NCBI GenBank assembly: GCA_018970395.1
Contig: JAGWWM010000007.1
Location: 14,839 to 78,838 of the forward strand
Direction: 5' to 3'
Length of the DNA: 64,000 bases
DNA from: Bacteroidota bacterium
GTDB taxonomy: Bacteria; Bacteroidota; Bacteroidia; Chitinophagales; Chitinophagaceae
Part shown: piece by piece, positions 1-64,000 of the stretch
How the letters are laid out: each line of letters starts with the position of its first letter
Numbering within the stretch: the first letter of the stretch is position 1
Notes under the pieces: model-generated
Told to the model about the DNA's origin: nothing
Databases searched by the model: none
The model's input: the letters and a program-made list of their open reading frames with translations, nothing else
Position numbers and translations under genes: made by a program

Positions 1-239
1 GTTGGCCAGGAAGGATCTGTTATTTTTTCTGCATAAACAATCGGATGACCGGGGGTTGAGAAAATTTCCGCCTTATCTACCCCGGCTTCCAGCAATCGTT
101 TTTGCACCATTTCAGCACAGGCTTTCATATCCGCCGAATGCTCGGATCTTGCGCTAATGGATGGAATTTTCAAGAGCGCGATTAATTCATCTACATAACG
201 CTGACGTTGGGAGAGGTTATAGCTTTTAATATCTGGCAT
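1..239 (-). CDS. M20-family dipeptidase/deacylase, N-terminal part (runs off window)
   Basis: Manual translation of the minus strand from ATG at 239: MPDIKSYNLSQRQRYVDELIALLKIPSISARSEHSADMKACAEMVQKRLLEAGVDKAEIFSTPGHPIVYAEK. The LL.IPSIS...GHPIVYA pattern is typical of M20 dipeptidases. Confidence 0.8.
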   Translation of the reverse strand, partial: MPDIKSYNLSQRQRYVDELIALLKIPSISARSEHSADMKACAEMVQKRLLEAGVDKAEIFSTPGHPIVYAEKITDPSWP

Positions 240-284
240 AGCGGATCAATTTAAGTGGGCGAAAATACACTTTTTAAAATGAAG

Positions 285-2975
285 TTATTGAGGCAAATTA
301 TAAAAGAAACGAGAACGATTGATCCTCAAATCCCTCAACACCGAGGACTTCGGACTGATGGTAATGTTGAAAGAACGAAAAATACCCAACGGCGTAACAT
401 TGATACTCATCTGCCAGCAATGCAAATCGCGCGATACCGAAGCTGTGAGATACTGTATCTGGCGCGTTACAAAATCATAGGATCCCTGTCCCTGTATTTT
501 CCATTTTTCCGTTAGATTAAAATCTCCGTTGAAATTGAGCGACTGCGTAACAAGTGTATTAAATCCGGTGTAATCAGGCTTGAGTTGTCTTGAAACATTC
601 AGCGCATAAGAAAAATTGAGACTCCAGGGAATATTAAAATCGGCATACTCGGTGGGATTTTGCCGAATCATATTTACCTCCCGGTTATATTCATCATAGC
701 CGCTGCTTCTTTCTCGGGTGTATTCCTGTTGCTCTTTTTCTTTCTTTTCATCTTTGGGTTTACTTCTGAAACTGGCATTAATGGCAAGAAAACCACTCAC
801 AAATCTACCGGGTGAAAACTTGCCCCCCTGCCAGGTGTAGGCACGGGTTCTTCTTCCAAAAGCATCCTGCTGATAAGGAGATACAATCGCGTTACCGGTG
901 AGATTAATTATTTGCAAAATATTACTACGGAAATAAATATTGAAATCACTCAACGCAAAAGAATCTGCCAACATATTATACCCGCCGCTAACACCAAAAC
1001 CATCAATCAGCCGAACTTTTTTTACCGCCTCCTCACTGCTGTCTTTTTTATTACGGACTTTCATCTCAATATTATTATCCAGCGTAAAACTTACAAAACC
1101 CGATTCTCCCTCCGACAATCCTCCAAACAAGGATCCCTCAAACCGATTGAAGCGAAAGCGATTGCCATTCGCATCTACCTGTGTTTCGTACCATTGATCC
1201 CTGGCGAGATCAGGTCTGTAACTCAAGCCAATGGTTGGGCGAATGACATGTCGGATCGCCTGCAACGAACTTTTTTTTCTGAAGTTCAAGGTACCAAATA
1301 GTGCAGTACTCAGATTCAAACCCAAACTCATCTGATTGCCTCTATAAAAGCCTTTGGAAACAGTAGTATCCACTTTATTCTGAATACTATTCCAGCTTCT
1401 CACAAAAGACTGAGCATACCATATTTCTTCATAACTGATGGCAGGCCCAACCTGTAGAAATCCGATAGCCGGCAAAGAAAGCTGAATAGGAATGCTGTGT
1501 CGCGCACCCCATTGAAAAGTGTCAATCAGCTGACGCAAGCTTACGGCACTGTCATAGAAAGAAAACTGATTGCGGAAATTCCCTATATACCCTACCCCAA
1601 GCTTCTCATACCATTTAGCCGACCCCACAAAGGTTTTTTTCTGGAATGGATAAATCGTATTCACTGTAAACCCTACATCAGGCAGACTGATATTATATAG
1701 CCGAGTAAGATTATTCTGATTATGATTGGCATTGACGGTAAGATTATAGGGCTTGCCGACCCAGGTTTTTTGATAGGAAATACTTGAATTCAACGCATTG
1801 TTAAAGTTTTGCTGTGGCACGTTGGCCAAATACTGATTAAAGAGTGTCGTTGCGATATTCACGCTGGCACTGAAGTTTTGTCCCGGTCTTGCTTTCCCGT
1901 CCACGGAATGATTCCATTGCAATGAAAAACTTCGGGTGGGTGGCTGGTAATCGGGGTCTCCTTCAAAGCCAAATTTGTTACTCAGAAAACTCAAATTGAA
2001 AGCGCCATTGTAACGATATCTCTTTCGGTAATTGGGATTAAGAAACACATTCCATGATCCATAGGAATAGATGTTACCACGCAGGGTAACATCCCAGTAA
2101 TCCCCCAGAGCTTTATAATAACCCATTCCTTCCAATCCTAAGCCCAGTTGCTGATTGACGGTAAACTGCGGAATAATCAACCCTGTTCTTCTTCCCTGTT
2201 TCAAAGGGAATAGTCCGAATGGTAAACCTATCGGGATAGGCACTCCTTCAAATTCAGGACGAACAAATCCGGTAACCGCCACTTTTTCACTAACCATCTT
2301 TACTCTTCTGGCCCGAAAAGCAAAATGCGGCGTATCAAAATTACAGGAAGTAAAGCGCGCCTTGCCCGCAAAATAAGTATCAGGCGTTATTCTTTTAACC
2401 CGTTGACCATACACAAACATTTCCCCCTCCTGCGTATAAGTGCCGCTGGTCAATCCTCGTTGACTTTTAAAATTATACCGAATGGTATCGCTGGTAAATG
2501 CTTTATCTCCCTGTTTAAAAGTGGGGGTTCCCACCTGGCGGTTGGCAGAATCCTTTACGGGATAAGCAGTGAGTATCTGTGAATTTTGATCGACCTGAAT
2601 AACAGCGGATTTCAGTTGAATATCTTTGTAATCTATTTTCCCATCGTTGTATAAAAAGATTTTCTCCGATCTTAAATCCACCACGACGGAGTCGGTTGCC
2701 GAATACTTTACCGGCTCATCAATGGAATCTTTAGCCATTTTGAAGGCAATCGTATCAGTTGCAGGAAGAATCGTATCCTTCATTGGGAAAAACAGGCTTC
2801 CCTTCCCTTCAGCTTTACACCCCCAATGCCCCTCTCCTGCTCGGACAGGATTTGAACCGGCCAACGAAAGAACAATACAAGTGAACAAGCACCACTCCCA
2901 ACAAAAAAAAATATTTTTAACTTTGACTTGCCGCAACATAATAATTAGCGGCAAAAATAGTTTCTTTTTAGGCAA
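285..2975 (-). CDS. lptD: Putative LPS-assembly protein LptD (Bacteroidota type)
   Basis: 896-aa ORF with an N-terminal OstA-like region (PVKYSATDSVV), beta-barrel-like alternation and the C-terminal RDLHCWQMS motif. True start may be 2939. Confidence 0.8.
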   Translation of the reverse strand: MPKKKLFLPLIIMLRQVKVKNIFFCWEWCLFTCIVLSLAGSNPVRAGEGHWGCKAEGKGSLFFPMKDTILPATDTIAFKMAKDSIDEPVKYSATDSVVVDLRSEKIFLYNDGKIDYKDIQLKSAVIQVDQNSQILTAYPVKDSANRQVGTPTFKQGDKAFTSDTIRYNFKSQRGLTSGTYTQEGEMFVYGQRVKRITPDTYFAGKARFTSCNFDTPHFAFRARRVKMVSEKVAVTGFVRPEFEGVPIPIGLPFGLFPLKQGRRTGLIIPQFTVNQQLGLGLEGMGYYKALGDYWDVTLRGNIYSYGSWNVFLNPNYRKRYRYNGAFNLSFLSNKFGFEGDPDYQPPTRSFSLQWNHSVDGKARPGQNFSASVNIATTLFNQYLANVPQQNFNNALNSSISYQKTWVGKPYNLTVNANHNQNNLTRLYNISLPDVGFTVNTIYPFQKKTFVGSAKWYEKLGVGYIGNFRNQFSFYDSAVSLRQLIDTFQWGARHSIPIQLSLPAIGFLQVGPAISYEEIWYAQSFVRSWNSIQNKVDTTVSKGFYRGNQMSLGLNLSTALFGTLNFRKKSSLQAIRHVIRPTIGLSYRPDLARDQWYETQVDANGNRFRFNRFEGSLFGGLSEGESGFVSFTLDNNIEMKVRNKKDSSEEAVKKVRLIDGFGVSGGYNMLADSFALSDFNIYFRSNILQIINLTGNAIVSPYQQDAFGRRTRAYTWQGGKFSPGRFVSGFLAINASFRSKPKDEKKEKEQQEYTRERSSGYDEYNREVNMIRQNPTEYADFNIPWSLNFSYALNVSRQLKPDYTGFNTLVTQSLNFNGDFNLTEKWKIQGQGSYDFVTRQIQYLTASVSRDLHCWQMSINVTPLGIFRSFNITISPKSSVLRDLRINRSRFFYNLPQ

Positions 2976-2998
2976 CTAAACCCATCAAAAATACATTT

Positions 2999-3955
2999 AT
3001 GAAGAACTGGATTTTTTCAATACTGATCATAATCTGTCTAGGACTAATAACCATTTCCTTTACATACCGTCCGGAATTCAATCAGGGCGCTGGTAAGATC
3101 AATACCATTATTATTGATGCCGGTCACGGATTTAAAGGATCTCTCACTGCAAGGGATGGGGCGATGGGATTTGAAGGAACAGAGGATGAAATTTCATATG
3201 AAGTAAGCAAGAAGGTTGTAGCAGAAATTGAAAAACAAATGCCCGGTGTAAAAGTACTGGAATCCAGACCTACTCCTTATTTCGTAACGCTGAAACAAAG
3301 ATCTGACTTCGCGAACAGCAACAAGGGAAATCTTTTTGTCTCCATTCATTGCAATTATGCGCCTAAAATTAGAGAAGTCGTGAAAGAAGGAACCCGTCAG
3401 GAAACCTATTATGTAAAATCGGGCAAAAAAGGGAAAAAAGTCAAAAAGACAAGACAGGTTCCTAATTATAAAACTTATTCACAATCGAATCCCGCACATG
3501 GGACTGAAACGTACGTTTTTGCCGCTCATAAAACAGAAGATAAAGAAGACATCATCATGGAGAACGGGGATATTTTTCAAAATGAAAAAGATGATGAAAC
3601 CCTCAACGTCAATATCAATGATCCCGTCGTTAAACAACAGGTTGCCCTTTGGACCAAGCAGTTCTTTGCGGGCAGTGTCAAATTAGCCAGTTTGGTTGAA
3701 GAAGAATTTGTAAAAATCGGCAGAGCCAGTCGTGGTGTCAAACAAAGACAAAAAGGAATCTGGGTATTACAGGCAACCGCCATGCCTAGCATTTTAATCG
3801 AATTAGGTTTTCTATCTCATCGGGAAGAAGAAGCTTTTCTCATGAGTCAGGAAGGTCAGCAGATGATGGCCGAAAGTATAGCCGGCGCCATTAAAAAATA
3901 CAAGGATATTGTAGAAAAAAACAATCACACCACTTCGGTTTCTGCTAAGCAATAA
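2999..3955 (+). CDS. N-acetylmuramoyl-L-alanine amidase (Amidase_3)
   Basis: Zinc and catalytic motifs IDAGHG, SIHCN and PSILIELGFL; signal peptide. Confidence 0.92.
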   Translation: MKNWIFSILIIICLGLITISFTYRPEFNQGAGKINTIIIDAGHGFKGSLTARDGAMGFEGTEDEISYEVSKKVVAEIEKQMPGVKVLESRPTPYFVTLKQRSDFANSNKGNLFVSIHCNYAPKIREVVKEGTRQETYYVKSGKKGKKVKKTRQVPNYKTYSQSNPAHGTETYVFAAHKTEDKEDIIMENGDIFQNEKDDETLNVNINDPVVKQQVALWTKQFFAGSVKLASLVEEEFVKIGRASRGVKQRQKGIWVLQATAMPSILIELGFLSHREEEAFLMSQEGQQMMAESIAGAIKKYKDIVEKNNHTTSVSAKQ

Positions 3956-4016
3956 CCGAACAGCACTTGTTCCATAATCTTTGATTGCTGTTAGGTTGGC
4001 AAGCTGAAACATTTCA

Positions 4017-4024
4017 TACATTTG
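4017..4024 (+). promoter_or_regulatory. Bacteroidota -7 promoter element for the mlaD-ostA genes
   Basis: TACATTTG matches TAnnTTTG, 44 nt upstream of the ATG at 4069. Confidence 0.6.
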
Positions 4025-4068
4025 TGCGCGACAGCTGTCATGTAAAATGACCTGTATAAATAAAAGGC

Positions 4069-5061
4069 ATGCAAATATCAAACGAAACGAAAGTAGGTGC
4101 ACTTACCGTGATATCCGTAACCCTTCTGGTACTTGGTTATAATTTTTTAAAAGGTAAAACACTTACCAGAAAAACCAATCTCATTTATGCCAGATTCAGT
4201 AATGTAGGCGCTCTTGAAAACTCAAGTCCGGTAAAAATAAACGGATTTAAGATTGGCAATGTATACGACATCAGTGCTGCCAACGAATCAGTGAGTGAAG
4301 TAATCGTTGGCATAAATCTGGAACAGAAAGTACAGATTCCCGAAAATTCCACCGCAACGATCCTCAATAATATTACAGGAACCACTTCCCTTCAAATTGT
4401 ACCCGGCAATTCCAAACAATTGATCAAACTGGGGGATACTCTGTCTTCTAACCCAAATCCGGATATTATGAGCACGATCATGAATAATCTCACGCCGGTA
4501 ATGACTTCGATAAAAACCACTGTTGACTCCTTACAACATACGGTAAAGGCACTGAATCAGATTTTAAATACCACTACTCAAAATCATATCAAAGACATTG
4601 CCGCCAATCTTAATAAATCTTCCGAAAGTCTGAGCATACTGTTAGATGAAAAGGAAGGAAGTCTTGCAAAAACATTAAAAAACACAGAACAATTTACCGC
4701 ACAACTCAATAAAGAATCATCCAACATTCGCAGCATTATATCGAATCTTAAAACCACCAGCGATGAACTGGCAGCAGCGGATATTAAAACTTCTGTAGAA
4801 AGAATTAATGCAACACTTACCGATATCAGAGAAATATTACAGAAAGCTAAATCAAAAGAGGGTAGTCTCGGATTATTGCTCAATGATCCGAAACTCTATA
4901 ACAATCTCCAACAGACCAGTAGAAGTCTGACTATTTTACTCGATGACATCAAAACACATCCCAAAAGATATATCAATGTGTCCGTATTTGGCAAAAAAGA
5001 CAAATCAAAACCATTGGTTGCCCCGCTTGCCGATTCCGCTCAAAACGGTTCTAATGAATAA
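4069..5061 (+). CDS. MlaD/MCE family protein
   Basis: N-terminal ETKVG plus TM helix, GFKIGNV MCE motif, helical region with GSLG.LLND..LYNNL. Confidence 0.9.
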   Translation: MQISNETKVGALTVISVTLLVLGYNFLKGKTLTRKTNLIYARFSNVGALENSSPVKINGFKIGNVYDISAANESVSEVIVGINLEQKVQIPENSTATILNNITGTTSLQIVPGNSKQLIKLGDTLSSNPNPDIMSTIMNNLTPVMTSIKTTVDSLQHTVKALNQILNTTTQNHIKDIAANLNKSSESLSILLDEKEGSLAKTLKNTEQFTAQLNKESSNIRSIISNLKTTSDELAAADIKTSVERINATLTDIREILQKAKSKEGSLGLLLNDPKLYNNLQQTSRSLTILLDDIKTHPKRYINVSVFGKKDKSKPLVAPLADSAQNGSNE

Positions 5062-6664
5062 GTTTATCCAGACTCAATGGTTGTTCATTTTTTATTTTGT
5101 TCCTGCCACCATTTCAGCACAGGGAAGTGAGGGAGATCGCTTGGTTCAGATTCAAAATGCAAACCGATTTTTTTTCCGTTCCAATAATGCAGGGCAACAA
5201 CTTCAAATGATGGCCGGGAACGTACGCATGATTCAGGGAAGAACTATTTTTCAGGCGGACAGTATCGTGTATAATGAACAAACTCTTTTTCTGGAAGGTT
5301 TTGGTAACGTACATATCATAGATAAAGATTCCATTCATATTTACTCCAATTATCTGCTCTATGATGGGAAAGAGCGAATGGCACATTTCAAGGATAAGGT
5401 AAAACTTTCAGATGGCAATGGAGTGCTTTATACCGGCCTACTCGATTACGATATGAAAGGCAAATACGGAAGTTATCGGGAGGGTGGCAGAATAGAAACA
5501 GACGGCACTATTCTTACCAGTAAAAGCGGATATTATTACGGAAACGTAAAAAATGTATATTTCTACGGGAATGTAAAAATGGTAAACAGTGAAATGACAC
5601 TGGAGACCGATTCCCTGCTTTACAATACCGGAAGCCGTGTCTCTACTTTCATTGCACCCACCACTATTACCAGCGGCAAATCGGTAGTGCAAACGAAAAA
5701 AGGAAGCTATGATTCAAAAGAAAAAAAAGCCAGATTTGAAGGGAGAGCCAAAATAAAAGACAGCAGCTCGGTACTTGAAGCAAACGATATTCATTTTGAT
5801 GATGCTTCCGGACTGGGGGAGGCAAAAGGAAAAGTATGGTTTAAAGACACGGTACAAAATATTTTACTATCCGGCAATCGCATTTATTTTAATAAAATCA
5901 AAAACAGTTTCTTGGCTACTGAAAAACCTGTGATGGTGATTGTGCAGGAAGAAGATTCCATCTTTGTAGCAGCTGATACTATTTATTCAGGACTGATGGC
6001 AGATCTGCCTTCCGGAAAAGGAAAATATATCCGCCAGTTTGTTGCCCCCTTAAGCATTACACAAAAAAAGGGAACAACTGTTTCTTCGACCGATACGCTT
6101 CGCTTCATTACCGCTTTTAAAAATGTGCGCATTTACAACGACTCCCTTCAGGCGGTGGGTGACAGCTTGTATTACAGCACGGTTGACAGTGTTTTTGAAC
6201 TGTATTACAATCCGGTAGCCTGGAGCAAAGAGAATCAGATTTCCGGCGATACAATGTTCATCAAGACCAGAGATAAAAAGCCGGCAAGAATACAAGTAAT
6301 CAATAATGGCTTCATGATACAGCAGGAAAATCTGAAGGCATCTTTCTACAATCAAATCAAGGGGCGGATCATTGATGGCTATTTTAAGGAAGGGAAGATT
6401 GATAATGTGATTGCTTCCGGCAGCGCCGAGAGCATTTATTTTATTAAGAATGAAGACAGTGCTTATGTTGGCATGAATAAAAGCGCCGCTGATCGGATTC
6501 AGATTTTTTTTGACGGAAGAAGCGCTTACAAGATCAAATTTGACCGCACCATTCAAGGCATCAATTATCCTATCCGAAAAATTCCGGCGGAGGATAAAAA
6601 GTTAAGAGCTTTTGAATGGAAAGAAGCGCGCAGACCCAAAAACAAAAATGAGCTGTTTCAATAA
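5054..6664 (+). CDS. OstA/LptA-like beta-jellyroll periplasmic protein
   Basis: Repeated GNV/ADSI/GDSL beta motifs. ATG at 5054 overlaps the mlaD stop and gives a signal peptide; the ORF-track start at 4943 is probably too long. Confidence 0.8.
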   Translation: MNKFIQTQWLFIFYFVPATISAQGSEGDRLVQIQNANRFFFRSNNAGQQLQMMAGNVRMIQGRTIFQADSIVYNEQTLFLEGFGNVHIIDKDSIHIYSNYLLYDGKERMAHFKDKVKLSDGNGVLYTGLLDYDMKGKYGSYREGGRIETDGTILTSKSGYYYGNVKNVYFYGNVKMVNSEMTLETDSLLYNTGSRVSTFIAPTTITSGKSVVQTKKGSYDSKEKKARFEGRAKIKDSSSVLEANDIHFDDASGLGEAKGKVWFKDTVQNILLSGNRIYFNKIKNSFLATEKPVMVIVQEEDSIFVAADTIYSGLMADLPSGKGKYIRQFVAPLSITQKKGTTVSSTDTLRFITAFKNVRIYNDSLQAVGDSLYYSTVDSVFELYYNPVAWSKENQISGDTMFIKTRDKKPARIQVINNGFMIQQENLKASFYNQIKGRIIDGYFKEGKIDNVIASGSAESIYFIKNEDSAYVGMNKSAADRIQIFFDGRSAYKIKFDRTIQGINYPIRKIPAEDKKLRAFEWKEARRPKNKNELFQ

Positions 6665-6711
6665 AGGGAGAATAGCCCTTGCCATTCTGTGAAAGGAATA
6701 AAAAGTAGCGC

Positions 6712-7869
6712 ATGCCTTTACATTACCTGAAACGTAATTTTATATCACCTCTGCTTGAGTTTATTCATGACAGTCGTGCCATTGGAGTCTGTATTCTTTT
6801 CTGTACAACATTATCTTTAGTAATTAGCAATACCTCTGCCGGTCAAACTTATATTCATTTCTGGGAAACAGAATTTCATCTTCCCAACTTTTTACCCCAC
6901 AGCTTGCTACACTGGATCAATGATGGATTGATGACCTTGTTTTTTTTACTGGCGGGAATGGAAATTAAAAGAGAGATCCTTCAAGGGGAATTATCTTCTT
7001 TTAAAAAAGCGATCATGCCGGCACTCGCTGCAGTTGGCGGCATGGCAGTGCCTGCATTCATTTTTGTGCTCTTTAATTTAGACAAACCAACGGCAGGAGG
7101 ATGGGGCATTCCGATGGCAACGGATATTGCATTTTCGCTGGGTATTGCGTCTTTATTAGGGAAACAGGTTCCCTTAGCTTTAAAAATTTTCTTAACCGCC
7201 TTAGCAATTATTGATGATTTAGGTGCCATACTCGCGATTGCTGTTTTTTACAGCAGTGAGATTCAGTTTGAATACCTGGCAGGTGCATTGTTGTGTTTGA
7301 TTTTTTTATTGATCCGATTAAGGATGAAAAAGAAATTAGGGATATGGAATCTTGTAGCCGGCATTTTGCTTTGGCTCTTTCTGTACCATTCCGGTATTCA
7401 CGCTACAATTGCCGGAGTATTAATCGCATTCACAATTGCGCCTGCCGATTTGATTCAATTAGAAAACCGTTTACACCATCCTGTTAATTTTTTGATTATC
7501 CCATTATTTGTACTGGCAAACAGTGCGATCGTGATTTCAGATAGTTTTTGGTCTGACCTTCCAACGCCGCTAAGCATCGGCATCATCGTTGGTTTATTGC
7601 CGGGTAAACCACTGGGGATTTTTCTTTTTTGTCAATTAGGTATTCGTTTGAAATGGGGAGAACTTCCGGCAGGTATTACCAACCGTCATTTAACCGGTTT
7701 AGGATTGCTGGCATCCATCGGATTTACGATGAGCATCTTCATCAGTCTGCTTGCCTTCCCTTCTTTTGACTATCAAAATATCAGCAAAACTGCAGTAATG
7801 GTAGCGGCTCTTTTAGGTATCTTATTATCAGTGATGTGGTTTAAAGTAGTAGTAGGAAGAAGTCGTTAA
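6712..7869 (+). CDS. nhaA: Na+/H+ antiporter NhaA
   Basis: INDGLM.LFF, PMATDIAF, LAIIDDLGAI and GIGFTMSIFI motifs. Confidence 0.95.
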   Translation: MPLHYLKRNFISPLLEFIHDSRAIGVCILFCTTLSLVISNTSAGQTYIHFWETEFHLPNFLPHSLLHWINDGLMTLFFLLAGMEIKREILQGELSSFKKAIMPALAAVGGMAVPAFIFVLFNLDKPTAGGWGIPMATDIAFSLGIASLLGKQVPLALKIFLTALAIIDDLGAILAIAVFYSSEIQFEYLAGALLCLIFLLIRLRMKKKLGIWNLVAGILLWLFLYHSGIHATIAGVLIAFTIAPADLIQLENRLHHPVNFLIIPLFVLANSAIVISDSFWSDLPTPLSIGIIVGLLPGKPLGIFLFCQLGIRLKWGELPAGITNRHLTGLGLLASIGFTMSIFISLLAFPSFDYQNISKTAVMVAALLGILLSVMWFKVVVGRSR

Positions 7870-8771
7870 GATTTCGGATGCGCTTTGGCATGAATATCCT
7901 TCAGCTTTTCTATGGTATTATGGGTATAAACCTGGGTGGCAGCCAGACTGCTATGTCCCAATAAAGCTTTCACCGCATTTAAATCTGCACCATTGTTCAT
8001 CAAATGAGTCGCAAAACTATGTCGCAATACGTGCGGACTTTTCTTTTCTATGGTGGTCACTAATTCCAGGTATTTTTTTATCAAGTTCTGCACATATCTG
8101 GGATGAAGCGGCTTGCCGTTTTCCTGCACGAGAAAAAAAACACTTTCCACTTGTGGCAAGAATGTCGTTCTTTCTTGTTTGTATTCCGTTAACGCCCGGC
8201 ACAATTCATCCTCCATGGGAATAAACCGTTCTTTATTGCCTTTACCTAAAATCTTAAGCTGCCTTCTGCTCATATCAACCTGTTCATCTTTTAAATTGGT
8301 TAACTCGCTGAGACGCATGCCGGTTGCATAAAAAAGCATGAAGACCATTTTCTCTACCCTGCCCTTCCAGTCGTCCGGGAAAGTTACATAGCTGAATAAT
8401 GTCTCCATATCTTTCTTTTCCACATACACCGGCAGTCGTTTCGATATTTTCGGGGCTACCAGTAATGCGGCAGGATTGGTTTTCACCCAACCTTTTCTCA
8501 ATAGAAAGCGATAAAAAGATTTAACGGCAGAGATTCTGCGATTAATGGATTTTGCACTATGCCCCTGCTCTTTCATGGAAGCAAGCCATCCTCGTATCAT
8601 GGGCGCTTGTATATCCGACAAGCCCTCTGTTTCATATTGCTCCTTTAAAAAAAGAAATAAAAAATTCAAATCTGAAGAATAAGACTCAATGGTCGGCAAA
8701 GCATAGCGTTTTTCAAACCGGAGATAATCCAGGAATGCCAGTACTTCTTGTATTGGTTGAGGTTCAGACAT
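7866..8771 (-). CDS. xerC: Chromosomal XerC/XerD-type tyrosine recombinase
   Basis: Intact catalytic set: TGMRLSEL, GKGNKER, HVLRHSFATH, LGH, TQVYTH. Lies downstream of rpsU as is usual in Bacteroidota. Start at MSEPQ preferred over 8813. Confidence 0.85.
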   Translation of the reverse strand: MSEPQPIQEVLAFLDYLRFEKRYALPTIESYSSDLNFLFLFLKEQYETEGLSDIQAPMIRGWLASMKEQGHSAKSINRRISAVKSFYRFLLRKGWVKTNPAALLVAPKISKRLPVYVEKKDMETLFSYVTFPDDWKGRVEKMVFMLFYATGMRLSELTNLKDEQVDMSRRQLKILGKGNKERFIPMEDELCRALTEYKQERTTFLPQVESVFFLVQENGKPLHPRYVQNLIKKYLELVTTIEKKSPHVLRHSFATHLMNNGADLNAVKALLGHSSLAATQVYTHNTIEKLKDIHAKAHPKS

Positions 8772-8829
8772 GCGAACAGCCGTGAATTTACTTAAAATCC
8801 ACGGCTGTTCCAAAAAGTCTGAAGGGGAA

Positions 8830-9027
8830 TCAAAGTTCTATTTTCCCGCTGGAAATTTGTTGCTTATAAATAGCTTTCAAAATTTCACCTCTTCTTCTTA
8901 CAGAAGGTTTGGTGAATGACTGACGCTCTCTGAGTTGCAAAAGCGTTTTGCTTTTTTCGTACTTTTTCTTGTACTTCTTAAGGGCTCTGTCTATGTTTTC
9001 GCAGTCTTTTGAATCAATGATTAACAT
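8830..9027 (-). CDS. rpsU: 30S ribosomal protein bS21
   Basis: 65 aa, ENIDRALKKYKKK...FTKPSVRRR. Confidence 0.97.
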   Translation of the reverse strand: MLIIDSKDCENIDRALKKYKKKYEKSKTLLQLRERQSFTKPSVRRRGEILKAIYKQQISSGKIEL

Positions 9028-9035
9028 AATGATAT

Positions 9036-9042
9036 ACCTCCC
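9036..9042 (-). promoter_or_regulatory. Strong Shine-Dalgarno sequence of rpsU
   Basis: Minus strand reads GGGAGGT, 8-nt spacer, ATG. Confidence 0.85.
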
Positions 9043-9058
9043 ATTTGTTTTAGGTTGG

Positions 9059-9066
9059 CAAAGATA
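9059..9066 (-). promoter_or_regulatory. -7 promoter element for rpsU-xerC
   Basis: TATCTTTG on the minus strand. Confidence 0.7.
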
Positions 9067-9128
9067 AGGGGTTGTTTTGAAATAGCAAAACTCCCCAAAT
9101 TTTCATGATGTATGGTTAATTTGCAGTC

Positions 9129-9725
9129 ATGTTTACAGGCATAATTGAATCAATGGGTACGATAGAAAGCATCCTGCCCTCGGAAGAAAACCTTTCATTT
9201 ATCATCTCCTCCCCCATTTCAAGGGAATTAAAACCGGATCAAAGCGTTGCCCATAATGGCGTGTGCCTTACTGTTGAATCTGTAGAAGGGAATCAGCATC
9301 GTATTACGGCGGTGAAGGAGACACTCGACAAAACCAATCTCGGAAGCTGGAAAGTCCATGATAAAATCAATCTGGAACGCTGTTTGTCCTTATCCGATCG
9401 CCTGGATGGTCATATTGTGCAGGGACATGTGGACTGCACCGGTATCTGTATTCAAAAATCTGCAGCTGGCGGAAGCTGGGTTTATTCTTTTGAAATTCCG
9501 AAAGAGCATGCCGGATTGATTGTAGAGAAAGGATCCATATGTCTGAATGGCATCAGTTTGACCCTCTTCGATGTGCAAACCCATCAGTTTTCCGTCACCA
9601 TCATCCCCTATACCTTTGAGCATACGTCCATTCAGCAAGTGGAAGTTGGACATCAGGTGAATATTGAGTTTGATATCATTGGGAAATACATCCTCCGAAA
9701 CGAAATTTTACGAACCAGACCGTAA
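9129..9725 (+). CDS. ribE: Riboflavin synthase (alpha chain)
   Basis: N-terminal MFTGIIE, NGVCLTV, GHIVQGHVD, VNIEFD. Confidence 0.96.
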   Translation: MFTGIIESMGTIESILPSEENLSFIISSPISRELKPDQSVAHNGVCLTVESVEGNQHRITAVKETLDKTNLGSWKVHDKINLERCLSLSDRLDGHIVQGHVDCTGICIQKSAAGGSWVYSFEIPKEHAGLIVEKGSICLNGISLTLFDVQTHQFSVTIIPYTFEHTSIQQVEVGHQVNIEFDIIGKYILRNEILRTRP

Positions 9726-9760
9726 ATTCACTATCCCAAAAGTCACCTATTAATCCTATT

Positions 9761-9780
9761 GCCTGTGCCGGCAAGCAGGT
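9761..9780. repeat. Short imperfect palindrome GCCTGTGCCGGCAAGCAGGT
   Basis: TGCCGGCA core flanked by CCTG/CAGG; single intergenic copy. Confidence 0.4.
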
Positions 9781-9823
9781 GTATTTTGCACTTCCAATTA
9801 ATCCATATCCTAAACCCATTACA

Positions 9824-10738
9824 ATGAAAACTCAATTATCTGTCATCGTACCCGTCCGCAACCAGGCGGAGCAGCTTATTCCCTTTTATTACGAACTAAT
9901 TAAATTCCTCCCCGAATCGCATGAAATTATCTGGGTCAATAATGCCAGTGAGGATGCGACGGATGCCGAAATCGAAGCCCTTAGTGTTCAGGATAATCGT
10001 ATGATAGGAATTAATCTGAAAAAACAATCCGGAACAGATGCAGCCGTTATGGCCGGACTCGATTATGCCACCGGAGAATACATCATCATCATGAAAGGAG
10101 ATATGCAGCATCCTCCTTCCATGATTGCTCCCATTTTATCAGCATTACAAAACGGATTCGATATCGTAAACACAAGCATCAGCAATAAAAAGCGTGTTCC
10201 TTTACTGACGAAATGGATGATGGACGGCTGTTATGCGCTACTGAAAAAATACCATGCCACTGAACTTATTGAAGACTTGAGCGAGTTAAGAGGCTTCAAA
10301 AAAAATGTAGTAAATGATATTCTCTTCATAAAAGAAAAATATTTTTTCCCGGGAAATTATTTCAACTGGACTTCTTATCGGTCAACTCAACTTCACTACA
10401 AAAGCAGAAATACTGATATCGAAAACATTCAATATACATTCTCCCATTTAAAAAAACTAAGTCGGGAGGTATTGCAGAAAGGATTACCGGGTTTCTTAAA
10501 AACAGGTTTGGTGTTGGGCAGTGTCATTTGTATCGCTTCTCTTTACTTTATTTTTACCTTTTTATACGCTTTTTCCAAAGGCAATCCGGTACCCCCAAGC
10601 GCATTGAGTCTTTCCGCACTGGTATTTGCAGGAGGATTACAAATAGTAGTCTATAGTTCTTACAAGAAAAAAATAAAGGAAGAATTATTCCGCTTATGCA
10701 GCAGTCATCATTATACAATAAAAAATATCATCCACTAG
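9824..10738 (+). CDS. GtrB/DPM-synthase-like GT2 protein with degenerate aspartate motifs
   Basis: GT2 layout (SVIVPV, EIIWV, GLDYATGEY, D.QHPP) with two C-terminal TM helices. VDDGS is replaced by VNNAS and DxD by KGD. Confidence 0.75.
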   Translation: MKTQLSVIVPVRNQAEQLIPFYYELIKFLPESHEIIWVNNASEDATDAEIEALSVQDNRMIGINLKKQSGTDAAVMAGLDYATGEYIIIMKGDMQHPPSMIAPILSALQNGFDIVNTSISNKKRVPLLTKWMMDGCYALLKKYHATELIEDLSELRGFKKNVVNDILFIKEKYFFPGNYFNWTSYRSTQLHYKSRNTDIENIQYTFSHLKKLSREVLQKGLPGFLKTGLVLGSVICIASLYFIFTFLYAFSKGNPVPPSALSLSALVFAGGLQIVVYSSYKKKIKEELFRLCSSHHYTIKNIIH

Positions 10739-11961
10739 TCGAAACGCAAAGCTTCTACCGGACGAATCCTTCTTACCAAAAAAGAGGGCAATAATAAAAC
10801 CAGGAAACAAACGAGAAGGGTTACGATATCAACCCACACGATCTGCCACCAGATTAGTTTAACCGGTGCTTCTCGTATGTAGTAGGCGGATTCATCTAAC
10901 CGTATGAATCCGGTTGCCTGTTGAATCAAAGCGATTGCCAACCCGAGCGCAGTACCCCATATTACCCCTTTGAATCCGATGCGAATGCCCTGTCTCCAAA
11001 AAACACTTTGTACTTGTACATCAGTAGCGCCAACCGCCTTCAGTAAACCAATCATTTTACTTCTCTCCAGTACCAGTATGAGCAGGCAGGAAACCAAATT
11101 GATGACAGCGACGATGCACATGATAATAATAATCATTCTTCGGTTGACATCCTGCAAATTCAGCCAGTCGAATAAATTGGGATAGAGTTGATCCAATGGC
11201 GTGGCAAACCAGGAAACGGGCAGTGCGTCCATCAACGATCCCGCTACCTTTGCTTCCTTTCCCTGATCATGCAAGCTTACTTCATATCCTGAAATAGAGA
11301 GACTATCTGCCCCACTTATCTTTTGAAGAAAAGAAAGCGGGATCCAGGCAAAGCTTCTGTCATATTCTTCAATTGCGGTTTTATAAATTCCGCTGACCTT
11401 AACCGGACGAACCCGAGAAGCATTGCCATCTTTAGACATAAAATAAACAAATGCTTTATCTCCTACCTTTAATTGTAAAATTCTGGCAGTATAAGCCGAG
11501 ATTACAATTTCAGGGGAACCCGTTTGAACTGACATCCATTTGCCATCTTGTAAAAAAGGGAGCATCCGTTCGACAGAAAAATTGACATCTACCCCTTTTA
11601 GAAAAAGGCCTTCGATGGAAGTATTGCTTTTGAGCAAGCCCGCTTTTAACGCATATGCATCCACCTGTTTTACATCCGGATGCTGAGCGATTATCTTATA
11701 AATTGAATCCGATGCTTTACCTGATATTTCTGCAGTAAAATTATCGGATGAGACCCCTTGTTCCTGTACTCTGATATTCCCCCAAAAATGATACACTTTT
11801 TTAGCAATCGCATCCTGAAATCCGGCTACAAAAGCCAGAGTCAGTATCATCACCGCTACACTAAAGGCAGTAGCAATTACAGATAATCTGGTTACAAAGG
11901 AAGATAATCCTACCTGCCCGGATCCCGCCAGCTTTTTTGCTATAAAAGAAACAATTTGCAA
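10735..11961 (-). CDS. LolC/E (FtsX-like) ABC transporter permease
   Basis: N-terminal TM, periplasmic domain, ILVLERSKMIGLLKAVGA and C-terminal RPVEALRFD. Confidence 0.88.
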   Translation of the reverse strand: MQIVSFIAKKLAGSGQVGLSSFVTRLSVIATAFSVAVMILTLAFVAGFQDAIAKKVYHFWGNIRVQEQGVSSDNFTAEISGKASDSIYKIIAQHPDVKQVDAYALKAGLLKSNTSIEGLFLKGVDVNFSVERMLPFLQDGKWMSVQTGSPEIVISAYTARILQLKVGDKAFVYFMSKDGNASRVRPVKVSGIYKTAIEEYDRSFAWIPLSFLQKISGADSLSISGYEVSLHDQGKEAKVAGSLMDALPVSWFATPLDQLYPNLFDWLNLQDVNRRMIIIIMCIVAVINLVSCLLILVLERSKMIGLLKAVGATDVQVQSVFWRQGIRIGFKGVIWGTALGLAIALIQQATGFIRLDESAYYIREAPVKLIWWQIVWVDIVTLLVCFLVLLLPSFLVRRIRPVEALRFD

Positions 11962-11967
11962 TCTGCT

Positions 11968-11975
11968 TACCTTTG
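11968..11975 (+). promoter_or_regulatory. -7 promoter element for the T9SS plug gene
   Basis: TACCTTTG 32 nt upstream of the ATG at 12008. Confidence 0.6.
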
Positions 11976-12007
11976 ATACATTGTAAAACTAATCAGTTTC
12001 CAGCAAC

Positions 12008-13303
12008 ATGCATATCAAATTTTCCGGCATCCTTCTAATTTTTATTTTCAGTAGCCTGTCAGCCTTTTGCCAGCTAAGTGACTTTATAGCAAATCCGAAT
12101 ATTCATTCTATCAAATTTCATCCTAACGGAGATCCGTTGAGTTATCCTATTATCCGCTTAGGCAGCAGCGACAGGCTTGAACTTCATTTTGATGATATGG
12201 ATGCCGATGTGAAATACTATTCCTACACCTTTGTATTGTGTAATGCCGACTGGACGATAGCAAATCTGAGTCAATTTGACTACATGAATGGATTTTCAAA
12301 CGTCAGGATCAATACGTATCGCAATTCTAATACAGCCCTAACCAGATACACACATTATACCTGCGAGGTACCCGGCAAAAACACTTACCCCACCCGGAGC
12401 GGTAATTACATATTAAAAGTATTTATCAATGGCGATACTACGCAACTGGCTTTTTCAAAACGTTTTCTCGTATTGGACAATCGCGCTTCTTCTAGTATAA
12501 AAATCCTACAACCCTTCAATACGCAGTTATTCAAATCCCATCAAAAAGTTCAGTTTACTGTCAATGTACAAACCCTGAGGCCCACCAATATATTTCAGCA
12601 GATTAAAGTAGTCATCTTGCAGAATTACCGCTGGAATCAGGCAATAGAAAATATTCGGCCTACTCTTGTTCGACAAAATATACTGGAATACAATACAGAG
12701 AATGAAAGTCTGTTTCCTGCACAAAAAGAATGGCGCTGGGTAAATCTGAGTAGTCTTAGGCTGCAAACAGACCGCATTGAGAAAGGAGAATATACCAATA
12801 CCGGACAAACTCTTTTCATCAAGCCCGACGGCGAACGAAACGGATTGAGATACATGTATTATCGGGACATGAATGGATTGTATCAGTTGAATGATATGGA
12901 AGGGAGAAATCCTTACTGGCAAGCTGATTATGCGACCGTTGTTTTTCGTTATTTACCGGCTGCAGGACAACCTTATCATGATAAAGATTTATACGTGTAT
13001 GGAGAGTTTACCAATTATGAATTAACGGATCGTTACAAAATGCGCTTCAATGATGTAACAGGCATGTATGAAGGAAGCATTTTCATGAAGCAGGGCAACT
13101 ATGATTATATGTATTTGATAAAAGACAGGAAAACAGGGAATGCTGAGGCGAGTGTTACGGAAGGCAACTGGTGGGAAACAGAAAATAATTACACCCTGTT
13201 GGTTTATTATAAACCATTAGGTGGAAGAGTGGAAGAATTAGTATCCGTAACACAGGTAAATTCACTGGCGAATAGACCCACAATCGAAACGCGACAATTT
13301 TAA
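12008..13303 (+). CDS. Type IX secretion system plug protein (DUF5103)
   Basis: LELHFDD, SNTALTRYTHY, TRSGNY, KQGNYDY, WETENNY motifs; signal peptide. Confidence 0.82.
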   Translation: MHIKFSGILLIFIFSSLSAFCQLSDFIANPNIHSIKFHPNGDPLSYPIIRLGSSDRLELHFDDMDADVKYYSYTFVLCNADWTIANLSQFDYMNGFSNVRINTYRNSNTALTRYTHYTCEVPGKNTYPTRSGNYILKVFINGDTTQLAFSKRFLVLDNRASSSIKILQPFNTQLFKSHQKVQFTVNVQTLRPTNIFQQIKVVILQNYRWNQAIENIRPTLVRQNILEYNTENESLFPAQKEWRWVNLSSLRLQTDRIEKGEYTNTGQTLFIKPDGERNGLRYMYYRDMNGLYQLNDMEGRNPYWQADYATVVFRYLPAAGQPYHDKDLYVYGEFTNYELTDRYKMRFNDVTGMYEGSIFMKQGNYDYMYLIKDRKTGNAEASVTEGNWWETENNYTLLVYYKPLGGRVEELVSVTQVNSLANRPTIETRQF

Positions 13304-13342
13304 AAAATTTTGTTCTTTTAAAATCCTAAGCCTTTCAATACC

Positions 13343-13350
13343 TATCTTTG
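13343..13350 (+). promoter_or_regulatory. -7 promoter element of the SRP RNA gene
   Basis: TATCTTTG directly upstream of the RNA 5' end. Confidence 0.75.
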
Positions 13351-13354
13351 CACC

Positions 13355-13449
13355 GGCAGGTCTTACACGACCAGCTCCTGCTGAACTCCCCCAGGGTGGG
13401 AACACAGCAAGGGTAAGCGGTTGTAGCGGTGCGATGGAAGTAACCTGCC
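13355..13449 (+). ncRNA. ffs: Small bacterial SRP RNA (4.5S)
   Basis: Ends GGCAGGT/ACCTGCC pair. Helix 8 reads CAGG-GTG-GGAA-CAC-AGCA (GNRA loop with the conserved symmetric bulge). Followed by a T run. Confidence 0.93.
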
Positions 13450-13480
13450 TTTTTTACCTATCTATCAAGCAAGTTTACCA

Positions 13481-14134
13481 ATGAAATTTTTTATTGATAC
13501 AGCCAATCTTTCACAAATCAAAGAAGCAAACGATTTGGGCATTCTGGATGGTGTGACAACCAATCCCTCGTTAATGGCAAAGGAAGGCATCAAAGGTGAA
13601 TCTGCTGTTTTTCAGCATTACAAAACGATCTGTGAGCTGGTAAATGGAGACATCAGCGCGGAGGTATTGAGCACTGATTTTGAAGGCATGGTTGAGGAAG
13701 GGAAAAAGCTGGCAGCCATTCATCCCAACATAGTGGTGAAGGTACCGATGATCAAGGAGGGAGTAAAGGCGTTAAAGTGGTTTACAGACAATGGCATCAA
13801 AACCAATTGTACATTGGTATTTAGTGCTGGTCAGGCTATATTGGCTGCTAAGGCAGGCGCTACCTATGTATCTCCTTTTATAGGAAGAATTGATGACAGC
13901 GGCTGGGATGGAATGCTGCTGATAAAGCAAATTGCGAATATTTATCAATTACAAGGTTTCAAAACGCAAATATTAGCAGCATCTATCAGAAATGCCAATC
14001 ATATTATTGCCGCAGCAGAAGCAGGCGCCCATGTCTGTACCTGTCCCTTAGATTCAATATTAGGATTGCTAAAGCATCCACTGACTGATATCGGGTTAGC
14101 CAAATTTCTTGAAGACGCGAAGAAATTTGCTTAG
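13481..14134 (+). CDS. fsa: Fructose-6-phosphate aldolase / transaldolase
   Basis: [31 protein letters not shown]. Confidence 0.95.
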
Positions 14135-14874
14135 TCTTTGACACAACGAACAGAAAGACCGTTACGTTTATCCAGGTTCACCCCATCTACTCCGGCATTA
14201 TCTGCATAAATTGTTCTGGACCAGGCAAAGTTGCCGGTGTAGGACGATGAAGTCCACCACATTGCAACCGTTCCGATAGCATTAAAATTACCTTTCTCTG
14301 TTCTATAACCACCGGGTAAAGCATCAAAGCCGCTTTTAGGATGATTAGCAGAAACGGTTGAGTCACCCCAATTAAATCCAGCCCTTTTTAATTGATCCCC
14401 AACTTTGGCATCTATACCTCTTTCTTCAAACTCATCTATTTCATTAGCAGGCATTCCCAGATACTTTTCCAGTTTCTTCCATTCAGAATCAGTAGGAACA
14501 TGCCAACCCACAGGGCAAATTAACTGTTTATCGGACAGTGCATACCAATTATAAAGTTTCCCATATATTTTTTCAAAGGTAGCATCTAGCTGATAGTAAC
14601 AAAAGCCGGGGGCATCAGTGAAAGACCATTTTGCGCTATCTGAAACTAATGGTATTGGTATCCCATTTCTGAATCTGGAAACTCTTAAATTTTCCGCCAT
14701 CCATATTTGATTACCTATTTTAAAGGTTTGATATCGATTGGAATCAATATCGTATACCTCACCCTTTATATCGTTTTTTACATTTACTTGTGCAAAACAT
14801 TGGTTAAGTAAAAGGGTAAGAAAAAATAACAAACCCGGGATTAAACCGGGTTTGACAAAAAATGTAATCTTCAT
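14131..14874 (-). CDS. Secreted FISUMP (Fibrobacter succinogenes major paralogous) domain protein
   Basis: [52 protein letters not shown]. Signal peptide from MKITFF at 14874. Confidence 0.88.
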
Positions 14875-14881
14875 TCGATAA

Positions 14882-17299
14882 CTAACTTTTATTAAATAGT
14901 CTTTGAAAGAATTTCTTCTTTTTGAGTTCTGTATCTCCGTAACCGTATCCATAGCCATAGCCGTATCCGTATCCGTATCCGTAACCGTAACCTTTACCTC
15001 CCAATTCCACGCCATTCACCAAAACAGCCATATTATTAATTTTTTTCTCTTTAAAAAGATTGATACCAATATCAAGCATCCGTTTATCCAATTTATTAGC
15101 TCTCACTACATAAATAAATACATCGGATTTTGAAGTAATCATAATTGTATCCGTTACAAGACCTATTGGAGCAGTGTCAACTACAATAAAATCAAAACGT
15201 TGTCTAAGTAAATCAAATAATTCATCCAATCTGTTTCTCAATAATAATTCAGCAGGATTTGGGGGAATAGGGCCGGAAGCAATGAAGGAAAAATTAGCAT
15301 TATTGGGGTCAATATGAATTAGTTCATCAATACTCAGGTTGGCATCTGAAAGAAAATTAGATACTCCTTTTTTAGAATCAGAAATATTGAGATATTGTAA
15401 AACCTTTGGAGATCTTAGATCCAGCCCTAGCAATAAAGTTTTTTTCCCGGAAAGAGCCAATGTTTGTGCCAAATTAATGGAAGTAAAGGTTTTGCCTTCC
15501 TGGGCAATGGTGGATGTTACAAAAATTATTTTCCCGTCATTTTTAGTCGTATCTAACATAAAGTTAATATTGGTACGCAGCAGACGGTATGCTTCTGCTA
15601 TGCCGGTTCTTACACCATGGCCTACCACTACTTTTTTATCAGAAGTAACTTTAGCCAAGGGTATTTCTCCAATTACCGGTAGCCCAATTTTTTCAACATC
15701 TTTTCGACCATGAATTTTATTATCTAAAATGTCTCTGACATATAAAATAAGAGCAGGAACGACCAAACCAACCAACAATGCTCCCAAAAGAATAATTGTT
15801 TTTTTAGGTGCGACGGGTTTTCTTTCGCTGAATGCATAGTCTACTACTTTTGTGTTGGCAACAGAAGCAGCAAGTGTAATCTCATTTTCTTCTCTTTTTT
15901 GGAGAAGAAACAAATAAAGGGTTTCTTTTATCTGTTGTTGCCTCATTATGTTCCTGTATTCTTTCTCATATTGTGGAATAGAAGCAATCCGAGATTGATA
16001 CTCTCGTTCCTTGAGGTTTAGATTATTAAGCTGAAGTTGTAGCAACGACTTCATATTTTTTAAGCTTTCACGAAGACTGGATTTTAGACCGGATAATTGT
16101 CCTTCTATTTTTTGAATAACAGGACTCTTCTCACTTGAATTTTGCAACAATTTTTTACGCTCAAGAATCAGCTGATTAAACTGGTTTGTCATGAGTAAAA
16201 CAGATTGATCAGAAATTCCCAAATTGGCCGGGAGCAACTCATCGTAGCCATTTCGCTTGGCGATGTAGTCATTTAAATAATCAGCCAAACTCAATTGAAT
16301 ATTGGCTTCTGTAATTGCCTTGTCGGTTTCACCTTCTTTTTTAAGATAAACGGCAGCATCTGATGCTACATCTACTAGTTTATACTTAGTTTTATATTGT
16401 TGTCCCTCTGACTCAACATCGGCTAATTCATCAACAATATATTTCATTCTTTCGTTGATAAACTTGCTGGTAATGCTGGCAACTTCATTTTTATCAGTAA
16501 TGGTTGAAGTCTTATGTTGATTAATCAGCTCATTAAGGATAGCATGATTTTTATCAATATTTGTTCCTTTTAATCCAAGTTGAATAATAGTAGCTTCTTT
16601 TTTTATTAAATCAATTTTTAAGCTAGATTGTAAATTATCCACTACCTCGTACAAGGGTACAATATTTACATAAACTGTATTCCCGAACCAACTGCTGGAG
16701 AATTGATTCGATTTTTTAATGTTAATCTTACCTGTGGTAAGATTAACCGATTGGTCAAATGAAAAATCGCCAATTGATCTACGATTCTCTTTATCATAAA
16801 TAGAAATCTTGTAATTATCGATTATTCTAATCTCTAAAGACTCTTTCATTTCATAAAAAAGACTGTCGGTTTTATTGGCAGATTCAATTACAAGGGGAGC
16901 GTTTAGGTATAAAACCTGAGTTTTAATATTAATATTAGTCCCGTCAAAAGATTGGGTTACATTAAGATTTAATTTCTTGGCAGTATTTTCAATGAGGGTT
17001 CTGGATTTGAAAATTTCCAGTTCATTATCTACGTTAGCAGATACCCCCCCCATTACGCCAATCAAATCCTTTAACACTCCTAGTCCCGCTAAAGATCCTG
17101 TTTTTTGATCCTCTTTAATGAGTACGCTTGCGTTGGATTGATAGACCGGAGTTTTATTTATCAGGTAAAAAAAAGCCGCTGTAACGGAAATGATCAAACA
17201 AATTAAAAACCACTTCCAGTGAAACAGATACTTATCTACAATCTCCCTAAGATTCATCTCCTGATCATCGAGCAAATTATTGTTTTTAAGGTTGTCCAT
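14882..17299 (-). CDS. wzc: Wzc-type polysaccharide co-polymerase / BY-kinase
   Basis: Two TM segments, coiled coil, AEAYRLLRTN, Walker A EGKT, VDTAP, C-terminal (GY)9 cluster. Confidence 0.95.
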   Translation of the reverse strand: MDNLKNNNLLDDQEMNLREIVDKYLFHWKWFLICLIISVTAAFFYLINKTPVYQSNASVLIKEDQKTGSLAGLGVLKDLIGVMGGVSANVDNELEIFKSRTLIENTAKKLNLNVTQSFDGTNINIKTQVLYLNAPLVIESANKTDSLFYEMKESLEIRIIDNYKISIYDKENRRSIGDFSFDQSVNLTTGKINIKKSNQFSSSWFGNTVYVNIVPLYEVVDNLQSSLKIDLIKKEATIIQLGLKGTNIDKNHAILNELINQHKTSTITDKNEVASITSKFINERMKYIVDELADVESEGQQYKTKYKLVDVASDAAVYLKKEGETDKAITEANIQLSLADYLNDYIAKRNGYDELLPANLGISDQSVLLMTNQFNQLILERKKLLQNSSEKSPVIQKIEGQLSGLKSSLRESLKNMKSLLQLQLNNLNLKEREYQSRIASIPQYEKEYRNIMRQQQIKETLYLFLLQKREENEITLAASVANTKVVDYAFSERKPVAPKKTIILLGALLVGLVVPALILYVRDILDNKIHGRKDVEKIGLPVIGEIPLAKVTSDKKVVVGHGVRTGIAEAYRLLRTNINFMLDTTKNDGKIIFVTSTIAQEGKTFTSINLAQTLALSGKKTLLLGLDLRSPKVLQYLNISDSKKGVSNFLSDANLSIDELIHIDPNNANFSFIASGPIPPNPAELLLRNRLDELFDLLRQRFDFIVVDTAPIGLVTDTIMITSKSDVFIYVVRANKLDKRMLDIGINLFKEKKINNMAVLVNGVELGGKGYGYGYGYGYGYGYGYGYGDTELKKKKFFQRLFNKS
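14938..14994 (-). repeat. 6-bp GGNTAY tandem encoding the Wzc (GY)9 tyrosine cluster
   Basis: ggt tac ggt tac gga tac gga tac gga tac ggc tat ggc tat gga tac ggt tac. Confidence 0.9.
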
Positions 17300-18078
17300 T
17301 ATTGCCTGGTAATTAGAGTGATGGTGGTAATTATCAAAGAAGTAACAGAAATGATAATTGATGCCGTTTTGCCAACTAAAGTGGATTCATATCGGGCTGT
17401 CGGATTGGGCTCAACATAAACAACATCATTCTGTGTAAGATAATATACCGAAGAATTAAAAATATCCTTACTTGTTAAATCAATCCTATATTCTTTTTTG
17501 ATACCATTTACATCTCTAACTACTAAAATATTCTTTCGTACACCGGTAGGCTTGAGATCTCCAGCCAAACCGATTGCTTCCAAAATTGTAATTCTTTCGT
17601 TGGGAATTTTGAAGGTTCCTGGATTTTTTACCTCTCCTAAAACAGTAATCTTATAATTTTGAATTTGAATTTGAACAACGGGATTCTTCAAGTAATCGTT
17701 TAATCTTTTTTCTATCAATGCAACCGCCTGCATACGGGATAATCCGGCAACTTTTATCAAACCCAGAATTGGCAATTTAATTTCTCCCTTCTCATCTACC
17801 AGATACCCAAAAGCAGCAGGATTACCAATCAGATAGCCGTTATTAAAAGTTGAATTACCGGACAGGGGCAAATTGAATGGAGCAGCAGATTCCACATCAT
17901 CACAAGTAACCGTCACAGATAAAAAATCATCGGTTTTAATGAAAGGAGTGTAATTTTTATTGAGTGAGGATGAGTCAGCACTACCAGCTGTTTGAAAATA
18001 AACTAGATTTTCACGAGTTTTACAGGAAAAAAAAAGAAAAAAAGATAGGAAAACGAGTGTAAACTTATAAGAATTCAT
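17299..18078 (-). CDS. wza: Wza-type polysaccharide export lipoprotein
   Basis: Lipobox FFFSC, GEIKLPILG, ITVLGEV, LEAIGLAGDL, DVVYVEPN. Confidence 0.95.
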   Translation of the reverse strand: MNSYKFTLVFLSFFLFFSCKTRENLVYFQTAGSADSSSLNKNYTPFIKTDDFLSVTVTCDDVESAAPFNLPLSGNSTFNNGYLIGNPAAFGYLVDEKGEIKLPILGLIKVAGLSRMQAVALIEKRLNDYLKNPVVQIQIQNYKITVLGEVKNPGTFKIPNERITILEAIGLAGDLKPTGVRKNILVVRDVNGIKKEYRIDLTSKDIFNSSVYYLTQNDVVYVEPNPTARYESTLVGKTASIIISVTSLIITTITLITRQ

Positions 18079-18093
18079 AAATTATCTAAAGTG

Positions 18094-18101
18094 CAAAAGT
18101 A
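18094..18101 (-). promoter_or_regulatory. Internal -7 promoter for wza-wzc-FISUMP
   Basis: TACTTTTG 15 nt upstream of the wza ATG. Confidence 0.65.
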
Positions 18102-18125
18102 GCGTAAAAAGGCGAGACAATCCCA

Positions 18126-19526
18126 TTAATAGGCATTTTTTTCCCCTTTGAACATGTTGTAAATAGTTAGAAGTAAAATCTTTAAATCCAAAAGAAAGCT
18201 CCAATTTTCAATATACCAAATATCATGTTCAATTCTATTTTGCATATCTGAAAGAGATTTGGTTTCACCCCTGAAACCATTTACCTGAGCCCATCCGGTG
18301 ATGCCGGGTTTTGTAAAATGTCGCAATTTATACGTGCTAATAAGCTGAAGAAATTGATCATCTAATTGAATAGGATGCGGTCTAGGCCCCACAATAGACA
18401 TTTGACCGAAAAAGACATTAAAAAACTGAGGCAATTCATCTAGGTTCGATTTTCTGAGAAAAGCACCAATTTTAGTAACTCTGAAATCATTTTGTGTTGC
18501 TTGAACAAAAATTTCGTCATGAACTCGCATCGAACGAAATTTATAACATGTGAAATGAAGATTGTTCTCACCGGAACGAATCTGTTTAAAAAATGCAGGC
18601 CCCTTAGAGCTTAATTTAACAGCAATGATTAAAATAGGGAAAAGCCATGAAAAAATAAATAATATTATGAAAAGTGAGAATATAATATCAAAAAGACGTT
18701 TTACCAATTTATTGGTTACATACTCCAGAGGCTCATGGCGCAATGAAATAACAGGAAGGTTATCATAATAACTGATTTGAACTCTTGAAGATCCGGAGTA
18801 ATTAGTAAGATCCGGGATTAATCTAATTCTGCAGGAATATTGATTAGCCAATTGATTTAAATGGTCTATGATCGAAGAATTATCTCTATCTAGAGAAATA
18901 AAAATTTCATGAACTATATTAGTGGCAAGAAATGATTCGATTTTTTCAATGCCACCGCCAAAATTTTCAGGCTTAGGCAGTTCATTACTTTGAGAGTCGG
19001 AATCAAAATAAGATAATATTCTATATCCTAGACCCAAATCGGCTTTTAAAATATCGCCAATTTTATACCCATTTTTATTCAGGCCTACAATGATTACGTT
19101 TCTGAAATTAAATCCTTTTTTTCGTAGGCGTTTAATTGTTAAAAAAGAAAATATCCTTATTAGAAAAAGCGAAATAAATAGAAAAAGGAAAAAATAGATC
19201 ATCCTAATGGGAGAAATGTCATCATATTGTAAAAGAACGACAAGCGTAGAAACGATACCAATATAAAGGATAAATATTTTAACAGATTTATTTAAAATAG
19301 ATTCAATTTTTTCAAATCTGAAAAATTGATACGGATTTGAATTCAAAACAAAAAATATCCAAACTAAATTTACAAAAAGCCAAACAGTTCTTGGCTCGTT
19401 TCTAAACAAACGGTCAAGGTTTCCGTAATAGAATAAAAACGATAATGGGTAAATTAAATTTATAAAGCATAAATCAATTAAAAAGAGAAAAGGCTTAATG
19501 TATATTGAATATCTTAAAGATTTCAT
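18126..19526 (-). CDS. wcaJ: Undecaprenyl-phosphate glucose phosphotransferase (WcaJ type, initiating)
   Basis: KRLFDI, YKFRSM, LDELPQFFNV, SIVGPRP, KPGITGWAQV, DIWYIENWS. Confidence 0.92.
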   Translation of the reverse strand: MKSLRYSIYIKPFLFLIDLCFINLIYPLSFLFYYGNLDRLFRNEPRTVWLFVNLVWIFFVLNSNPYQFFRFEKIESILNKSVKIFILYIGIVSTLVVLLQYDDISPIRMIYFFLFLFISLFLIRIFSFLTIKRLRKKGFNFRNVIIVGLNKNGYKIGDILKADLGLGYRILSYFDSDSQSNELPKPENFGGGIEKIESFLATNIVHEIFISLDRDNSSIIDHLNQLANQYSCRIRLIPDLTNYSGSSRVQISYYDNLPVISLRHEPLEYVTNKLVKRLFDIIFSLFIILFIFSWLFPILIIAVKLSSKGPAFFKQIRSGENNLHFTCYKFRSMRVHDEIFVQATQNDFRVTKIGAFLRKSNLDELPQFFNVFFGQMSIVGPRPHPIQLDDQFLQLISTYKLRHFTKPGITGWAQVNGFRGETKSLSDMQNRIEHDIWYIENWSFLLDLKILLLTIYNMFKGEKNAY

Positions 19527-19606
19527 ATTAATTAATGCAAGACACTATGAGGCGTCTAGTTCATGAATCAGTAAATTTAAGATAAATTTGAAAAATTACT
19601 TAAAAC

Positions 19607-20380
19607 TTATGAGGAGGAATGCACACTTCGAATTCTGGATCGAAGGAAATTTAATAAAAGCAGACAAATAAATAAAGAATTGGTTATAAAATAGCGCCTG
19701 AATAACCGTTTGGGTTCCTGAAACAATCTGAATAACCATTCGAGGCTCATTTCTTGCATCCATTGGGGGGCCCTTTTTTGCATTCCAATCACAACAGGAA
19801 GTGCGCCACCAACTCCTATCATGCAAGCATTTATTTTTCCTTTCATCTTAGCCATCCATTTTTCTTGCTTCGGACATCCCAATACCACAAAAACTAATTG
19901 CGCGCCAGACTGATTAATTGTGTTGATTATCTCAATTTCTTCATCATTAGTTAAAGAACGAAATGGAGGACTGTAATAATAATGATTTGTAATTCCGGGA
20001 TATTGAGATGAGATGTGATTTTTTGTTAAGGAAAGCATTTCAACGGTACCTCCAAAAACAAACACAGATAAGTCTAAAGAAGCTGCCTTTTTTAATAAAT
20101 CAGGCAATAAATCAAAACCGGTTGCTCTTTCATGTTTAAGGCCAAATAAAAATTTAATAGACTTAACAAGAGCCATTCCATCAGCAGCAACAACATCAGC
20201 ATTATTCACCTTAGACGCAAAATCGGCATCTAAATAGGCTTCTATAGTCATATGCACATTAGCCAGACACACATAAGACGATTGTCGATTTTTGGAAAAA
20301 TCTATGATTTTATTTAAAATATTTTGATAAGACAGATTATTAATATTTAAAGATATTAATTGGAATTTATCTGATTTCAT
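19607..20380 (-). CDS. WecB/TagA/CpsF (GT26) glycosyltransferase
   Basis: ADGM, LGCPKQEKW, GVGG, RAPQWMQ..SLEWLFRLFQEPKRL.RRY. Confidence 0.92.
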   Translation of the reverse strand: MKSDKFQLISLNINNLSYQNILNKIIDFSKNRQSSYVCLANVHMTIEAYLDADFASKVNNADVVAADGMALVKSIKFLFGLKHERATGFDLLPDLLKKAASLDLSVFVFGGTVEMLSLTKNHISSQYPGITNHYYYSPPFRSLTNDEEIEIINTINQSGAQLVFVVLGCPKQEKWMAKMKGKINACMIGVGGALPVVIGMQKRAPQWMQEMSLEWLFRLFQEPKRLFRRYFITNSLFICLLLLNFLRSRIRSVHSSS

Positions 20381-20424
20381 AACGAATGCAAAGGATAATT
20401 TAGAAAGCAAGCGTAAATTGTATA

Positions 20425-21228
20425 TTAAAGATTAATGGCACTGAAATCCATTTTTTTAAATACATTACATTTTCCGTTCACAGTAACATCAACAATTGAT
20501 TTATTATTACTTTCAAAAGCTTCTCGAGCAAGTTTGTAAGCTAATTCTGACCGCAGTAAATCAGGCAGCTGCCATAAAATTCCTTTAGGAAAATAATCAG
20601 GATGAAAATGGCTTTCATCTTTTTCCTGAGTTCGGTATTCAATTTTATTCGGTTCTCCTTTTTCTTTAAAATTATGATCTAATCCAAGAATATATACTTC
20701 ATCAAAACCCATGAAAAAAATGAGTTGTAGCGCTGCGAAAGTTACTGTCCCTCCACCATATAACCCGCTTAACGGATTAGTGGAGAATTTATCATTGATG
20801 CTGAATCTGTATCTGACAAAGTTTATATCCGTGTTATTGGAGAATAATTTACGTTCGCTCCAGTTGTAAAACTTAACAGAATTAATCTGATTAAAATCAT
20901 CTTTGAACTGCCTAAGGACAAATTCATTCGAAATAATATGATAGGTAGGTTCAAAATTCAATTCATCTTTAAGTAAATAAATTCTATTTAAGCCAAATGT
21001 AATTTCGTTTTTTAGGAGATGCAAATTCATTGATTTTAAACTCGGTCCATTGGCAATTAAAAAACAACGTTTGCCTTTATGAAGATCCTGATAATAGGAT
21101 AATTTTTTTTGACTCAGAATGCCTTCTTCTGAGAAGTACCAGGTATAGATAGAAGGCAAGTTCTTGATTCTATTCAGTAAAGCAGTATAAATTCTTTGAA
21201 AGGAGAGTTCATTAATATTAAATCTCAT
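20425..21228 (-). CDS. DUF115/MptE-like (Maf/Cst-like) putative ulosonate transferase, copy 1
   Basis: CFLIANGPSL, GLNRI, TVTFAALQLIFFMGF.EVYILGLDH, SHFHPDYF. Confidence 0.75.
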   Translation of the reverse strand: MRFNINELSFQRIYTALLNRIKNLPSIYTWYFSEEGILSQKKLSYYQDLHKGKRCFLIANGPSLKSMNLHLLKNEITFGLNRIYLLKDELNFEPTYHIISNEFVLRQFKDDFNQINSVKFYNWSERKLFSNNTDINFVRYRFSINDKFSTNPLSGLYGGGTVTFAALQLIFFMGFDEVYILGLDHNFKEKGEPNKIEYRTQEKDESHFHPDYFPKGILWQLPDLLRSELAYKLAREAFESNNKSIVDVTVNGKCNVFKKMDFSAINL

Positions 21229-21236
21229 AAATAAGT

Positions 21237-22526
21237 TTAAAAATCGGATTTAGTTGTATTGATTTGAAATAATCTGTATTTAGCGTAAAAAATTGACAAA
21301 ATTACAACAGACAAAAAAACAAAGAGCGCGTTTTGAAAATACATTCCAAAAAAGGACTCTGTAATTCCAATAAAAATAAAATATAAAATAAACCCTAAAA
21401 GGGCATTTGCAAACTTATCATCATCATTCCAGAGCTTTTGAATTAGTTGTACAATTTCTCGAATCATTAGCATAAAGAATAATAGGCCAATATAACCATA
21501 ATCAAAAAATACAATTAAGGTAGAATTGTGAGGAGTAATCAATTCGCTATTTTTCCACCTTCCAAATAAGTAAGACCAAAACTTAGAAACTCCCGAAATA
21601 TAATGACCATATTCGCCATAGCCAATTAAATGAATAGGTTTAAAATTGGAAATCTCAATTAAGGAAAATAACCAAACAGTCAGGCGCCCATTTACAGAAG
21701 TAATTTCCTCAGTATCTCTTGTCATAAAATTGAAAATATTGTAATTTTCCAATAATTTGAGCACAAACAAGAAGAGAAGAGGTAAAATAATAGGCATTAA
21801 TGGGATGGCGTAAAGAAACTTTTTAAAATTAAAGTGTCTGATTATCCAAACCAAGGCAAAAACAAATACCGGAAATAATAATGATGCTCTTGAATCAAGC
21901 AAAAAAAGGATAGCTATTAAACAAATAATTATTGAAAAAACAAGAATTCTATTTTTAGATGAATAAAAGACATATGTAATTGATAGAAAAAAAACCATCC
22001 CAACTACACTAGCAAAGCTGTTAATGCCTGAAACTAGAGGGAATTGAACACGGTCAATATTAATGCCAATGTTTGCTAACATAAGCGCCTTCCCTATTGA
22101 TAAATCTTGTTGAATATCAAGATTTATCCCGGATGCCCAAAATGCCAAGTTTAAAAAAGCATAAACTCCAAAGGGGAGTATGATGTAAAAAAACAAGAGT
22201 TCAAAAAATAAGACCTTTTTATTTTTAAATATCCATGCATAATGAAGAATAAGCGATAAAAAGAAAAGCATGAATTCAATTCCAGAATACATTGTATAAC
22301 CAAATGACAATTGAGGCTTATTTGTTCGAAAAATACCAATCAGTACAATAAAAGACATTGTAAAGAGGAAAGGAGAAATAAATATTTTTTTAAACTTTAA
22401 TTTATGTAAAAGATAAAAATTGAAACTTCCTAATAAGATAATTGAAAGCGATTGAAATATAAAATTATCTGAAATTAAACGAAAAGATAAAAGGACGATA
22501 ATAAAAATTAATGAATAAATTTTCAA
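21237..22526 (-). CDS. Wzy polymerase / O-antigen-ligase-family membrane protein
   Basis: Many TM helices, DSRAS, NGR..VW, PHN...DYGYIG motifs; TTG start. Confidence 0.8.
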   Translation of the reverse strand: MKIYSLIFIIVLLSFRLISDNFIFQSLSIILLGSFNFYLLHKLKFKKIFISPFLFTMSFIVLIGIFRTNKPQLSFGYTMYSGIEFMLFFLSLILHYAWIFKNKKVLFFELLFFYIILPFGVYAFLNLAFWASGINLDIQQDLSIGKALMLANIGINIDRVQFPLVSGINSFASVVGMVFFLSITYVFYSSKNRILVFSIIICLIAILFLLDSRASLLFPVFVFALVWIIRHFNFKKFLYAIPLMPIILPLLFLFVLKLLENYNIFNFMTRDTEEITSVNGRLTVWLFSLIEISNFKPIHLIGYGEYGHYISGVSKFWSYLFGRWKNSELITPHNSTLIVFFDYGYIGLLFFMLMIREIVQLIQKLWNDDDKFANALLGFILYFIFIGITESFFGMYFQNALFVFLSVVILSIFYAKYRLFQINTTKSDF

Positions 22527-22550
22527 GGGATAGTTTTAAAATTTAATCAA

Positions 22551-23543
22551 TTATAAGCCATTAATAAGCGACAGAAATGCAAAGTCATCATTGTACTTAT
22601 TCAAAAAAATATCTGATTTAGAAAAAGAATGAACCGCCGAATCAAGCTCAGACAAGTCAAAAACAGAAATTAAATTAGGGTAGTCGAAAAATTGTAAATG
22701 TAAAAAACTGTTTTCCCTTACAATAATTGGTTTTCTTAACTGAATAGCACGACCAAAAAAACCCGATGGCCTGTTATTCGTATAAAATGAGTAAATAAAA
22801 TCACAATTATTCATAAGATAAAACAACTCTTCATTCGACACATATCTATTAATGACAAAACAATTTGGAAGATTGCTTATATGAAAAAAATCAGACGATG
22901 ACATTTCACCGGCAAAAAGAAAATTTAAATTATTATAATTTCCCGTGTTTAGAAAATTTAATAACTCAGTTCGTGAGCGTTGTTCATTAAATCTTCCTGG
23001 AACTAAGATTAACTTGCCTGCCTGATTAAAAAAGGTCTCAGATAATTCAGGGGGCATATCTGATTGAATATTTAAATAGGGCAAATCCCATAGTTGAGGG
23101 TCAAACATGAAGGCATTTACAAATTTTTCAATATCTTTTTGGTAGGGCGTATTTTTATGAATTGAGACAATAGTAGTAGTTGAAAAGTTTTTTATGAAAA
23201 AAAATAAAGACTTTTTTATAAATGATTTAAAGAATTTAATAGTACTGCTTTTAAAAAAGCATTTTTTTATTGATTTATGTTCATAAAAATATTCAGTTCT
23301 AACACTAATGGCTATTCCTTTCCCTCCCCAAATACCTCTTAATAAAATTATTGGAAAGAAAATTAAATCTGCATAGTCAATATCAAGGAAAATAATTTTA
23401 TCTCTTGAAAAAAGAATTTTCAATTTAGGAAAAGATGACTTTACATTATTTAAACCAATAAATTTAGAAAATAATAAAAAATAGTCGTCATGATGACAGG
23501 TTCTATTGGCAGAAAAACAAACAATTTTTTTTCCTTTAGGCAT
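22551..23543 (-). CDS. Divergent GT-B (GT4-like) glycosyltransferase
   Basis: C-terminal INRYVSNEELFYLMNNCDFI...SG...RAIQLRKPIIV resembles the GT4 donor-binding region. Confidence 0.55.
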   Translation of the reverse strand: MPKGKKIVCFSANRTCHHDDYFLLFSKFIGLNNVKSSFPKLKILFSRDKIIFLDIDYADLIFFPIILLRGIWGGKGIAISVRTEYFYEHKSIKKCFFKSSTIKFFKSFIKKSLFFFIKNFSTTTIVSIHKNTPYQKDIEKFVNAFMFDPQLWDLPYLNIQSDMPPELSETFFNQAGKLILVPGRFNEQRSRTELLNFLNTGNYNNLNFLFAGEMSSSDFFHISNLPNCFVINRYVSNEELFYLMNNCDFIYSFYTNNRPSGFFGRAIQLRKPIIVRENSFLHLQFFDYPNLISVFDLSELDSAVHSFSKSDIFLNKYNDDFAFLSLINGL

Positions 23544-24339
23544 TGATAAAGTCTTTAAGTTCCATTCTAGGATAAACTTCTAATTTGCCACCTTTAGTAC
23601 AATTAAAAATGTTTCTATTGTGTGCTTCGTAAAATTCAAGAGCCAATTTATAGTGGATTTCAGAACCAAGCAAATCTGGAATTTGCCAGTTCATTCCATT
23701 ACTGAAATATTCAGAAGAAAAATGGTTAGGATCAGATTTGCCTGATTTAACTGTCATATTTGAGGATCCTTCTGTAATGAAGCTATGATCACATCCAACA
23801 AGAGCAACACTTTTAAAGCCAAGATGAAAAGCAACCTGTAAAGCAACATACGTTACTGTATAACCTTGACAAACTGAGCCTGAAATATCACCGGCAAATC
23901 TTAGTTGAAATGGCAAAGAATGAATATAATTAATGTTTTTACCTGAATGTATAAATTTGGAAGCCGAACTATCCAGTATAAGTGGAATATCAGTACTATT
24001 AAAAAAATCCTTGTTTTGTTCAATAACCAGCTTATTGACTGATAGAATCAAATTGGGACGAAAATCAGTTTTATTAAATAAAAGATTAATTTTATTTAAT
24101 CCGATTGTAAAAATTCCGGATTTTTTTAACTCATTAAAATCAACTTCATTTAAACTAGGGCCATTACATAAAATAACAGCTTTTTGACCTACATGCTGAT
24201 TTTGTAACTTTTTAAGTCCTATTTTGCTACGACGCGCCTTAAAAGAAAGATCCCATAAAACCCTATTTTTTAAGAATCCTAATGCAATCCGATAGAGATT
24301 TAATCTTAAAGAAGGATTTATTTGTTTGATATAATTCAT
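23536..24339 (-). CDS. DUF115/MptE-like (Maf/Cst-like) putative ulosonate transferase, copy 2
   Basis: AVILCNGPSL, GLNKI, TVTYVALQVAFHLGF..VALVGCDH, NHFSSEYF. Confidence 0.75.
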   Translation of the reverse strand: MNYIKQINPSLRLNLYRIALGFLKNRVLWDLSFKARRSKIGLKKLQNQHVGQKAVILCNGPSLNEVDFNELKKSGIFTIGLNKINLLFNKTDFRPNLILSVNKLVIEQNKDFFNSTDIPLILDSSASKFIHSGKNINYIHSLPFQLRFAGDISGSVCQGYTVTYVALQVAFHLGFKSVALVGCDHSFITEGSSNMTVKSGKSDPNHFSSEYFSNGMNWQIPDLLGSEIHYKLALEFYEAHNRNIFNCTKGGKLEVYPRMELKDFINA

Positions 24340-24370
24340 ACTAAAAATTACAGAAAGATTTGATCAAATT

Positions 24371-25816
24371 TTAAAGAAGAAAAAGTTTAATGAAAATAAA
24401 ACCAATTAAAAGACATAGAGGCAATAGGGAAACAGATGTTTCAAATTTAAAAAAACTAGTCTGAATGCTTTTTAAAGAATTGATGGCAGAATACCATGAG
24501 TAAAAACCAAGATATCCGCAAAGCATCGCTACCGGAATTGCATAAATGCCTAGTGTATGGACAGCAATAAAAGCTACAACAATAAAAATAATTCCGGAAA
24601 CTCCGTCTGCAATATGGGCAATGATATGGTTAGTTGTTAAATACAACTGCATATGCATTGCGCCAAATCTGTGTACAAAAAAAGCTAAAGAAAATAGAAA
24701 CCAAAAAAGAGAAGGAACGAAATCAATATTACTTTGTATAAGACTGATAAGATACTCGCTAAAAAAACCTACAATAAGTACGCCTGAAACGAAAATAAGA
24801 TGACTTAACCGCATACCCTTTTGAGATAATTTAATTAATTTGTCAATTCTGCCCTCAGCTCTTAACCTTGATAAGTATGGAATTTTACTGTAAAAAGGAG
24901 CCATAGCAATTTCTTTAAGTTGAGTCATAATTCTTAACGCAAGAAGATATGAAGATATAATAATGGGATCTCCAATCTGTGCATATAAAATACCACTCAG
25001 ATGAGTAAGGCCATTAGACATTAGTCCTGAAATGCCGGTTTTCCAGGCAGGCGGCCAAAGCTTATTAAACAAACTTAGATTAAATGGTAAAGATTTAAAT
25101 GACTGAAGCTTGCCATCTTCTATATTCCTGGATAAAAACCAGTTTCTAAGCACATTCAGAATCAACCAGATCTGATTTGCTATAATCAAAGAAAGCAAAC
25201 TGCCATTCATTAAAAGAACAATAATGCTTGTCGTAATACTTCCTAAATTCATTAAAGATTCAATTTTTCTTACTAAAGCAATTTTATTTAATCCTTCGAG
25301 ATAGTTTTGAAAAATTGTTCCGTAAAAACGAATCACATTGGCAATAATTATCACTCCCCAAGCCAACCAGGCATTCTTTTGATGTTCAACCAAAGAAATG
25401 GGCTTAATAAGAAGACAGGTTCCGATACTAATTAAAAGAAATAATAAAATAAGACTTAGATACTTGTAAATCAAAGTCATAATTGAAAAGATCTCTTCCA
25501 GCAAATTCCAATTAGTTACGCTATCAGATTCATTATTTTTTTGGCCTGTATGATAAATTTTAATTTCGGTTGCCCCGGCAACAGCGTATGAAATTACTCG
25601 GATAAATGTCTGCCTAAACCCCATATCTGCAAGTCCCAACAAGATAAATATAGAGCTGAAGAGATACCATAAACTAATTTCAGGAGGAGCAAATTTTTTC
25701 AGTATTAGAGGTAAAACAACAAATAAACTAAGTGCTTTGGTTGAATAACTTAACCATGTCATTAAAGTTGGCGAATGCCAAAAACGCGTATAAGATGACT
25801 TGATCAAATTAACCAT
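24371..25816 (-). CDS. wzx: Wzx flippase (MOP superfamily)
   Basis: About 12 TM helices, LGLADMGF, position inside a Wzy-type locus. Confidence 0.75.
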   Translation of the reverse strand: MVNLIKSSYTRFWHSPTLMTWLSYSTKALSLFVVLPLILKKFAPPEISLWYLFSSIFILLGLADMGFRQTFIRVISYAVAGATEIKIYHTGQKNNESDSVTNWNLLEEIFSIMTLIYKYLSLILLFLLISIGTCLLIKPISLVEHQKNAWLAWGVIIIANVIRFYGTIFQNYLEGLNKIALVRKIESLMNLGSITTSIIVLLMNGSLLSLIIANQIWLILNVLRNWFLSRNIEDGKLQSFKSLPFNLSLFNKLWPPAWKTGISGLMSNGLTHLSGILYAQIGDPIIISSYLLALRIMTQLKEIAMAPFYSKIPYLSRLRAEGRIDKLIKLSQKGMRLSHLIFVSGVLIVGFFSEYLISLIQSNIDFVPSLFWFLFSLAFFVHRFGAMHMQLYLTTNHIIAHIADGVSGIIFIVVAFIAVHTLGIYAIPVAMLCGYLGFYSWYSAINSLKSIQTSFFKFETSVSLLPLCLLIGFIFIKLFLL

Positions 25817-26744
25817 TAATTAATGATAAAAGATTTTGAACAGCCATTATCCCTTGTCTTTCTACGCTTTGATGTGTTCGAGAACCTACATGGGGGGTAA
25901 TAATTACGTTTTCAAGCCCTAAAAGTTTTTCATTTTTTTCAATCGGCTCTATTGCAAGAACATCTGTAAGATAACCACGAATCTTTCCGTTTTGCAATCC
26001 AATTATAAGAGCATCCGTATTCACTAGCATTCCCCTTGCCGTATTTACAATGACGGGGGTCTTTTTAAGCAGATTATTTATAACATGATCATTTATAATA
26101 TACTCAGTTTCTGGAGTATGTGGCAGATGAAGACTTATATAATCGGCATCATAAAAGAGTTGGCTGAGTGAATCGGCAAAATGAACATCTGGATTATTTT
26201 TTAAAAAATCAGTATCTCTATACAGATCAAAAGCAATCACCTTGAGACCGAGTGCAATCGATTTTTTAGACAAAGCCTTTCCTATAGCACCTAATCCAAC
26301 AATCCCAATAGTTTTTCCTTCTATTTCATTACCCGTATATCTTTTCCAACTTCCACTTTGGACTGCAGTGTATTGAACGATTATATTTTTTTCAAAAGTC
26401 AGGATGAGTGCAAGTACATGTTCAGCAACCGATATTTGATTAACTCCGGGACAATTTTTAACAGGAATACCTAATTCATTTGCTATTTTTAAATTGATTC
26501 GATCTAGGCCAACGCCATATTTTGAAATAAATTTCAATTTGCCGGAACGTCCTTTTCTTAATACATTTTCAGTGTATTCATCATCTCCGCATACAACTGC
26601 ATCGTATTCCTGTATTATAGGCAACAAAACTGATTCAGGTACCGGGCCTCGTAAATAATCAATATCAAATCCTTGGGCATTTAACAAATCATGATGTTTG
26701 CCGGGTGTATCTTGAAATGAGGTAGAAGTAAGTAAAATTTTCAT
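25809..26744 (-). CDS. D-isomer 2-hydroxyacid dehydrogenase (PGDH-like, no ACT domain)
   Basis: YGVGLDRI, GIVGLGAIG, NTARG, DV...EP, TPHVGS. Confidence 0.9.
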   Translation of the reverse strand: MKILLTSTSFQDTPGKHHDLLNAQGFDIDYLRGPVPESVLLPIIQEYDAVVCGDDEYTENVLRKGRSGKLKFISKYGVGLDRINLKIANELGIPVKNCPGVNQISVAEHVLALILTFEKNIIVQYTAVQSGSWKRYTGNEIEGKTIGIVGLGAIGKALSKKSIALGLKVIAFDLYRDTDFLKNNPDVHFADSLSQLFYDADYISLHLPHTPETEYIINDHVINNLLKKTPVIVNTARGMLVNTDALIIGLQNGKIRGYLTDVLAIEPIEKNEKLLGLENVIITPHVGSRTHQSVERQGIMAVQNLLSLING

Positions 26745-26752
26745 TGATATTA

Positions 26753-27817
26753 TTATTTAATTTTAGATGGGTAGCTGGAAACCGATTGAATCAGCTTATT
26801 TAATGGCATAAAATATCTAGTCGGATGATTAGGAATAAAAATATCCCAAGGAAGTAAAGTTTCCCTTTGGTGTTTGATATTATATTCAATTAGTTTAACA
26901 TGCAGACTTGCATCCTTTGAAGGAATAGTAAACAGTTGAGATTTATGTAAAGAATCTGCTGTGGAATAAAGCTTATGAAGGATGGAGTCGTTTACTTTTT
27001 TAGCTTCAAGTTCTGCTATCCCGCCATCGAATTTTTGATAAATTTTATTCCATTCTCCATTATAATTGTTCGTTAGAAAAATCATTCTCGGGTAATTTTC
27101 TCTGACACAACTCATCCATTGTTCAAAAAAAAGTATAACTGACTCTTCTTGGAAATGCTCATAATGTTTAAGAATTATTGAATCATTTGCTGAAAGAATA
27201 TTTTTCTTGTTTGCTTTCTTCTCAATAATTCTGATTATTGAATCAATATCAACAGTTCTATCCGGATAGAGTTGATCATATTTTGCAATGCAATGTTTGC
27301 AAAAGCAACCAACAATTCCCTCTTTCTTCAACCTTACATTAAATAAAGGATCATCTACAAATAATGCATACGGCTTTTTGGTAGATAAAAAATTACTTCG
27401 TTCAAAAAAAAGATCTGCGAATAACGGATTATTAACACATCCCCAAAAGAGGTTCTTATTTTTCCATGATTTCATCCAGGGGGCTACGTATTCAATTCCT
27501 TTGTAATCAATTATTCTGTATTTGGAAGTTGTATAACCTGCCGAATCCGGAATCTGAGGATTAAGCGTTAAGCTGTACTTAAGGTTTCTTCTTTTATACT
27601 CCTGAAGAACGAGATCATTTTCATAATATACCCAATCAATTCGATTTGGCTTTAATTGATCAATGATGAGTAAAGTACTGGTTGAGTCATTTTTATCGCG
27701 CGGATGAAAAAAACGTGAGGAAAGCACATAATTATTTGATATATGAGCATTATTCTTACATGAAGCAAAGAAAAATATTATTATCAGGAATCTCAATTTG
27801 AATCTATAATTTTTCAA
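26753..27817 (-). CDS. Hypothetical lipoprotein, glycoside-hydrolase-like TIM barrel
   Basis: Lipobox FFASC; W.CVNNP.F, LFVDDP and GCFCKHC motifs recall GH42/GHL-type barrels. Confidence 0.5.
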   Translation of the reverse strand: MKNYRFKLRFLIIIFFFASCKNNAHISNNYVLSSRFFHPRDKNDSTSTLLIIDQLKPNRIDWVYYENDLVLQEYKRRNLKYSLTLNPQIPDSAGYTTSKYRIIDYKGIEYVAPWMKSWKNKNLFWGCVNNPLFADLFFERSNFLSTKKPYALFVDDPLFNVRLKKEGIVGCFCKHCIAKYDQLYPDRTVDIDSIIRIIEKKANKKNILSANDSIILKHYEHFQEESVILFFEQWMSCVRENYPRMIFLTNNYNGEWNKIYQKFDGGIAELEAKKVNDSILHKLYSTADSLHKSQLFTIPSKDASLHVKLIEYNIKHQRETLLPWDIFIPNHPTRYFMPLNKLIQSVSSYPSKIK

Positions 27818-28457
27818 TTAAATCAATTGTATCACTTAGATGAGTTAAATCTTTAATTCTGATTACATTCTGATTTTTAAATAATTCAAATCCTTCTTCT
27901 GTTTCTCTTAAAATAAAATGTAAATTATGAACAACCGCTGCGTTATAATCGGTTAAGGCGTCTCCGACGAACACGCATTCATTAGGACTTAATGAGTGCA
28001 TATTTAAAATTTCATTAACCCAAAATTCTTTTTTTTCAGGAGAGCCATAAATACCATCAAAAAAATGACTCATATTCCTTCGCTCGAGGATAGGGATAAT
28101 TTCCACAGTAGGCGTGCCGGTAATTATAAATTTTTTATACGCAGGATTGTTTTTCAGAAATGCGTAAGCGCCCGGAACTTCGGGAGCATGAATAACGCCA
28201 TCCACAACCAAATTGCTAAACTCATCTGATAGAATTTTAATTTTTTCATCACTCAATTCCTGATTTAACCAAGATCCATTATAAATCCTAAATTTTTCAA
28301 ATCTTGAAATACCTCCATTAGCCTGATGATGCGCTACAACCTTCTCAGCAAATTCATGCCCGTATGGAAGATACATTTTCCTGAAAGCTTCTGTTTTTAC
28401 ATTGACAGATTCAGCCAGCACTCCGTCAAAATCAAAAAAAATACATTTTATTTTCAT
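27804..28457 (-). CDS. HAD-family phosphatase (class IA)
   Basis: FFDFDGVL, IITGT, GSP.KK, FVGDALTD. MKIK start chosen over 28475. Confidence 0.88.
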   Translation of the reverse strand: MKIKCIFFDFDGVLAESVNVKTEAFRKMYLPYGHEFAEKVVAHHQANGGISRFEKFRIYNGSWLNQELSDEKIKILSDEFSNLVVDGVIHAPEVPGAYAFLKNNPAYKKFIITGTPTVEIIPILERRNMSHFFDGIYGSPEKKEFWVNEILNMHSLSPNECVFVGDALTDYNAAVVHNLHFILRETEEGFELFKNQNVIRIKDLTHLSDTIDLIEKL

Positions 28458-28467
28458 TAAACATAAT

Positions 28468-29169
28468 TTATCCAACCAAACAATGAAGATTTTGATGTGT
28501 TTTTATAATTGGGGTTACAGGATAAGAATTATCTATCCCGGATAATATATCTGATAAAATACTTTCTTTTTTTGCTCCTTTCAAAAGCAAAATGATTTCT
28601 TTTGAATTGAGAATAAGCGGATAGGTCATCGTAATTCTATCAGCATTCAATTGAGGAACAGAATTGATGACAACAGATTCGTGTTCAATATCTAGTGCAA
28701 CCGTTGATGGAAAAAGGGATGCAGTATGGCCATCATCTCCCATGCCAAGTAAAATCAGATCAAATTGAGAGAAACCATTTTCGCCAGTTTCAACATGTTT
28801 TAAAATTTGAGTCCGATACAGCTTAACAGTTTCTTCAAGGCTCAGATGCTCCTGGATCATTGAAAAAGCAGCAGATTCAATAAAGTCAAAAAAAACATTT
28901 GAGATATTGCCAAAATTACTCTCTCGGCTTGAAATAGGAACGCAACGTTCATCTACTAAAAAAAAATTATATCTTTTCCAATTAATCGGATACTTTTTGA
29001 GTAAGGAAAGAATCGGAAGAGGAGTACTTCCCCCTGACAAGCCTATATTGATGTTTTCGGATTTATTTCGCTCTAATTCACAAAAACGGTTAAAAATGAA
29101 TGCTGCAGCAAAACTGCTAAAATCCTGATCAAATAGAGGCTTACAAATTTTCGGTACGGCCATACTCAT
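28468..29169 (-). CDS. pgl: 6-phosphogluconolactonase-like protein
   Basis: GLSGGSTP, VDERCVP, SNF, LLGMGDDGHTASLFP, RITMT. Confidence 0.85.
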   Translation of the reverse strand: MSMAVPKICKPLFDQDFSSFAAAFIFNRFCELERNKSENINIGLSGGSTPLPILSLLKKYPINWKRYNFFLVDERCVPISSRESNFGNISNVFFDFIESAAFSMIQEHLSLEETVKLYRTQILKHVETGENGFSQFDLILLGMGDDGHTASLFPSTVALDIEHESVVINSVPQLNADRITMTYPLILNSKEIILLLKGAKKESILSDILSGIDNSYPVTPIIKTHQNLHCLVG

Positions 29170-30040
29170 TATAATAAACAGCTCTTACGCATTCAAGCAA
29201 ACCTTGACCCATATCAATATGCGGATTAGCAATTAATTTTTTACTTACAGATGCGTCAAATGCGTAGGGAGTAAATCTGTAATGATTATTATACCCTTCG
29301 TTTTTACAAATTACTTCTACTTTATTATCCAGAATTTCATTAATCATGTTAAATAATTCAATTCTCTTTAACCGTTCATTACCAGTGAGAATAACATGAA
29401 TATTATTAAATTCTTCTGACTCTAAAACATCTACCGAAAGTTTAGCTGCATCTGAAGCATGGATATACTCACGAATTTCTTCCCCATCTCCCTTATGTTC
29501 AATTTTTCCGCTGACCACCGCATCTTTTACTAATTTATAAATGTAATTATTGTTATAATCTTTTTCTGCATATACAGAACCATATCTTAAAATGACAAAA
29601 GAAAGTCCAAGTTTTCTGGAATACTCTTCAATAATCTTTTCAGAAGCCAGTTTACTGATACCATAAAAGGAGCCTTTATTGCTGACTGCATAAGCACTGC
29701 TGGCGTAGATAAATTTTTTAACTCCATGTGAGAGACAGGCATCAAGAATATATATATTGCTGATTACATTAAGCTCCATTGTTTTAAGTGGATTCTGTAC
29801 CGCATCATCTAAATTTGCGAAACCGGCCAGATTGTACACAATATCAAATTCATATTGATTAAAAATACGAATTACGTTTTCTTTGCTTGATATGTCGCAT
29901 TGTATAAATGTGACCTCATGCTTTAGAGATTCGTTTGTGCTCAAATCCGCAACAAATACAATATAATTTCTTGAGATTAGCTCTTGAACGAGATAAGATC
30001 CCAAAAAACCGAAGCCTCCAAAAACTAAAACTCGGTTCAT
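29141..30040 (-). CDS. NAD-dependent epimerase/dehydratase (extended SDR)
   Basis: GGFGFLG, NLAG, ASS, YGISK (YxxxK), LRYGSVY. Confidence 0.9.
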   Translation of the reverse strand: MNRVLVFGGFGFLGSYLVQELISRNYIVFVADLSTNESLKHEVTFIQCDISSKENVIRIFNQYEFDIVYNLAGFANLDDAVQNPLKTMELNVISNIYILDACLSHGVKKFIYASSAYAVSNKGSFYGISKLASEKIIEEYSRKLGLSFVILRYGSVYAEKDYNNNYIYKLVKDAVVSGKIEHKGDGEEIREYIHASDAAKLSVDVLESEEFNNIHVILTGNERLKRIELFNMINEILDNKVEVICKNEGYNNHYRFTPYAFDASVSKKLIANPHIDMGQGLLECVRAVYYNEYGRTENL

Positions 30041-30825
30041 TTTATTTTTTGATTTAATAATCTCATTTCATCTCTGGCCTTGTCGCCAAGGAAAAAGAAA
30101 TCAAGACTAAAAGCTAGAAAAGAATATCCTTTATTAATTTTTTCAACGATTTTCTCGTGATTGGAATCAATCACATGGAATCCAAGGGACTTATTCAATC
30201 TTTTAGAAATTTCCTCCACTTTATCTAGCGCCAACTTAACATCTTCTCGGTGATATTCACCCGGATAACCCATCGAAGCAGAAAGATCGTAAGGCCCAAC
30301 AATAATCCCGTCTATATCAGGAACAGAAAAAATATCTTCCAGATTTTGAACTGCTTCAATATGTTCAATCTGGGCAATCAAAACAGCTTCATTTTTGACC
30401 CAATCCTGATACGAATTAAACGCAGTACCATATTTCTGAGCTCTATTTAATCCAACACCTCTTTTACCTATTGGCGGATATTTGACATAGTTGACTGCCT
30501 CAATCGCTTCAGCTTTATTTTTAATCATAGGCACAATTACACCATCTGCTCCTGCATCCAAGACTCTCTTAATAACTACTTCTTCATTCTTGCTTACACG
30601 CACAAGAGCCTGCATTCCATTACCCTGAATATGACCAATTAAATTCATAACAGTCTCGATACTGATAGCTGCGTGTTCGATATCTATTGCAAGCCATTCA
30701 AAGCCGGCTGTGGAAAGAATTTCAATAACCGATTGATGAGGAATCGTCAACCAAGAACCGAATGATAATTCTTTTTTCGCAAGTTTTTGTTTTAACCTGC
30801 TGTTATGATGTGAAAAGTTTTGCAT
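30037..30825 (-). CDS. HpcH/HpaI class II pyruvate aldolase
   Basis: DIEH, LVRV, LDAGADGVIVPM, YPPIGKRG, QIE, GPYDLSASMG; the catalytic His, Arg, Glu and Asp positions are all present. Confidence 0.93.
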   Translation of the reverse strand: MQNFSHHNSRLKQKLAKKELSFGSWLTIPHQSVIEILSTAGFEWLAIDIEHAAISIETVMNLIGHIQGNGMQALVRVSKNEEVVIKRVLDAGADGVIVPMIKNKAEAIEAVNYVKYPPIGKRGVGLNRAQKYGTAFNSYQDWVKNEAVLIAQIEHIEAVQNLEDIFSVPDIDGIIVGPYDLSASMGYPGEYHREDVKLALDKVEEISKRLNKSLGFHVIDSNHEKIVEKINKGYSFLAFSLDFFFLGDKARDEMRLLNQKIK

Positions 30826-31267
30826 TTACTTTTATTACTATTTTTTTAAGTGAACTAATATGATTATTGATGGCAAACTGGGGATGATGAATATCCTGCT
30901 GAAAAAAAACAGCCATATACCCGGGAGTTAAATCAATTATTGAGTAGGGCTCCCCTGTTTCACGATAAAACTGACAATCCGTTTCTTCTTTATATGATTG
31001 AGTTATGTCAACATGCTGAAAGTCGTATAATTTTATTCTTTCTACGCCTGATAATAATACCTGAATATCCACCTCCCTCCTATGAGATTCGATAATGGTT
31101 GGCGCCATTTGAGTTGAATAGCTCATTACCTTAAAATAATAATCGGCGTTATTTTGATAAACGCCGTCAGGTGTATGGATATTTATCGATGACAACTCAT
31201 TAAAAATTTCCTGGAAAAGATCATTTTTAAAATAGATTTCCCAATTGTTTATTTTATCGCAAATCAT
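30803..31267 (-). CDS. YhcH/YjgK/YiaL (NanQ-like) protein
   Basis: ESHRREVDIQ, DCQFY, VFF..DIHHP, KKIVIKV. Confidence 0.9.
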   Translation of the reverse strand: MICDKINNWEIYFKNDLFQEIFNELSSINIHTPDGVYQNNADYYFKVMSYSTQMAPTIIESHRREVDIQVLLSGVERIKLYDFQHVDITQSYKEETDCQFYRETGEPYSIIDLTPGYMAVFFQQDIHHPQFAINNHISSLKKIVIKVNAKLFTS

Positions 31268-31938
31268 GATAATAATTTATAAATCGCTTCAGCAATTATA
31301 AAATCCTGCGGCTCGTCAATATCTACCGCTTCAATTTTATCTATTTCAAACATGTAAGGATTTAAACCAATTCTTTTGCCACCTGCATTTTCAAAAGATG
31401 CTTTACTGAAAATGTAGAAATTTGAATTTTCCTCATAAAGAGGCTCTAAGTCCTGAGTACGAAGTAATTCATTCGGATTATGATTAAAGGGAGTTCCGTC
31501 TTTTTTGTATAAACGAGTTTGAATTTTAGTAACTGAAAAAACTGAGTCATAAAGTCCACTTTCTTTATACTCGATCATTTTTTCAATTGCAGCATCAATT
31601 GAAGATGTTTTAAGCAAAGGATTTGTGCTATGTGTCTGCAAATATAAGTCAGCCTCTACCTTGGAGATATCACATTCTATAACCTTATTCATAGAAACAA
31701 AATCACCAACAATTTCAGCTGGCCTATCAATAATAATTACCTTGTCGCTAAATTGCTCTTTAATATCATTTTTAATTGCCTGACTATCTGTATTTACAAT
31801 GACTGATGAAATATATTTTGAATAGAGTAAAGTTTCCAATACTCTATGGTAAAGGGGTCTCCCTGAAAATGATTTAAGGTTTTTATTAGGAACTCTTTCA
31901 GAATTTCCTTTCATAGGGAGAAGTGCTGCAATTTTCAT
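31264..31938 (-). CDS. Acylneuraminate/ulosonate cytidylyltransferase (single domain)
   Basis: PMKGNSERVPNKN, VNTDS, HSTNPL, RTQDL, DIDEPQDF. Confidence 0.92.
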   Translation of the reverse strand: MKIAALLPMKGNSERVPNKNLKSFSGRPLYHRVLETLLYSKYISSVIVNTDSQAIKNDIKEQFSDKVIIIDRPAEIVGDFVSMNKVIECDISKVEADLYLQTHSTNPLLKTSSIDAAIEKMIEYKESGLYDSVFSVTKIQTRLYKKDGTPFNHNPNELLRTQDLEPLYEENSNFYIFSKASFENAGGKRIGLNPYMFEIDKIEAVDIDEPQDFIIAEAIYKLLS

Positions 31939-31958
31939 TTTGAATAATTTATTTAAAA

Positions 31959-31990
31959 ATGCTTCGCTTTCCTGAGTCCCAAAAAACTAC
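31959..31990 (-). promoter_or_regulatory. Putative ops-like pause/antitermination element in the polysaccharide-locus leader
   Basis: Minus strand reads GTAGTTTTTTGGGACTCAGGAAAGCGAAGCAT, 20 nt upstream of the first ATG. Resemblance to Bacteroidota capsule-leader elements is recalled, not verified. Confidence 0.45.
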
Positions 31991-32084
31991 AGGCAATTCC
32001 AAGAACTAAACAAATAGAAAATAGTTTCCAAAGGATTGATAGCCTGTGGCTTAAAATCTAATTGATTGGTAAAATGGTATATTA

Positions 32085-32092
32085 CAAAGTTA
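32085..32092 (-). promoter_or_regulatory. -7 promoter of the polysaccharide locus
   Basis: TAACTTTG about 146 nt upstream of the cytidylyltransferase ATG. Confidence 0.65.
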
Positions 32093-32153
32093 AAATATAA
32101 AATTATAATATCCAATCAAAGCCTTGCTTTAACTTATGTAAATTTTTATGATT

Positions 32154-32189
32154 AAAAAAGAAAAAGGTTGGCAAATGATTGCCAACCTT
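32154..32189 (-). terminator. Intrinsic terminator of ompA
   Basis: AAGGTTGGCAA-TCAT-TTGCCAACCTT, an 11-bp stem followed by a T-rich tail on the minus strand. Confidence 0.9.
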
Positions 32190-32214
32190 ATATGAATAAA
32201 ATATTGATTATTTA

Positions 32215-33459
32215 TTAATACCTGGAAAGTCTAATCTCGGCTCTTCTATTTTGAGATCTTCCCTTAGAAGTATTATTGTCAGCTATTGGTTGAGTAGCGC
32301 TAAATCCTTCTACAGAAATTCTATCAGCACTAATACCTTTTTTAGCGAGATAGGATTTAACTGCATTGGCGCGATTGACAGAAAGTTTTGTGTTAACTTG
32401 TTCTGTTCCGGTAGCATCAGCATGACCATTGATTTTTACCTTCACATCCGCATTAGAATTAAGATACTTAGCAGCTTCATTGAGAACTTTCTTAGCAACT
32501 TCACTCAATACTGAACTTCCGGTTTTGAAGAGTACATTATTAACATTGTACTCTACTGCAGGGCATCCTTGATCTGTACCAGCCTGATTTGGACACTTAT
32601 CATCTGAATCTGCAACACCATCATTATCTGCATCAACGATAACAGGTTTGACATTTTCAGGTTTGGGCTCAGGTTTGGGCTCGGGTTTAACCTCAGGTTT
32701 AACCTCGGGTTGTGGTTGAACTGGCTGGATTTGAGGTTGAGTGGTAGGTGTTTTAGAAGATGTTGATGATTTTTTCTTGATTATTTTCTTAACTGCAGCA
32801 TCGTCAATACGGTATTGAACACCAACAGAAATATTTAGCATATTGGAATTGTAATCGTTAATAAATGCCGGACGATACATTCTTTCTAAATATTGATTTT
32901 GTTTGATCTGGTAAATGGTAGTAACATCAAAATTTAAAGACAATACTCGACTTAAATGATACTGTCCTGTAAGACCAGCAAGTACGTTGTACATATCATC
33001 ATTCCCTAACAATCCTCTATCATTTTTAATGTTCCCGGCACCTTGACGGAAACTAGGGTTAAAATTAGAAGATAATCCTGGACCGGCATGTAATAATAGT
33101 CTGAAATTAGGCACGCCGAATTGAGCTAAGTCACTAATACTTAAAACACCTTGCACATTGGCACGGAGCGTTAAGGATTTGTCAGGATTAGGGCTAGCAA
33201 TATCTTTAACACTGAAGAAATCGAATCCCAAATCACCTTTGATTCCATAATATTTATTGAACATATAGCCTGCACCGCCATCAAGATGAAGGTTCAGCTT
33301 ATTTTCATTACCTGTAAAAACTTTACCGCCACCGGTTCTGATACCAACATTGCCATCCAAAAATAGACCAGTGGGTATATCGCCGGTAGAATTTTGTCCG
33401 ATAGCAGTGCCGGTTAAGAGCAGAAGCATTGACAACAAGAATGCATAAATTTTACTCAT
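32215..33459 (-). CDS. OmpA-family protein (beta-barrel, P/E/K linker, TSP3 repeat, OmpA_C)
   Basis: DADNDGVADSDDKCP, FKTGS, GHADATG, LSVNRA, NRRAEI. MSKIY start gives a signal peptide. Confidence 0.92.
   Translation of the reverse strand: MSKIYAFLLSMLLLLTGTAIGQNSTGDIPTGLFLDGNVGIRTGGGKVFTGNENKLNLHLDGGAGYMFNKYYGIKGDLGFDFFSVKDIASPNPDKSLTLRANVQGVLSISDLAQFGVPNFRLLLHAGPGLSSNFNPSFRQGAGNIKNDRGLLGNDDMYNVLAGLTGQYHLSRVLSLNFDVTTIYQIKQNQYLERMYRPAFINDYNSNMLNISVGVQYRIDDAAVKKIIKKKSSTSSKTPTTQPQIQPVQPQPEVKPEVKPEPKPEPKPENVKPVIVDADNDGVADSDDKCPNQAGTDQGCPAVEYNVNNVLFKTGSSVLSEVAKKVLNEAAKYLNSNADVKVKINGHADATGTEQVNTKLSVNRANAVKSYLAKKGISADRISVEGFSATQPIADNNTSKGRSQNRRAEIRLSRY
32657..32712 (-). repeat. 12-bp tandem repeats encoding the PEVK/PEPK linker of OmpA
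   Basis: tcaggtttgggc x2, tcgggtttaacc, tcaggtttaacc, then a partial unit. Confidence 0.85.
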
Positions 33460-33547
33460 AAAATGTTTTTTAAAGAATTTTGGCAATATTACACTTTTTT
33501 TTGAAATATTTATCGAATGTTTTTTCTTTTTTTTCCACAAATAGAAA

Positions 33548-34291
33548 TTACGGGAACAGATTCCTCATTTCCCATAAGAAAATTGCTGACGCAGCTCCCA
33601 CATTAAGTGAATCAGCTGCTCCCCTACCCTCAATGGTCAACTTATGATCCAGCAACCCGGCTAACTCAGGCCTGATACCATGCCCCTCACCTCCTAACAC
33701 CAAAATTCCGCTACCAGGCCATTTAAATGAACTTAAAGGGCAGCCATTTAGGGTAGCGCCGCATATCGGTTTATTAAGACAGGGTAAATAGCTGGCAAGT
33801 GATTGATAACTGATTGAAACCCTTGCAATACTCCCCATAGATGCCTGAACTACTTTAGGATTGTAACAATCAACCGTATCTTCTGAACATACGATTGTTT
33901 TTACCCCAAACCAATCGGCATTTCTGATTATGGTACCTAAATTTCCCGGGTTCTGCACCCCATCTAATGCTAAGATCCAGTCATCCGCATCCGAAACAGG
34001 TTCAACAATATCAAATTTTCTTAAAATAGCGGTAACCTGGTTAGGGGTTTGCAAGAGTGTAATTTTGCTTAAATAATGCTCATCTATTACCCGATATTGA
34101 GTTTTCTGCAAACGGATATAATTCTTTTTCACAAATTCATCCGTAGCGTAAATCATTACAAACTGACCCGAACAAGTATCCAACAGATCTTCTACAAGCT
34201 TCACCCCCTCAGCTATAAAACAGCCTGTTTCTTTTCTTCCTTTCTGATGAGCTAAAGACTGAATATGTTTAACTTCGCTTTTGCTAAGCAT
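33548..34291 (-). CDS. TrmH/SpoU RNA methyltransferase
   Basis: AEG.KLV, QNPGNLGTIIRNADWFG, GGEGHG, SLNVG. Confidence 0.93.
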   Translation of the reverse strand: MLSKSEVKHIQSLAHQKGRKETGCFIAEGVKLVEDLLDTCSGQFVMIYATDEFVKKNYIRLQKTQYRVIDEHYLSKITLLQTPNQVTAILRKFDIVEPVSDADDWILALDGVQNPGNLGTIIRNADWFGVKTIVCSEDTVDCYNPKVVQASMGSIARVSISYQSLASYLPCLNKPICGATLNGCPLSSFKWPGSGILVLGGEGHGIRPELAGLLDHKLTIEGRGAADSLNVGAASAIFLWEMRNLFP

Positions 34292-34300
34292 TTGAACTGT

Positions 34301-36757
34301 ATGAGTTTTGTGAGAATTCTAACATTAATCGGCTTACTTATTACTGCTACCTTCTGGCTATCCTGCGGTGTTCGCAATTTCCCGCAAAATAAGCCATTTA
34401 TCTATGAAAATCACTTTCATATATCCGGAAATGAGTTTTCAAAAAAAGAAAAAAAAGCATTGCTTGAAAAACTTAACACCCAACTAAATGATAGCCTGAA
34501 GATAAAAGTCAAAACCAAATTATTGTTTTTCAAACAAATATTAGACCCACCGGCATTTGACACTTCAAATGCCCTATCTAGCTGTAATAACCTTGATGTA
34601 TTTTTTAAAACAATGGGATATTACTATGTGCAAACGAGTTTTAACTACCAAACCGACTCAATCATTAAGTCAAATCAGCTAAACAATCAATATCGGGTTA
34701 CCACTCATTTTAAAATTGAACCCGGAAAACCGTTTCGGATTGATTCCGTTGCCTATGATATTGTTGACAGCAGCCAATATGAATTGTCGAAAAATCTCCA
34801 GAATCTGGCCATTCAAGACAAAGAAAAATCATTCCTTCAAAAGCAATCCATATTTTCTGAAAACCTAATCAGCAATGAACTGGATCGTTTAGTAGAGCTC
34901 TTCCGAAACAATGGATACTACAACTTCTCCCGCGAATTATTATTCGCTGAAGCGGATACAGTCTATCTCCCTTTACTGAACCCTTTACTCAACCCTTTTG
35001 AGAGAATGGAAGCCTTAAAAAAGGCGCTCGAAAGAAAAGACAATCCCACCATAAATGTGTATATCAGACTGAACCCTAAAAGCAATCCTGTACAGTTATT
35101 GCAATATCAGGTTGGAAAAGTCATCATAGATCCGGATTACAGCACGCTGGCCATTGACAGTTCATCAGACAACATCATTCCCTATGAGGGAATTTTTATA
35201 AAAAGCAAATCAAAAAAATTCAAACCCTCTTATATCAGCGACCATAATCATTTGGTTTCCGGCACTCTCTTTAAGTCAGACAATCTGAATAAAACGTTTG
35301 ATGAATTCAACAATCTGGGCAACTGGCAGTTTATTAAGATTGAGCCCAAAACCAGACTTGTTGGAGATTCCCTTTCGACAACGGCTCCAAAGATTGATTT
35401 TGATATCAATATGATGCCATCCAGAAAATATGCTTTAACCGCTGACATTGAAAGCGTATTCAATCAAACACAACAAGCTGCTATCGGAACGGCGGGAAAC
35501 CTTATTGGAATTGGACTTAACCTCGGTTTGAGAAACAGAAATTTTGATCGTCAAGGCATTTTAATTGCACATACTTTCAGGGGTGGAATAGAAGCAGGGA
35601 TCGGGCAAATTAATGAGGGTTTACAAGCAACGGAGCTTACTTACAACAATAGCATAACCATACCTAAGCTTTTTGGATTCAGCAGAAGTTTTAATAAAAA
35701 ATTTCTTTACAAGAGAACATTGGTGAATGCCAACTTATCCGCCATAGACAGAAATGTAAATAATAACGGACTTTTCCGACTGACCAATGTCGGAGCCTTT
35801 TTCGGTTGGCAAATCAGAAATAAGCGGAATGAACTAATTACTTTTCGACCGGCTTATGTAGAATTCGTGAATTTGCATAACATATCCTCTAGCTTTCAAA
35901 AGCAGTTAGATACTACCCCTTTTCTTCGATATTCATTTACCCAGGGTCTTGTACTGGGCAATCTGATGTTTTCTTTTTCCAAACCTAATCTCTTTCATCA
36001 TCGACAAAAAAATCATAGCAGTTCTTTACGAATCGGCTTTGAGGAGTCCGGGTTGTTGTTCGGAAGATTAAAGTCAAGTATTCCTGTGCTTAAAAACAAT
36101 CTTTTTGAATATGTGAGGGCTGAAATGGAAATCAAATATGAAATTCAAAATCGTAAAGATGGATGGGCGTTTCGAATGGCTACCGGCGCAGGTTATTTAT
36201 TAAATGATTCCGTAAATATGCCATTCTTCAAACAATTTACAGGAGGAGGCCCCAACAGTATGAGAGCCTGGTCCTTGCGAAGTATTGGTCCCGGCGCTAC
36301 ACCACTCGAAAAAAGATCAGGAAGAAATCAATTTTTCAGCAGAAGCGGTGACATGATTTTTGAAGTGAATGCCGAATACCGATTCAATGTAGCGACGGTA
36401 ATACCGGATGCTTTTATCATCCGGGGAGCCTGCTTTACCGATATTGGAAATGTATGGAATCTCCCCAATAAAACCAATCACGGAAATGACACAGTGGTTT
36501 TTCACTTAAAGAATTTTTACCGCGATTTGAGTGTGAGCCTTGGCACAGGTATTCGTTTCGATTTTGTGGGACTTTTTCTCTTGAGAATTGACTTCGCTTT
36601 ACGGGTAAAAGATCCGGCACTGCCCTTTTCAAACAACAATAACGGATGGAAGAATCCGAAAGCTAGTTTAGCCAACTTTTTTGGGAGGACAGAAGAACAC
36701 CGCCAATGGCGTTATGAAAACTTCAATGTTTCACTGGGCATCAATTATCCTTTTTAG
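34301..36757 (+). CDS. TamL/Omp85-family outer-membrane lipoprotein
   Basis: Lipobox WLSC, POTRA-like N-terminus, GGPNSMRAW, FTDIGNVW, C-terminal GINYPF. Confidence 0.85.
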   Translation: MSFVRILTLIGLLITATFWLSCGVRNFPQNKPFIYENHFHISGNEFSKKEKKALLEKLNTQLNDSLKIKVKTKLLFFKQILDPPAFDTSNALSSCNNLDVFFKTMGYYYVQTSFNYQTDSIIKSNQLNNQYRVTTHFKIEPGKPFRIDSVAYDIVDSSQYELSKNLQNLAIQDKEKSFLQKQSIFSENLISNELDRLVELFRNNGYYNFSRELLFAEADTVYLPLLNPLLNPFERMEALKKALERKDNPTINVYIRLNPKSNPVQLLQYQVGKVIIDPDYSTLAIDSSSDNIIPYEGIFIKSKSKKFKPSYISDHNHLVSGTLFKSDNLNKTFDEFNNLGNWQFIKIEPKTRLVGDSLSTTAPKIDFDINMMPSRKYALTADIESVFNQTQQAAIGTAGNLIGIGLNLGLRNRNFDRQGILIAHTFRGGIEAGIGQINEGLQATELTYNNSITIPKLFGFSRSFNKKFLYKRTLVNANLSAIDRNVNNNGLFRLTNVGAFFGWQIRNKRNELITFRPAYVEFVNLHNISSSFQKQLDTTPFLRYSFTQGLVLGNLMFSFSKPNLFHHRQKNHSSSLRIGFEESGLLFGRLKSSIPVLKNNLFEYVRAEMEIKYEIQNRKDGWAFRMATGAGYLLNDSVNMPFFKQFTGGGPNSMRAWSLRSIGPGATPLEKRSGRNQFFSRSGDMIFEVNAEYRFNVATVIPDAFIIRGACFTDIGNVWNLPNKTNHGNDTVVFHLKNFYRDLSVSLGTGIRFDFVGLFLLRIDFALRVKDPALPFSNNNNGWKNPKASLANFFGRTEEHRQWRYENFNVSLGINYPF

Positions 36758-37457
36758 GAAATGTCCTTATCCAGTCTAAAGTTTCTTCCAGCGTTCGGGC
36801 ATCCTGAACAGAATAATCTCCTATTCGTTCACGTCTCAAAGCACTCAAATAACCCCCGCAACCAAGCTGCTGTCCTAAATCATGAGCCAAACTACGTATG
36901 TAAGTTCCCGTTGAACATACCACCCGAAATGAAACTAAAACTGAATGGTCGGTTTTTTCAAAATGCTCAATATCAAATTTTTGAATGCATATTTTTCTTG
37001 GTTCCAATATTACGTCTTGCCCTTTTCTTGCCATCAGATAAACCGGCTTCCCATTTTGTTTGATCGCTGAATGTTTGGGAGGAATTTGAAGTATATCACC
37101 GGTAAACAAACGGGCAGCTGCTTCAACCTGTGTCCATTCAATCGACGAGGTGCTTTTAAAGTTTTCAGGCTGCGATTCCAGATCATAGGTTGGCGTTTCA
37201 GCACCGAGCGTAATCGTACCGGTATATTCTTTTTCCTGCGCCATATATTCATTAATCCGCTTGGTGAATTTTCCGGTACATAAAATCAATAAACCGGTGG
37301 CCAATGGATCCAATGTACCGGCATGACCAACTTTTTTGATTTTGATATTGCTCCGGATTTTAGCAACCACATCATGGGAAGTCCATTCCAATGGCTTGTC
37401 AACAAGCAATACTTGTCCCTCCAAAAAATAATCTTGTAAAAAAGGCTGCATCAACAA
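36741..37457 (-). CDS. truB: tRNA pseudouridine(55) synthase
   Basis: DKPLEWTSHD, KVGHAGTLDPLATGLL, CSTGTYIRSLAHD. Confidence 0.96.
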   Translation of the reverse strand: MLMQPFLQDYFLEGQVLLVDKPLEWTSHDVVAKIRSNIKIKKVGHAGTLDPLATGLLILCTGKFTKRINEYMAQEKEYTGTITLGAETPTYDLESQPENFKSTSSIEWTQVEAAARLFTGDILQIPPKHSAIKQNGKPVYLMARKGQDVILEPRKICIQKFDIEHFEKTDHSVLVSFRVVCSTGTYIRSLAHDLGQQLGCGGYLSALRRERIGDYSVQDARTLEETLDWIRTFPKKDN

Positions 37458-37474
37458 CTAGTTGTTCAAAAACA

Positions 37475-38953
37475 TTAATAAGCTTGAGCAAATAATACTC
37501 TTCCCTCGGAAGGTTTTCCCGTGAGGATACATTGACCCGGTTCATTTTTCCTATCCAGCGGAATACAACGAATAGTTGCCTTGGTTTTTTCCTTTATCAA
37601 TGCTTCCGTTTCAGCAGTACCATCCCAGTGCGCCGATAGGAAACCGCCCTTGGTTTCAAGCAACTGAACAAATTCATCCCAGGTATTTACTTCGGTAATA
37701 TGCTCCTGCTGATAGTTTTTGGCTCGTTGAAATATATTGTCTTGTATCTCTTCCAATAATTGTTCAATATACTCGGGCAAACCGTCCATAGATACCGACT
37801 GTTTTTGCTTTGTATCTCTTCTGGCCAATTCCACCACATTATTTTCCATATCCCTCGCACCGATTGCAATCCGTACCGGTACTCCCTTCATTTCATATTC
37901 GTTGAATTTCCAACCCGGCCTTGCATGGTCGGAATCATCATATTTCACGGATATTTTTTTAGCCTTTAATGACTTAACGATTTCAGCTACTTTTTCACTA
38001 ATAACGGATTTTTGCTCTTCTCCTTTGTAGATAGGGATAATCACTACTTGCAGCGGTGCGATGCGGGGTGGCAACACCAAACCATCATCATCGCTGTGTG
38101 CCATCACGAGCGCGCCGATCAAACGGGTACTGACGCCCCAGCTGGTAGCCCAAACATATTCCTGTTTATTTTCTTTATTCAAAAATTTGACATCAAAAGC
38201 TTTCGCAAAATTTTGTCCGAGAAAATGTGAAGTGCCCGCCTGCAACGCTTTCCCATCCTGCATCAGTGCTTCAATGCAATAAGTATCCAATGCACCGGCA
38301 AATCTTTCAGACTCAGACTTGACACCTTTTATCACAGGAAGTGCCATATATTGTTCTGCGAATTCAGCATACACATCGAGCATTTTTCGGGTCTCCTCCA
38401 CTGCCTCTTCTTGCGTAGCATGTGCCGTGTGTCCTTCCTGCCATAAAAACTCCGCAGTGCGTAAAAACAAACGAGTACGCATTTCCCATCTCACTACGTT
38501 TGCCCATTGATTGACAAGGATCGGAAGATCGCGATAGGATTGAATCCATCCTTTATAGGTATTCCATATAATGGCTTCACTGGTAGGGCGCACCACCAAT
38601 TCTTCCTCCAGTCTGGCTTCCGGATCCACCATCAACGCTCCTTTCTTGTTCGGATCGGTTTTCAGTCGATAATGGGTGACCACCGCACATTCTTTGGCAA
38701 AGCCTTCTGCGTTTTTCTCCTCCGCTTCAAACAAACTTTTAGGGACAAAAAGAGGAAAATAAGCATTTTGGTGTCCTGTCTCCTTGAACATCCTGTCCAG
38801 CACATCGCGAATATTTTCCCAGAGAGAGAAGCCATAAGGCTTAATGACCATGCAACCTCTAACAGCAGAATAATCAGCCAACCCTCCTTTCAAAATCAAA
38901 TCATTATACCACTGCGCATAATCTTTTTCGCGAGACGTAATTTCACTTGCCAT
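37475..38953 (-). CDS. proS: Proline--tRNA ligase (eukaryote/archaea-like type)
   Basis: [48 protein letters not shown]. Confidence 0.97.
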
Positions 38954-39006
38954 AGAAAAAATTTAACAGCTCTTTTCTTTAGAGCAATCTTAACAATTAA
39001 GCGAGG

Positions 39007-39014
39007 CAAAAGTA
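39007..39014 (-). promoter_or_regulatory. -7 promoter for proS-truB
   Basis: TACTTTTG on the minus strand. Confidence 0.65.
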
Positions 39015-39042
39015 GTAACTTCACTTCTACAAACTATCGGCC

Positions 39043-39594
39043 ATGCAAAATAATCTACGCTCACTGATGCTGTTCATTCTGGTTTTGAGTCTTTATTCCT
39101 GTGCCGCTTATCGGAATGGACAAACTCCGGATGATATATATTTTGCCGAATCAGCTCCTGTTGGCCAATATGTCGTGATACCTTCCGGTTCTGATAGAGA
39201 TCGGGAAGACAGACAGATTCGCATGCAGATTTACAATCCTCGTTTTCGCAATTTTTATGACCCTTATTACTGGCATTACAATACCCCTTTTTTACACCAA
39301 CCATCTATTTTCGGCTTCGGGCACAACAACCTGCTCCCCTTCCAACCCAATAACGCTTCAGGTTTTAGACCCCAGATTTCTACGACTATACCCAAAGTGA
39401 CCGCTCCTGCAATATCAAAACCACGACAGCCCGGCAAAATTGGGTGGACTTATCCCAACAGCAACAGCACCAATACAAACTCCAACCAACAAAGCGGAAG
39501 TCGTTATTTTTCTGATCATTCCGGCAGTACGCCTTCTTCACCCCGTTCTTCCGGAAATAGCAACGGAGGCACAAGAAGCGGAAGAAGAAATTAA
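39043..39594 (+). CDS. Hypothetical lipoprotein with low-complexity S/N/G tail
   Basis: Lipobox LYSC, GQTPDDIYF, disordered C-terminus; precedes the FadL-like gene. Confidence 0.75.
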   Translation: MQNNLRSLMLFILVLSLYSCAAYRNGQTPDDIYFAESAPVGQYVVIPSGSDRDREDRQIRMQIYNPRFRNFYDPYYWHYNTPFLHQPSIFGFGHNNLLPFQPNNASGFRPQISTTIPKVTAPAISKPRQPGKIGWTYPNSNSTNTNSNQQSGSRYFSDHSGSTPSSPRSSGNSNGGTRSGRRN

Positions 39595-39629
39595 CGATTT
39601 CAAAATCCTACATCATTCAGTCCCATCCA

Positions 39630-41210
39630 ATGAGATATATCTACTTTTTTTTATTCATCACAGCTTCTGTTATTTGTCATGCACAACAAGTGATGGATGC
39701 CTATCTGATGTTCCCCATGCAAACCAGCGGCAGCGCGCGAATTGCGGCAATGGGTGGAAGCAGTACCGCATTGGGAGGAGATATCAGTACTTTATTTCAT
39801 AACCCTGCAGGGCTCTCCCAATACAGGACGAATGAAGTAGTATTCAGTCCGGGATTCAGACTGAATCAATTGCGAACCAACTATAACGAGAAGGACTTTT
39901 CGGATCAAAAAAACACATTGAATATCGGAGCCTCCGGCATCGTTATGAGTACTGCTCATTATAAAAAAAATAAACTTGTGCGAACCAACTGGGGCATCGC
40001 GTTCAATCAAACTGCCAACTTCAATTCACGATTGCAATTCAACGGCATCAATCAAACCAGTTCGTTTTCAGAAAAATGGGTGGAAGAATTAATCGCTAAT
40101 AATATCAGAAATTTTGATGACGCCTTATTTTTCTCTCCGGCAGGAGCCAGTCTGGCGGTAGAAAATTATCTGGTTGATTCTATTTTGGATAACAATGTTA
40201 TTACAGGATATCGCTCCAATGCAATTAAGAATGCGCCATTTTCATTGTCTCAATCTTTTTCCCAACAAATATCCGGAAGCGCCAATGAACTGGCCTTGGG
40301 GTTTTCACGCAACCAATCAGAAAAGTTTTTCTATGGAATGACGCTGGGTATTCCCTTTTTCAGAAGAGTCGAAACTTTAACGGTTGAGGAGAAAGATTTA
40401 AGTGGTAATACTGACAATGACTTTGAGCAATTCCGGTTTACTGAAACGATCAGCACTATCGGAACCGGATTCTTACTAAGAGCAGGCTTGTTATACAAAC
40501 CGATTGATCGGGTTAGAATCGGCTTAAATCTCCAATCGCCCTCTTTTTATACGCTTACCAGGAGCATCGATGCAAGACTGGAAACATCGGTTGAAAATTA
40601 TGCGCGAAAAATCAACAATGATAATACCCGACCTCAACAGTTTTCTGCCAGCACTCAGGATATTACCGGAGGTACCAATTACAGTTATGACTACCAGGTA
40701 ATCACTCCATGGACCGCCGCAATTGCGATAGCTTATGTTTTCAGAGAAACAGAAAATGTAAAACAGCAAAGGGGAATGATTACAGCGGAAGCTGAGTTTG
40801 TCAATCACCGGGGCACTCGTTTCTCTACAGCACAAAACAATAGTAATGTACAATTCAATCAATACTTTCAGGTGTTGAATAATCAAATTCGTTCTTTTTA
40901 CCGACCGGCACTCAATTTCAGGATTGGAGGAGAATTGAAATTTAACACCCTCATGTTCAGAGGAGGATTTCAATACCTTCAAAGTCCATTTGAAAATGCG
41001 AGGGAATCATTCGGCATAAAAGGTTATCGCATAATCCCTTCCATTGGCGCAGGCTACCGGGATAAAGGTATTTTTCTGGATTTAACTTACAGTCACTTAA
41101 TAGGAGATCAAATTTATTTTCCCTACATTCTTCAGGATAATGCTTATCCTTTCGCTCGATCACAGGCAAGAAACGGACAAATACTCGCTACGGTAGGGTT
41201 TAAGTTTTAA
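39630..41210 (+). CDS. OmpP1/FadL-family outer-membrane transporter
   Basis: GSARIAAMGG, ALGGD, NPAGL, C-terminal TVGFKF. Confidence 0.85.
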   Translation: MRYIYFFLFITASVICHAQQVMDAYLMFPMQTSGSARIAAMGGSSTALGGDISTLFHNPAGLSQYRTNEVVFSPGFRLNQLRTNYNEKDFSDQKNTLNIGASGIVMSTAHYKKNKLVRTNWGIAFNQTANFNSRLQFNGINQTSSFSEKWVEELIANNIRNFDDALFFSPAGASLAVENYLVDSILDNNVITGYRSNAIKNAPFSLSQSFSQQISGSANELALGFSRNQSEKFFYGMTLGIPFFRRVETLTVEEKDLSGNTDNDFEQFRFTETISTIGTGFLLRAGLLYKPIDRVRIGLNLQSPSFYTLTRSIDARLETSVENYARKINNDNTRPQQFSASTQDITGGTNYSYDYQVITPWTAAIAIAYVFRETENVKQQRGMITAEAEFVNHRGTRFSTAQNNSNVQFNQYFQVLNNQIRSFYRPALNFRIGGELKFNTLMFRGGFQYLQSPFENARESFGIKGYRIIPSIGAGYRDKGIFLDLTYSHLIGDQIYFPYILQDNAYPFARSQARNGQILATVGFKF

Positions 41211-41271
41211 TTCACTGGGGCATAGCCCCCGCCCTGAACGGCCCCACCCTAAAGGGTGGGGTTAATGAATT
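41209..41271. repeat. GC-rich REP-like double hairpin / bidirectional terminator
   Basis: GGGGC-ATA-GCCCC and CCCCACCC-TAAA-GGGTGGGG, bracketed by AATTCA/TGAATT, between convergent genes. Confidence 0.7.
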
Positions 41272-41279
41272 GGACTCAT

Positions 41280-42188
41280 TTAACTAACATAATCTATTAA
41301 CCCTGAAACATCATCCTGATGAAATGAACTTGCCTTCAGTTGGTGCTTAAACCAGGTGACCTGACGTTTTGCAAAATGGCGCGTATGCTGCTTGATTTTA
41401 TCAACTGCTTCCTCGATAGAAATTTTACCTTCGATATGTGCAAACAACTCAGTGTATCCTACTGTTTGCAACGCGTTCAGATTCCGACAATCAAATAAAG
41501 CCTGCACTTCTTCCAACAATCCGTTTTGCATCATAATATCTACCCGATGATTGATTCTTTCATAGAGTGCCGCTCTGGGTAATTCCAGATAAACAGGAAT
41601 CATATCAAATGGTCTTTGCTTCGGAGATTTTGACTGAAAAGAGAGAATTGACTTACCTGTGGTTTTTGCCACCTCCAGCGCGCGCATGAGTCTTTGTGGA
41701 TTTTGTAAAGGGTGCGAAGCAGCATAGAGCGGATCATGATTTTTGATTTCATTGACCAACCATTCCAAGCCGTAGTGGATATAGTTAGCCTGAATCTCTT
41801 CTCTTACAATCGGATCAACTTGAGGAATATCATCCAAACCTTCCATGATTGCTTTTACATACAAACCGGTGCCGCCTGCCACCACCACGATATCATTTTG
41901 TTTAAAAAGATTTGTTAGCAGCGAAAGCGCAAAAGACTCAAAATCGGCTGCGGTCACCGAATCATGAATGGAATGAGAAGCGATAAAATGATGAGGAACT
42001 ATCTTTAATTCTTCGGGCGAAGGACGCGCTACTCCAATATTTAATTCACGATAACATTGTCTTGAATCTGCAGAAATTATTTCAGTTTGAAAATGCTTGG
42101 CCACTCGAATAGCGAGAGCCGTTTTACCTACGGCGGTTGGGCCGACAATTATTATGACTTTTTTTTTGAAGTGTTCTCTCTGTGTCAT
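41280..42188 (-). CDS. miaA: tRNA dimethylallyltransferase
   Basis: GPTAVGKT, SADSRQ, GGTGLY, QTVGY, TRHFAKRQVTWF. Confidence 0.96.
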   Translation of the reverse strand: MTQREHFKKKVIIIVGPTAVGKTALAIRVAKHFQTEIISADSRQCYRELNIGVARPSPEELKIVPHHFIASHSIHDSVTAADFESFALSLLTNLFKQNDIVVVAGGTGLYVKAIMEGLDDIPQVDPIVREEIQANYIHYGLEWLVNEIKNHDPLYAASHPLQNPQRLMRALEVAKTTGKSILSFQSKSPKQRPFDMIPVYLELPRAALYERINHRVDIMMQNGLLEEVQALFDCRNLNALQTVGYTELFAHIEGKISIEEAVDKIKQHTRHFAKRQVTWFKHQLKASSFHQDDVSGLIDYVS

Positions 42189-42297
42189 CGGATCTTAGAG
42201 TCTTTGTGTTGACTTTTCATTTTTTATCACAGAGGCTCGGAGGCTCAGATACACAGAGTAAAACGCTCTGCGTCTTTGCGTCTTAGTGTCTCTGTGT
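42178..42297. repeat. Octamer-periodic inverted arrays (4+4+4 units), locus 1
   Basis: ctctgtgt catcggat cttagagt ctttgtgt | cacagagg ctcggagg ctcagata cacagagt | ctctgcgt ctttgcgt cttagtgt ctctgtgt. Confidence 0.85.
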
Positions 42298-42320
42298 TTA
42301 AAAATCGTTAGAGAGAATTA

Positions 42321-42887
42321 TCAAAACGTGTCTGACTGGTCTTCCTCAAATCCCTCTTCCTCTTCACTTGCACCCTCTTCATCCTCGCCCTCTTCCCCAT
42401 AACCCTCGTCTCCCGCATTCAAATCATATTTTTCTTCCACTTCCGTTAATCTGGCGGTAACCATGTCTTTTGTACCGTACTGACTAGGGCCAATACCTTC
42501 TTTTCGGACAATAACAGGATATTCTGTATCGGCACCCTCTTCTTTGATTACCTGAATAAGTGCGATAAGGAAAGACCAGCCTTTTACAAAATCATATTCG
42601 TAGATAAATTTCTGATCCGGAACTTTCACTTCACTGCCCAATGTGGTTTCCTTCATCAGTAAAGGAGGTGCTTTATAAGCCTTATCATATTGCTCAAAAG
42701 AAATCTCCCTCCCCTTCTGCCACTGATCATTACTTCGGTAGAAAGTTGCCTGATGTTTGGTATCAAACTCATACGCCTTCAGAATACTGAAATGCAGGTC
42801 TTCAAAAGTCTGTTGATGCCGAATAAGTATATCACGATAAGTAGCATCATCTTCTTCCCAATAAATTCGGAATTTTAACAAAGCCAT
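42321..42887 (-). CDS. Conserved hypothetical protein (pRiA4b ORF-3-like) with acidic tail
   Basis: RDI.I...QTFEDLH..I..AYEFD, FIYEYDF...W, D/E-rich C-terminus. Confidence 0.7.
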   Translation of the reverse strand: MALLKFRIYWEEDDATYRDILIRHQQTFEDLHFSILKAYEFDTKHQATFYRSNDQWQKGREISFEQYDKAYKAPPLLMKETTLGSEVKVPDQKFIYEYDFVKGWSFLIALIQVIKEEGADTEYPVIVRKEGIGPSQYGTKDMVTARLTEVEEKYDLNAGDEGYGEEGEDEEGASEEEEGFEEDQSDTF

Positions 42888-42964
42888 GGAGAAAAAATTT
42901 TAGCTGACCGGCAATACAAAGAAGGCAGAATCAGTAGAATAAACCAGACGTAAAGTTAAAAGTA

Positions 42965-44383
42965 TTATTGAATCGGTACAAGATTTAATTCTCTTCCTTT
43001 TTGCAACATATAAGCGTAGGCAGCTTCATAAGACTGATCAATGGCGCCATCCAGCATGGCATCCTTAATGGCATTTTTGATATCGCCGACTATTTTGCAG
43101 GGATGCAATCCAAATGTTTTCATAATTAATTCGCCCGTTACCGGAGGTTGCCAGTTTCTGATATGATCCTTTTCTTCCACCTCCTTACAACGCATTCTTA
43201 CCAGTTCAAAATTTTGAAGATATCGCTTTACTTTGTAGGCATTTTTGGAGGTGATATCCGCCTCACAGAGATGCATAAGCGATTCAAAATCTTCTCCCGC
43301 ATCATACAATAATCTGCGGATGGCGGAATCAGTTATATTTTCTTTGGTGAGGCTAATCGGTCTTAAATGCAATTCTACCAGCTTCTGAACGAATTTCATT
43401 TTTTCATTCGCCGGGAGTTTGAGCTGATTAAAAATACCCGGAACCATTCTTGCCCCTACTACTTCATGACCGTGAAAAGTCCAGCCATGCCCTTGCTCAA
43501 ATCGTTTGGTCTTAGGTTTGCCGATATCGTGAAGAATAGCAGCCCAACGCAACCAAAGATCATTCGTAACTCGGGCGATGTTATCGAGCACCTGAAGGGT
43601 GTGATAAAAATTATCTTTATGCCCTTTTCCGTCAATGTATTCCGCTCCAGCCAATGCTACCATTTGAGGAAAAAATAGTTGAAGCAGGCCGCTTTTGAAC
43701 AAGAGATCAAATCCATAGGAAGGTTTTTTGCAGAGAATAATTTTATTGATTTCATCTGCAATACGTTCTTTGGAAATGATTTTCAACCGATCTGCGGAAG
43801 CAAGAATGCCTTCCCATGTTTTATCCTCAATGTCGAATTGGAGTTGATTGGCAAAACGGATGGCGCGCAGCATACGAAGAGGATCATCGCTAAAAGTTTG
43901 TTCCGGCTGCAGCGGCGTTCGGATGATTTTATTTTGCAGATCGTTGATTCCCCCAAAAGTATCCAGCAGTTCTCCAAAGTTTTGATGATTCAAAGAGATG
44001 GCTAAAGTGTTGATCGTAAAATCTCTTCGGTGCTGGTCATCTTCAATCGTACCCGGAGAAACATCGGGTTTTCGACTTTGATTGCGATAGCTTTCTTTTC
44101 TTGCCCCTACAAATTCGAGATCGTATGTGTCAAAACGAATGTGAGCAGTGCCAAAATTTTTGAAATAGGAAATATGCGCATGAGGACCTAGTGAAGCAGC
44201 AATTTTCTCTGCCAGCAACAATCCATCTCCCACACATACGAAATCCATATCCTTACAAGGACGATCCAATATTTTATCGCGTACAAATCCACCCACCGCA
44301 TAACAGACCATGCCCAACTGATCGGCATACTTGCCGACTGTTTGCAGTAATGAAGTTTCTTCTTTTGTAAATGAAATATTCAT
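42965..44383 (-). CDS. cca: CCA tRNA nucleotidyltransferase / HD-domain protein
   Basis: VGGFVRD, DMDF, RRDFTIN, DDPLRMLRA, LHDIGK, ADIT. Start MNISF chosen. Confidence 0.9.
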   Translation of the reverse strand: MNISFTKEETSLLQTVGKYADQLGMVCYAVGGFVRDKILDRPCKDMDFVCVGDGLLLAEKIAASLGPHAHISYFKNFGTAHIRFDTYDLEFVGARKESYRNQSRKPDVSPGTIEDDQHRRDFTINTLAISLNHQNFGELLDTFGGINDLQNKIIRTPLQPEQTFSDDPLRMLRAIRFANQLQFDIEDKTWEGILASADRLKIISKERIADEINKIILCKKPSYGFDLLFKSGLLQLFFPQMVALAGAEYIDGKGHKDNFYHTLQVLDNIARVTNDLWLRWAAILHDIGKPKTKRFEQGHGWTFHGHEVVGARMVPGIFNQLKLPANEKMKFVQKLVELHLRPISLTKENITDSAIRRLLYDAGEDFESLMHLCEADITSKNAYKVKRYLQNFELVRMRCKEVEEKDHIRNWQPPVTGELIMKTFGLHPCKIVGDIKNAIKDAMLDGAIDQSYEAAYAYMLQKGRELNLVPIQ

Positions 44384-44388
44384 TGGTG

Positions 44389-44396
44389 CAAAAGTA
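44389..44396 (-). promoter_or_regulatory. -7 promoter of cca
   Basis: TACTTTTG on the minus strand. Confidence 0.65.
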
Positions 44397-44413
44397 GGAA
44401 AGATGAGAGCAAT

Positions 44414-44458
44414 GTTGAGAGTTGAATGTTGTAAGTTGGAGGTTGTAGGTTGAAGGTT
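44414..44458. repeat. Heptamer array (GTTGNNN x6)
   Basis: gttgaga gttgaat gttgtaa gttggag gttgtag gttgaag gtt. Confidence 0.85.
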
Positions 44459-44466
44459 TATTTTTG
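44459..44466 (+). promoter_or_regulatory. -7 promoter of dapD
   Basis: TATTTTTG, with a TTG from the heptamer array 20 nt upstream at the -33 position. Confidence 0.65.
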
Positions 44467-44481
44467 CGACAAATTTGAAGC

Positions 44482-45288
44482 ATGCAAACAATCATTCAGG
44501 AAATCTGGAACAATCGGGAATTATTGAAAGAAGAAAAATATAAGGAAGCGATAAAAGCGGTGATTGAAGAGGTGGATAAAGGAAGATTGAGAACAGCCGA
44601 ACCAACAAATGAAGGGTGGAAAGTGAATGAATGGGTAAAGCAGGCCATTCTAATGTATTTTTCTATTCAGGAAATGAAAACCTGGGACGTGGCTCCTTTT
44701 GAATTTTATGACAAAATGCTATTGAAGAAAGACTACAAAAGTCTGGGCGTACGTGCAGTGCCGCATGCGGTAGCGCGTTATGGAGCCTATCTTGGGAAAA
44801 ACGTGGTGTTGATGCCCAGCTATGTAAATATCGGTGCTTATGTGGATGAGGGAACGATGGTAGATACCTGGGCAACAGTGGGAAGCTGCGCCCAGATTGG
44901 TAAAAATGTACATTTAAGCGGCGGTGTTGGAATCGGTGGAGTGCTCGAGCCATTGCAGGCTTCTCCGGTGATCATTGAAGATGGCTGTTTCATTGGCTCC
45001 AGATGTATTGTGGTGGAAGGGGTTATAGTGGAACGTGAAGCGGTTCTTGGCGCTAATGTTGTTCTCACACAATCCACAAAAATCATTGATGTAAGCGGTG
45101 CTGAACCTATTGAAATGAAAGGGAAAGTACCTGCGGGAAGCGTGGTGATTCCCGGCACTTATCAGAAGACATTTCCGGCAGGAACATATGGAGTGAATTG
45201 CGCTTTAATTATTGGAAAAAGGAAAAGCAGTACTGATTTAAAAACATCTCTCAATGATGCGTTAAGAGATTTCAACGTGAGCGTTTAG
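44482..45288 (+). CDS. dapD: Tetrahydrodipicolinate N-succinyltransferase
   Basis: NEWVKQAIL, DTWATVGSCAQIG, GVGIGGVLEP, N.ALRDF. Confidence 0.97.
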   Translation: MQTIIQEIWNNRELLKEEKYKEAIKAVIEEVDKGRLRTAEPTNEGWKVNEWVKQAILMYFSIQEMKTWDVAPFEFYDKMLLKKDYKSLGVRAVPHAVARYGAYLGKNVVLMPSYVNIGAYVDEGTMVDTWATVGSCAQIGKNVHLSGGVGIGGVLEPLQASPVIIEDGCFIGSRCIVVEGVIVEREAVLGANVVLTQSTKIIDVSGAEPIEMKGKVPAGSVVIPGTYQKTFPAGTYGVNCALIIGKRKSSTDLKTSLNDALRDFNVSV

Positions 45289-46281
45289 TGTTTCGATTGC
45301 CACTTTCTTAGGATCTATCAAAGCAGCGCAGCGAAAGTGTTTTTTGGGACAAGCTTCATGACCGTGCAATCCGCATGGTCGGCATTTCAGTCCGGCTTCT
45401 TCCTGAAAAAGATAGGAATTGTCGTTCAATGGCCCAAATCCGAACTCTGGGATAGTAGAACAAAAAATGGCAGCCACAGGGGCATTCATTGCAGTAGCGA
45501 TATGAAGAGGTGCGGAATCATTTACATAATTCATATACGCTTTTTCCATAAGCGCGGCTGATTGCAATAAATTCAACTTGCCACACAAGGAAAAAACATT
45601 TTTACGCTTTACAGTTGAAAGTATCGTTTCACTAACGATTAAATCAACAGGTGCACCCAGCAAGTAAATGGTGAAATTTTCAGGAATGAGATCAATCAGT
45701 TCAATCCATTTTTCCTTAGGCCATTGTTTGGTAAACCATACAGAAGATGGCGCTATACAGATATATGGAGATCGCTGATAAGGAGTTACAAACTGATAGT
45801 CATTCTCTGAAGGATAAAGTCTGGGATTACAACGGGAATCTGAATGTGTCAAATCCGCAATCAAAGTATGATTGCGTTCTGTTTCATGGATAAATGAAGT
45901 CCCTTTCTTTCCCATTTTATGAGGGTAGGATTGACTCATTAAAAAACTCAAGGGATTATTATGGAAACCAATCGTTTTTTGGGCAGCAGACAAAAAAGTA
46001 ATGAATCCCGAACTTGCATAACGATGCAGATTAATGACATAGTCATACTTATTTTTACGAACAGCAGCAATGACCTTAAAAAGATTTCTGATTTTATCAG
46101 TTTTTTTATTCCACACAAGAATCTGATGTAAAAAGGGATGTCCTAGGAAAAGCGCCTCATTGCCTTTTCTTACCAATATATCAATTTGGGCATTCGGCAA
46201 GGCTTGATGTAAAGATTCAAGCGTTGATGTCGCTAAAATGACATCGCCAATGAATGCCGTTTGGATGACTAGGAATTTCAC
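45262..46281 (-). CDS. GT9 heptosyltransferase-like glycosyltransferase
   Basis: TAFIGDVIL, WFTKQWP, NDSAPLHIA, CRPCGLHG..CP. Confidence 0.92.
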   Translation of the reverse strand: MKFLVIQTAFIGDVILATSTLESLHQALPNAQIDILVRKGNEALFLGHPFLHQILVWNKKTDKIRNLFKVIAAVRKNKYDYVINLHRYASSGFITFLSAAQKTIGFHNNPLSFLMSQSYPHKMGKKGTSFIHETERNHTLIADLTHSDSRCNPRLYPSENDYQFVTPYQRSPYICIAPSSVWFTKQWPKEKWIELIDLIPENFTIYLLGAPVDLIVSETILSTVKRKNVFSLCGKLNLLQSAALMEKAYMNYVNDSAPLHIATAMNAPVAAIFCSTIPEFGFGPLNDNSYLFQEEAGLKCRPCGLHGHEACPKKHFRCAALIDPKKVAIETLNAHVEIS

Positions 46282-46334
46282 AAAGCGAATTACGCCAAAA
46301 ATGAGGAAAAAGAAAAAAATATTAATCTAGCTTT

Positions 46335-46817
46335 TCAGGAGGGATCAACAGAGAAAAGCTCATTTCTTCTGAGAATCTGATCTATTTTAAGCTCCACTTC
46401 CTTTTCGCGAACCAGCAAATCCGCCAAAGTAAGTTTATTGAGAAGATTGTCAACCGTATACTGAATCATTTTCCAAAGAGAGCGAGTGCTGCAGTCTACC
46501 GAGTTGGTACATAACTTACCAAGGCCCGTATGTGCATCACAAAATTGTGGATCAAATAATTTTCCTCCCAAAGCTTTCATCGCATCATTGATGACAATTT
46601 CCTCCGCTGGCTTATTCAACACATAACCGCCTTTATTTCCTGGAGTGCTATTGATAATTCCGTTTAGCCGGAGCGTACGACAGATCTTTGCCACATGAGG
46701 TTCTGTTAGCCCTTCTGCCTCGCTCAATTGAGGAATACTTAATCCGGCAGATGAATTGGTTGAAGCAATCCTGATTAATATCCTGATCCCGTATTCTTCT
46801 GTTGCTGTAATTTTCAT
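46335..46817 (-). CDS. Rrf2-family Fe-S-responsive transcriptional regulator
   Basis: EEYGIR, G.KGGY wing, three Cys (FC-x9-C-x5-C). Start MKITA chosen. Confidence 0.92.
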   Translation of the reverse strand: MKITATEEYGIRILIRIASTNSSAGLSIPQLSEAEGLTEPHVAKICRTLRLNGIINSTPGNKGGYVLNKPAEEIVINDAMKALGGKLFDPQFCDAHTGLGKLCTNSVDCSTRSLWKMIQYTVDNLLNKLTLADLLVREKEVELKIDQILRRNELFSVDPS

Positions 46818-46827
46818 TTTCTTTAAT

Positions 46828-47385
46828 TTACTTAATCTCTTGATCAGCCAGGGGATCAACCTGGTACAATTGTTTAAAATAAGTTCTAAGCAATGCTTTT
46901 TCCTCTTCCAAAGTCTTTCTTGTACAATTTTGATTATACACTTCAATTAATGCATCTGCAATGGTACCTGCATCAGTCGTTTCAATCTGATGTCGTTGCA
47001 GGTGCAATAAAACCTTACCGTCTTTCAGTAGAATGATATTAGGGGAAGAAGGCGTAACACCGGGCAAATAATTGGCTCTAAAATGGGCAACTGCTTCTTT
47101 TTCCATACCGGCAAACAAAGTCGCTTTGACATCGGGAACAACATGATTAAAAAAACTTAAAATAGCTCCTGGTCTGCTTACCCTGGCACTGCAACCGCAG
47201 ACACTGTTCAGAACAAGCAGGATTATTTTACCTGGATTATTATTGAAAAGCTGATCTACTTCTTCTGTTGTTGTGAGTTGTTGAAAACCTGCCTCCGCTA
47301 ATTCTTTTCTGTAAGGTGCCACAACCTGTTCGGGATAATTGGGTCCCTGATTGCCCATTAAACTATCTAATGAAATCATTGCCAT
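46828..47385 (-). CDS. BrxA/BrxB-family bacilliredoxin
   Basis: YPEQVVAP.R.EL, NSVCGCSA..SRPG (CGC motif), FAG.EKEAV, PSSP, R..IE. Confidence 0.85.
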   Translation of the reverse strand: MAMISLDSLMGNQGPNYPEQVVAPYRKELAEAGFQQLTTTEEVDQLFNNNPGKIILLVLNSVCGCSARVSRPGAILSFFNHVVPDVKATLFAGMEKEAVAHFRANYLPGVTPSSPNIILLKDGKVLLHLQRHQIETTDAGTIADALIEVYNQNCTRKTLEEEKALLRTYFKQLYQVDPLADQEIK

Positions 47386-47399
47386 ACAAAATATTTTAA

Positions 47400-47720
47400 T
47401 TACATAAATCCTAATTCAAGTGCGGCCACTTCACTCATCATGCTTTTTTCCCATTTGGGCGTCCAGGTGATCATCACATTCACATCCGTCACGCCTTCTA
47501 CCTCCCTCACTTTCTGATCCACTTCCACCGGGAGGGATTGGGCAGCCGGACAGCTTGGAGCGGTTAGTGTCATGGTTATTTGAACATATCCGTTGTCATT
47601 GATATCAACCTTATAGATCAACCCTAAGTCATAAATATTGACCGGCAACTCCGGATCAAAAATAGACTTGAGTTTCTCTATAATCAACTCATTCAGTTGT
47701 ACTTTATCTACAGACATCAT
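47400..47720 (-). CDS. sufT: SufT/DUF59 Fe-S assembly protein
   Basis: DPELPVNIYDLGLIY, MTLTAPSCP, W...MMSE.A. Confidence 0.9.
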   Translation of the reverse strand: MMSVDKVQLNELIIEKLKSIFDPELPVNIYDLGLIYKVDINDNGYVQITMTLTAPSCPAAQSLPVEVDQKVREVEGVTDVNVMITWTPKWEKSMMSEVAALELGFM

Positions 47721-48161
47721 CTATTTATTTAATTGTTGAGCCTGATAAACAGTAGCATCCAGCTTCATTTGCTTCACCATGCTTAACAAACCATTGCTTC
47801 TTGTTTGGGCGAGATGCTGCTTCATACCGATCTGATCAATAAATTCAAGTTTGGCATTAATGATCTCTTCCGGTGTATGTCCACTTAACACGCGAATTAG
47901 CATACTCACTAACCCTTTCACAATCACCGCATCGCTTTCAGCTTTATAATTTACCTTACCATCATTAAAATCGCTTACCATCCATACCGTACTCTGACAA
48001 CCTTTGATTTTATTTTCTTCTTTTTTGTGAATATCATCGAGTGGCTTAAGTTTCTTACCCATATCAATGATATACTCATACTTCTCTTCCCAGGTATCAA
48101 ACAAGGCAAATTCCTCAATGATCTCCTGCTCAGTTTCTAATATAGATTTTACTTCACTCAT
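47721..48161 (-). CDS. sufE: Sulfur acceptor SufE
   Basis: YEYIIDMGK, IKGCQS.VW, SDAVIVKGL, RSNGL. Confidence 0.93.
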   Translation of the reverse strand: MSEVKSILETEQEIIEEFALFDTWEEKYEYIIDMGKKLKPLDDIHKKEENKIKGCQSTVWMVSDFNDGKVNYKAESDAVIVKGLVSMLIRVLSGHTPEEIINAKLEFIDQIGMKQHLAQTRSNGLLSMVKQMKLDATVYQAQQLNK

Positions 48162-49393
48162 CTTAACAACTTAATTGCTTTATTCAATGCCAGAATCATC
48201 ACATCAATTTCCTCCCTTGTATTATACATCGCAAAGCTGGCTCTGATTGTACCCGGGATACCGAACCGTTTCATGAGGGGTTGCGTGCAATGATGCCCGG
48301 TTCTTACGGCTACTCCATTGTTATCTAACAAGATGCCCACATCCTGCGGGTGCACTCCATCAATCACAAAAGAAGCAACGCTCACTTTATGTTGCGCTTG
48401 TCCAATTATCCTTACCCCCTCGATAGACTCTAATTGTTGTGTAGCGTATTGGAGCAATGCATCTTCATGCGCACGAATATTTCCTTTTCCAATTTCACGC
48501 ACAAAATCAATAGCAGCTTTCAATGCAACTGTATCGGCAATATTAGGAGTGCCTGCTTCAAATTTATAGGGCAAATCATTCCAGGTAGATTTTTCAAAAC
48601 TCACCTCACTAATCATTTCTCCTCCTCCGATGAAAGGAGGCATAGCTTCCAAAATAGCTTTTTTGCCATACAAGACTCCAATACCGGTTGGACCATACAC
48701 TTTATGAGAACTGATAGCAAAAAAGTCACAATCTAAATCCTGCACATCAATATCTAAGTGAACGGAAGACTGCGCACCATCCACTAAAACAATCGCCCCT
48801 ATATTATGGGCAGCGGCAATAATTTCCTTGACCGGATTAATGGTTCCCAATGCGTTACTCGCATGAACAATGGAGACCAGTTTTGTTCTCTCTGAGAGTA
48901 ATTTATAATACTCCTCCATCATCAGCTCTCCCTGATCATTGACTGGGATTACTTTTATAATCGCTCCGGTTGATTCTGCAATTAGCTGCCAAGGCACAAT
49001 ATTGCTGTGATGCTCCATTCCGGAAATGATAATCTCGTCTCCTGCTTTCAAATTGGCTTTCCCCCAGCTATAGGCAACAAGATTGATGCTTTCTGTAACG
49101 CCTCTGGTGAAAATAATTTCTTCTCTATGCCCGGCATTAATAAAATCCTTGATAGTATCACGGGTAGCTTCGTAAGCAGCGGTGGCCTCTTCCGCTAAAG
49201 AATGAATACCTCTGTGAATATTGGCATTATAAAGTTTATAGTAATCAGTCAACGCATCAATAACCACCTGCGGTTTTTGCGTGGTGGCGGCATTGTCAAA
49301 ATATACGAGGGGCTTATCTTTCACTTTTCTAATTAGAATAGGGAAAGAGGCGCGAATGGATTCAATATTAAATGTAGTATGTACTGATTGCAT
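48158..49393 (-). CDS. sufS: Cysteine desulfurase SufS
   Basis: DNAATTQKP, EHHSN, SSHK, EAGTP, RTGHHCTQP, RASF. Confidence 0.96.
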   Translation of the reverse strand: MQSVHTTFNIESIRASFPILIRKVKDKPLVYFDNAATTQKPQVVIDALTDYYKLYNANIHRGIHSLAEEATAAYEATRDTIKDFINAGHREEIIFTRGVTESINLVAYSWGKANLKAGDEIIISGMEHHSNIVPWQLIAESTGAIIKVIPVNDQGELMMEEYYKLLSERTKLVSIVHASNALGTINPVKEIIAAAHNIGAIVLVDGAQSSVHLDIDVQDLDCDFFAISSHKVYGPTGIGVLYGKKAILEAMPPFIGGGEMISEVSFEKSTWNDLPYKFEAGTPNIADTVALKAAIDFVREIGKGNIRAHEDALLQYATQQLESIEGVRIIGQAQHKVSVASFVIDGVHPQDVGILLDNNGVAVRTGHHCTQPLMKRFGIPGTIRASFAMYNTREEIDVMILALNKAIKLLR

Positions 49394-49431
49394 TTCTATC
49401 GTTAACGTGTTGTGCTAATGTATTTTATAAT

Positions 49432-49567
49432 GCGTCATGTTGAGCGACAGCGAAACATCTCAAAAAGAACTCAAAATGCAAATGTCAAAAGCAATTAAAA
49501 CTTTTGGGTTTTGCCTTTTGAATTTTGAGTTAAACGCGAGATCCTTCGCTTACGCTAGGGATGACGC
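49432..49567. repeat. 136-bp palindromic miniature element, copy 1 (between sufD and sufS)
   Basis: Termini GCGTCATGTTGAGC...GCTAGGGATGACGC; about 88% identical to 53354-53489 by manual alignment. Confidence 0.92.
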
Positions 49568-49594
49568 TAGGAAATATCTAGCGCCGACATTGCT

Positions 49595-50902
49595 CTACAA
49601 ATCAAAATCGAGCCTCTCCGCAATAATTTCTTCCGCATACTTTCTGATCGGCTCCAGTTCAATTTTATCCAAAATCTCTCCGGCAAAGGCATACAATAAC
49701 AATGCTTTCGCTGCCTTCTCTCCTACCCCACGGGCACGCAAATAAAACAGAGCTTCTTCATCCAATCTTCCCACAGTACATCCGTGCGAACATTTCACAT
49801 CATCTGCAAAGATCTCAAGCTGCGGCTTTGTATTCACCGTAGCTTCATTACTTAACAAAACATTTTTATTACTTTGATATGCATTCGTTTTTTGAGCGTC
49901 TTGTCTTACAAAGATCTTTCCATTAAAAACTGCAGTTGCTTTTTCATCAATGATTCCCTTATACAATTCGTTACTGAATGAATTCGGCTGGACATTATCT
50001 ACGATCGTGTGATTATCAATATGCGTTTCCCCTTTTACACAATATAAACCATACATGTGACTCTCACATCCCGGTGCCTCTAAAATGAAATTCAAATTAT
50101 TGCGAATCATACCGCCGTTCAAAGTCAGCGTGACAGAATTCACTTTACTTACCCCAATCTGACGGATATGTGTTGTTTTCACACAATTGCTATGACTATC
50201 CTCATTCTGGATTTTATAAATATGCAACTGCGCGTTATCCTCCACAACGATTTCAGCAATACGATTGATGAATGAATCGTCAGTGCCTAATGTAATTTCT
50301 TCCTCCACAAAAAACACTTCTGCATTTGCACCAACATGAATGAGGGTACGTGGCTGCGACAAAATCTTTGCACTTCTGGCATCGTTAATGTAATAGCAGT
50401 AAACCGGATTGCTGAGCTTTTTATTTTTCTTTACTGAAATAAATAAGCCCTCATAAGCAAGAACATTGTTCATTGCATTAATACCGTCCTTATGGTATTG
50501 AGCACTATGACCCAGATGCTTATCAACGATAGCCTTATAGTCGGTTTTTACGGCCTCGCTCAACGTCAGAATATCCAGTTCATCTTTTGGTGAGAGGATT
50601 TTGGATAATTCAGCATGATATACGCCATTCACGAATACGAGTTCATTGGCTGATTCGTATCCCGGCAATCTCACTACGTCCACATCCGTTTTTGAAACTC
50701 CCGTTTTCTCTACCGCATAGTGATAATTTTTATTAAGCACGCTAGCTATTCTGGTGTACTTCCACTCCTCATGCTTCACCGTTGGAATCCCTTCCTGCTC
50801 CAAAACCTGCAAACCGGTTTTAAGCAATGCCTGAAGACTACCGTTACCCGAGAAAGGGGTTGCTTCAATCTTATTTTTAATGAGTTCTTTTACGTCTGAC
50901 AT
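49595..50902 (-). CDS. sufD: Fe-S assembly protein SufD
   Basis: EEWKYT, FNGKIFV, TNAYQ, KPQLEIFADDVKCSHG, FYLRARG. Confidence 0.96.
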   Translation of the reverse strand: MSDVKELIKNKIEATPFSGNGSLQALLKTGLQVLEQEGIPTVKHEEWKYTRIASVLNKNYHYAVEKTGVSKTDVDVVRLPGYESANELVFVNGVYHAELSKILSPKDELDILTLSEAVKTDYKAIVDKHLGHSAQYHKDGINAMNNVLAYEGLFISVKKNKKLSNPVYCYYINDARSAKILSQPRTLIHVGANAEVFFVEEEITLGTDDSFINRIAEIVVEDNAQLHIYKIQNEDSHSNCVKTTHIRQIGVSKVNSVTLTLNGGMIRNNLNFILEAPGCESHMYGLYCVKGETHIDNHTIVDNVQPNSFSNELYKGIIDEKATAVFNGKIFVRQDAQKTNAYQSNKNVLLSNEATVNTKPQLEIFADDVKCSHGCTVGRLDEEALFYLRARGVGEKAAKALLLYAFAGEILDKIELEPIRKYAEEIIAERLDFDL

Positions 50903-50913
50903 GGATTAATATT

Positions 50914-51678
50914 TTATGCTTCTACACTTTCGCCTAATTCTTCTTTAATAAAATCATATCCTTTTTCTTCCAACTCGAGCGCCAATTCTTTCCCTCCGCT
51001 CTTCACGATTTTGCCTTTGTATAATACGTGCACATAGTCAGGAACGATATAATCCAGTAAACGCTGATAGTGTGTAATCACTAGAAAAGAACGATTGCCG
51101 TCGCGAAGTTTATTCACTCCTTCTGCAACAATTCTCAATGCATCAATATCCAGTCCGCTGTCTGTCTCATCAAGAATGGCCAGAGAGGGTTCCAGCATAG
51201 CCATCTGAAAGATTTCATTTCTCTTTTTCTCTCCGCCACTGAATCCTTCGTTTAGAGAACGAGTGAGTAAAGACTGATCAATCTCGACCAGTTTCATTTT
51301 CTCTTTCATTTTCTTCAAAAACTCAACAGCATCCATTGGATCTTGTCCTTTGTACTTACGCACTTCATTCACCGCTGTTTTGATAAAGTTGGTGGTGCTT
51401 ACACCTGGAATCTCTATAGGATACTGAAAGGCAAGAAACAATCCTTCTCTAGAACGATCTTCAGGAGATAATTCCAGCAAATCTTTTCCATTAAACTCCA
51501 CTTCACCGCCGGTTACTTCATAATCTGAACGACCGGCTAATACCGATGCCAAAGTTGATTTACCACTACCATTCGGACCCATAATGGCATGGACCTCGCC
51601 TGGTTTAATATCCAGATTGATTCCTTTCAGAATTTCCTTTTCTTCAATCCTTGCTTGTAGATTTTTAATTGATAACAT
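50914..51678 (-). CDS. sufC: Fe-S assembly ATPase SufC
   Basis: [36 protein letters not shown]. Confidence 0.98.
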
Positions 51679-51696
51679 AATTTTAATTTAAGTATT

Positions 51697-51774
51697 CTTT
51701 GTGTCTTCGTGACTTTGTGTCTCTGTGTTTAAGTTTTTTTACCACAGAGGCTCAGAGACTCAGGGGCGCGGAGT
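51697..51774. repeat. Octamer-periodic inverted arrays (4+4 units), locus 2, between sufB and sufC
   Basis: ctttgtgt cttcgtga ctttgtgt ctctgtgt | cacagagg ctcagaga ctcagggg cgcggagt. Confidence 0.85.
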
Positions 51775-51779
51775 TAATT

Positions 51780-53225
51780 TTACCCAACGCTTCCTTCTAA
51801 AGATATCGCCAACAACTTCTGCGCTTCCACGGCGAATTCCATTGGCAACTGATTCATTACCTCTTTAGCAAAACCATTGATGATTAATGCCACAGCGGTT
51901 TCCGTATCCAGTCCTCTTTGATTACAATAAAAAATCTGATCTTCTCCGATTTTGGAAGTCGTTGCTTCATGTTCTACCTGCGCCGTATTATTTTTTACTT
52001 CGATATAAGGGAATGTGTGTGCTCCGCATTTATCTCCCAGCAACAAACTATCACACTGCGAAAAGTTGCGCGCGTTGACCGCATTCGGAGCTACTTTAAC
52101 CAACCCTCTATATGAGTTGTGGCTGAATCCGGCAGAGATACCTTTTGATACGATTCGACTCTTGGTGTTTTTACCGAGGTGAATCATTTTCGTTCCGGTA
52201 TCCGCTTGTTGATGATTATTCGTAACCGCCACGCTGTAGAATTCTCCTACACTATTATCCCCTTTTAAAATTACAGATGGATATTTCCAGGTAACTGCGC
52301 TTCCTGTTTCCACCTGTGTCCAGGAGATTTTGGAATTTATGCCTGAGCAGATCCCACGCTTCGTAACAAAATTGTAAATACCACCCTTCCCTTCTTTATC
52401 ACCGGGATACCAATTTTGAACAGTAGAATATTTTACTTCCGCATTATCCAATGCAACGATCTCTACTACCGCCGCATGCAACTGATTTTCATCGCGCTGA
52501 GGAGCTGTGCATCCTTCGAGATAACTCACGTAAGAACCTTCTTCCGCTACAATCAGCGTTCTTTCAAACTGTCCAGTACCCGCCGCATTGATACGGAAAT
52601 AAGTACTCAGTTCCATCGGACATTTAACACCTTTAGGGATATAGCAGAAACTTCCGTCGCTGAAAACTGCACTGTTCAAAGCAGAATAAAAATTATCTGT
52701 TACTGGCACCACTGACCCTAACCATTTTTTAATCAGTTCCGGATGCTCCTGAATTGCTTCACTCATGCTGCAGAAAATGATACCCATTTCTGCCAGCTGG
52801 GTTTTGAAGGTCGTCGCTACTGATACGGAATCAATCACTGCATCCACCGCCACTCCACTTAAACGTTTTTGCTCATCTAAAGAGATCCCTAATTTTTCAA
52901 AAGTGGCTCTTAATTCGGGGTCCACTTCATCCAGACTGTTTAACACCTTCTTCTGCTTGGGCGCACTATAATATTTAATCGCCTGAAAATCCACATCCGG
53001 ATAGGAAACATTAGACCAACGGGGAACTTCCATTTTCTGCCATTGACGAAATGCTTTCAATCGCCATTCCAGCATCCACTCTGGTTCATTTTTTTTGGCA
53101 CTGATAAATCTTACAATATCCTCACTCAAACCCGGAGGAGCTTCATCTGCCTCAATGTTAGTCACCCAGCCGTATTTGTACTCGCTTAACGCGGTCTGCT
53201 CGAGGGTGGTCAACATTTCACTCAT
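51780..53225 (-). CDS. sufB: Fe-S assembly protein SufB
   Basis: [41 protein letters not shown]. Confidence 0.98.
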
Positions 53226-53277
53226 ACGAATTATGTTTAATTATTTAATGATTTATATTATACAAGAAACACTTTTG

Positions 53278-53285
53278 CAAAGGTA
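53278..53285 (-). promoter_or_regulatory. -7 promoter of the suf operon
   Basis: TACCTTTG 52 nt upstream of the sufB ATG. Confidence 0.7.
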
Positions 53286-53290
53286 ATGTC

Positions 53291-53312
53291 ATTTATACAA
53301 AAAAGTATAAAT
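53291..53312. promoter_or_regulatory. Perfect palindrome, candidate Rrf2 operator
   Basis: ATTTATAC-AAAAAA-GTATAAAT, inside the promoter spacer. Confidence 0.5.
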
Positions 53313-53353
53313 AAAGTTTTAAAAGAGTAAAAATTCCTGTGAAGAACTACATA

Positions 53354-53489
53354 GCGTCATGTTGAGCGAAAGCGAAACATCTCAAAAAGAACTAAAAAGT
53401 CAAATGTCAAAAGCAATTAAAAATTTTGGGGTTAGCCTTTTGAATTTTGACTTAAATGCGAGATCCTTCGCAATAGCTCAGGATGACGG
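53354..53489. repeat. 136-bp palindromic miniature element, copy 2 (between gltD and the suf promoter)
   Basis: Termini GCGTCATGTTGAGC...GCTCAGGATGACG; same orientation and length as copy 1. Confidence 0.92.
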
Positions 53490-53518
53490 CACTGAAGTGT
53501 TTGGATCCTTAAATGAAA

Positions 53519-55024
53519 TCACCCTACTCTTTGTAAAATACTGGCATCCTTAGACTCCAGAACGGAAGTGCCCTGTAAAAAGGCATCCACCGAGCGGGCG
53601 CATTCGCGACCTTCGGAGATGGCCCATACCACCAGACTCTGTCCGCGGCGCATATCTCCACAGGTGAAAATCTTATTGATATTGGTCTGATAATTTTGTT
53701 CTGTTGCTTTCACATTGCCCCTTTCATCCAACTCCACTCCCAATTCCTGCAATAATCCATCAAACTGAGGATGTACAAAGCCCATCGCCAGTAAGGCCAA
53801 TTCACAGGGAATCTCTCTTTCACTGCCGGCACGCTCCACAAATTTGGATGGGCGACCCTCTGTACCTATCTCCCATTCCAGATCCACAATGCGCAAAGCT
53901 TTCAAATTTCCCTTTTCATCTCCAATGAATGCCTTTGTTGCCACCGCCCATTTCCTGTCCGCCCCTTCCTCATGTGAACTAGAGGTTTTCAAAGTCATAG
54001 GATATGTAGGCCAGGGCATGAAGTTGGTTCGATTCTCGGGTGGCTTCGGTAATAATTCAAACTGCGTTACACTCTTCGCACCATGCCGATTGGAAGTACC
54101 CACGCAATCACTACCTGTATCACCGCCGCCAATCACAACCACATTCTTTCCTGTAGCTAAAATCTCATTCAACCAAACATTGCTTTCTATTTTTCCATTT
54201 TCCCAGGGATTGGCTCCATCCACACGCTTGTTTTGTTGCTTTAAGAAATGCATGGCATAATGTACTCCGTTAAAATCTCTCCCCGGAATATCCAGATTGC
54301 GCGGAACAGTTGAACCTCCAGCAAGTACAACAGCATGAAAATCTCTCAGTATATCATCAATACTTACATTGACTCCCACATTAGCAAGACATTGAAACGT
54401 AATCCCCTCTGCTTTCATTAATTCTATTCTTCTATCCACCACCCACTTCTCCAATTTAAAATCAGGAATCCCATACCGCAACAAACCTCCCGGCTTCTCA
54501 TCTCTTTCAAAAACTGTCACCTGATGACCTGCATAATTTAATTGAACGGCCGCAGCTAATCCCGCAGGACCACTGCCTATCACCGCTGCTTTTTTACCCG
54601 TACGGAGATTGGGTTTCTTCGCTTTTACAAATCCTTTTTCAAACGCAATTTCAATAATGTGCTTTTCAATTTCCTCTATTGCTACCGGTGGTTGGTTGAT
54701 GCCTAATACACAAGCACTCTCACAAGGAGCCGGACAAATCCTTCCGGTAAATTCAGGGAAGTTGTTGGTAGAAGAAAGAATCTCGTAAGCTTCCTGCCAC
54801 TCTTTTCTGTACACCGCGTCGTTGAATTCAGGAATGATATTGCCAAGCGGACAACCACTATGACAAAAAGGAACACCACAATTCATGCAACGCGCCGATT
54901 GCTTATTCAAATCCTCGTCTGAATATTTTTGCACGAATTCTTTATAGTCCTTTACTCTTTCTTCTACTGCTCTCTTTTCAGGAAGATTTCTTGTAAATTC
55001 TAAAAATCCACTTGGTTTGCCCAT
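53519..55024 (-). CDS. gltD: Glutamate synthase small subunit
   Basis: CMNCGVPFCHSGCP, GSGPAGLAAA, GGGDTGSDC, GDMRRGQSLVVWAI. Confidence 0.97.
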   Translation of the reverse strand: MGKPSGFLEFTRNLPEKRAVEERVKDYKEFVQKYSDEDLNKQSARCMNCGVPFCHSGCPLGNIIPEFNDAVYRKEWQEAYEILSSTNNFPEFTGRICPAPCESACVLGINQPPVAIEEIEKHIIEIAFEKGFVKAKKPNLRTGKKAAVIGSGPAGLAAAVQLNYAGHQVTVFERDEKPGGLLRYGIPDFKLEKWVVDRRIELMKAEGITFQCLANVGVNVSIDDILRDFHAVVLAGGSTVPRNLDIPGRDFNGVHYAMHFLKQQNKRVDGANPWENGKIESNVWLNEILATGKNVVVIGGGDTGSDCVGTSNRHGAKSVTQFELLPKPPENRTNFMPWPTYPMTLKTSSSHEEGADRKWAVATKAFIGDEKGNLKALRIVDLEWEIGTEGRPSKFVERAGSEREIPCELALLAMGFVHPQFDGLLQELGVELDERGNVKATEQNYQTNINKIFTCGDMRRGQSLVVWAISEGRECARSVDAFLQGTSVLESKDASILQRVG

Positions 55025-55063
55025 ACAATTGAATTTATCACGTTAGAACTAAATGAATCTGAA

Positions 55064-58000
55064 TTAAACTTTTTGTTTTACACCCGATGATTTTTGCTGC
55101 AATACTTTCTTGTAATCTCTCGGAAATACTTTGACGAAATATTTCAACTGATTTTCAAAATCATCCAAGAGGAAACGAGCCACTGAACTACCGGTGTAGT
55201 GGAAATGATTTTCGATCAGCTTACGCAATTCATCCGTATCCTGATCTTCCACCGGATCAAGATCCACCATCTCCTTATTACAATTCTCAGGAAATATGCC
55301 TTTGATATCATACACATACGCTATCCCACCACTCATGCCGGCCGCAAAATTTCTTCCGGTATCACCTAATATGACCGCTCTTCCACCGGTCATGTATTCA
55401 CAACCATGGTCTCCTACGCCTTCTACTACTACGGTTGCGCCGCTATTGCGTACCGCAAAACGCTCGCCTGCTTTCCCTCTGATATAGCCGCTTCCGCTCG
55501 TTGCACCATAAAATGCTACATTGCCGATGATGATATTATTCTCAGGAACGAAAGATGCTTTTTTATCAGGATATACAATGAGCTTCGCGCCACTCAATCC
55601 TTTCCCGAAATAATCATTCGCATCTCCTTCGAGTTCAAGGGTCACTCCTTGTGTATTAAAAGCACCAAAACTTTGTCCGGCCGTTCCTTTAAATTTATAA
55701 TGAATCGTATCCTCCGAAAGTCCATCGCCCCTATAAATCTTAGTAATCTCGTTCGATAACATGGTCCCTACTGTACGATCAGTATTTTTTATCGGAAACT
55801 CAGCTGCAACTTTTTGTTTTTTCTCCAATGCTGGTTTAGCATGCTCTATCAACTGCCAGTCGAGCACCTCACTTAATCCATGATCCTGTACTTCTGAACA
55901 ATATAATGTTTCGTTATAACCGGAAGGCTCTTTGTATAAAAGCGGAGAAAGATCCAGCTTACTATACTTCCAGTGATCAATGACTTCACGCAGCTGCAGT
56001 GCATCCACACGACCTACCATTTCATCAACGGTTCTGAAACCAAGCGACGCCATGATTTCTCTTAATTCCTGCACCATGAAGCGGAAAAAATTCACCACAT
56101 GATCCGCATCACCGGTGAACCGTTTTCTTAATTCAGGATCTTGTGTAGCAACACCCACCGGACAAGTATTCAGATGACATTTGCGCATCATAATACATCC
56201 TTCTACAACCAGCGCCGCTGTTGCGACACCCCACTCTTCCGCACCCAGCAATGCAGCAATGGCAATATCTCTTCCCGTTTTCATTTGTCCATCTGCCTGT
56301 ACCACTACACGACTTCTCAATTTATTTTTCACCAATGTTTGATGCGCTTCCGCCAATCCTAATTCCCAGGGTAAACCGGCATGACGAATAGACGAAATCG
56401 GAGAAGCACCGGTACCACCATCATGTCCGCTGATCAACACCACATCTGCTTTCGCTTTGGTTACACCTGCAGCAATCGTACCTACTCCTGCCTTACTCAC
56501 CAGTTTCACATTGATGCGTGCTGCTCGATTGGCATTCTTCAAATCAAATATTAATTGTGCAAGATCTTCAATAGAATAGATATCATGATGCGGCGGCGGA
56601 GAAATCAATCCAACGCCCGGTGTCGCATGTCGCACTTTACCGATCCAGTCATCTACTTTATGTCCGGGTAATTGTCCACCCTCCCCAGGCTTCGCTCCCT
56701 GTGCCATTTTAATTTGCAACTCATCTGCTTCAGTTAGATACAAACTCGTCACTCCAAAACGTGCACTTGCTACTTGTTTAATCGCACTGCGCATGCTATC
56801 GCCGTTCTCCAATTGCTTGAAACGGATTTCATCTTCGCCTCCTTCACCTGTATTACTTTTGCCACCCAAACGATTCATTGCTATCGCAAGTGTGGTATGC
56901 GCCTCCCAAGAGATAGATCCGAAACTCATTGCGCCGGTAGCAAAACGTCGAAATATATTTTCAGCCGGCTCTACTTCATCAATTGGAATAGAAGGAAGAA
57001 TACGTTTGAAATCGAGCATACTGCGCAGCGTGCAGGCTTTCTCACTTTGCTCGTTGACTGCCTTAGAATATTTTTTAAACGTATTATAATCATTCATTCT
57101 TGTTGAATACTGCAAGAGATGAATGGTGGTTGGATTGAATAAATGGACTTCCCCTTTTCGCTTCCACTGATAGACGCCACCCACAGGCAAACGATTGACA
57201 GGAATTTCTTTTCTGCTGAAGGCGAAATAATGTTTCGCCAATGCTTCTTTCGCAATCTCTTCCAATCCTATACCTTGTATGCGACTGGTAGCTCCGGTGA
57301 AATACATATCCACCACTTCTTTATTGATACCGAGTATCTCGAAAATTTGGGCACCCTGATAAGACTGCAAAGTAGAGATTCCCATTTTCGAGAATACTTT
57401 CAGTAATCCATCATTGACTGATTTGATATAATTGTAGCGAAGTTGTTCCCATGTAAGATCGGTTACCAATGTACCATTCGCTTTCATATTGCGAATAGTT
57501 GCCATGGCGAGATAAGGATTGATAGCGGTTGCACCAAATGCGAGCAGACAAGCGAAATGATGCACTTCCCATACATCTCCTGCTTCTACCACAATACCTA
57601 CCTGTCCGCGCAATCCTTTTCTGATAAGATGATGATGCACAGCTGCAGTAGCCAACAGTGAGGGAATTGCAGCATGATCACTATCCACCGCACGATCGCA
57701 AAGAATCAACACTTCAAACCCATCGTGCACCGCATCTTCCGCATAACGACACAAACGATCCAACCCTCTCTTCAATGAATCCGGCTTTCCATCGGCTCTG
57801 AAATAAGTCTGTAATGTTTTTGCCTGGAAAATTCCCGTATCAATACTTCTGATTTTTTCGAGCTCTTTACTTGTCAGCACCGGTTGTTTCAATGCTACCG
57901 TATGACAATGTTGAGGTTCTTCTACCAGCAAGTTTCCATTATTACCCACGAAAGTTGCCAGACTCATCACCATTCTTTCTCTGATCGGATCAATCGGCGG

Positions 58001-59581
58001 ATTGGTTACCTGCGCAAACAATTGTTTGAAGTAAGAAGATAAATGTTGGGGTTCATCACTCAACACCGCCAATGGAATATCTGTTCCCATCGAACCCACC
58101 GGCTCTTTCCCATCGAGCGCCATCGGTTTGATAATCGTTTCAATATCTTCTGTGGAATAACCAAAAGCTTTTTGATATTTCAGCACCGATGCATCAGAGA
58201 GATGAGAGAAAGTAACACGAGGCTCTTCCAGTTCTTCCAATCTGATTTTATATTGATTCAACCAATCTCCATAAGGCTTGCGCGAACAGATATCATTTTT
58301 CAATTCTTCATCGCTGATGATGCGTCCCTGCTCCATATCCACCACAAACATTTTACCCGGTTGTAATCTACCCTTTTCTTTTACAATCGCCTGATCTACC
58401 GGTAAAGCACCTGTCTCAGATGCCATAATCACACGATCATCCGTAGTTACACAATAACGCGATGGACGGAGACCGTTTCTGTCGAGTGTGGCACCAATGA
58501 TTTTACCATCGGTAAAACTAATGGAAGCCGGACCATCCCATGGCTCCATGATAGAGGCATGATATTCATAGAATGCTTTCTTCACCGGATCCATCAGATC
58601 GTTTCCATCCCATGCTTCAGGAATCAGCATCATCATCACATGCGGCAAACTTCTTCCTGTGAGTGTAAGCAACTCCACCATATTATCCAGACAAGCCGAA
58701 TCTGATTGTCCGCCAGGTACGATGGGCAGAATCATATCCATCTCCTCTTTCGTGAAATAAGGAGAAGTAAATCCTTGTTCACCCGTCTTCAGCCAGTTGA
58801 GGTTTCCCTGTAGCGTATTGATCTCACCGTTATGCGCAATGAAACGAAAAGGTTGTGCTAGTTTCCAGGAAGGGAAGGTATTCGTTGCGAAGCGACTGTG
58901 CACCAATCCGAAGGCGCTTACCACTCTTTTATTATTCAGATCCGGGAAATAAGGACGAACCTGATTACTGGTCAGTTGTCCTTTATACACAACAGTTTTG
59001 TAAGAAAGAGAAGTGATATAGAAACCAATCTCATCTTTCTTCACCGTACTGTTAATGAGATGCGTTGCATGATTACGCAGCACGAAAAGTTTTCTTTCAA
59101 AAACATTAGGATCGTTGATATGATCAGGGCATGCAATGAAAACATGTTCCATTTCCGGTTCAACACTTAATGCCGTAGGGCCAATGCCTTCCGGATTGAC
59201 CGGCACTTTACGATACGTGAGAATTTCCAGTCCCAGTTTCTCGGCTGTCCGATTAAAGATGGAACGACATTCTTCACGCAAACGAATTTCTCTTGGGAAA
59301 AAGATCACTCCTACACCGTATTTTCCAAAGGAAGGAAGATGTACGCCGAGTTTGAGACATTCTTCAAAGAAGAATTCATGGGGCGTTTGAATCATGATCC
59401 CTGCACCATCACCTGTGTTATTTTCGCAACCACAAGCCCCGCGGTGCTCCATGTTTTCCAGGATCGTTAACGCATCTGAAATGTTCTGATGGGATTTATT
59501 GCCTTTTATGCTCGCTACAAAACCGATACCGCACGCATCGCGTTCAAAGGAAGCATCGTACAAACCAAGATTGCCTGCCAT
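55064..59581 (-). CDS. gltB: Glutamate synthase large subunit
   Basis: DACGIGF, HNGEIN, EPWDGPA, AQGAKPGEGGQLPG, CHLNTCPVGVATQ. Start may be 59593. Confidence 0.98.
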   Translation of the reverse strand: MAGNLGLYDASFERDACGIGFVASIKGNKSHQNISDALTILENMEHRGACGCENNTGDGAGIMIQTPHEFFFEECLKLGVHLPSFGKYGVGVIFFPREIRLREECRSIFNRTAEKLGLEILTYRKVPVNPEGIGPTALSVEPEMEHVFIACPDHINDPNVFERKLFVLRNHATHLINSTVKKDEIGFYITSLSYKTVVYKGQLTSNQVRPYFPDLNNKRVVSAFGLVHSRFATNTFPSWKLAQPFRFIAHNGEINTLQGNLNWLKTGEQGFTSPYFTKEEMDMILPIVPGGQSDSACLDNMVELLTLTGRSLPHVMMMLIPEAWDGNDLMDPVKKAFYEYHASIMEPWDGPASISFTDGKIIGATLDRNGLRPSRYCVTTDDRVIMASETGALPVDQAIVKEKGRLQPGKMFVVDMEQGRIISDEELKNDICSRKPYGDWLNQYKIRLEELEEPRVTFSHLSDASVLKYQKAFGYSTEDIETIIKPMALDGKEPVGSMGTDIPLAVLSDEPQHLSSYFKQLFAQVTNPPIDPIRERMVMSLATFVGNNGNLLVEEPQHCHTVALKQPVLTSKELEKIRSIDTGIFQAKTLQTYFRADGKPDSLKRGLDRLCRYAEDAVHDGFEVLILCDRAVDSDHAAIPSLLATAAVHHHLIRKGLRGQVGIVVEAGDVWEVHHFACLLAFGATAINPYLAMATIRNMKANGTLVTDLTWEQLRYNYIKSVNDGLLKVFSKMGISTLQSYQGAQIFEILGINKEVVDMYFTGATSRIQGIGLEEIAKEALAKHYFAFSRKEIPVNRLPVGGVYQWKRKGEVHLFNPTTIHLLQYSTRMNDYNTFKKYSKAVNEQSEKACTLRSMLDFKRILPSIPIDEVEPAENIFRRFATGAMSFGSISWEAHTTLAIAMNRLGGKSNTGEGGEDEIRFKQLENGDSMRSAIKQVASARFGVTSLYLTEADELQIKMAQGAKPGEGGQLPGHKVDDWIGKVRHATPGVGLISPPPHHDIYSIEDLAQLIFDLKNANRAARINVKLVSKAGVGTIAAGVTKAKADVVLISGHDGGTGASPISSIRHAGLPWELGLAEAHQTLVKNKLRSRVVVQADGQMKTGRDIAIAALLGAEEWGVATAALVVEGCIMMRKCHLNTCPVGVATQDPELRKRFTGDADHVVNFFRFMVQELREIMASLGFRTVDEMVGRVDALQLREVIDHWKYSKLDLSPLLYKEPSGYNETLYCSEVQDHGLSEVLDWQLIEHAKPALEKKQKVAAEFPIKNTDRTVGTMLSNEITKIYRGDGLSEDTIHYKFKGTAGQSFGAFNTQGVTLELEGDANDYFGKGLSGAKLIVYPDKKASFVPENNIIIGNVAFYGATSGSGYIRGKAGERFAVRNSGATVVVEGVGDHGCEYMTGGRAVILGDTGRNFAAGMSGGIAYVYDIKGIFPENCNKEMVDLDPVEDQDTDELRKLIENHFHYTGSSVARFLLDDFENQLKYFVKVFPRDYKKVLQQKSSGVKQKV

Positions 59582-59695
59582 AATCGTAATCAATTTAAGT
59601 TTACACTACCTACGCTAAATAGTTTCTGTACAAGCAATCGGTTTAAAATTACAACAGGAATTCACTAACAGGTGTTTATTGTGGGGATTCTTACG

Positions 59696-60952
59696 CTACA
59701 CCAAATACCCAAACAATGTATCATTCTTATTAAGCTCCGTAAACTGAATCTGATACTGCTGCATATTCTGTAACAGCTGCGCGTAATCATCTTTGGATTT
59801 CAATTCAACACCAATAAGAGCGGGACCACTTTCTTTGTTGGTTTTCTGGATATATTCGAAGCGGGTGATATCATCAGATGGGCCGAGCACATGATTCACA
59901 AATTCTTTCAATGCACCTGGACGCTGCGCAAAGCGCACGAGGAAATAATGCTTGAGTCCTTCATATTGCAATGAACGTTCCTTGATCTCCTGCATACGAT
60001 CAATATCATTGTTGCTGCCGCTCACTATGCATACTACATTCTTGCCTTTAATCTGCTCAGCATACTGATCCAGTGCAGCAATGCTTAAGGCGCCGGCAGG
60101 CTCTACAACAATTGCATCTTCATTATACAAATTAAGAATAGTCGTACAAACTTTTCCTTCAGGAATGAGGAGTATATCCGCTAATACTTCTTTACAAATT
60201 GAAAAGGTGATATCTCCCACTCTCTTCACCGCCGCCCCATCGACAAAGCGATCAATTTCATTTAATACAACAGGATGCCCCTCCTTCAATGCCTGATACA
60301 TAGCAGGTGCCCCTTCCGGTTCTACCCCAATAATTTTTGTTTGAGGAGAATAGGTTTTGAAATAAGCCCCTACTCCTGCAGATAAGCCGCCACCACCCAC
60401 GGGAAGAAATAAATAATCAATATCAGAGGTATCTTCTAATATTTCGAGTCCAACCGTTCCTTGTCCTTCGATAATGCGTTCATGGTCAAAAGGCGGAATA
60501 AAAGTCATTCCGTTCGTACGTGTATATTCCAATGCAGCGGCGGCACAATCATCAAAAGTATCTCCGGCGAGTTCAATGCGTATGGCATCTTCACCGAACA
60601 TCGCAGTCTGACGGATCTTTTGTTTGGGTGTAATAACGGGCATGAACACCACGCCTTTTACCCCCAGCTTCTTACAGCTATAAGCAAATCCCTGTGCATG
60701 ATTACCTGCACTTGCACATACCACGCCATTTGCCAACTGTTCTTCGGGTAATGAACTCATGAGATTATAAGCCCCTCTCAGTTTATAACTTCGGACAATC
60801 TGAAGGTCTTCTCGTTTCAGATACACATTGCACTGATACTTTCGAGATAGATTGGCATGCAACTGCAAGGGTGTATGATGTACTACCTTACGCAGCTTGA
60901 CTGCCGCTTTGTGAAAATGCAATTCAGGAACTATGGTCGTGTTCGTACTCAT
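59696..60952 (-). CDS. ilvA: Threonine ammonia-lyase, short biosynthetic form
   Basis: RSYKLRGA, SAGNHAQG, GGGGL, EPAGA, SGSNND, single ACT-like tail. Confidence 0.95.
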   Translation of the reverse strand: MSTNTTIVPELHFHKAAVKLRKVVHHTPLQLHANLSRKYQCNVYLKREDLQIVRSYKLRGAYNLMSSLPEEQLANGVVCASAGNHAQGFAYSCKKLGVKGVVFMPVITPKQKIRQTAMFGEDAIRIELAGDTFDDCAAAALEYTRTNGMTFIPPFDHERIIEGQGTVGLEILEDTSDIDYLFLPVGGGGLSAGVGAYFKTYSPQTKIIGVEPEGAPAMYQALKEGHPVVLNEIDRFVDGAAVKRVGDITFSICKEVLADILLIPEGKVCTTILNLYNEDAIVVEPAGALSIAALDQYAEQIKGKNVVCIVSGSNNDIDRMQEIKERSLQYEGLKHYFLVRFAQRPGALKEFVNHVLGPSDDITRFEYIQKTNKESGPALIGVELKSKDDYAQLLQNMQQYQIQFTELNKNDTLFGYLV

Positions 60953-60964
60953 TAATTTATCTGC

Positions 60965-62452
60965 TTAGCGACCCGCTGTCTGAATCGCTTTCATTTGTTG
61001 CATCGCTTCTCTTAAAACAGCACCTACATGTTCAATAGGATGTTGACGAATCTGTTTATTGATCGCAATCAGTGATTTATTATCGACACTTCCGTCATTC
61101 CCTTCATTGTAATTTTTACCAATTACTGAAAGATCTACCTGCTTCATGAAATCAACCAGCATCAGACGCGCTGCATGATCAAATAAATAACATCCATACT
61201 CGGCCGTATCAGAAATCACCCGATTCATTTCAAATAATTTTTTACGAGCAATGAGATTCGCAATCAATGGTGTTTCGTGTAAAGATTCGTAATAGGCCGA
61301 TTCTTGTTTAATGCCAGCTTCTACCATGGTTTCAAATGCGAGCTCTACGCCTGCTTTAACGAAAGCTACCATCAGACAACCTTTATCAAAATATTCCTGC
61401 TCTCCGATGGCTTGTGAAGAAGGAGCTGTTTTTTCAAAATCTGTTTCTCCTGTTGCATTACGCCATGCCAATAAATTTTTGTCTCCATTCGCCCAGTCTT
61501 CCATCATGGTTGAGGAGAATACCCCACTCATAATATCATCCTGATGTTTGCGAAATAATGGACGTAGAATTTGTTTGAGCAATTCCGCTAATTCATAGGC
61601 TTTGATTTTAGCAGGATTGGATAAACGATCCATCATAGCTGTAATACCCCCATGCTTCAACGCTTCCGTAATCACTTCCCATCCGTACTGAATGAGTTTG
61701 GAGGCATAATTAGCATCCAATCCTGATGCTTTCATTTTATCGAAACAAAGAATGGAACCACTTTGCAACAATCCACATAAAATCGTTTGCTCTCCCATCA
61801 GATCACTCTTCACTTCTGCTACAAAGGAAGAATGCAATACACCGGCACGCAATCCGCCAATCGCAACTGCATAAGCTTTCGCCTGCGCAAATCCTTTTGC
61901 TTCCGGATCATTCTCCGGATGCACGGCAATCAACGTGGGTACACCAAAACCTCTTTTGTATTCTTCCCGTACTTCCGTTCCCGGCCCTTTTGGAGCGACC
62001 ATGATTACAGTCAGATCTTTTCTCACCTGTAACCCTTCTTCCACAATATTGAATCCATGAGAATAGGAAAGCGTTGCTCCTTTTTTCATCAAAGGCATGA
62101 TCGCATTGACAACTGTTGTGTGTTGTTTGTCTGGGGTGAGATTTGATACCAGGTCTGCATTGGGAATTAACGCTTCATAAGTATCAGCCACAAATCCATT
62201 TTCCGTTGCATTTTTCCAGGAAGCTCTTTTCTCAGCAATGGCTTCAGGACGCAATGCATACGCAACATCAAGCCCGGAGTCGCGCAGATTAAGACCTTGA
62301 TTCAATCCTTGCGCACCGCAACCTACAATCACAATTTTCTTTCCTTTCAATGCATTAATACCCTCTGAAAATTCAGAAGGATCCATAAAACGACACTGTC
62401 CTAATTGAATCAGTTGCTCTCGGAGCGGAAGGGAGTTGAAATAGTTTGCCAT
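60965..62452 (-). CDS. ilvC: Ketol-acid reductoisomerase, long class II form
   Basis: [36 protein letters not shown]. Confidence 0.97.
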
Positions 62453-62485
62453 TTTGTTTGTTATTATAAAAATTTAAGTCGAAAA

Positions 62486-62547
62486 TCGTTGTTCGTTGCT
62501 CGTTGTTCGTTTTTCGATAATCGAAAGACGACAAACGAAAAACGAAA
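62486..62547. repeat. Inverted heptamer arrays (TCGTTNN / NNAACGA)
   Basis: tcgttgt tcgttgc tcgttgt tcgtttt tcga taa tcga aagacga caaacga aaaacga. Confidence 0.8.
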
Positions 62548-62560
62548 GGGACAACAGGAA

Positions 62561-62595
62561 TATCCTCCCCCTTCGCCCCCTCTAAGAGGGGGATA
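62561..62595. repeat. GC-rich REP-like hairpin
   Basis: TATCCTCCCCCTTCG-CCCCCTC-TAA-GAGGGGG-ATA. Confidence 0.7.
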
Positions 62596-62602
62596 AGTTC
62601 AT

Positions 62603-63193
62603 CTACATAGAAAAAACTTCATCCTGCCTATCCAAAAACTCATTCCCCACTACCTCTCTTCCCGGCTTGGCGGCTTCGAATTCCTTGAGTTTTTTGTGAA
62701 AGCCCTCACTCTCTTTAATGATCGCGACGCGCGCACTGCGGACAAATTCTATGAGTCCGTAAGGCTCGAGCACTTTGATCAGATTATCGGTTTCCTCTCT
62801 GTGTCCGGTTACCTCAAACACCGTATAATCTTTTCTGATTACCACCGCTTTGGCGCCATGTTGACTCAAGAGTCTTTCCACTTTCACCTGTTCTGCAATT
62901 ACATCAGTTGGCACTTTGTACATCGCCAATTCCTGCCACACAATTTCATCCGCCACATTGTAATAAGCCTTCAGCACCTCCACCTGTTTCTCAATCTGGC
63001 GGCACAATTTACGAACGACTTCCTCAGTTTCGTGAATTACGATGGTAAAACGATGCACGCTGTCCACTTCAGAGGGAGAAGTGTTCAGGCTATCTACATT
63101 AATCTTCCTTCTGGAAAATATAATCGCAATGCGATTGAGCAATCCGATCTGATTCTCCGTGTAAACAGTAATGGTATAATCCTGCTTTTGCAT
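62603..63193 (-). CDS. ilvN: Acetolactate synthase small subunit
   Basis: ENQIGLLNRI, FSRRKIN..SL, EFVRSARVA. Confidence 0.95.
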   Translation of the reverse strand: MQKQDYTITVYTENQIGLLNRIAIIFSRRKINVDSLNTSPSEVDSVHRFTIVIHETEEVVRKLCRQIEKQVEVLKAYYNVADEIVWQELAMYKVPTDVIAEQVKVERLLSQHGAKAVVIRKDYTVFEVTGHREETDNLIKVLEPYGLIEFVRSARVAIIKESEGFHKKLKEFEAAKPGREVVGNEFLDRQDEVFSM

Positions 63194-63213
63194 CTTTTAA
63201 TATTTAAACCTCT

Positions 63214-64000
63214 TTATACTTCTTCTGCTGACAAAACGATTTCCGCCACTCCCCTGCCCTGAGGCACCATGGGAAATACGTTGTTTTCTTTTCCTACCAT
63301 CACTTCCAGCAAATAAGACCCATTGGTGTCAAGCATTTCTTTCAATGCCTCTTTCAGATCAGCTCTTTGATTGATGGATTTGCCCGGAATACCATAACCT
63401 TTCGCGACCATCACAAAATCCGGACTCTGAATATCCACGAAGGAATATCTTCTCTCATGAAAGAGTTGTTGCCACTGACGCACCATACCGAGGAACTGAT
63501 TATTCAAAATCAAAATTTTCACATTGGGCTTGAACTGCATGATCGTTCCCAACTCCTGTAAGGTCATCTGAAATCCACCATCACCTATAACGGCCACGAC
63601 GGCACGATGCGGATCGCCATAAGCAGCACCGATTGCAGCCGGCAATGCATAACCCATCGTACCCAAACCACCACTGGTGATATTGCTGCGACTGTGATTC
63701 ATCTTCGCGTAGCGACAAGCCACCATCTGATGCTGACCAACATCGGTAACGATGATTGCATTTCCCTCTGTTAATTCATTCAATACACGAATCACTTCTC
63801 CCATCGTCATAATATCATGATCCGGATACATTTCCGGTTGAATACATTTAGATGTTTCTTTTTGCATCGCATTTTCAAAACGCGACAACCATTCAGGATG
63901 CGTTTTTTCCTGAACTAACTGTGTTAAGAGCGGTAATGTTTCTTTGCAATCTCCCCAGATAGGCACCGTTGCTTTCACATTCTTATCAATCTCAGCCGGA
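63214..64000 (-). CDS. ilvB: Acetolactate synthase large subunit, C-terminal part (start outside window)
   Basis: TDVGQHQM, SGGLGTMGYALPAAIGA, GDGGFQM, NNQFLGMVRQWQ; frame stays open to the window edge (PAEIDKNV). Confidence 0.95.
   Translation of the reverse strand, partial: PAEIDKNVKATVPIWGDCKETLPLLTQLVQEKTHPEWLSRFENAMQKETSKCIQPEMYPDHDIMTMGEVIRVLNELTEGNAIIVTDVGQHQMVACRYAKMNHSRSNITSGGLGTMGYALPAAIGAAYGDPHRAVVAVIGDGGFQMTLQELGTIMQFKPNVKILILNNQFLGMVRQWQQLFHERRYSFVDIQSPDFVMVAKGYGIPGKSINQRADLKEALKEMLDTNGSYLLEVMVGKENNVFPMVPQGRGVAEIVLSAEEV

Follow-up and report, generated by a model that had tools for sequence, protein, structure and literature searches.

The cassette described here appears, judged from its gene families, to encode a route to a CMP-activated keto-acid sugar that does without the usual PEP-dependent synthase. 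It lies in a 64,000-nt sequence, called the window below, from a Bacteroidota bacterium of the Chitinophagaceae (GCA_018970395.1, contig JAGWWM010000007.1, positions 14,839–78,838 of the forward strand). All eight open reading frames that the initial annotation had assigned to it were found at their coordinates on the minus strand (31938–25809). They form the head of a Wzx/Wzy/Wza/Wzc operon of 17 genes, which lies on a low-GC island and is predicted to be a capsule-type polysaccharide operon. The features are listed in the direction of transcription, the cassette being the first eight genes.

31939..32163, minus strand, operon leader and probable promoter region, between the hairpin that follows the upstream ompA-like gene and the first cassette gene
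31264..31938, minus strand, CMP-sugar synthetase (cytidylyltransferase), CTP_transf_3, 224 aa (Pfam E 1.7e-28)
30803..31267, minus strand, YhcH/DUF386 protein, 154 aa (Pfam E 1.6e-29)
30037..30825, minus strand, HpcH/HpaI aldolase, class II (metal-dependent), 262 aa (Pfam HpcH_HpaI E 4.7e-34)
29141..30040, minus strand, short extended SDR, 299 aa (Pfam Epimerase E 1.3e-41)
28468..29169, minus strand, 6-phosphogluconolactonase-family hydrolase (Pgl), 233 aa (Glucosamine_iso; TIGR01198 160.1 against a cutoff of 124.45)
27804..28475, minus strand, HAD-IA phosphatase, 223 aa (Pfam HAD_2 E 4.6e-14)
26753..27817, minus strand, 354-aa protein with a lipoprotein-like signal, no family match, N-terminus MKNYRFKLRFLIIIFFFASC
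25809..26744, minus strand, D-isomer 2-hydroxyacid dehydrogenase, NAD-type, 311 aa (Pfam 2-Hacid_dh_C E 4.2e-48)
24371..25816, minus strand, Wzx-like flippase (NCBIfam NF041503 WZX_like E 1.7e-52, under cutoff)
23536..24339, minus strand, MptE-like/DUF115 putative ulosonate transferase 1 (PF01973 E 2.3e-13)
22551..23543, minus strand, 330-aa protein, no family match, conserved along with this serotype-type locus
21237..22526, minus strand, Wzy-type polymerase (Pfam Wzy_C E 4.5e-10)
20425..21228, minus strand, MptE-like/DUF115 putative ulosonate transferase 2 (PF01973 E 9.6e-11)
19607..20410, minus strand, WecG/TagA-family glycosyltransferase (Pfam E 2.8e-53)
18126..19526, minus strand, initiating polyprenyl-phosphate sugar-phosphate transferase, Bac_transf + CoA_binding_3 (Pfam E 2e-63)
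17299..18078, minus strand, Wza-type outer-membrane polysaccharide export protein (Pfam Poly_export + SLBB)
14882..17299, minus strand, Wzc-type co-polymerase/tyrosine kinase ending in a (GY)n tail, final operon gene (Pfam Wzz, GNVR, AAA_31)

The tight packing claimed for the eight genes was confirmed by their coordinates. The first six junctions are overlaps of 4, 23, 4, 29, 8 and 14 bp, the lipoprotein-like gene and the 2-hydroxyacid dehydrogenase gene are separated by an 8-bp gap, and the latter overlaps wzx by 8 bp; these sizes assume the longest-ORF starts, and some true starts may be internal to these frames. Directly after the OmpA-family gene at 32215–33540 comes a terminator-like hairpin (32189–32164, minus strand; stem of 11 bp), and the promoter probably lies within the leader; a sigma-70 scan is uninformative for Bacteroidota. 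At the other end of the operon, a hairpin with a T-run (14854–14830) lies just downstream of the Wzc-type gene.

Family assignment of the open reading frames between 12008 and 38953 revealed no NeuB, KdsA, NeuC, aminotransferase or acetyltransferase, as the initial annotation had stated for the locus, and tblastn of the whole window with E. coli KdsA and a NeuB gave no match at E<=1e-3. Among 88 related loci, aldolase-less and weak-match loci included, KdsA was missing from all and NeuB from 84. The gene families and the lack of a PEP-dependent synthase support the earlier proposal that this polysaccharide locus contains a CMP-ulosonate-type cassette for a nitrogen-free sugar. No published characterisation of the cassette or the route was found in the searchable literature.

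When the neighbourhood was searched for in other genomes, as had been suggested, a core of five genes (cytidylyltransferase, aldolase, SDR, HAD and 2-hydroxyacid dehydrogenase) emerged. With the aldolase as anchor it was syntenic in 19 of 22 genome loci, and with the 2-hydroxyacid dehydrogenase as anchor in 21 of 22 metagenome loci. The arrangement is therefore not due to chance. The core extends over Bacteroidota, Campylobacterota, Vibrio and Denitrovibrio, while YhcH (present in 10/22 and 13/22 complete loci of the two sets, respectively) and the lipoprotein-like gene are optional members. The latter is an accessory gene outside the conserved core: its homologs occur only in loci L004 and L007, it has no Pfam, NCBIfam or PDB match even at lenient thresholds, and its single-sequence AF2 model (pLDDT 33) is unusable. 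The same two loci contain 52–53% identical homologs of the 330-aa protein.

At the activation end, the cytidylyltransferase is nearer to PseF/NeuA than to KdsB (PseF model 93.6 bits, cutoff 205.7; KdsB models <=43 bits), and its top PDB match is the murine CMP-Neu5Ac synthetase (E 7.9e-14). YhcH scores 79 with TIGR00022 (cutoff 45.5) and 78.6 with the NanQ anomerase model (cutoff 160), and is a putative ulosonate anomerase or ring-form helper. Its position between the aldolase and the cytidylyltransferase in about half of the loci fits the helper role suggested for it earlier. The aldolase matches HpaI, YfaU and GarL in the PDB (E about 1e-36) and scores under the cutoff with each equivalog model (HpaI 175, GarL 161, RhmA 139 bits); its residues D48, H51, R76, E153 and D179 line up with D42, H45, R70, E149 and D175 of HpaI. 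Of all the cassette genes it is conserved best (median 75% identity to related loci), and it always adjoins the cytidylyltransferase, even where the class of the latter differs. The partner is a KdsB-class transferase in the proteobacterial clade (Sulfurimonas; 320 bits, above cutoff), a hint that the product is 3-deoxy and Kdo-like, and in the Vibrio loci it is a CTP_transf_3 gene of matching length and position.

The extended SDR carries GxxGxxG, an Asp after beta-2 and YxxxK. No NCBIfam equivalog model scored above cutoff for it; its top PDB match is a GalE-like protein of T. maritima (E 6.7e-29), and the NCBIfam and PDB comparisons did not link it specifically to any known sugar-phosphate dehydrogenase. 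We propose that it may be an aldose-phosphate 1-dehydrogenase. It always adjoins the lactonase slot and the HAD gene, the trio being contiguous in both gene architectures. In the window this slot holds a predicted canonical Pgl with intact catalytic motifs and phosphate site: LSGGSTP, DER and GMGDDGHTASLFP, like the conserved Arg and Lys, match those of solved 6PGLs in the alignment. Elsewhere it is filled by a PF04199 'cyclase' hydrolase (L019, L023, L025, L030) or is empty (L001, L048, L053, L087 and others). Locus L029 also has a PF04199 hydrolase, but elsewhere in the locus. HAD, which has only weak matches to phosphoglycolate phosphatase and beta-PGM-type models, occurs together with the extended SDR, L029 having instead a classical SDR and an AroB-like phosphate-eliminating enzyme without HAD; in L068, HAD is fused to the 2-hydroxyacid dehydrogenase. 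The dehydrogenase could not be placed in any subfamily, as its scores with the PGDH (210 bits), glyoxylate reductase (187) and GhrB (129) models all fell under their cutoffs; its top PDB matches (E 5e-47) are archaeal 'PGDH' and glycerate dehydrogenase. The Asp after beta-2, read in the sequences of both dehydrogenases, is the usual NAD-preferring signature and fits two oxidations.

A widespread sibling module lacks the aldolase. Its order is [cyclase]–CMP transferase–2-hydroxyacid dehydrogenase–classical SDR–MptE glycosyltransferase, and aldolase-less versions occur also in Anaerolineae and an archaeal MAG. Its CMP transferase is 50% identical to the cytidylyltransferase of the window, its 2-hydroxyacid dehydrogenase only 31–33% identical to ours, and its SDR scores highest with aldose and glucose 1-dehydrogenase models, under their cutoffs. 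MptE-like transferase 1 of the window, which has weak matches to WaaZ and PseD, is 37–38% identical to the transferase of this module, and transferase 2 is 42–43% identical (E about 1e-70). Since a homologous CMP transferase and glycosyltransferase occur here with a 2-hydroxyacid dehydrogenase and an SDR but without an aldolase, it is suggested that oxidation can install the 2-keto-acid function.

With rather less than even confidence, we favour a pathway in which oxidation of an aldose-6-phosphate would yield a 2-keto-aldonate, whose C3–C4 the aldolase would then remodel before CMP activation. The product would be a CMP-activated 2-ulosonic (alpha-keto) acid sugar free of nitrogen, made by a self-contained route independent of a PEP synthase. 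We infer the following order of steps. The NAD-type SDR would oxidise C1 of the aldose-6-phosphate, probably a hexose-6-phosphate, to a 6-phospho-lactone, which would be opened by Pgl; other lineages would use the PF04199 hydrolase or nothing, an empty slot being tolerable because such lactones also open spontaneously. The NAD-type D-2-hydroxyacid dehydrogenase would then oxidise the C2-OH of the 6-phospho-aldonate to 2-keto-6-phospho-aldonate, the reverse of the reaction of KguD and GhrB, 2-ketoaldonate reductases of the same family, and the HAD phosphatase would pull this step forward. The aldolase would act last, on the C3–C4 bond of the 4-hydroxy-2-keto acid, by retro-aldol/aldol chemistry through the hydroxypyruvate enolate, so that C4 (or C3) would be epimerised or the aldehyde-derived tail swapped, giving the final stereochemistry or tail. 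Ring closure or anomerisation, sped by YhcH, and formation of the CMP-sugar by the cytidylyltransferase would follow; in other lineages methyl- and acetyltransferases may decorate the sugar. The two MptE-like/DUF115 transferases would place it in a Wzx/Wzy-dependent surface polysaccharide.

The aldolase is placed after the dehydrogenase that forms the 2-keto acid because it and the SDR would otherwise compete for one aldehyde; this is also the single serial order obtained when all enzymes are kept to canonical chemistry. The intact Pgl, the slot shared by Pgl and PF04199, the HAD–dehydrogenase fusion in L068 and the aldolase-less module argue for the oxidative route. Stereocontrol at C4 is poor in HpaI, hydroxypyruvate can serve as donor for HpcH-family enzymes, and AraD is an epimerase with an aldolase fold. 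Against it, we know of no precedent for an HpcH enzyme as epimerase or remodeller, and to oxidise a 2-hydroxy acid with NAD is to run thermodynamically uphill. The KdsB-class partner, the GalE-like SDR and the unplaced dehydrogenase also speak against it, and the evidence from the aldolase-less module is limited by the divergence of its dehydrogenase and by the module being uncharacterised. The conservation of the aldolase and its constant contact with the cytidylyltransferase are what is expected of a true synthase.

A strong rival, though on balance unlikely, is that the aldolase joins pyruvate to an aldose(-phosphate) to give a 3-deoxy-2-ulosonate(-phosphate) of Kdo-, Kdn-, DAH- or KDG-like type. 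HAD would then dephosphorylate, YhcH set the ring form and the cytidylyltransferase activate, with the SDR, lactonase and 2-hydroxyacid dehydrogenase in side roles (C4 deracemisation, distal oxidation, precursor supply). The coupling of the aldolase to CMP transferases of whatever class, the Sulfurimonas and Vibrio partners included, supports this reading, as do its conservation and intact catalytic residues, and aldolase, HAD and CMP transferase parallel KdsA, KdsC and KdsB. In L029 the aldolase is paired with a DHQ-synthase-like enzyme, a type that naturally acts on a 3-deoxy-ulosonate phosphate. Further, 3-deoxy-pent- and hex-ulosonic acids occur in polymers of Klebsiella K38, Vibrio parahaemolyticus O7/O12 and Azotobacter; their biosynthesis is, as far as we are aware, not known. 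However, three universally co-conserved enzymes would be left without a defined job, there would be no place for a canonical phospho-lactonase, and pyruvate aldolases thermodynamically favour cleavage. The sibling module, moreover, would supply homologous CMP transferases and glycosyltransferases with a donor without any aldolase, so that the pyruvate-joining synthase proposed by the initial annotation is possible but not established. Nor is there support for its accompanying view of lactonase, dehydrogenase, SDR and HAD as suppliers of the aldehyde partner, since Pgl, an NAD-type SDR and a 2-hydroxyacid dehydrogenase consume aldehydes, turning an aldose phosphate into a 2-keto acid. No support was obtained for a C6 KDG-type or C7 Dha-type product.

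It is improbable that the PGDH-like dehydrogenase and HAD convert 3-phosphoglycerate to hydroxypyruvate, to which the aldolase would add an aldose(-phosphate) to form a Ko-type 3-hydroxy ulosonic acid, SDR and Pgl serving a separate supply step. The PGDH-type top NCBIfam and PDB matches of the dehydrogenase, the fusion in L068, the use of hydroxypyruvate by the HpcH family and the homology of the aldolase to the hydroxyketoacid aldolase of PDB 6r62 are consistent with this scheme. Yet the dehydrogenase reads VCGDDEYT at what we take to be the position of RSxT, the phosphate-binding motif of PGDH, the SDR and Pgl are left unexplained, and hydroxypyruvate supply cannot be the general role of a dehydrogenase that the sibling module has without an aldolase. 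Very improbable is that the cassette takes an ulosonic acid from elsewhere (e.g., housekeeping Kdo via KdsA, which Gram-negative genomes normally carry outside such loci) and tailors or activates it, or combines two unrelated co-travelling functions: separate NeuB clusters do lie near some related loci, but most have no NeuB within 8–10 kb, the five core genes, with their overlapping frames, are inherited together across phyla, and aldolase-less versions occur in Anaerolineae and an archaeal lineage that are not expected to make Kdo.

The cassette lies on the minus strand of the window and consists of the following eight genes.

31264-31938, minus: CTP_transf_3 cytidylyltransferase, 224 aa (Pfam E 1.7e-28)
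30803-31267, minus: YhcH/DUF386 protein, 154 aa (Pfam E 1.6e-29)
30037-30825, minus: HpcH/HpaI aldolase, 262 aa (Pfam E 4.7e-34)
29141-30040, minus: short extended SDR, 299 aa (Pfam Epimerase E 1.3e-41)
28468-29169, minus: Pgl-family protein, 233 aa (TIGR01198, 160.1 against a cutoff of 124.45)
27804-28475, minus: HAD-IA hydrolase, 223 aa (Pfam HAD_2 E 4.6e-14)
26753-27817, minus: protein with a lipoprotein-like N-terminus, 354 aa (without family match)
25809-26744, minus: D-2-hydroxyacid dehydrogenase (2HADH), 311 aa (Pfam E 4.2e-48)

The ORF coordinates bear out the tight packing described in the initial annotation, each junction being either an overlap of 4-29 bp or an 8-bp gap. Its headline, an uncharacterised CMP-acid-sugar cassette without a PEP-dependent synthase, was also right: a core of five genes (cytidylyltransferase, aldolase, extended SDR, HAD, and 2HADH) is conserved, and no paper characterising the cassette was found in a full-text literature search. 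The cassette is a variant of CMP-acid-sugar biosynthesis that is uncharacterised in the literature searched. The Leptospira rfb/sru locus is listed with an HpcH aldolase, a 6PGL, and a KdsB-like gene, to which no function is assigned. A preprint on CMP-sugars (SugarBase) held nothing matching the cassette. Hexulosonic acid side branches do exist in capsules, since E. coli K3 carries one.

The predicted proteins were compared with family and equivalog models. The cytidylyltransferase matched PF02348 over residues 4-182 (E 1.7e-28) and missed the equivalog cutoffs for PseF (93.6 vs 205.7 bits) and kdsB (23.5 vs 155.2). The aldolase has the PF03328 match, the metal ligands, and the catalytic Arg and His of a class II HpcH/HpaI enzyme; when it was aligned with HpaI, D48, H51, R76, E153, and D179 corresponded to HpaI D42, H45, R70, E149, and D175. 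It stayed under the cutoffs for HpaI (175.5 vs 368.8), GarL (160.7 vs 393), and RhmA (139.1 vs 441), and no dehydratase partner of the catabolic GarL/HpaI/RhmA type was found in the window locus or in related loci. The YhcH protein passed the cutoff of the broader YhcH/YjgK/YiaL subfamily (79 vs 45.5) and was under that of the N-acetylneuraminate anomerase NanQ (NF040884; 78.6 vs 160).

The Pgl protein qualifies as a putative 6-phosphogluconolactonase by the TIGR01198 cutoff and the GGSTP, DER, and GxGxDGHxASxFP motifs. When aligned with the solved 6PGLs 1y89 and 1vl1, it was seen to keep LSGGSTP, DER, and GMGDDGHTASLFP, along with their conserved Arg and Lys; by homology with the NagB/6PGL family, its sugar-phosphate site is probably intact. 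The 2HADH was under the cutoff for D-3-phosphoglycerate dehydrogenase (TIGR01327; 210.3 vs 454), and the segment that we take to match the RSxT-type phosphate-binding motif of PGDH reads VCGDDEYT. Both dehydrogenases, the SDR and the 2HADH, have an Asp after beta-2, a NAD-type signature. The 354-aa protein had no Pfam or PDB match even at lenient thresholds, and its single-sequence AlphaFold model reached a pLDDT of 33. It may be noted that its lipoprotein-type signal is odd amid genes for cytoplasmic enzymes.

ORFs follow head to tail on the minus strand from 31938 down to 14882, the cassette being the first eight. Downstream lie wzx, an MptE-like/DUF115 gene, a gene for a 330-aa protein, wzy, a second MptE-like gene, WecG/TagA, Bac_transf (the initiating transferase), wza, and wzc, all nine in the orientation of the cassette. 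The ompA-like gene upstream ends in a strong terminator-like hairpin (32189-32164), and a second hairpin with a T-run follows wzc (14854-14830). The ORF succession and the flanking hairpins together indicate a 17-gene, 17-kb operon. With flippase, polymerase, initiating transferase, and a Wza/Wzc pair in one operon, the locus is of the Wzx/Wzy-dependent type; the domains concerned are WZX_like (E 1.7e-52, under its cutoff), Wzy_C, Bac_transf, Poly_export, and Wzz/GNVR/AAA_31. Profile searches showed the MptE-like proteins to be distant relatives of WaaZ and PseD. A sigma-70 promoter scan gave 96 matches where 90 were expected, and its calls were set aside for lack of any excess over background.

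The true end of the operon is ambiguous, as the hairpin at 14854-14830 would fall within a plausible signal peptide (region 14830-14900) of the next gene (14131-15015, Fib_succ_major domain). The longest ORF of that gene overlaps the 3' end of wzc; its N-terminal 'TDTDTD' is the Wzc (GY)n kinase tail in another frame, probably a longest-ORF artefact.

No NeuB, KdsA, NeuC, aminotransferase, or acetyltransferase was found among the ORFs between 12008 and 38953, nor did any of these match a NeuB- or KdsA/DAHP-synthase-family Pfam model. When E. coli KdsA (from L089, one of the numbered loci from other genomes and metagenomes) and a NeuB (from L025, a Sulfurimonas locus) were used as tblastn queries on the 64-kb window, nothing was returned. 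These absences agree with the initial annotation. Among 88 related loci, NeuB occurred in four (L025, L039, L087, and L088), each time within a separate nonulosonic-acid cluster.

At E<=1e-20 the aldolase had 5521 homologs, and identity to it was 77-100% among the best 120. Environmental metagenomes, among them marine (Tara Oceans) and sea-ice ones, supplied such homologs, as did Flavobacteriia (Polaribacter, Tenacibaculum, Flavobacterium), Campylobacterota, and Vibrio. Those that had a public name were usually called '2-dehydro-3-deoxyglucarate aldolase' or 'aldolase/citrate lyase family protein'. Scanning with the aldolase, one genome being taken for each species, gave 30 loci. These included Chitinophagaceae (Ferruginibacter, 92% identity; Ginsengibacter, 83%), many Flavobacteriia (among them Polaribacter glomeratus ATCC 43844, Flavobacterium akiainvivens IK-1, and Tenacibaculum insulae JDTF-31), and, with identities near 60%, Sulfurimonas, Sulfuricurvum, a gammaproteobacterium, and Denitrovibrio. 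The close matches in Chitinophagaceae make this the probable family of the window itself. Some near-identical aldolases bore the names Paraglaciecola and Porticoccaceae (homologs P0034 and P0038); P0034 is encoded on a contig submitted as a Polaribacter MAG, and the contigs bearing P0038 show the same gene layout. Misbinning or mislabelling of public MAGs probably explains both names, which were dropped as a sign of gammaproteobacterial spread; Vibrio is better evidence for that.

By tblastn and ORF clustering, the five core genes were all present in 19 of the 22 loci that had been found through the aldolase and had enough flank, and in 21 of 22 metagenome loci found independently through the 2HADH. 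Median identities to the window were 75% for the aldolase, 66% for the SDR, 64% for the 2HADH, 61% for the cytidylyltransferase, 55% for YhcH (present in about half of the related loci), 49% for HAD, and 48% for Pgl. Homologs of the 354-aa protein were confined, among related loci, to a Flavobacterium MAG (L004) and P. glomeratus (L007), which match the window in wzx, wzy, the two MptE-like genes, and the 330-aa protein as well, and therefore carry essentially its polysaccharide locus. GC content is 29-34% over the operon (17000-32000) and 40-44% in the flanks; together with the near-identical gene content of these two loci, this points to horizontal exchange of the whole serotype locus between bacterial classes. 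The cassette is real, conserved, and horizontally mobile. For neither the 330-aa (22551-23543) nor the 354-aa protein was a family or solved relative detected, and their conservation is limited to loci sharing this exact polysaccharide type.

In Bacteroidota the gene order is cytidylyltransferase, (YhcH), aldolase, SDR, Pgl, HAD, 2HADH. The Pgl position is variable: in L019 and L023 it is occupied by a PF04199 'cyclase' (arylformamidase-like) hydrolase, the Sulfurimonas loci L025 and L030 have the order 2HADH, SDR, cyclase, HAD, and L001, L048, L053, L054, L059, L070, and the Vibrio loci have no hydrolase at all. Such exchange and loss fit a lactonase, since aldonolactones also open spontaneously. 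Another locus, L029, combines a PF04199 hydrolase with a classical SDR and a DHQ-synthase-like enzyme, and lacks the extended SDR and HAD of the cassette. In L068 a single ORF (4251-5852) fuses the HAD phosphatase to 2HADH, implying coupled catalytic steps. The proteobacterial/campylobacterotal aldolase clade is 80-90% conserved from Sulfurimonas to Vibrio. Here, a cytidylyltransferase of a different class directly follows the aldolase (that of L025 passes KdsB-class models; NF009905, 320 bits vs cutoff 255), and 2HADH, a 294-aa extended SDR, and HAD lie nearby, along with variable methyltransferases, acetyltransferases, and radical-SAM enzymes.

Pursuit of a weak match, L071, led to a sibling module without the aldolase, ordered [PF04199 cyclase, NKWYS protein, or nothing]-CTP_transf_3-2HADH-classical SDR-MptE-like transferase. 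Examples are the following.

L071, 6625-9682: sibling module in an O-antigen ABC-transporter locus
L080-L086 (e.g., L081, 7376-11189): sibling modules, among them those of the cyanobacterium Okeania (L080), an archaeal MAG (L082), a flagellar glycosylation island (L083, L084), and Anaerolineae (L085, L086)

The sibling shares with the cassette a 2HADH, an SDR, the lack of a PEP synthase, a related cytidylyltransferase (50% identical to that of the window, in a family of >8000 homologs at E<=1e-30), and an MptE-like transferase (42-43% identical to the product of window gene 20425-21228; E ~1e-70). Unlike the cassette, it has no aldolase, HAD, Pgl, or YhcH, and its SDR is classical instead of extended, with best models of the 'aldose dehydrogenase' and 'glucose 1-dehydrogenase' type, under their cutoffs. 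No characterisation of the module was found in the literature.

It is well supported that the product of the cassette is a CMP ester made by the CTP_transf_3 enzyme, that its route has no nitrogen-installing step, and that it is passed to the MptE-like transferases and exported by the Wzx/Wzy system. To our knowledge, CTP_transf_3 enzymes act solely on 2-keto (ulosonic) acids. How this acid is made is a matter of how the remaining enzymes are ordered. The SDR plus lactonase and the aldolase cannot share one aldehyde, because both need an aldehyde.

The arrangement that we tentatively put first, at somewhat below an even chance, is an oxidative chain with the aldolase at its end; it draws on family membership, gene order, fusions, and co-occurrence. 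The extended SDR would oxidise an aldose-6-P to the 6-P-lactone, which Pgl would open to the 6-P-aldonate. The 2HADH would then give the 2-keto-6-P-aldonate, and HAD would release the free 2-keto-aldonate. For the 2HADH this would mean running the KguD/GhrB reaction backwards. The free 2-keto-aldonate would already be a plausible substrate for the cytidylyltransferase; being a 4-hydroxy-2-keto acid, it would also belong to the substrate class of HpcH. The aldolase would act last, on the C3-C4 bond via a hydroxypyruvate enolate, epimerising the acid or exchanging its aldehyde-derived tail, and YhcH and then the cytidylyltransferase would follow. Such a chain would account for the adjacency of the SDR, lactonase, and HAD genes, the fusion of HAD with 2HADH, the pattern by which the extended SDR goes with HAD and the classical SDR with its absence, the NAD-type signatures of both dehydrogenases, and the aldolase-less module with its homologous activating and transferring enzymes. 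It is for these five features that the aldolase is placed last.

In the scheme of the initial annotation, the aldolase is instead the synthase, joining pyruvate to an aldose(-phosphate) to give a 3-deoxy-ulosonate; HAD, YhcH, and cytidylyltransferase would then mirror KdsC and KdsB. It agrees with the constant adjacency of aldolase and cytidylyltransferase, the extreme conservation and intact catalytic residues of the aldolase, the KdsB-class partner in one clade, and the pairing with a DHQ-synthase-like enzyme in L029. It leaves three universally co-conserved enzymes unexplained. The lactonase, dehydrogenase, SDR, and HAD were to prepare the aldehyde partner, which the chemistry of the first three cannot do: the canonical reactions of SDR, Pgl, and 2HADH give a 2-keto-6-P-aldonate instead. 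The mechanism as written step by step is hence not supported, and we regard a synthase role of the aldolase as the main rival reading, less likely than not. A variant with hydroxypyruvate as donor, and a reading of the cassette as tailoring only, are less likely.

Several other schemes were rejected. Ruff-type decarboxylation of the 2-keto-aldonate to a shorter aldose lacks a thiamine-type decarboxylase; an SDR acting as decarboxylating 6PG 3-dehydrogenase with Pgl as isomerase clashes with the swappable and dispensable Pgl slot; and a lactonase and SDR run in reverse to a lactol would be uphill and a misfit with the NAD-type cofactor sites. Uronate/aldarate and Dha-type schemes lack the required dialdose or primary-alcohol oxidase, glyoxylate as aldol acceptor would give a product unable to form a sugar ring, and a phosphonate or CMP-phosphonate reading lacks a PEP mutase.

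Judged by its predicted enzymes, the cassette appears to work like Kdo and sialic-acid activation at the last steps (phosphatase, anomerase, CMP synthetase, and dedicated transferases). It falls outside those pathways because it lacks the PEP-dependent synthase that defines them and misses the PseF, KdsB, NanQ, GarL, HpaI, RhmA, and PGDH cutoffs; of its proteins, Pgl alone clears a curated cutoff of this kind. With the Kdo pathway (KdsD, KdsA, KdsC, KdsB) it shares a CMP-activated, nitrogen-free 2-keto acid sugar as end product, a dedicated HAD phosphatase, and a CTP_transf_3 enzyme, of KdsB class in the proteobacterial clade. Unlike that pathway, it has no KdsA-type synthase or SIS-type isomerase, its HAD is of type IA and not of the KdsC/YrbI type (KdsC model, 20 bits), and it adds two NAD-type dehydrogenases, a phospho-lactonase, and a class II pyruvate aldolase. 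The nonulosonic pathways (NeuB/NeuA, PseI/PseF, LegI/LegF, and the Bacteroides Kdn-9-P synthase and phosphatase) are alike in their setting, a polysaccharide or flagellin-glycosylation locus; the cassette cytidylyltransferase is PseF/NeuA-like, the MptE-like/DUF115 transferases resemble the Maf/PseD type, and YhcH is a homolog of NanQ, the Neu5Ac anomerase. In contrast to them, the cassette lacks a NeuB-family synthase, NeuC/PseG hydrolase, aminotransferase, and N-acetyltransferase.

The oxidative glucose-6-P branch and 2-ketogluconate metabolism employ Zwf or the SDR-type Azf, Pgl, and the 2-ketoaldonate reductases KguD/GhrB. The intermediates proposed here, from aldose-6-P to 2-keto-6-P-aldonate, are the same, as are the Pgl and D-2-hydroxyacid dehydrogenase families, whereas the cassette chain would run biosynthetically to the 2-keto acid and end in CMP activation. 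Against Azf the extended SDR reached 26.6 bits and aligned in the Rossmann part alone, so the match is not specific. The aldolase shares fold and catalytic residues with the class II pyruvate aldolases HpaI, GarL, and RhmA (YfaU); unlike these catabolic enzymes, it is encoded in a biosynthetic polysaccharide operon beside a CMP transferase.

As far as we know, all characterised CMP-acid-sugar routes (Kdo, sialic, pseudaminic, legionaminic, and Kdn) begin with a PEP-dependent synthase, and genome mining for CMP-activated acid sugars keys on NeuB and KdsA. The cassette and its sibling have neither gene, so they are invisible to such screens, common as they are. Conceivably, though with less than even odds, the two represent a third route beside the PEP condensations of NeuB and KdsA type, in which two NAD-dependent oxidations of an aldose(-phosphate) would be combined with an HpcH aldolase as epimeriser or tail exchanger, the products being non-deoxy 2-keto-aldonic (hex-2-ulosonic-type) residues. 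If so, a class of surface-glycan acid sugars wide across phyla has gone undetected. A new acid sugar would bear on the chemistry of capsules and O-antigens in abundant marine heterotrophs, on phage and grazer recognition and the degradability of marine polysaccharides, and on enzyme toolkits for PEP-free ulosonic acid synthesis. As to annotation, the names '2-dehydro-3-deoxyglucarate aldolase' for the aldolase and 'CMP-N-acetylneuraminic acid synthetase' for the transferase in some public sources are unsupported here, and genes resembling phosphoglycerate dehydrogenase and 6-phosphogluconolactonase models could likewise be mislabelled.

Other CMP-acid-sugar genes were seen beside some of the related cassettes. 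In L055 a second cluster (8978-13567) directly follows the cassette, with a GFO/IDH/MocA oxidoreductase, a GmhA-like SIS isomerase, a classical SDR, an AroB-related 'sugar phosphate phospholyase (cyclizing)' (TIGR04425, above cutoff), YhcH, and a cytidylyltransferase 48% identical to that of the window. Its product might be a carbocyclic or heptose-derived CMP-activated acid. Pieces resembling this cluster occur in L029 and in the Leptospira sru locus. The Vibrio loci L087 (Vibrio sp. YMD68) and L088 (1-15300 in both) hold three CTP_transf_3 genes within one polysaccharide locus: one in a NeuB-type cluster, one after the HpcH aldolase, and one beside an Fe-ADH and an aminotransferase, a neighbourhood that looks like the Kdo8N pathway. 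Both also contain a LIC12162-family protein.

Follow-up and report, generated by a model that had tools for sequence, protein, structure and literature searches.

Two closely similar palindromic elements lie on either side of sufBCD in a 64,000-nucleotide stretch of a Chitinophagaceae genome (the window; the genome is called G000 below), which raises the question of whether this bracket is a functional unit or merely reflects where repeats have settled. Copy 1 (49432-49567) and copy 2 (53354-53489) are each 136 nt long and lie in the same (plus) orientation; they align without gaps at 88-89% identity, with 15-16 substitutions, and similarity is lost sharply at both ends of the alignment. An earlier note on this DNA had described them as two direct copies without indels, situated 27 and 29 nt past the stop codons of sufD and gltD, respectively, and both descriptions are confirmed. 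The surrounding genes are all on the minus strand and their names were confirmed by NCBIfam: sufS (48158-49393), sufD (49595-50902; TIGR01981), sufC (50914-51678; TIGR01978), sufB (51780-53225; NF008773), and gltD (53519-55024), the three enclosed genes scoring above the cut-offs of the models given. Copy 1 occupies the sufD-sufS spacer within the suf operon, and copy 2 separates the stop codon of gltD from the promoter region of sufB; both are solitary insertions with unique flanks, and the enclosed sufD, sufC, and sufB (49595-53225) are context outside the elements proper. Upstream of the start of sufB come 128 nt, with a block that is conserved in the nearest relative (G015), and then copy 2. 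The Bacteroidota-type promoter box has the consensus TAnnTTTG, and a motif of this type (TACCTTTG, 53278-53285, minus strand) within that conserved block, between copy 2 and sufB, is a candidate -7 box for sufB.

Folding of either strand of the two copies gives one long hairpin (-43 to -53 kcal/mol, z = -5.6 to -7.4), and none of 200 shuffles was equally stable. The stems named in the earlier note (GTCAT/ATGAC, TGAGC/GCTCA, and CGAA..ATCTC/GAGAT..TTCG) are present, but a pair of distinct 29-nt hairpin units describes them better than a single long, imperfect inverted repeat does. The element is an inverted dimer of two such self-folding units with a spacer between them and the tags facing outward, a CGTC tag standing at both outer ends of each suf copy; within a unit the order is CGTC tag, nine-position stem starting with AT, 4-nt loop, and CTC tail. 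Copy 1 is a complete long-spacer dimer: its left (L) unit (49433-49461, tag on the plus strand) reads CGTC, ATGTTGAGC, GACA, GCGAAACAT, CTC and is self-folding with the GT/AC stem variant; its A/T-rich 76-nt spacer (49462-49537) is a structured long core, itself a hairpin; and its right (R) unit (49538-49566) reads on the minus strand CGTC, ATCCCTAGC, GTAA, GCGAAGGAT, CTC, with the CC/GG stem variant and a slight degeneracy (CCTAGC in place of CTGAGC). Copy 2, also a complete long-spacer dimer, consists of the L unit CGTCATGTTGAGCGAAAGCGAAACATCTC (53355-53383, plus strand), a structured 76-nt spacer (53384-53459), and the R unit CGTCATCCTGAGCTATTGCGAAGGATCTC (53460-53488, minus-strand reading). 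In the stems ATGTTGAGC/GCGAAACAT and ATCCTGAGC/GCGAAGGAT, seven of the nine positions are Watson-Crick pairs and the other two form a tandem G.A. Two familiar kinds of hairpin were rejected. The L unit contains GTTGAGC, which resembles the GTTRRRY of an integron attC site, but on inspection the order of the core sites is reversed and the R unit lacks RYYYAAC. Neither copy has the G+C-rich hairpin and T run of an intrinsic terminator; on the mRNA strand the hairpin is followed by ATTATAAAATA.

The earlier note gave the existence of only these two copies as part of what would refute its reading, but they are far from alone. A census by blastn-short found 77 hairpin units at about 53 loci, all intergenic, the units being counted as matches to [CT]GTCAT..TGA.C...G.GAA..ATC (77 matches); all 66 termini or elements are intergenic in a genome whose coding fraction is 88%. 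There are 37 L...R pairs, with tags outward in every one and spacers of 22-27 or 70-102 nt (24 or roughly 76 nt in most dimers), giving elements of 83-136 nt. Genome-wide, the left unit always carries the GT/AC stem variant (36 units) and the right unit always CC/GG (37 units), hence the fixed 'mismatches' between the two arms of an element, and the variable stem positions are compensatory in 73 of the 77 units. Loops are GATA, GACA, or GTAA and the 3-nt tail reads CTC, not CCA; GTC before the stem and C after it are invariant in the frame used for the 77 units, those of the suf copies included. No Rfam family matches the elements.

The proposal that this is a non-autonomous mobile element favoring sites just 3' of genes fares unevenly. 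The family is gene-less, multi-copy, and patchy (only 3 of 26 genomes of the genus are rich in it), and is probably non-autonomous. A slight preference for 3' ends is suggested by the median distances (108 nt to a facing 3' end vs 154 nt to a facing 5' end) and by the under-representation of divergent promoter regions among family sites; the 27-29 nt spacing is no rule, as distances to genes vary widely. Size, inverted termini, intergenic location, copy number, and patchy distribution would also suit a classical MITE mobilized in trans by a DDE transposase, with the 29-nt termini as its terminal inverted repeats. That origin is nevertheless extremely improbable given the lack of duplications at all seven solitary copies, the lack of any insertion sequence with such ends in the genome, and the fact that nowhere in the genome does an L...R pair enclose a gene; moreover, every terminus folds by itself as a hairpin and has a compensatory stem variant of its own, for which a transposase-binding inverted repeat has no need.

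The inverted doublet of two small palindromes forming a larger hairpin is likewise reminiscent of REPINs (Bertels & Rainey 2011, PMC3116915; Nunvar et al. 2010), which are also non-autonomous, long-lived, and in part vertically inherited (compare the copy shared with G015, below). The genome does encode one RAYT-type Y1 transposase (Y1_Tnp, G000:C16:37177-37518) that could in principle mobilize such doublets. This gene, however, is flanked by another hairpin repeat (GAACCCCGTTGGGGTTC / CCCACCGATTCCATCGGTGGTT) and not by CGTC units, the units lack the GTAG tag of REPINs, and CGTC-tagged REPs have been reported as unlinked to tyrosine transposases (PMC3733652), so that we regard mobilization as a REPIN as very improbable. 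The partner we propose below is a GIY-YIG nuclease, whereas that of REPINs is an HUH tyrosine transposase.

The closest match is to the CGTC-tagged REPs themselves, a class with four published families that includes Neisseria dRS3, Rickettsia RPE-4/6, and a Bacteroidetes example (Di Nocera, De Gregorio & Rocco 2013, BMC Genomics 14:522, PMC3733652). Their units have a CGTC or TGTC tag, an 8-9 bp stem starting with AT, a 4-5 nt loop, and a 3-nt tail with the consensus CCA, and mostly form tags-outside (HH) dimers with spacers of 20-100 bp and no linked transposase, tyrosine transposases included (PMC3733652). The present units share the unpaired tag, a nine-position stem beginning with A-T pairs, the 4-nt loop, and an unpaired 3-nt tail, and their dimers share the outward tags, spacers that may be conserved and structured, the pairing of two stem variants as heterodimers, placement in intergenic DNA but seldom between divergent genes, and the absence of a linked transposase. 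They differ in the conserved tandem G.A/A.G mismatch of the stem, in the CTC tail, and in that many copies sit within larger composite repeats and carry nested micro-hairpins. The element class is already known, and the suf copies are two further members of it.

What might act on these units is suggested by Neisseria SsnA, a GIY-YIG single-stranded DNA nuclease that binds and cuts the NTS/SRM hairpin repeats (Chenal et al. 2025, Nat Commun 16:2388, PMC11893778). Those Neisseria repeats fall within the CGTC-tagged class, and the enzyme depends on a GTC directly preceding the palindrome and a C directly following it, both for cutting and for binding (PMC11893778). These positions are conserved here too, in a unit frame (CGTCAT-stem-loop-stem'-ATC, about 28 nt) like that of NTS, and the repeats, numbering in the tens, are similarly scattered through intergenic DNA. 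Unlike the known Ssn repeats, the units do not fit the degenerate SRM pattern as published, HGTCWYN(0-2)YYVSBRHN(0-5)WNVSBRGN(0-2)RNCYNB (PMC11893778): neither the L nor the R consensus nor any of the four suf units matches it, the NTS control does, and strict matches in the genome number 4, against 3-13 in shuffles. The published screen would therefore miss this branch, and published counts of such systems are probably underestimates. A modest wider result is a freshwater or soil Bacteroidota lineage with a CGTC-REP or Ssn-like system whose units escape that pattern.

The genome holds a single candidate partner gene, G000:C30:22472-22765, which encodes a single-domain protein of 98 aa with a PF01541 match above the cut-off; NCBIfam returns only a weak GIY-YIG match and no specific family, and the search for a solved relative found none. 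The spacing of Y7, Y18, and E66 resembles that of Y6, Y17, and E64 in SsnA. Six CGTC units lie within 330 nt of the 3' end of this gene, one of them an R unit 11 nt past the stop codon, an arrangement that recalls the single-domain GIY-YIG genes of about 95 aa that adjoin their own units in Ssn systems. Across the genus, 8 of 10 homolog loci have CGTC units of their own no more than about 1 kb away, and in sister species the adjoining units have different, lineage-specific stems, the stem variant shifting with the nuclease lineage as in Ssn systems. Co-occurrence of nuclease and repeat across the genus shows no clean correlation, in part because the variants beside homologs are lineage-specific, and many members have the homolog without this repeat variant. 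Unlike in Ssn systems, no nuclease homolog was seen in the two other repeat-rich genomes, G015 and G035, whose assemblies are 74% and 69% complete.

We therefore consider it likely that the suf copies are ordinary members of a CGTC-tagged REP dimer family, probable targets of an Ssn-like GIY-YIG nuclease, and that the sufBCD bracket is a by-product. The units would be recognition sites of the 98-aa protein, which would bind them in single-stranded DNA and nick a few bases upstream; within this lineage the family would have expanded and undergone turnover through a process perhaps dependent on that nuclease, and the two suf copies would have arisen separately, each as a solitary insertion, in spacers that act as repeat hotspots in the lineage. 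We know of no mobility mechanism demonstrated for the CGTC REP class.

Comparison with relatives bears on this turnover. The orthologous sites in G015 hold neither suf copy, as the earlier note had suggested might be seen in relatives; G015 has the same suf operon with quite different inserts. It also lacks a copy at C30:26652, has a different repeat at another site, and shares one orthologous copy (C51:27018) with G000. In alignments of simulated empty sites to relatives none crossed the junction, and three sites were resolved by eye, without exact boundaries. The comparison shows old, vertically inherited copies together with probably recent turnover at hotspot spacers, and such a pair of genomes is the sort of material from which to learn how CGTC REPs spread.

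On a wider scale, the 24 fixed bases of the unit are identical in at least 15 phyla, and the variable triplet is complementary in 237 of 252 cross-phylum units, with eight types (maximum 158 in 1000 shuffles). Finding the same 28-nt unit letter for letter in very distant phyla points either to a conserved protein that constrains it strongly or to frequent horizontal transfer. When neighboring genes were clustered at 119 cross-phylum loci, no family dominated and only the small GIY-YIG family recurred, lying 30-90 nt from the motif at four loci in four phyla; at the other 115 the hairpin pairs have no such gene inside the locus. One could go further and regard the CGTCAT-NN-TGAGCG...GCGAA-N'N'-ATCTC units as a large pan-bacterial Ssn-type branch missed by the SRM pattern and still active here, inserting and replacing repeats at hotspot spacers (such as sufD-sufS and gltD-sufB), with the dimers that bracket gene blocks such as sufBCD or the toxin-antitoxin cassettes marking out DNA that could be excised, or protected, in single-stranded form by the nuclease. 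We consider this full scenario distinctly unlikely; were it true, GIY-YIG-driven repeat mobility would be seen here for the first time.

As to the bracket itself, the suggestion that the pair could serve to amplify or delete sufBCD finds no support. The two copies are 88% identical to one another and 85-89% identical to copies on other contigs. In independent metagenomes, contig word depth is flat across sufS, sufBCD, and gltD, and no real recombinant junction was found in public runs, every apparent joint containing the spacer of another family member; both results refer to assembler contigs, which break at the repeats. Pairs of loci no more than 4 kb apart are common, with 11 observed against 4.6 expected under uniform placement. 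Because the two suf copies resemble other members as closely as they resemble one another, close pairs are common, and depth is flat without junctions, the position of the pair around sufBCD looks incidental, a consequence of how dense the family is and not a functional unit.

A different role for the bracket could be imagined from N. meningitidis, where NTS repeats cluster around particular genes and NTS-gene-NTS DNA transforms less well in the presence of SsnA (PMC11893778): an Ssn-like nuclease might cut incoming single-stranded DNA at both elements, reducing recombinational replacement of the essential sufBCD genes or insulating them in some other way. Each dimer is predicted to offer one cuttable unit per strand, and three independent metagenome populations have both copies fixed. 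Nonetheless, pairs at such spacing are expected by chance, neither copy is present in the nearest relative, and at other places in the genome it is small accessory cassettes, not core genes, that the elements flank, making this quite improbable. For the suf locus, the by-product reading has little consequence: a chance bracket from a dense family, with no sign of copy-number change.

The earlier note also proposed that copy 1 could stabilize or process the mRNA and so set the SufBCD:SufSE ratio. Its hairpin would shield sufBCD in the sufBCDSE transcript from 3' exonucleases or form an RNase III site, like REP and Correia elements in other bacteria. Copy 1 is probably transcribed, since no promoter or terminator is recognizable between sufD and sufS; its fold on the mRNA strand is strong (-53 kcal/mol), and REP and MITE hairpins are known to stabilize or destabilize mRNA (PMC3733652). 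Such a role is still unlikely, as family orientation relative to neighboring genes is about balanced and SsnA has no action on RNA (PMC11893778). The nearest relative's operon lacks the element, so any RNA effect would be a secondary one, with no conserved regulatory design behind it. One metatranscriptome contained 5% of the words, as contigs, with nothing specific to the suf copies.

A last feature of the family is that many copies, themselves embedded in larger composite repeats, host nested micro-hairpins of 20-28 nt. In cyanobacteria, dispersed repeats that are very small and nested were reportedly described by Elhai and co-workers in 2008; in both cases tiny hairpins of 20-28 nt lie within other repeats and lack target duplications, although the host phylum and the sequences differ. 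Unlike the cyanobacterial inserts, those in the present family occupy mirror-image positions of the CGTC units.

Two 136-nt hairpin repeat elements lie on the same strand on either side of sufBCD (copy 1 at 49432-49567 and copy 2 at 53354-53489 of the window), in a neighbourhood where every gene is on the minus strand: sufS (48158-49393), sufD (49595-50902), sufC between sufD and sufB, sufB (51780-53225), gltD (53519-55024), a sufT-like gene and sufE, all assigned with NCBIfam. Copy 1 is held in the 201-nt sufD-sufS spacer, 27 nt past the sufD stop codon. Copy 2 is situated 29 nt past the stop codon of gltD, with the start of sufB 128 nt downstream of it; between copy 2 and sufB is a block with a TAnnTTTG-type box that is conserved with the nearest species-level relative, G015. 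As the earlier note had described from the sequence, the copies align without gaps (88-89% identity). Their likeness stops sharply at both borders, and the palindromic folding seen in the note is borne out on both strands, which fold far more stably than shuffled controls (z = -5.6 to -7.4).

When the termini are considered separately, the architecture of the element becomes clear. A single 29-nt terminus self-folds as CGTC, ATGTTGAGC, GATA, GCGAAACAT and CTC. Its parts are a tag, a stem of 9 positions (opening A-T, with a tandem G.A), a loop of 4 nt and a tail of 3 nt. In this genome (G000) left units are always of the GT/AC stem variant and right units of CC/GG (36 and 37 units, 4 exceptions). 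The element is thus a heterodimer of two inverted hairpins with their tags outside, not one long imperfect inverted repeat, and the fixed 'mismatches' between its arms arise because left and right units are different stem variants. Two micro-hairpins are nested inside CGTC units at mirror-image positions in left and right units, without target duplication: N1 (about 20 nt, TTTATCCCGAGAATCGGGA), with nine occurrences, all at one position of the left unit (C1:67653-67673, C1:94684-94704, C50:52222-52242, C50:66638-66658, and on contigs C19, C34 and C60), and N2 (about 28 nt, TCCCGYAGACGCTTCGCTACGGGACAGG; C30:8874-8901, C19:125-152, C14:7500-7527).

A search of the assembly (2.42 Mb, 74 contigs, 41.6% G+C) showed that the pair belongs to a multi-copy, probably non-autonomous repeat family, with 58 matches at first and 72 places in a more sensitive census. 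Searched alone, the 29-nt termini gave 52 left and 51 right matches, nearly all paired at short range, and no gene was enclosed by these paired termini. The family is modular: between the same termini lies a spacer of 24 nt (about 22 copies, elements of 83 nt) or of 70-100 nt (about 12 copies, the 136-nt type). Most copies sit within larger composite repeats; most short-spacer elements are modules of these, in the order CAAAGAGGCAAAGCTCGCAAAGG-type array, dimer, CTACCGAAATGTGTGGCGCTGGCAAGGCAGAACGCGCGG, CGTTTTT heptamer arrays, ACGACCAACGATAAACGAATATGGTTTGC and next dimer (C11, C72, C31:61198-61479, C57:18936-19207 and C23:76980-77258, among others), and many contig ends lie within these arrays. 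Of the 37 paired elements, only 7 are solitary insertions with unique flanks on both sides, the two suf copies included. The genome also encodes a single RAYT-like Y1 transposase (PF01797, 76 bits; C16:37087-37530, minus strand). Its gene is preceded by tandem REP-like doublets of a different kind, GAACCCCGTTGGGGTTC and CCCACCGATTCCATCGGTGGTT (C16:37560-37743), the two forming a separate REP/RAYT system.

The earlier note had suggested that the bracketing of sufBCD could drive amplification or deletion of these genes, but nothing found here supports it as a unit with a function or a role in recombination. Between either suf copy and family members on contigs C30, C1 and C50 the identity is 85-89%, and between the two suf copies it is 88%; judged by these identities, the two appear to be independent family members and not a local duplication. 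Assembler depth is flat across the region in the best metagenome run (sufS 7.9, sufBCD 8.7, gltD 10.1), and metagenome contigs contain no real joint between the copies: in every apparent one the short spacer comes from a different member of the family. Both copies were found at unchanged sites in independent metagenomes (one soil, two freshwater), and the termini are present at the sufD-sufS site of a strain about 95% identical. Family-wide, 11 locus pairs lie within 4 kb of each other, against 4.6 expected under uniform placement (53 loci, 2.4 Mb). The bracketing is best read as incidental.

In G015, whose suf and gltD flanking genes are 82-88% identical to those of G000, both suf copies are absent: gltD adjoins sufB as in G000, but the spacer carries a different, CACAGAG-type repeat, and the sufD-sufS spacer holds a tandem CACAGAG-type array (repeat about 120 nt) and a small GxxExxY-like gene. 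In relatives further removed, the sufD-sufS spacers are short (70-110 nt) and unrelated. Other orthologous sites in G000 and G015 comprise one conserved copy, one empty site and one more CACAGAG-type substitution, which marks the spacers as hotspots where repeats turn over. The GxxExxY-like gene (…GPGLLESVYEAC…, about 128 aa, minus strand, at about 365-750 of stretch L089 from G015:C14) has a 38% identical homologue in G000 (C14:5505-5786), and is a selfish-looking insertion in the G015 suf operon. A second palindromic repeat family, of the GTGTCTCTGTG ... CACAGAGGCTCAGAG type, is found inside the suf operon itself, in the sufC-sufB spacer (51694-51778). In G015 this family occupies the gltD-sufB, sufD-sufS and C2:81672-site spacers (L089 1-360 and 4640-4725, G015:C14; L227, G015:C50), where G000 has CGTC long-spacer dimers, and the two seem to replace each other at shared hotspots.

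All family elements in G000 are intergenic. The proposed preference for sites 3' of genes is weakly supported: divergent promoter regions are depleted, accounting for 5 of 44 loci against 27% of the spacers that are 60 nt or longer, and facing 3' ends are somewhat closer than facing 5' ends (median 108 vs 154 nt), but the spread is wide. Orientation relative to transcription is balanced across the family, and neither suf copy looks like an intrinsic terminator. The suf operon transcript probably includes copy 1, which, by analogy with REPs elsewhere, could affect suf mRNA decay.

When the right unit, with its 24 fixed bases, was searched for in about 185,000 species genomes, at least 119 stretches matched, nearly always as inverted pairs around a variable spacer, from phyla including Acidobacteriota, Chloroflexota, Bacillota, Cyanobacteriota, Verrucomicrobiota, Patescibacteria, Omnitrophota, Proteobacteria, Rhodothermota and Bacteroidota. 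At the loci among the matches listed, a variable triplet of 8 types is perfectly complementary in 237 of 252 units, compared with a maximum of 158 in 1000 partner shuffles. One 28-nt unit, GAGATCCTTCGCNNNNGCTCAGGATGAC, is identical in MAGs of at least 15 phyla (loci L097-L215, among the matches listed); translated, it yields the peptide strings …EILRxxSG… and …VILSxxKDL…, which are common in spurious small ORFs of metagenomes.

Repeats of this class, and the enzyme that is their likely partner, have already been described. CGTC-tagged REPs (Di Nocera et al. 2013), which take in Neisseria dRS3 and Rickettsia RPE-4/6, have a CGTC tag, 8-9 bp stems opening with A-T pairs, loops of 4-5 nt and tails of 3 nt, and form mostly intergenic, tags-outside dimers with 20-100 bp spacers, frequently heterodimers; they are not known to have an associated transposase (PMC3733652). 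The suf-type elements share this architecture in tag, stem, outward-tag heterodimers and intergenic siting; they have a 4-nt loop and a tail of three bases, which reads CTC where the consensus of the class is CCA. A partner for the Neisseria repeat was reported in 2025 (Chenal et al.): SsnA, a 94-aa single-domain GIY-YIG protein (CDD cd10448), binds the 28-nt hairpin CGTCATTCCCGCGMAVGCGGGAATCYRG solely in single-stranded DNA, cleaving a few bases upstream of it, with cutting dependent on the three bases before the palindrome and binding on the C after it (PMC11893778). In that work, SsnA homologues across bacteria have related hairpins (Ssn-related motifs, SRMs) in their flanks, an arrangement of repeat (NTS), gene and repeat reduces transformation, and repeat mobility is put forward only as a hypothesis (PMC11893778).

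G000 has a single small GIY-YIG gene of SsnA-like type (C30:22472-22765; 98 aa, Y7/Y18/E66), with a right-type unit 11 nt past its stop codon and six units within 330 nt. Among the cross-phylum matches listed, 4 of 119 loci, from four phyla, have a gene of this same protein family 30-90 nt away from the motif, and no other neighbour family recurs at these 119 loci. Homologues of the 98-aa protein (45-56% identity) occur in 16 of 26 genus genomes, and 8 of 10 inspected loci have CGTC units of other stems (CGTCATTGCGAGGAACGAAGCAATC or CGTCATTTCGACGCAAGGAGAAATC), a lineage-specific pairing of nuclease and repeat as in Ssn systems (PMC11893778). The G000 units do not match the published degenerate SRM pattern, and no homologue was detected in the repeat-rich assemblies of G015 and another genus member, G035 (74% and 69% complete). 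Because this mismatch and the lack of a homologue in two incomplete assemblies count against the link, we file the elements as CGTC-REP dimers that probably work like SRMs, and not as proven SRMs. The residual interest lies in part in this branch of the class escaping the published search pattern, and in part in its extreme conservation across phyla. Another small GIY-YIG gene, distinct from the first (85 aa, C9:26975-27229), lies between two tRNA genes, with no CGTC units nearby.

Small toxin-antitoxin-like cassettes flanked by CGTC dimers were observed at C30:7661-10194 (L031 860-3395) and C68:5870-6890 (L032), comprising two HEPN and nucleotidyltransferase pairs and one DUF4160/DUF2442-like pair, with a HigB/HigA-like pair adjoining; they recall the 'repeat-gene-repeat' clusters of Neisseria NTS. 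On the same C30 stretch, a polysaccharide locus contains a glycosyltransferase and asparagine-synthase block (L031 4000-7300; C30:10800-14100) for which neither of the freshwater runs X5 and X7 gives any contig, although both cover its flanks; this block is a strain-variable region with repeat elements at its borders.
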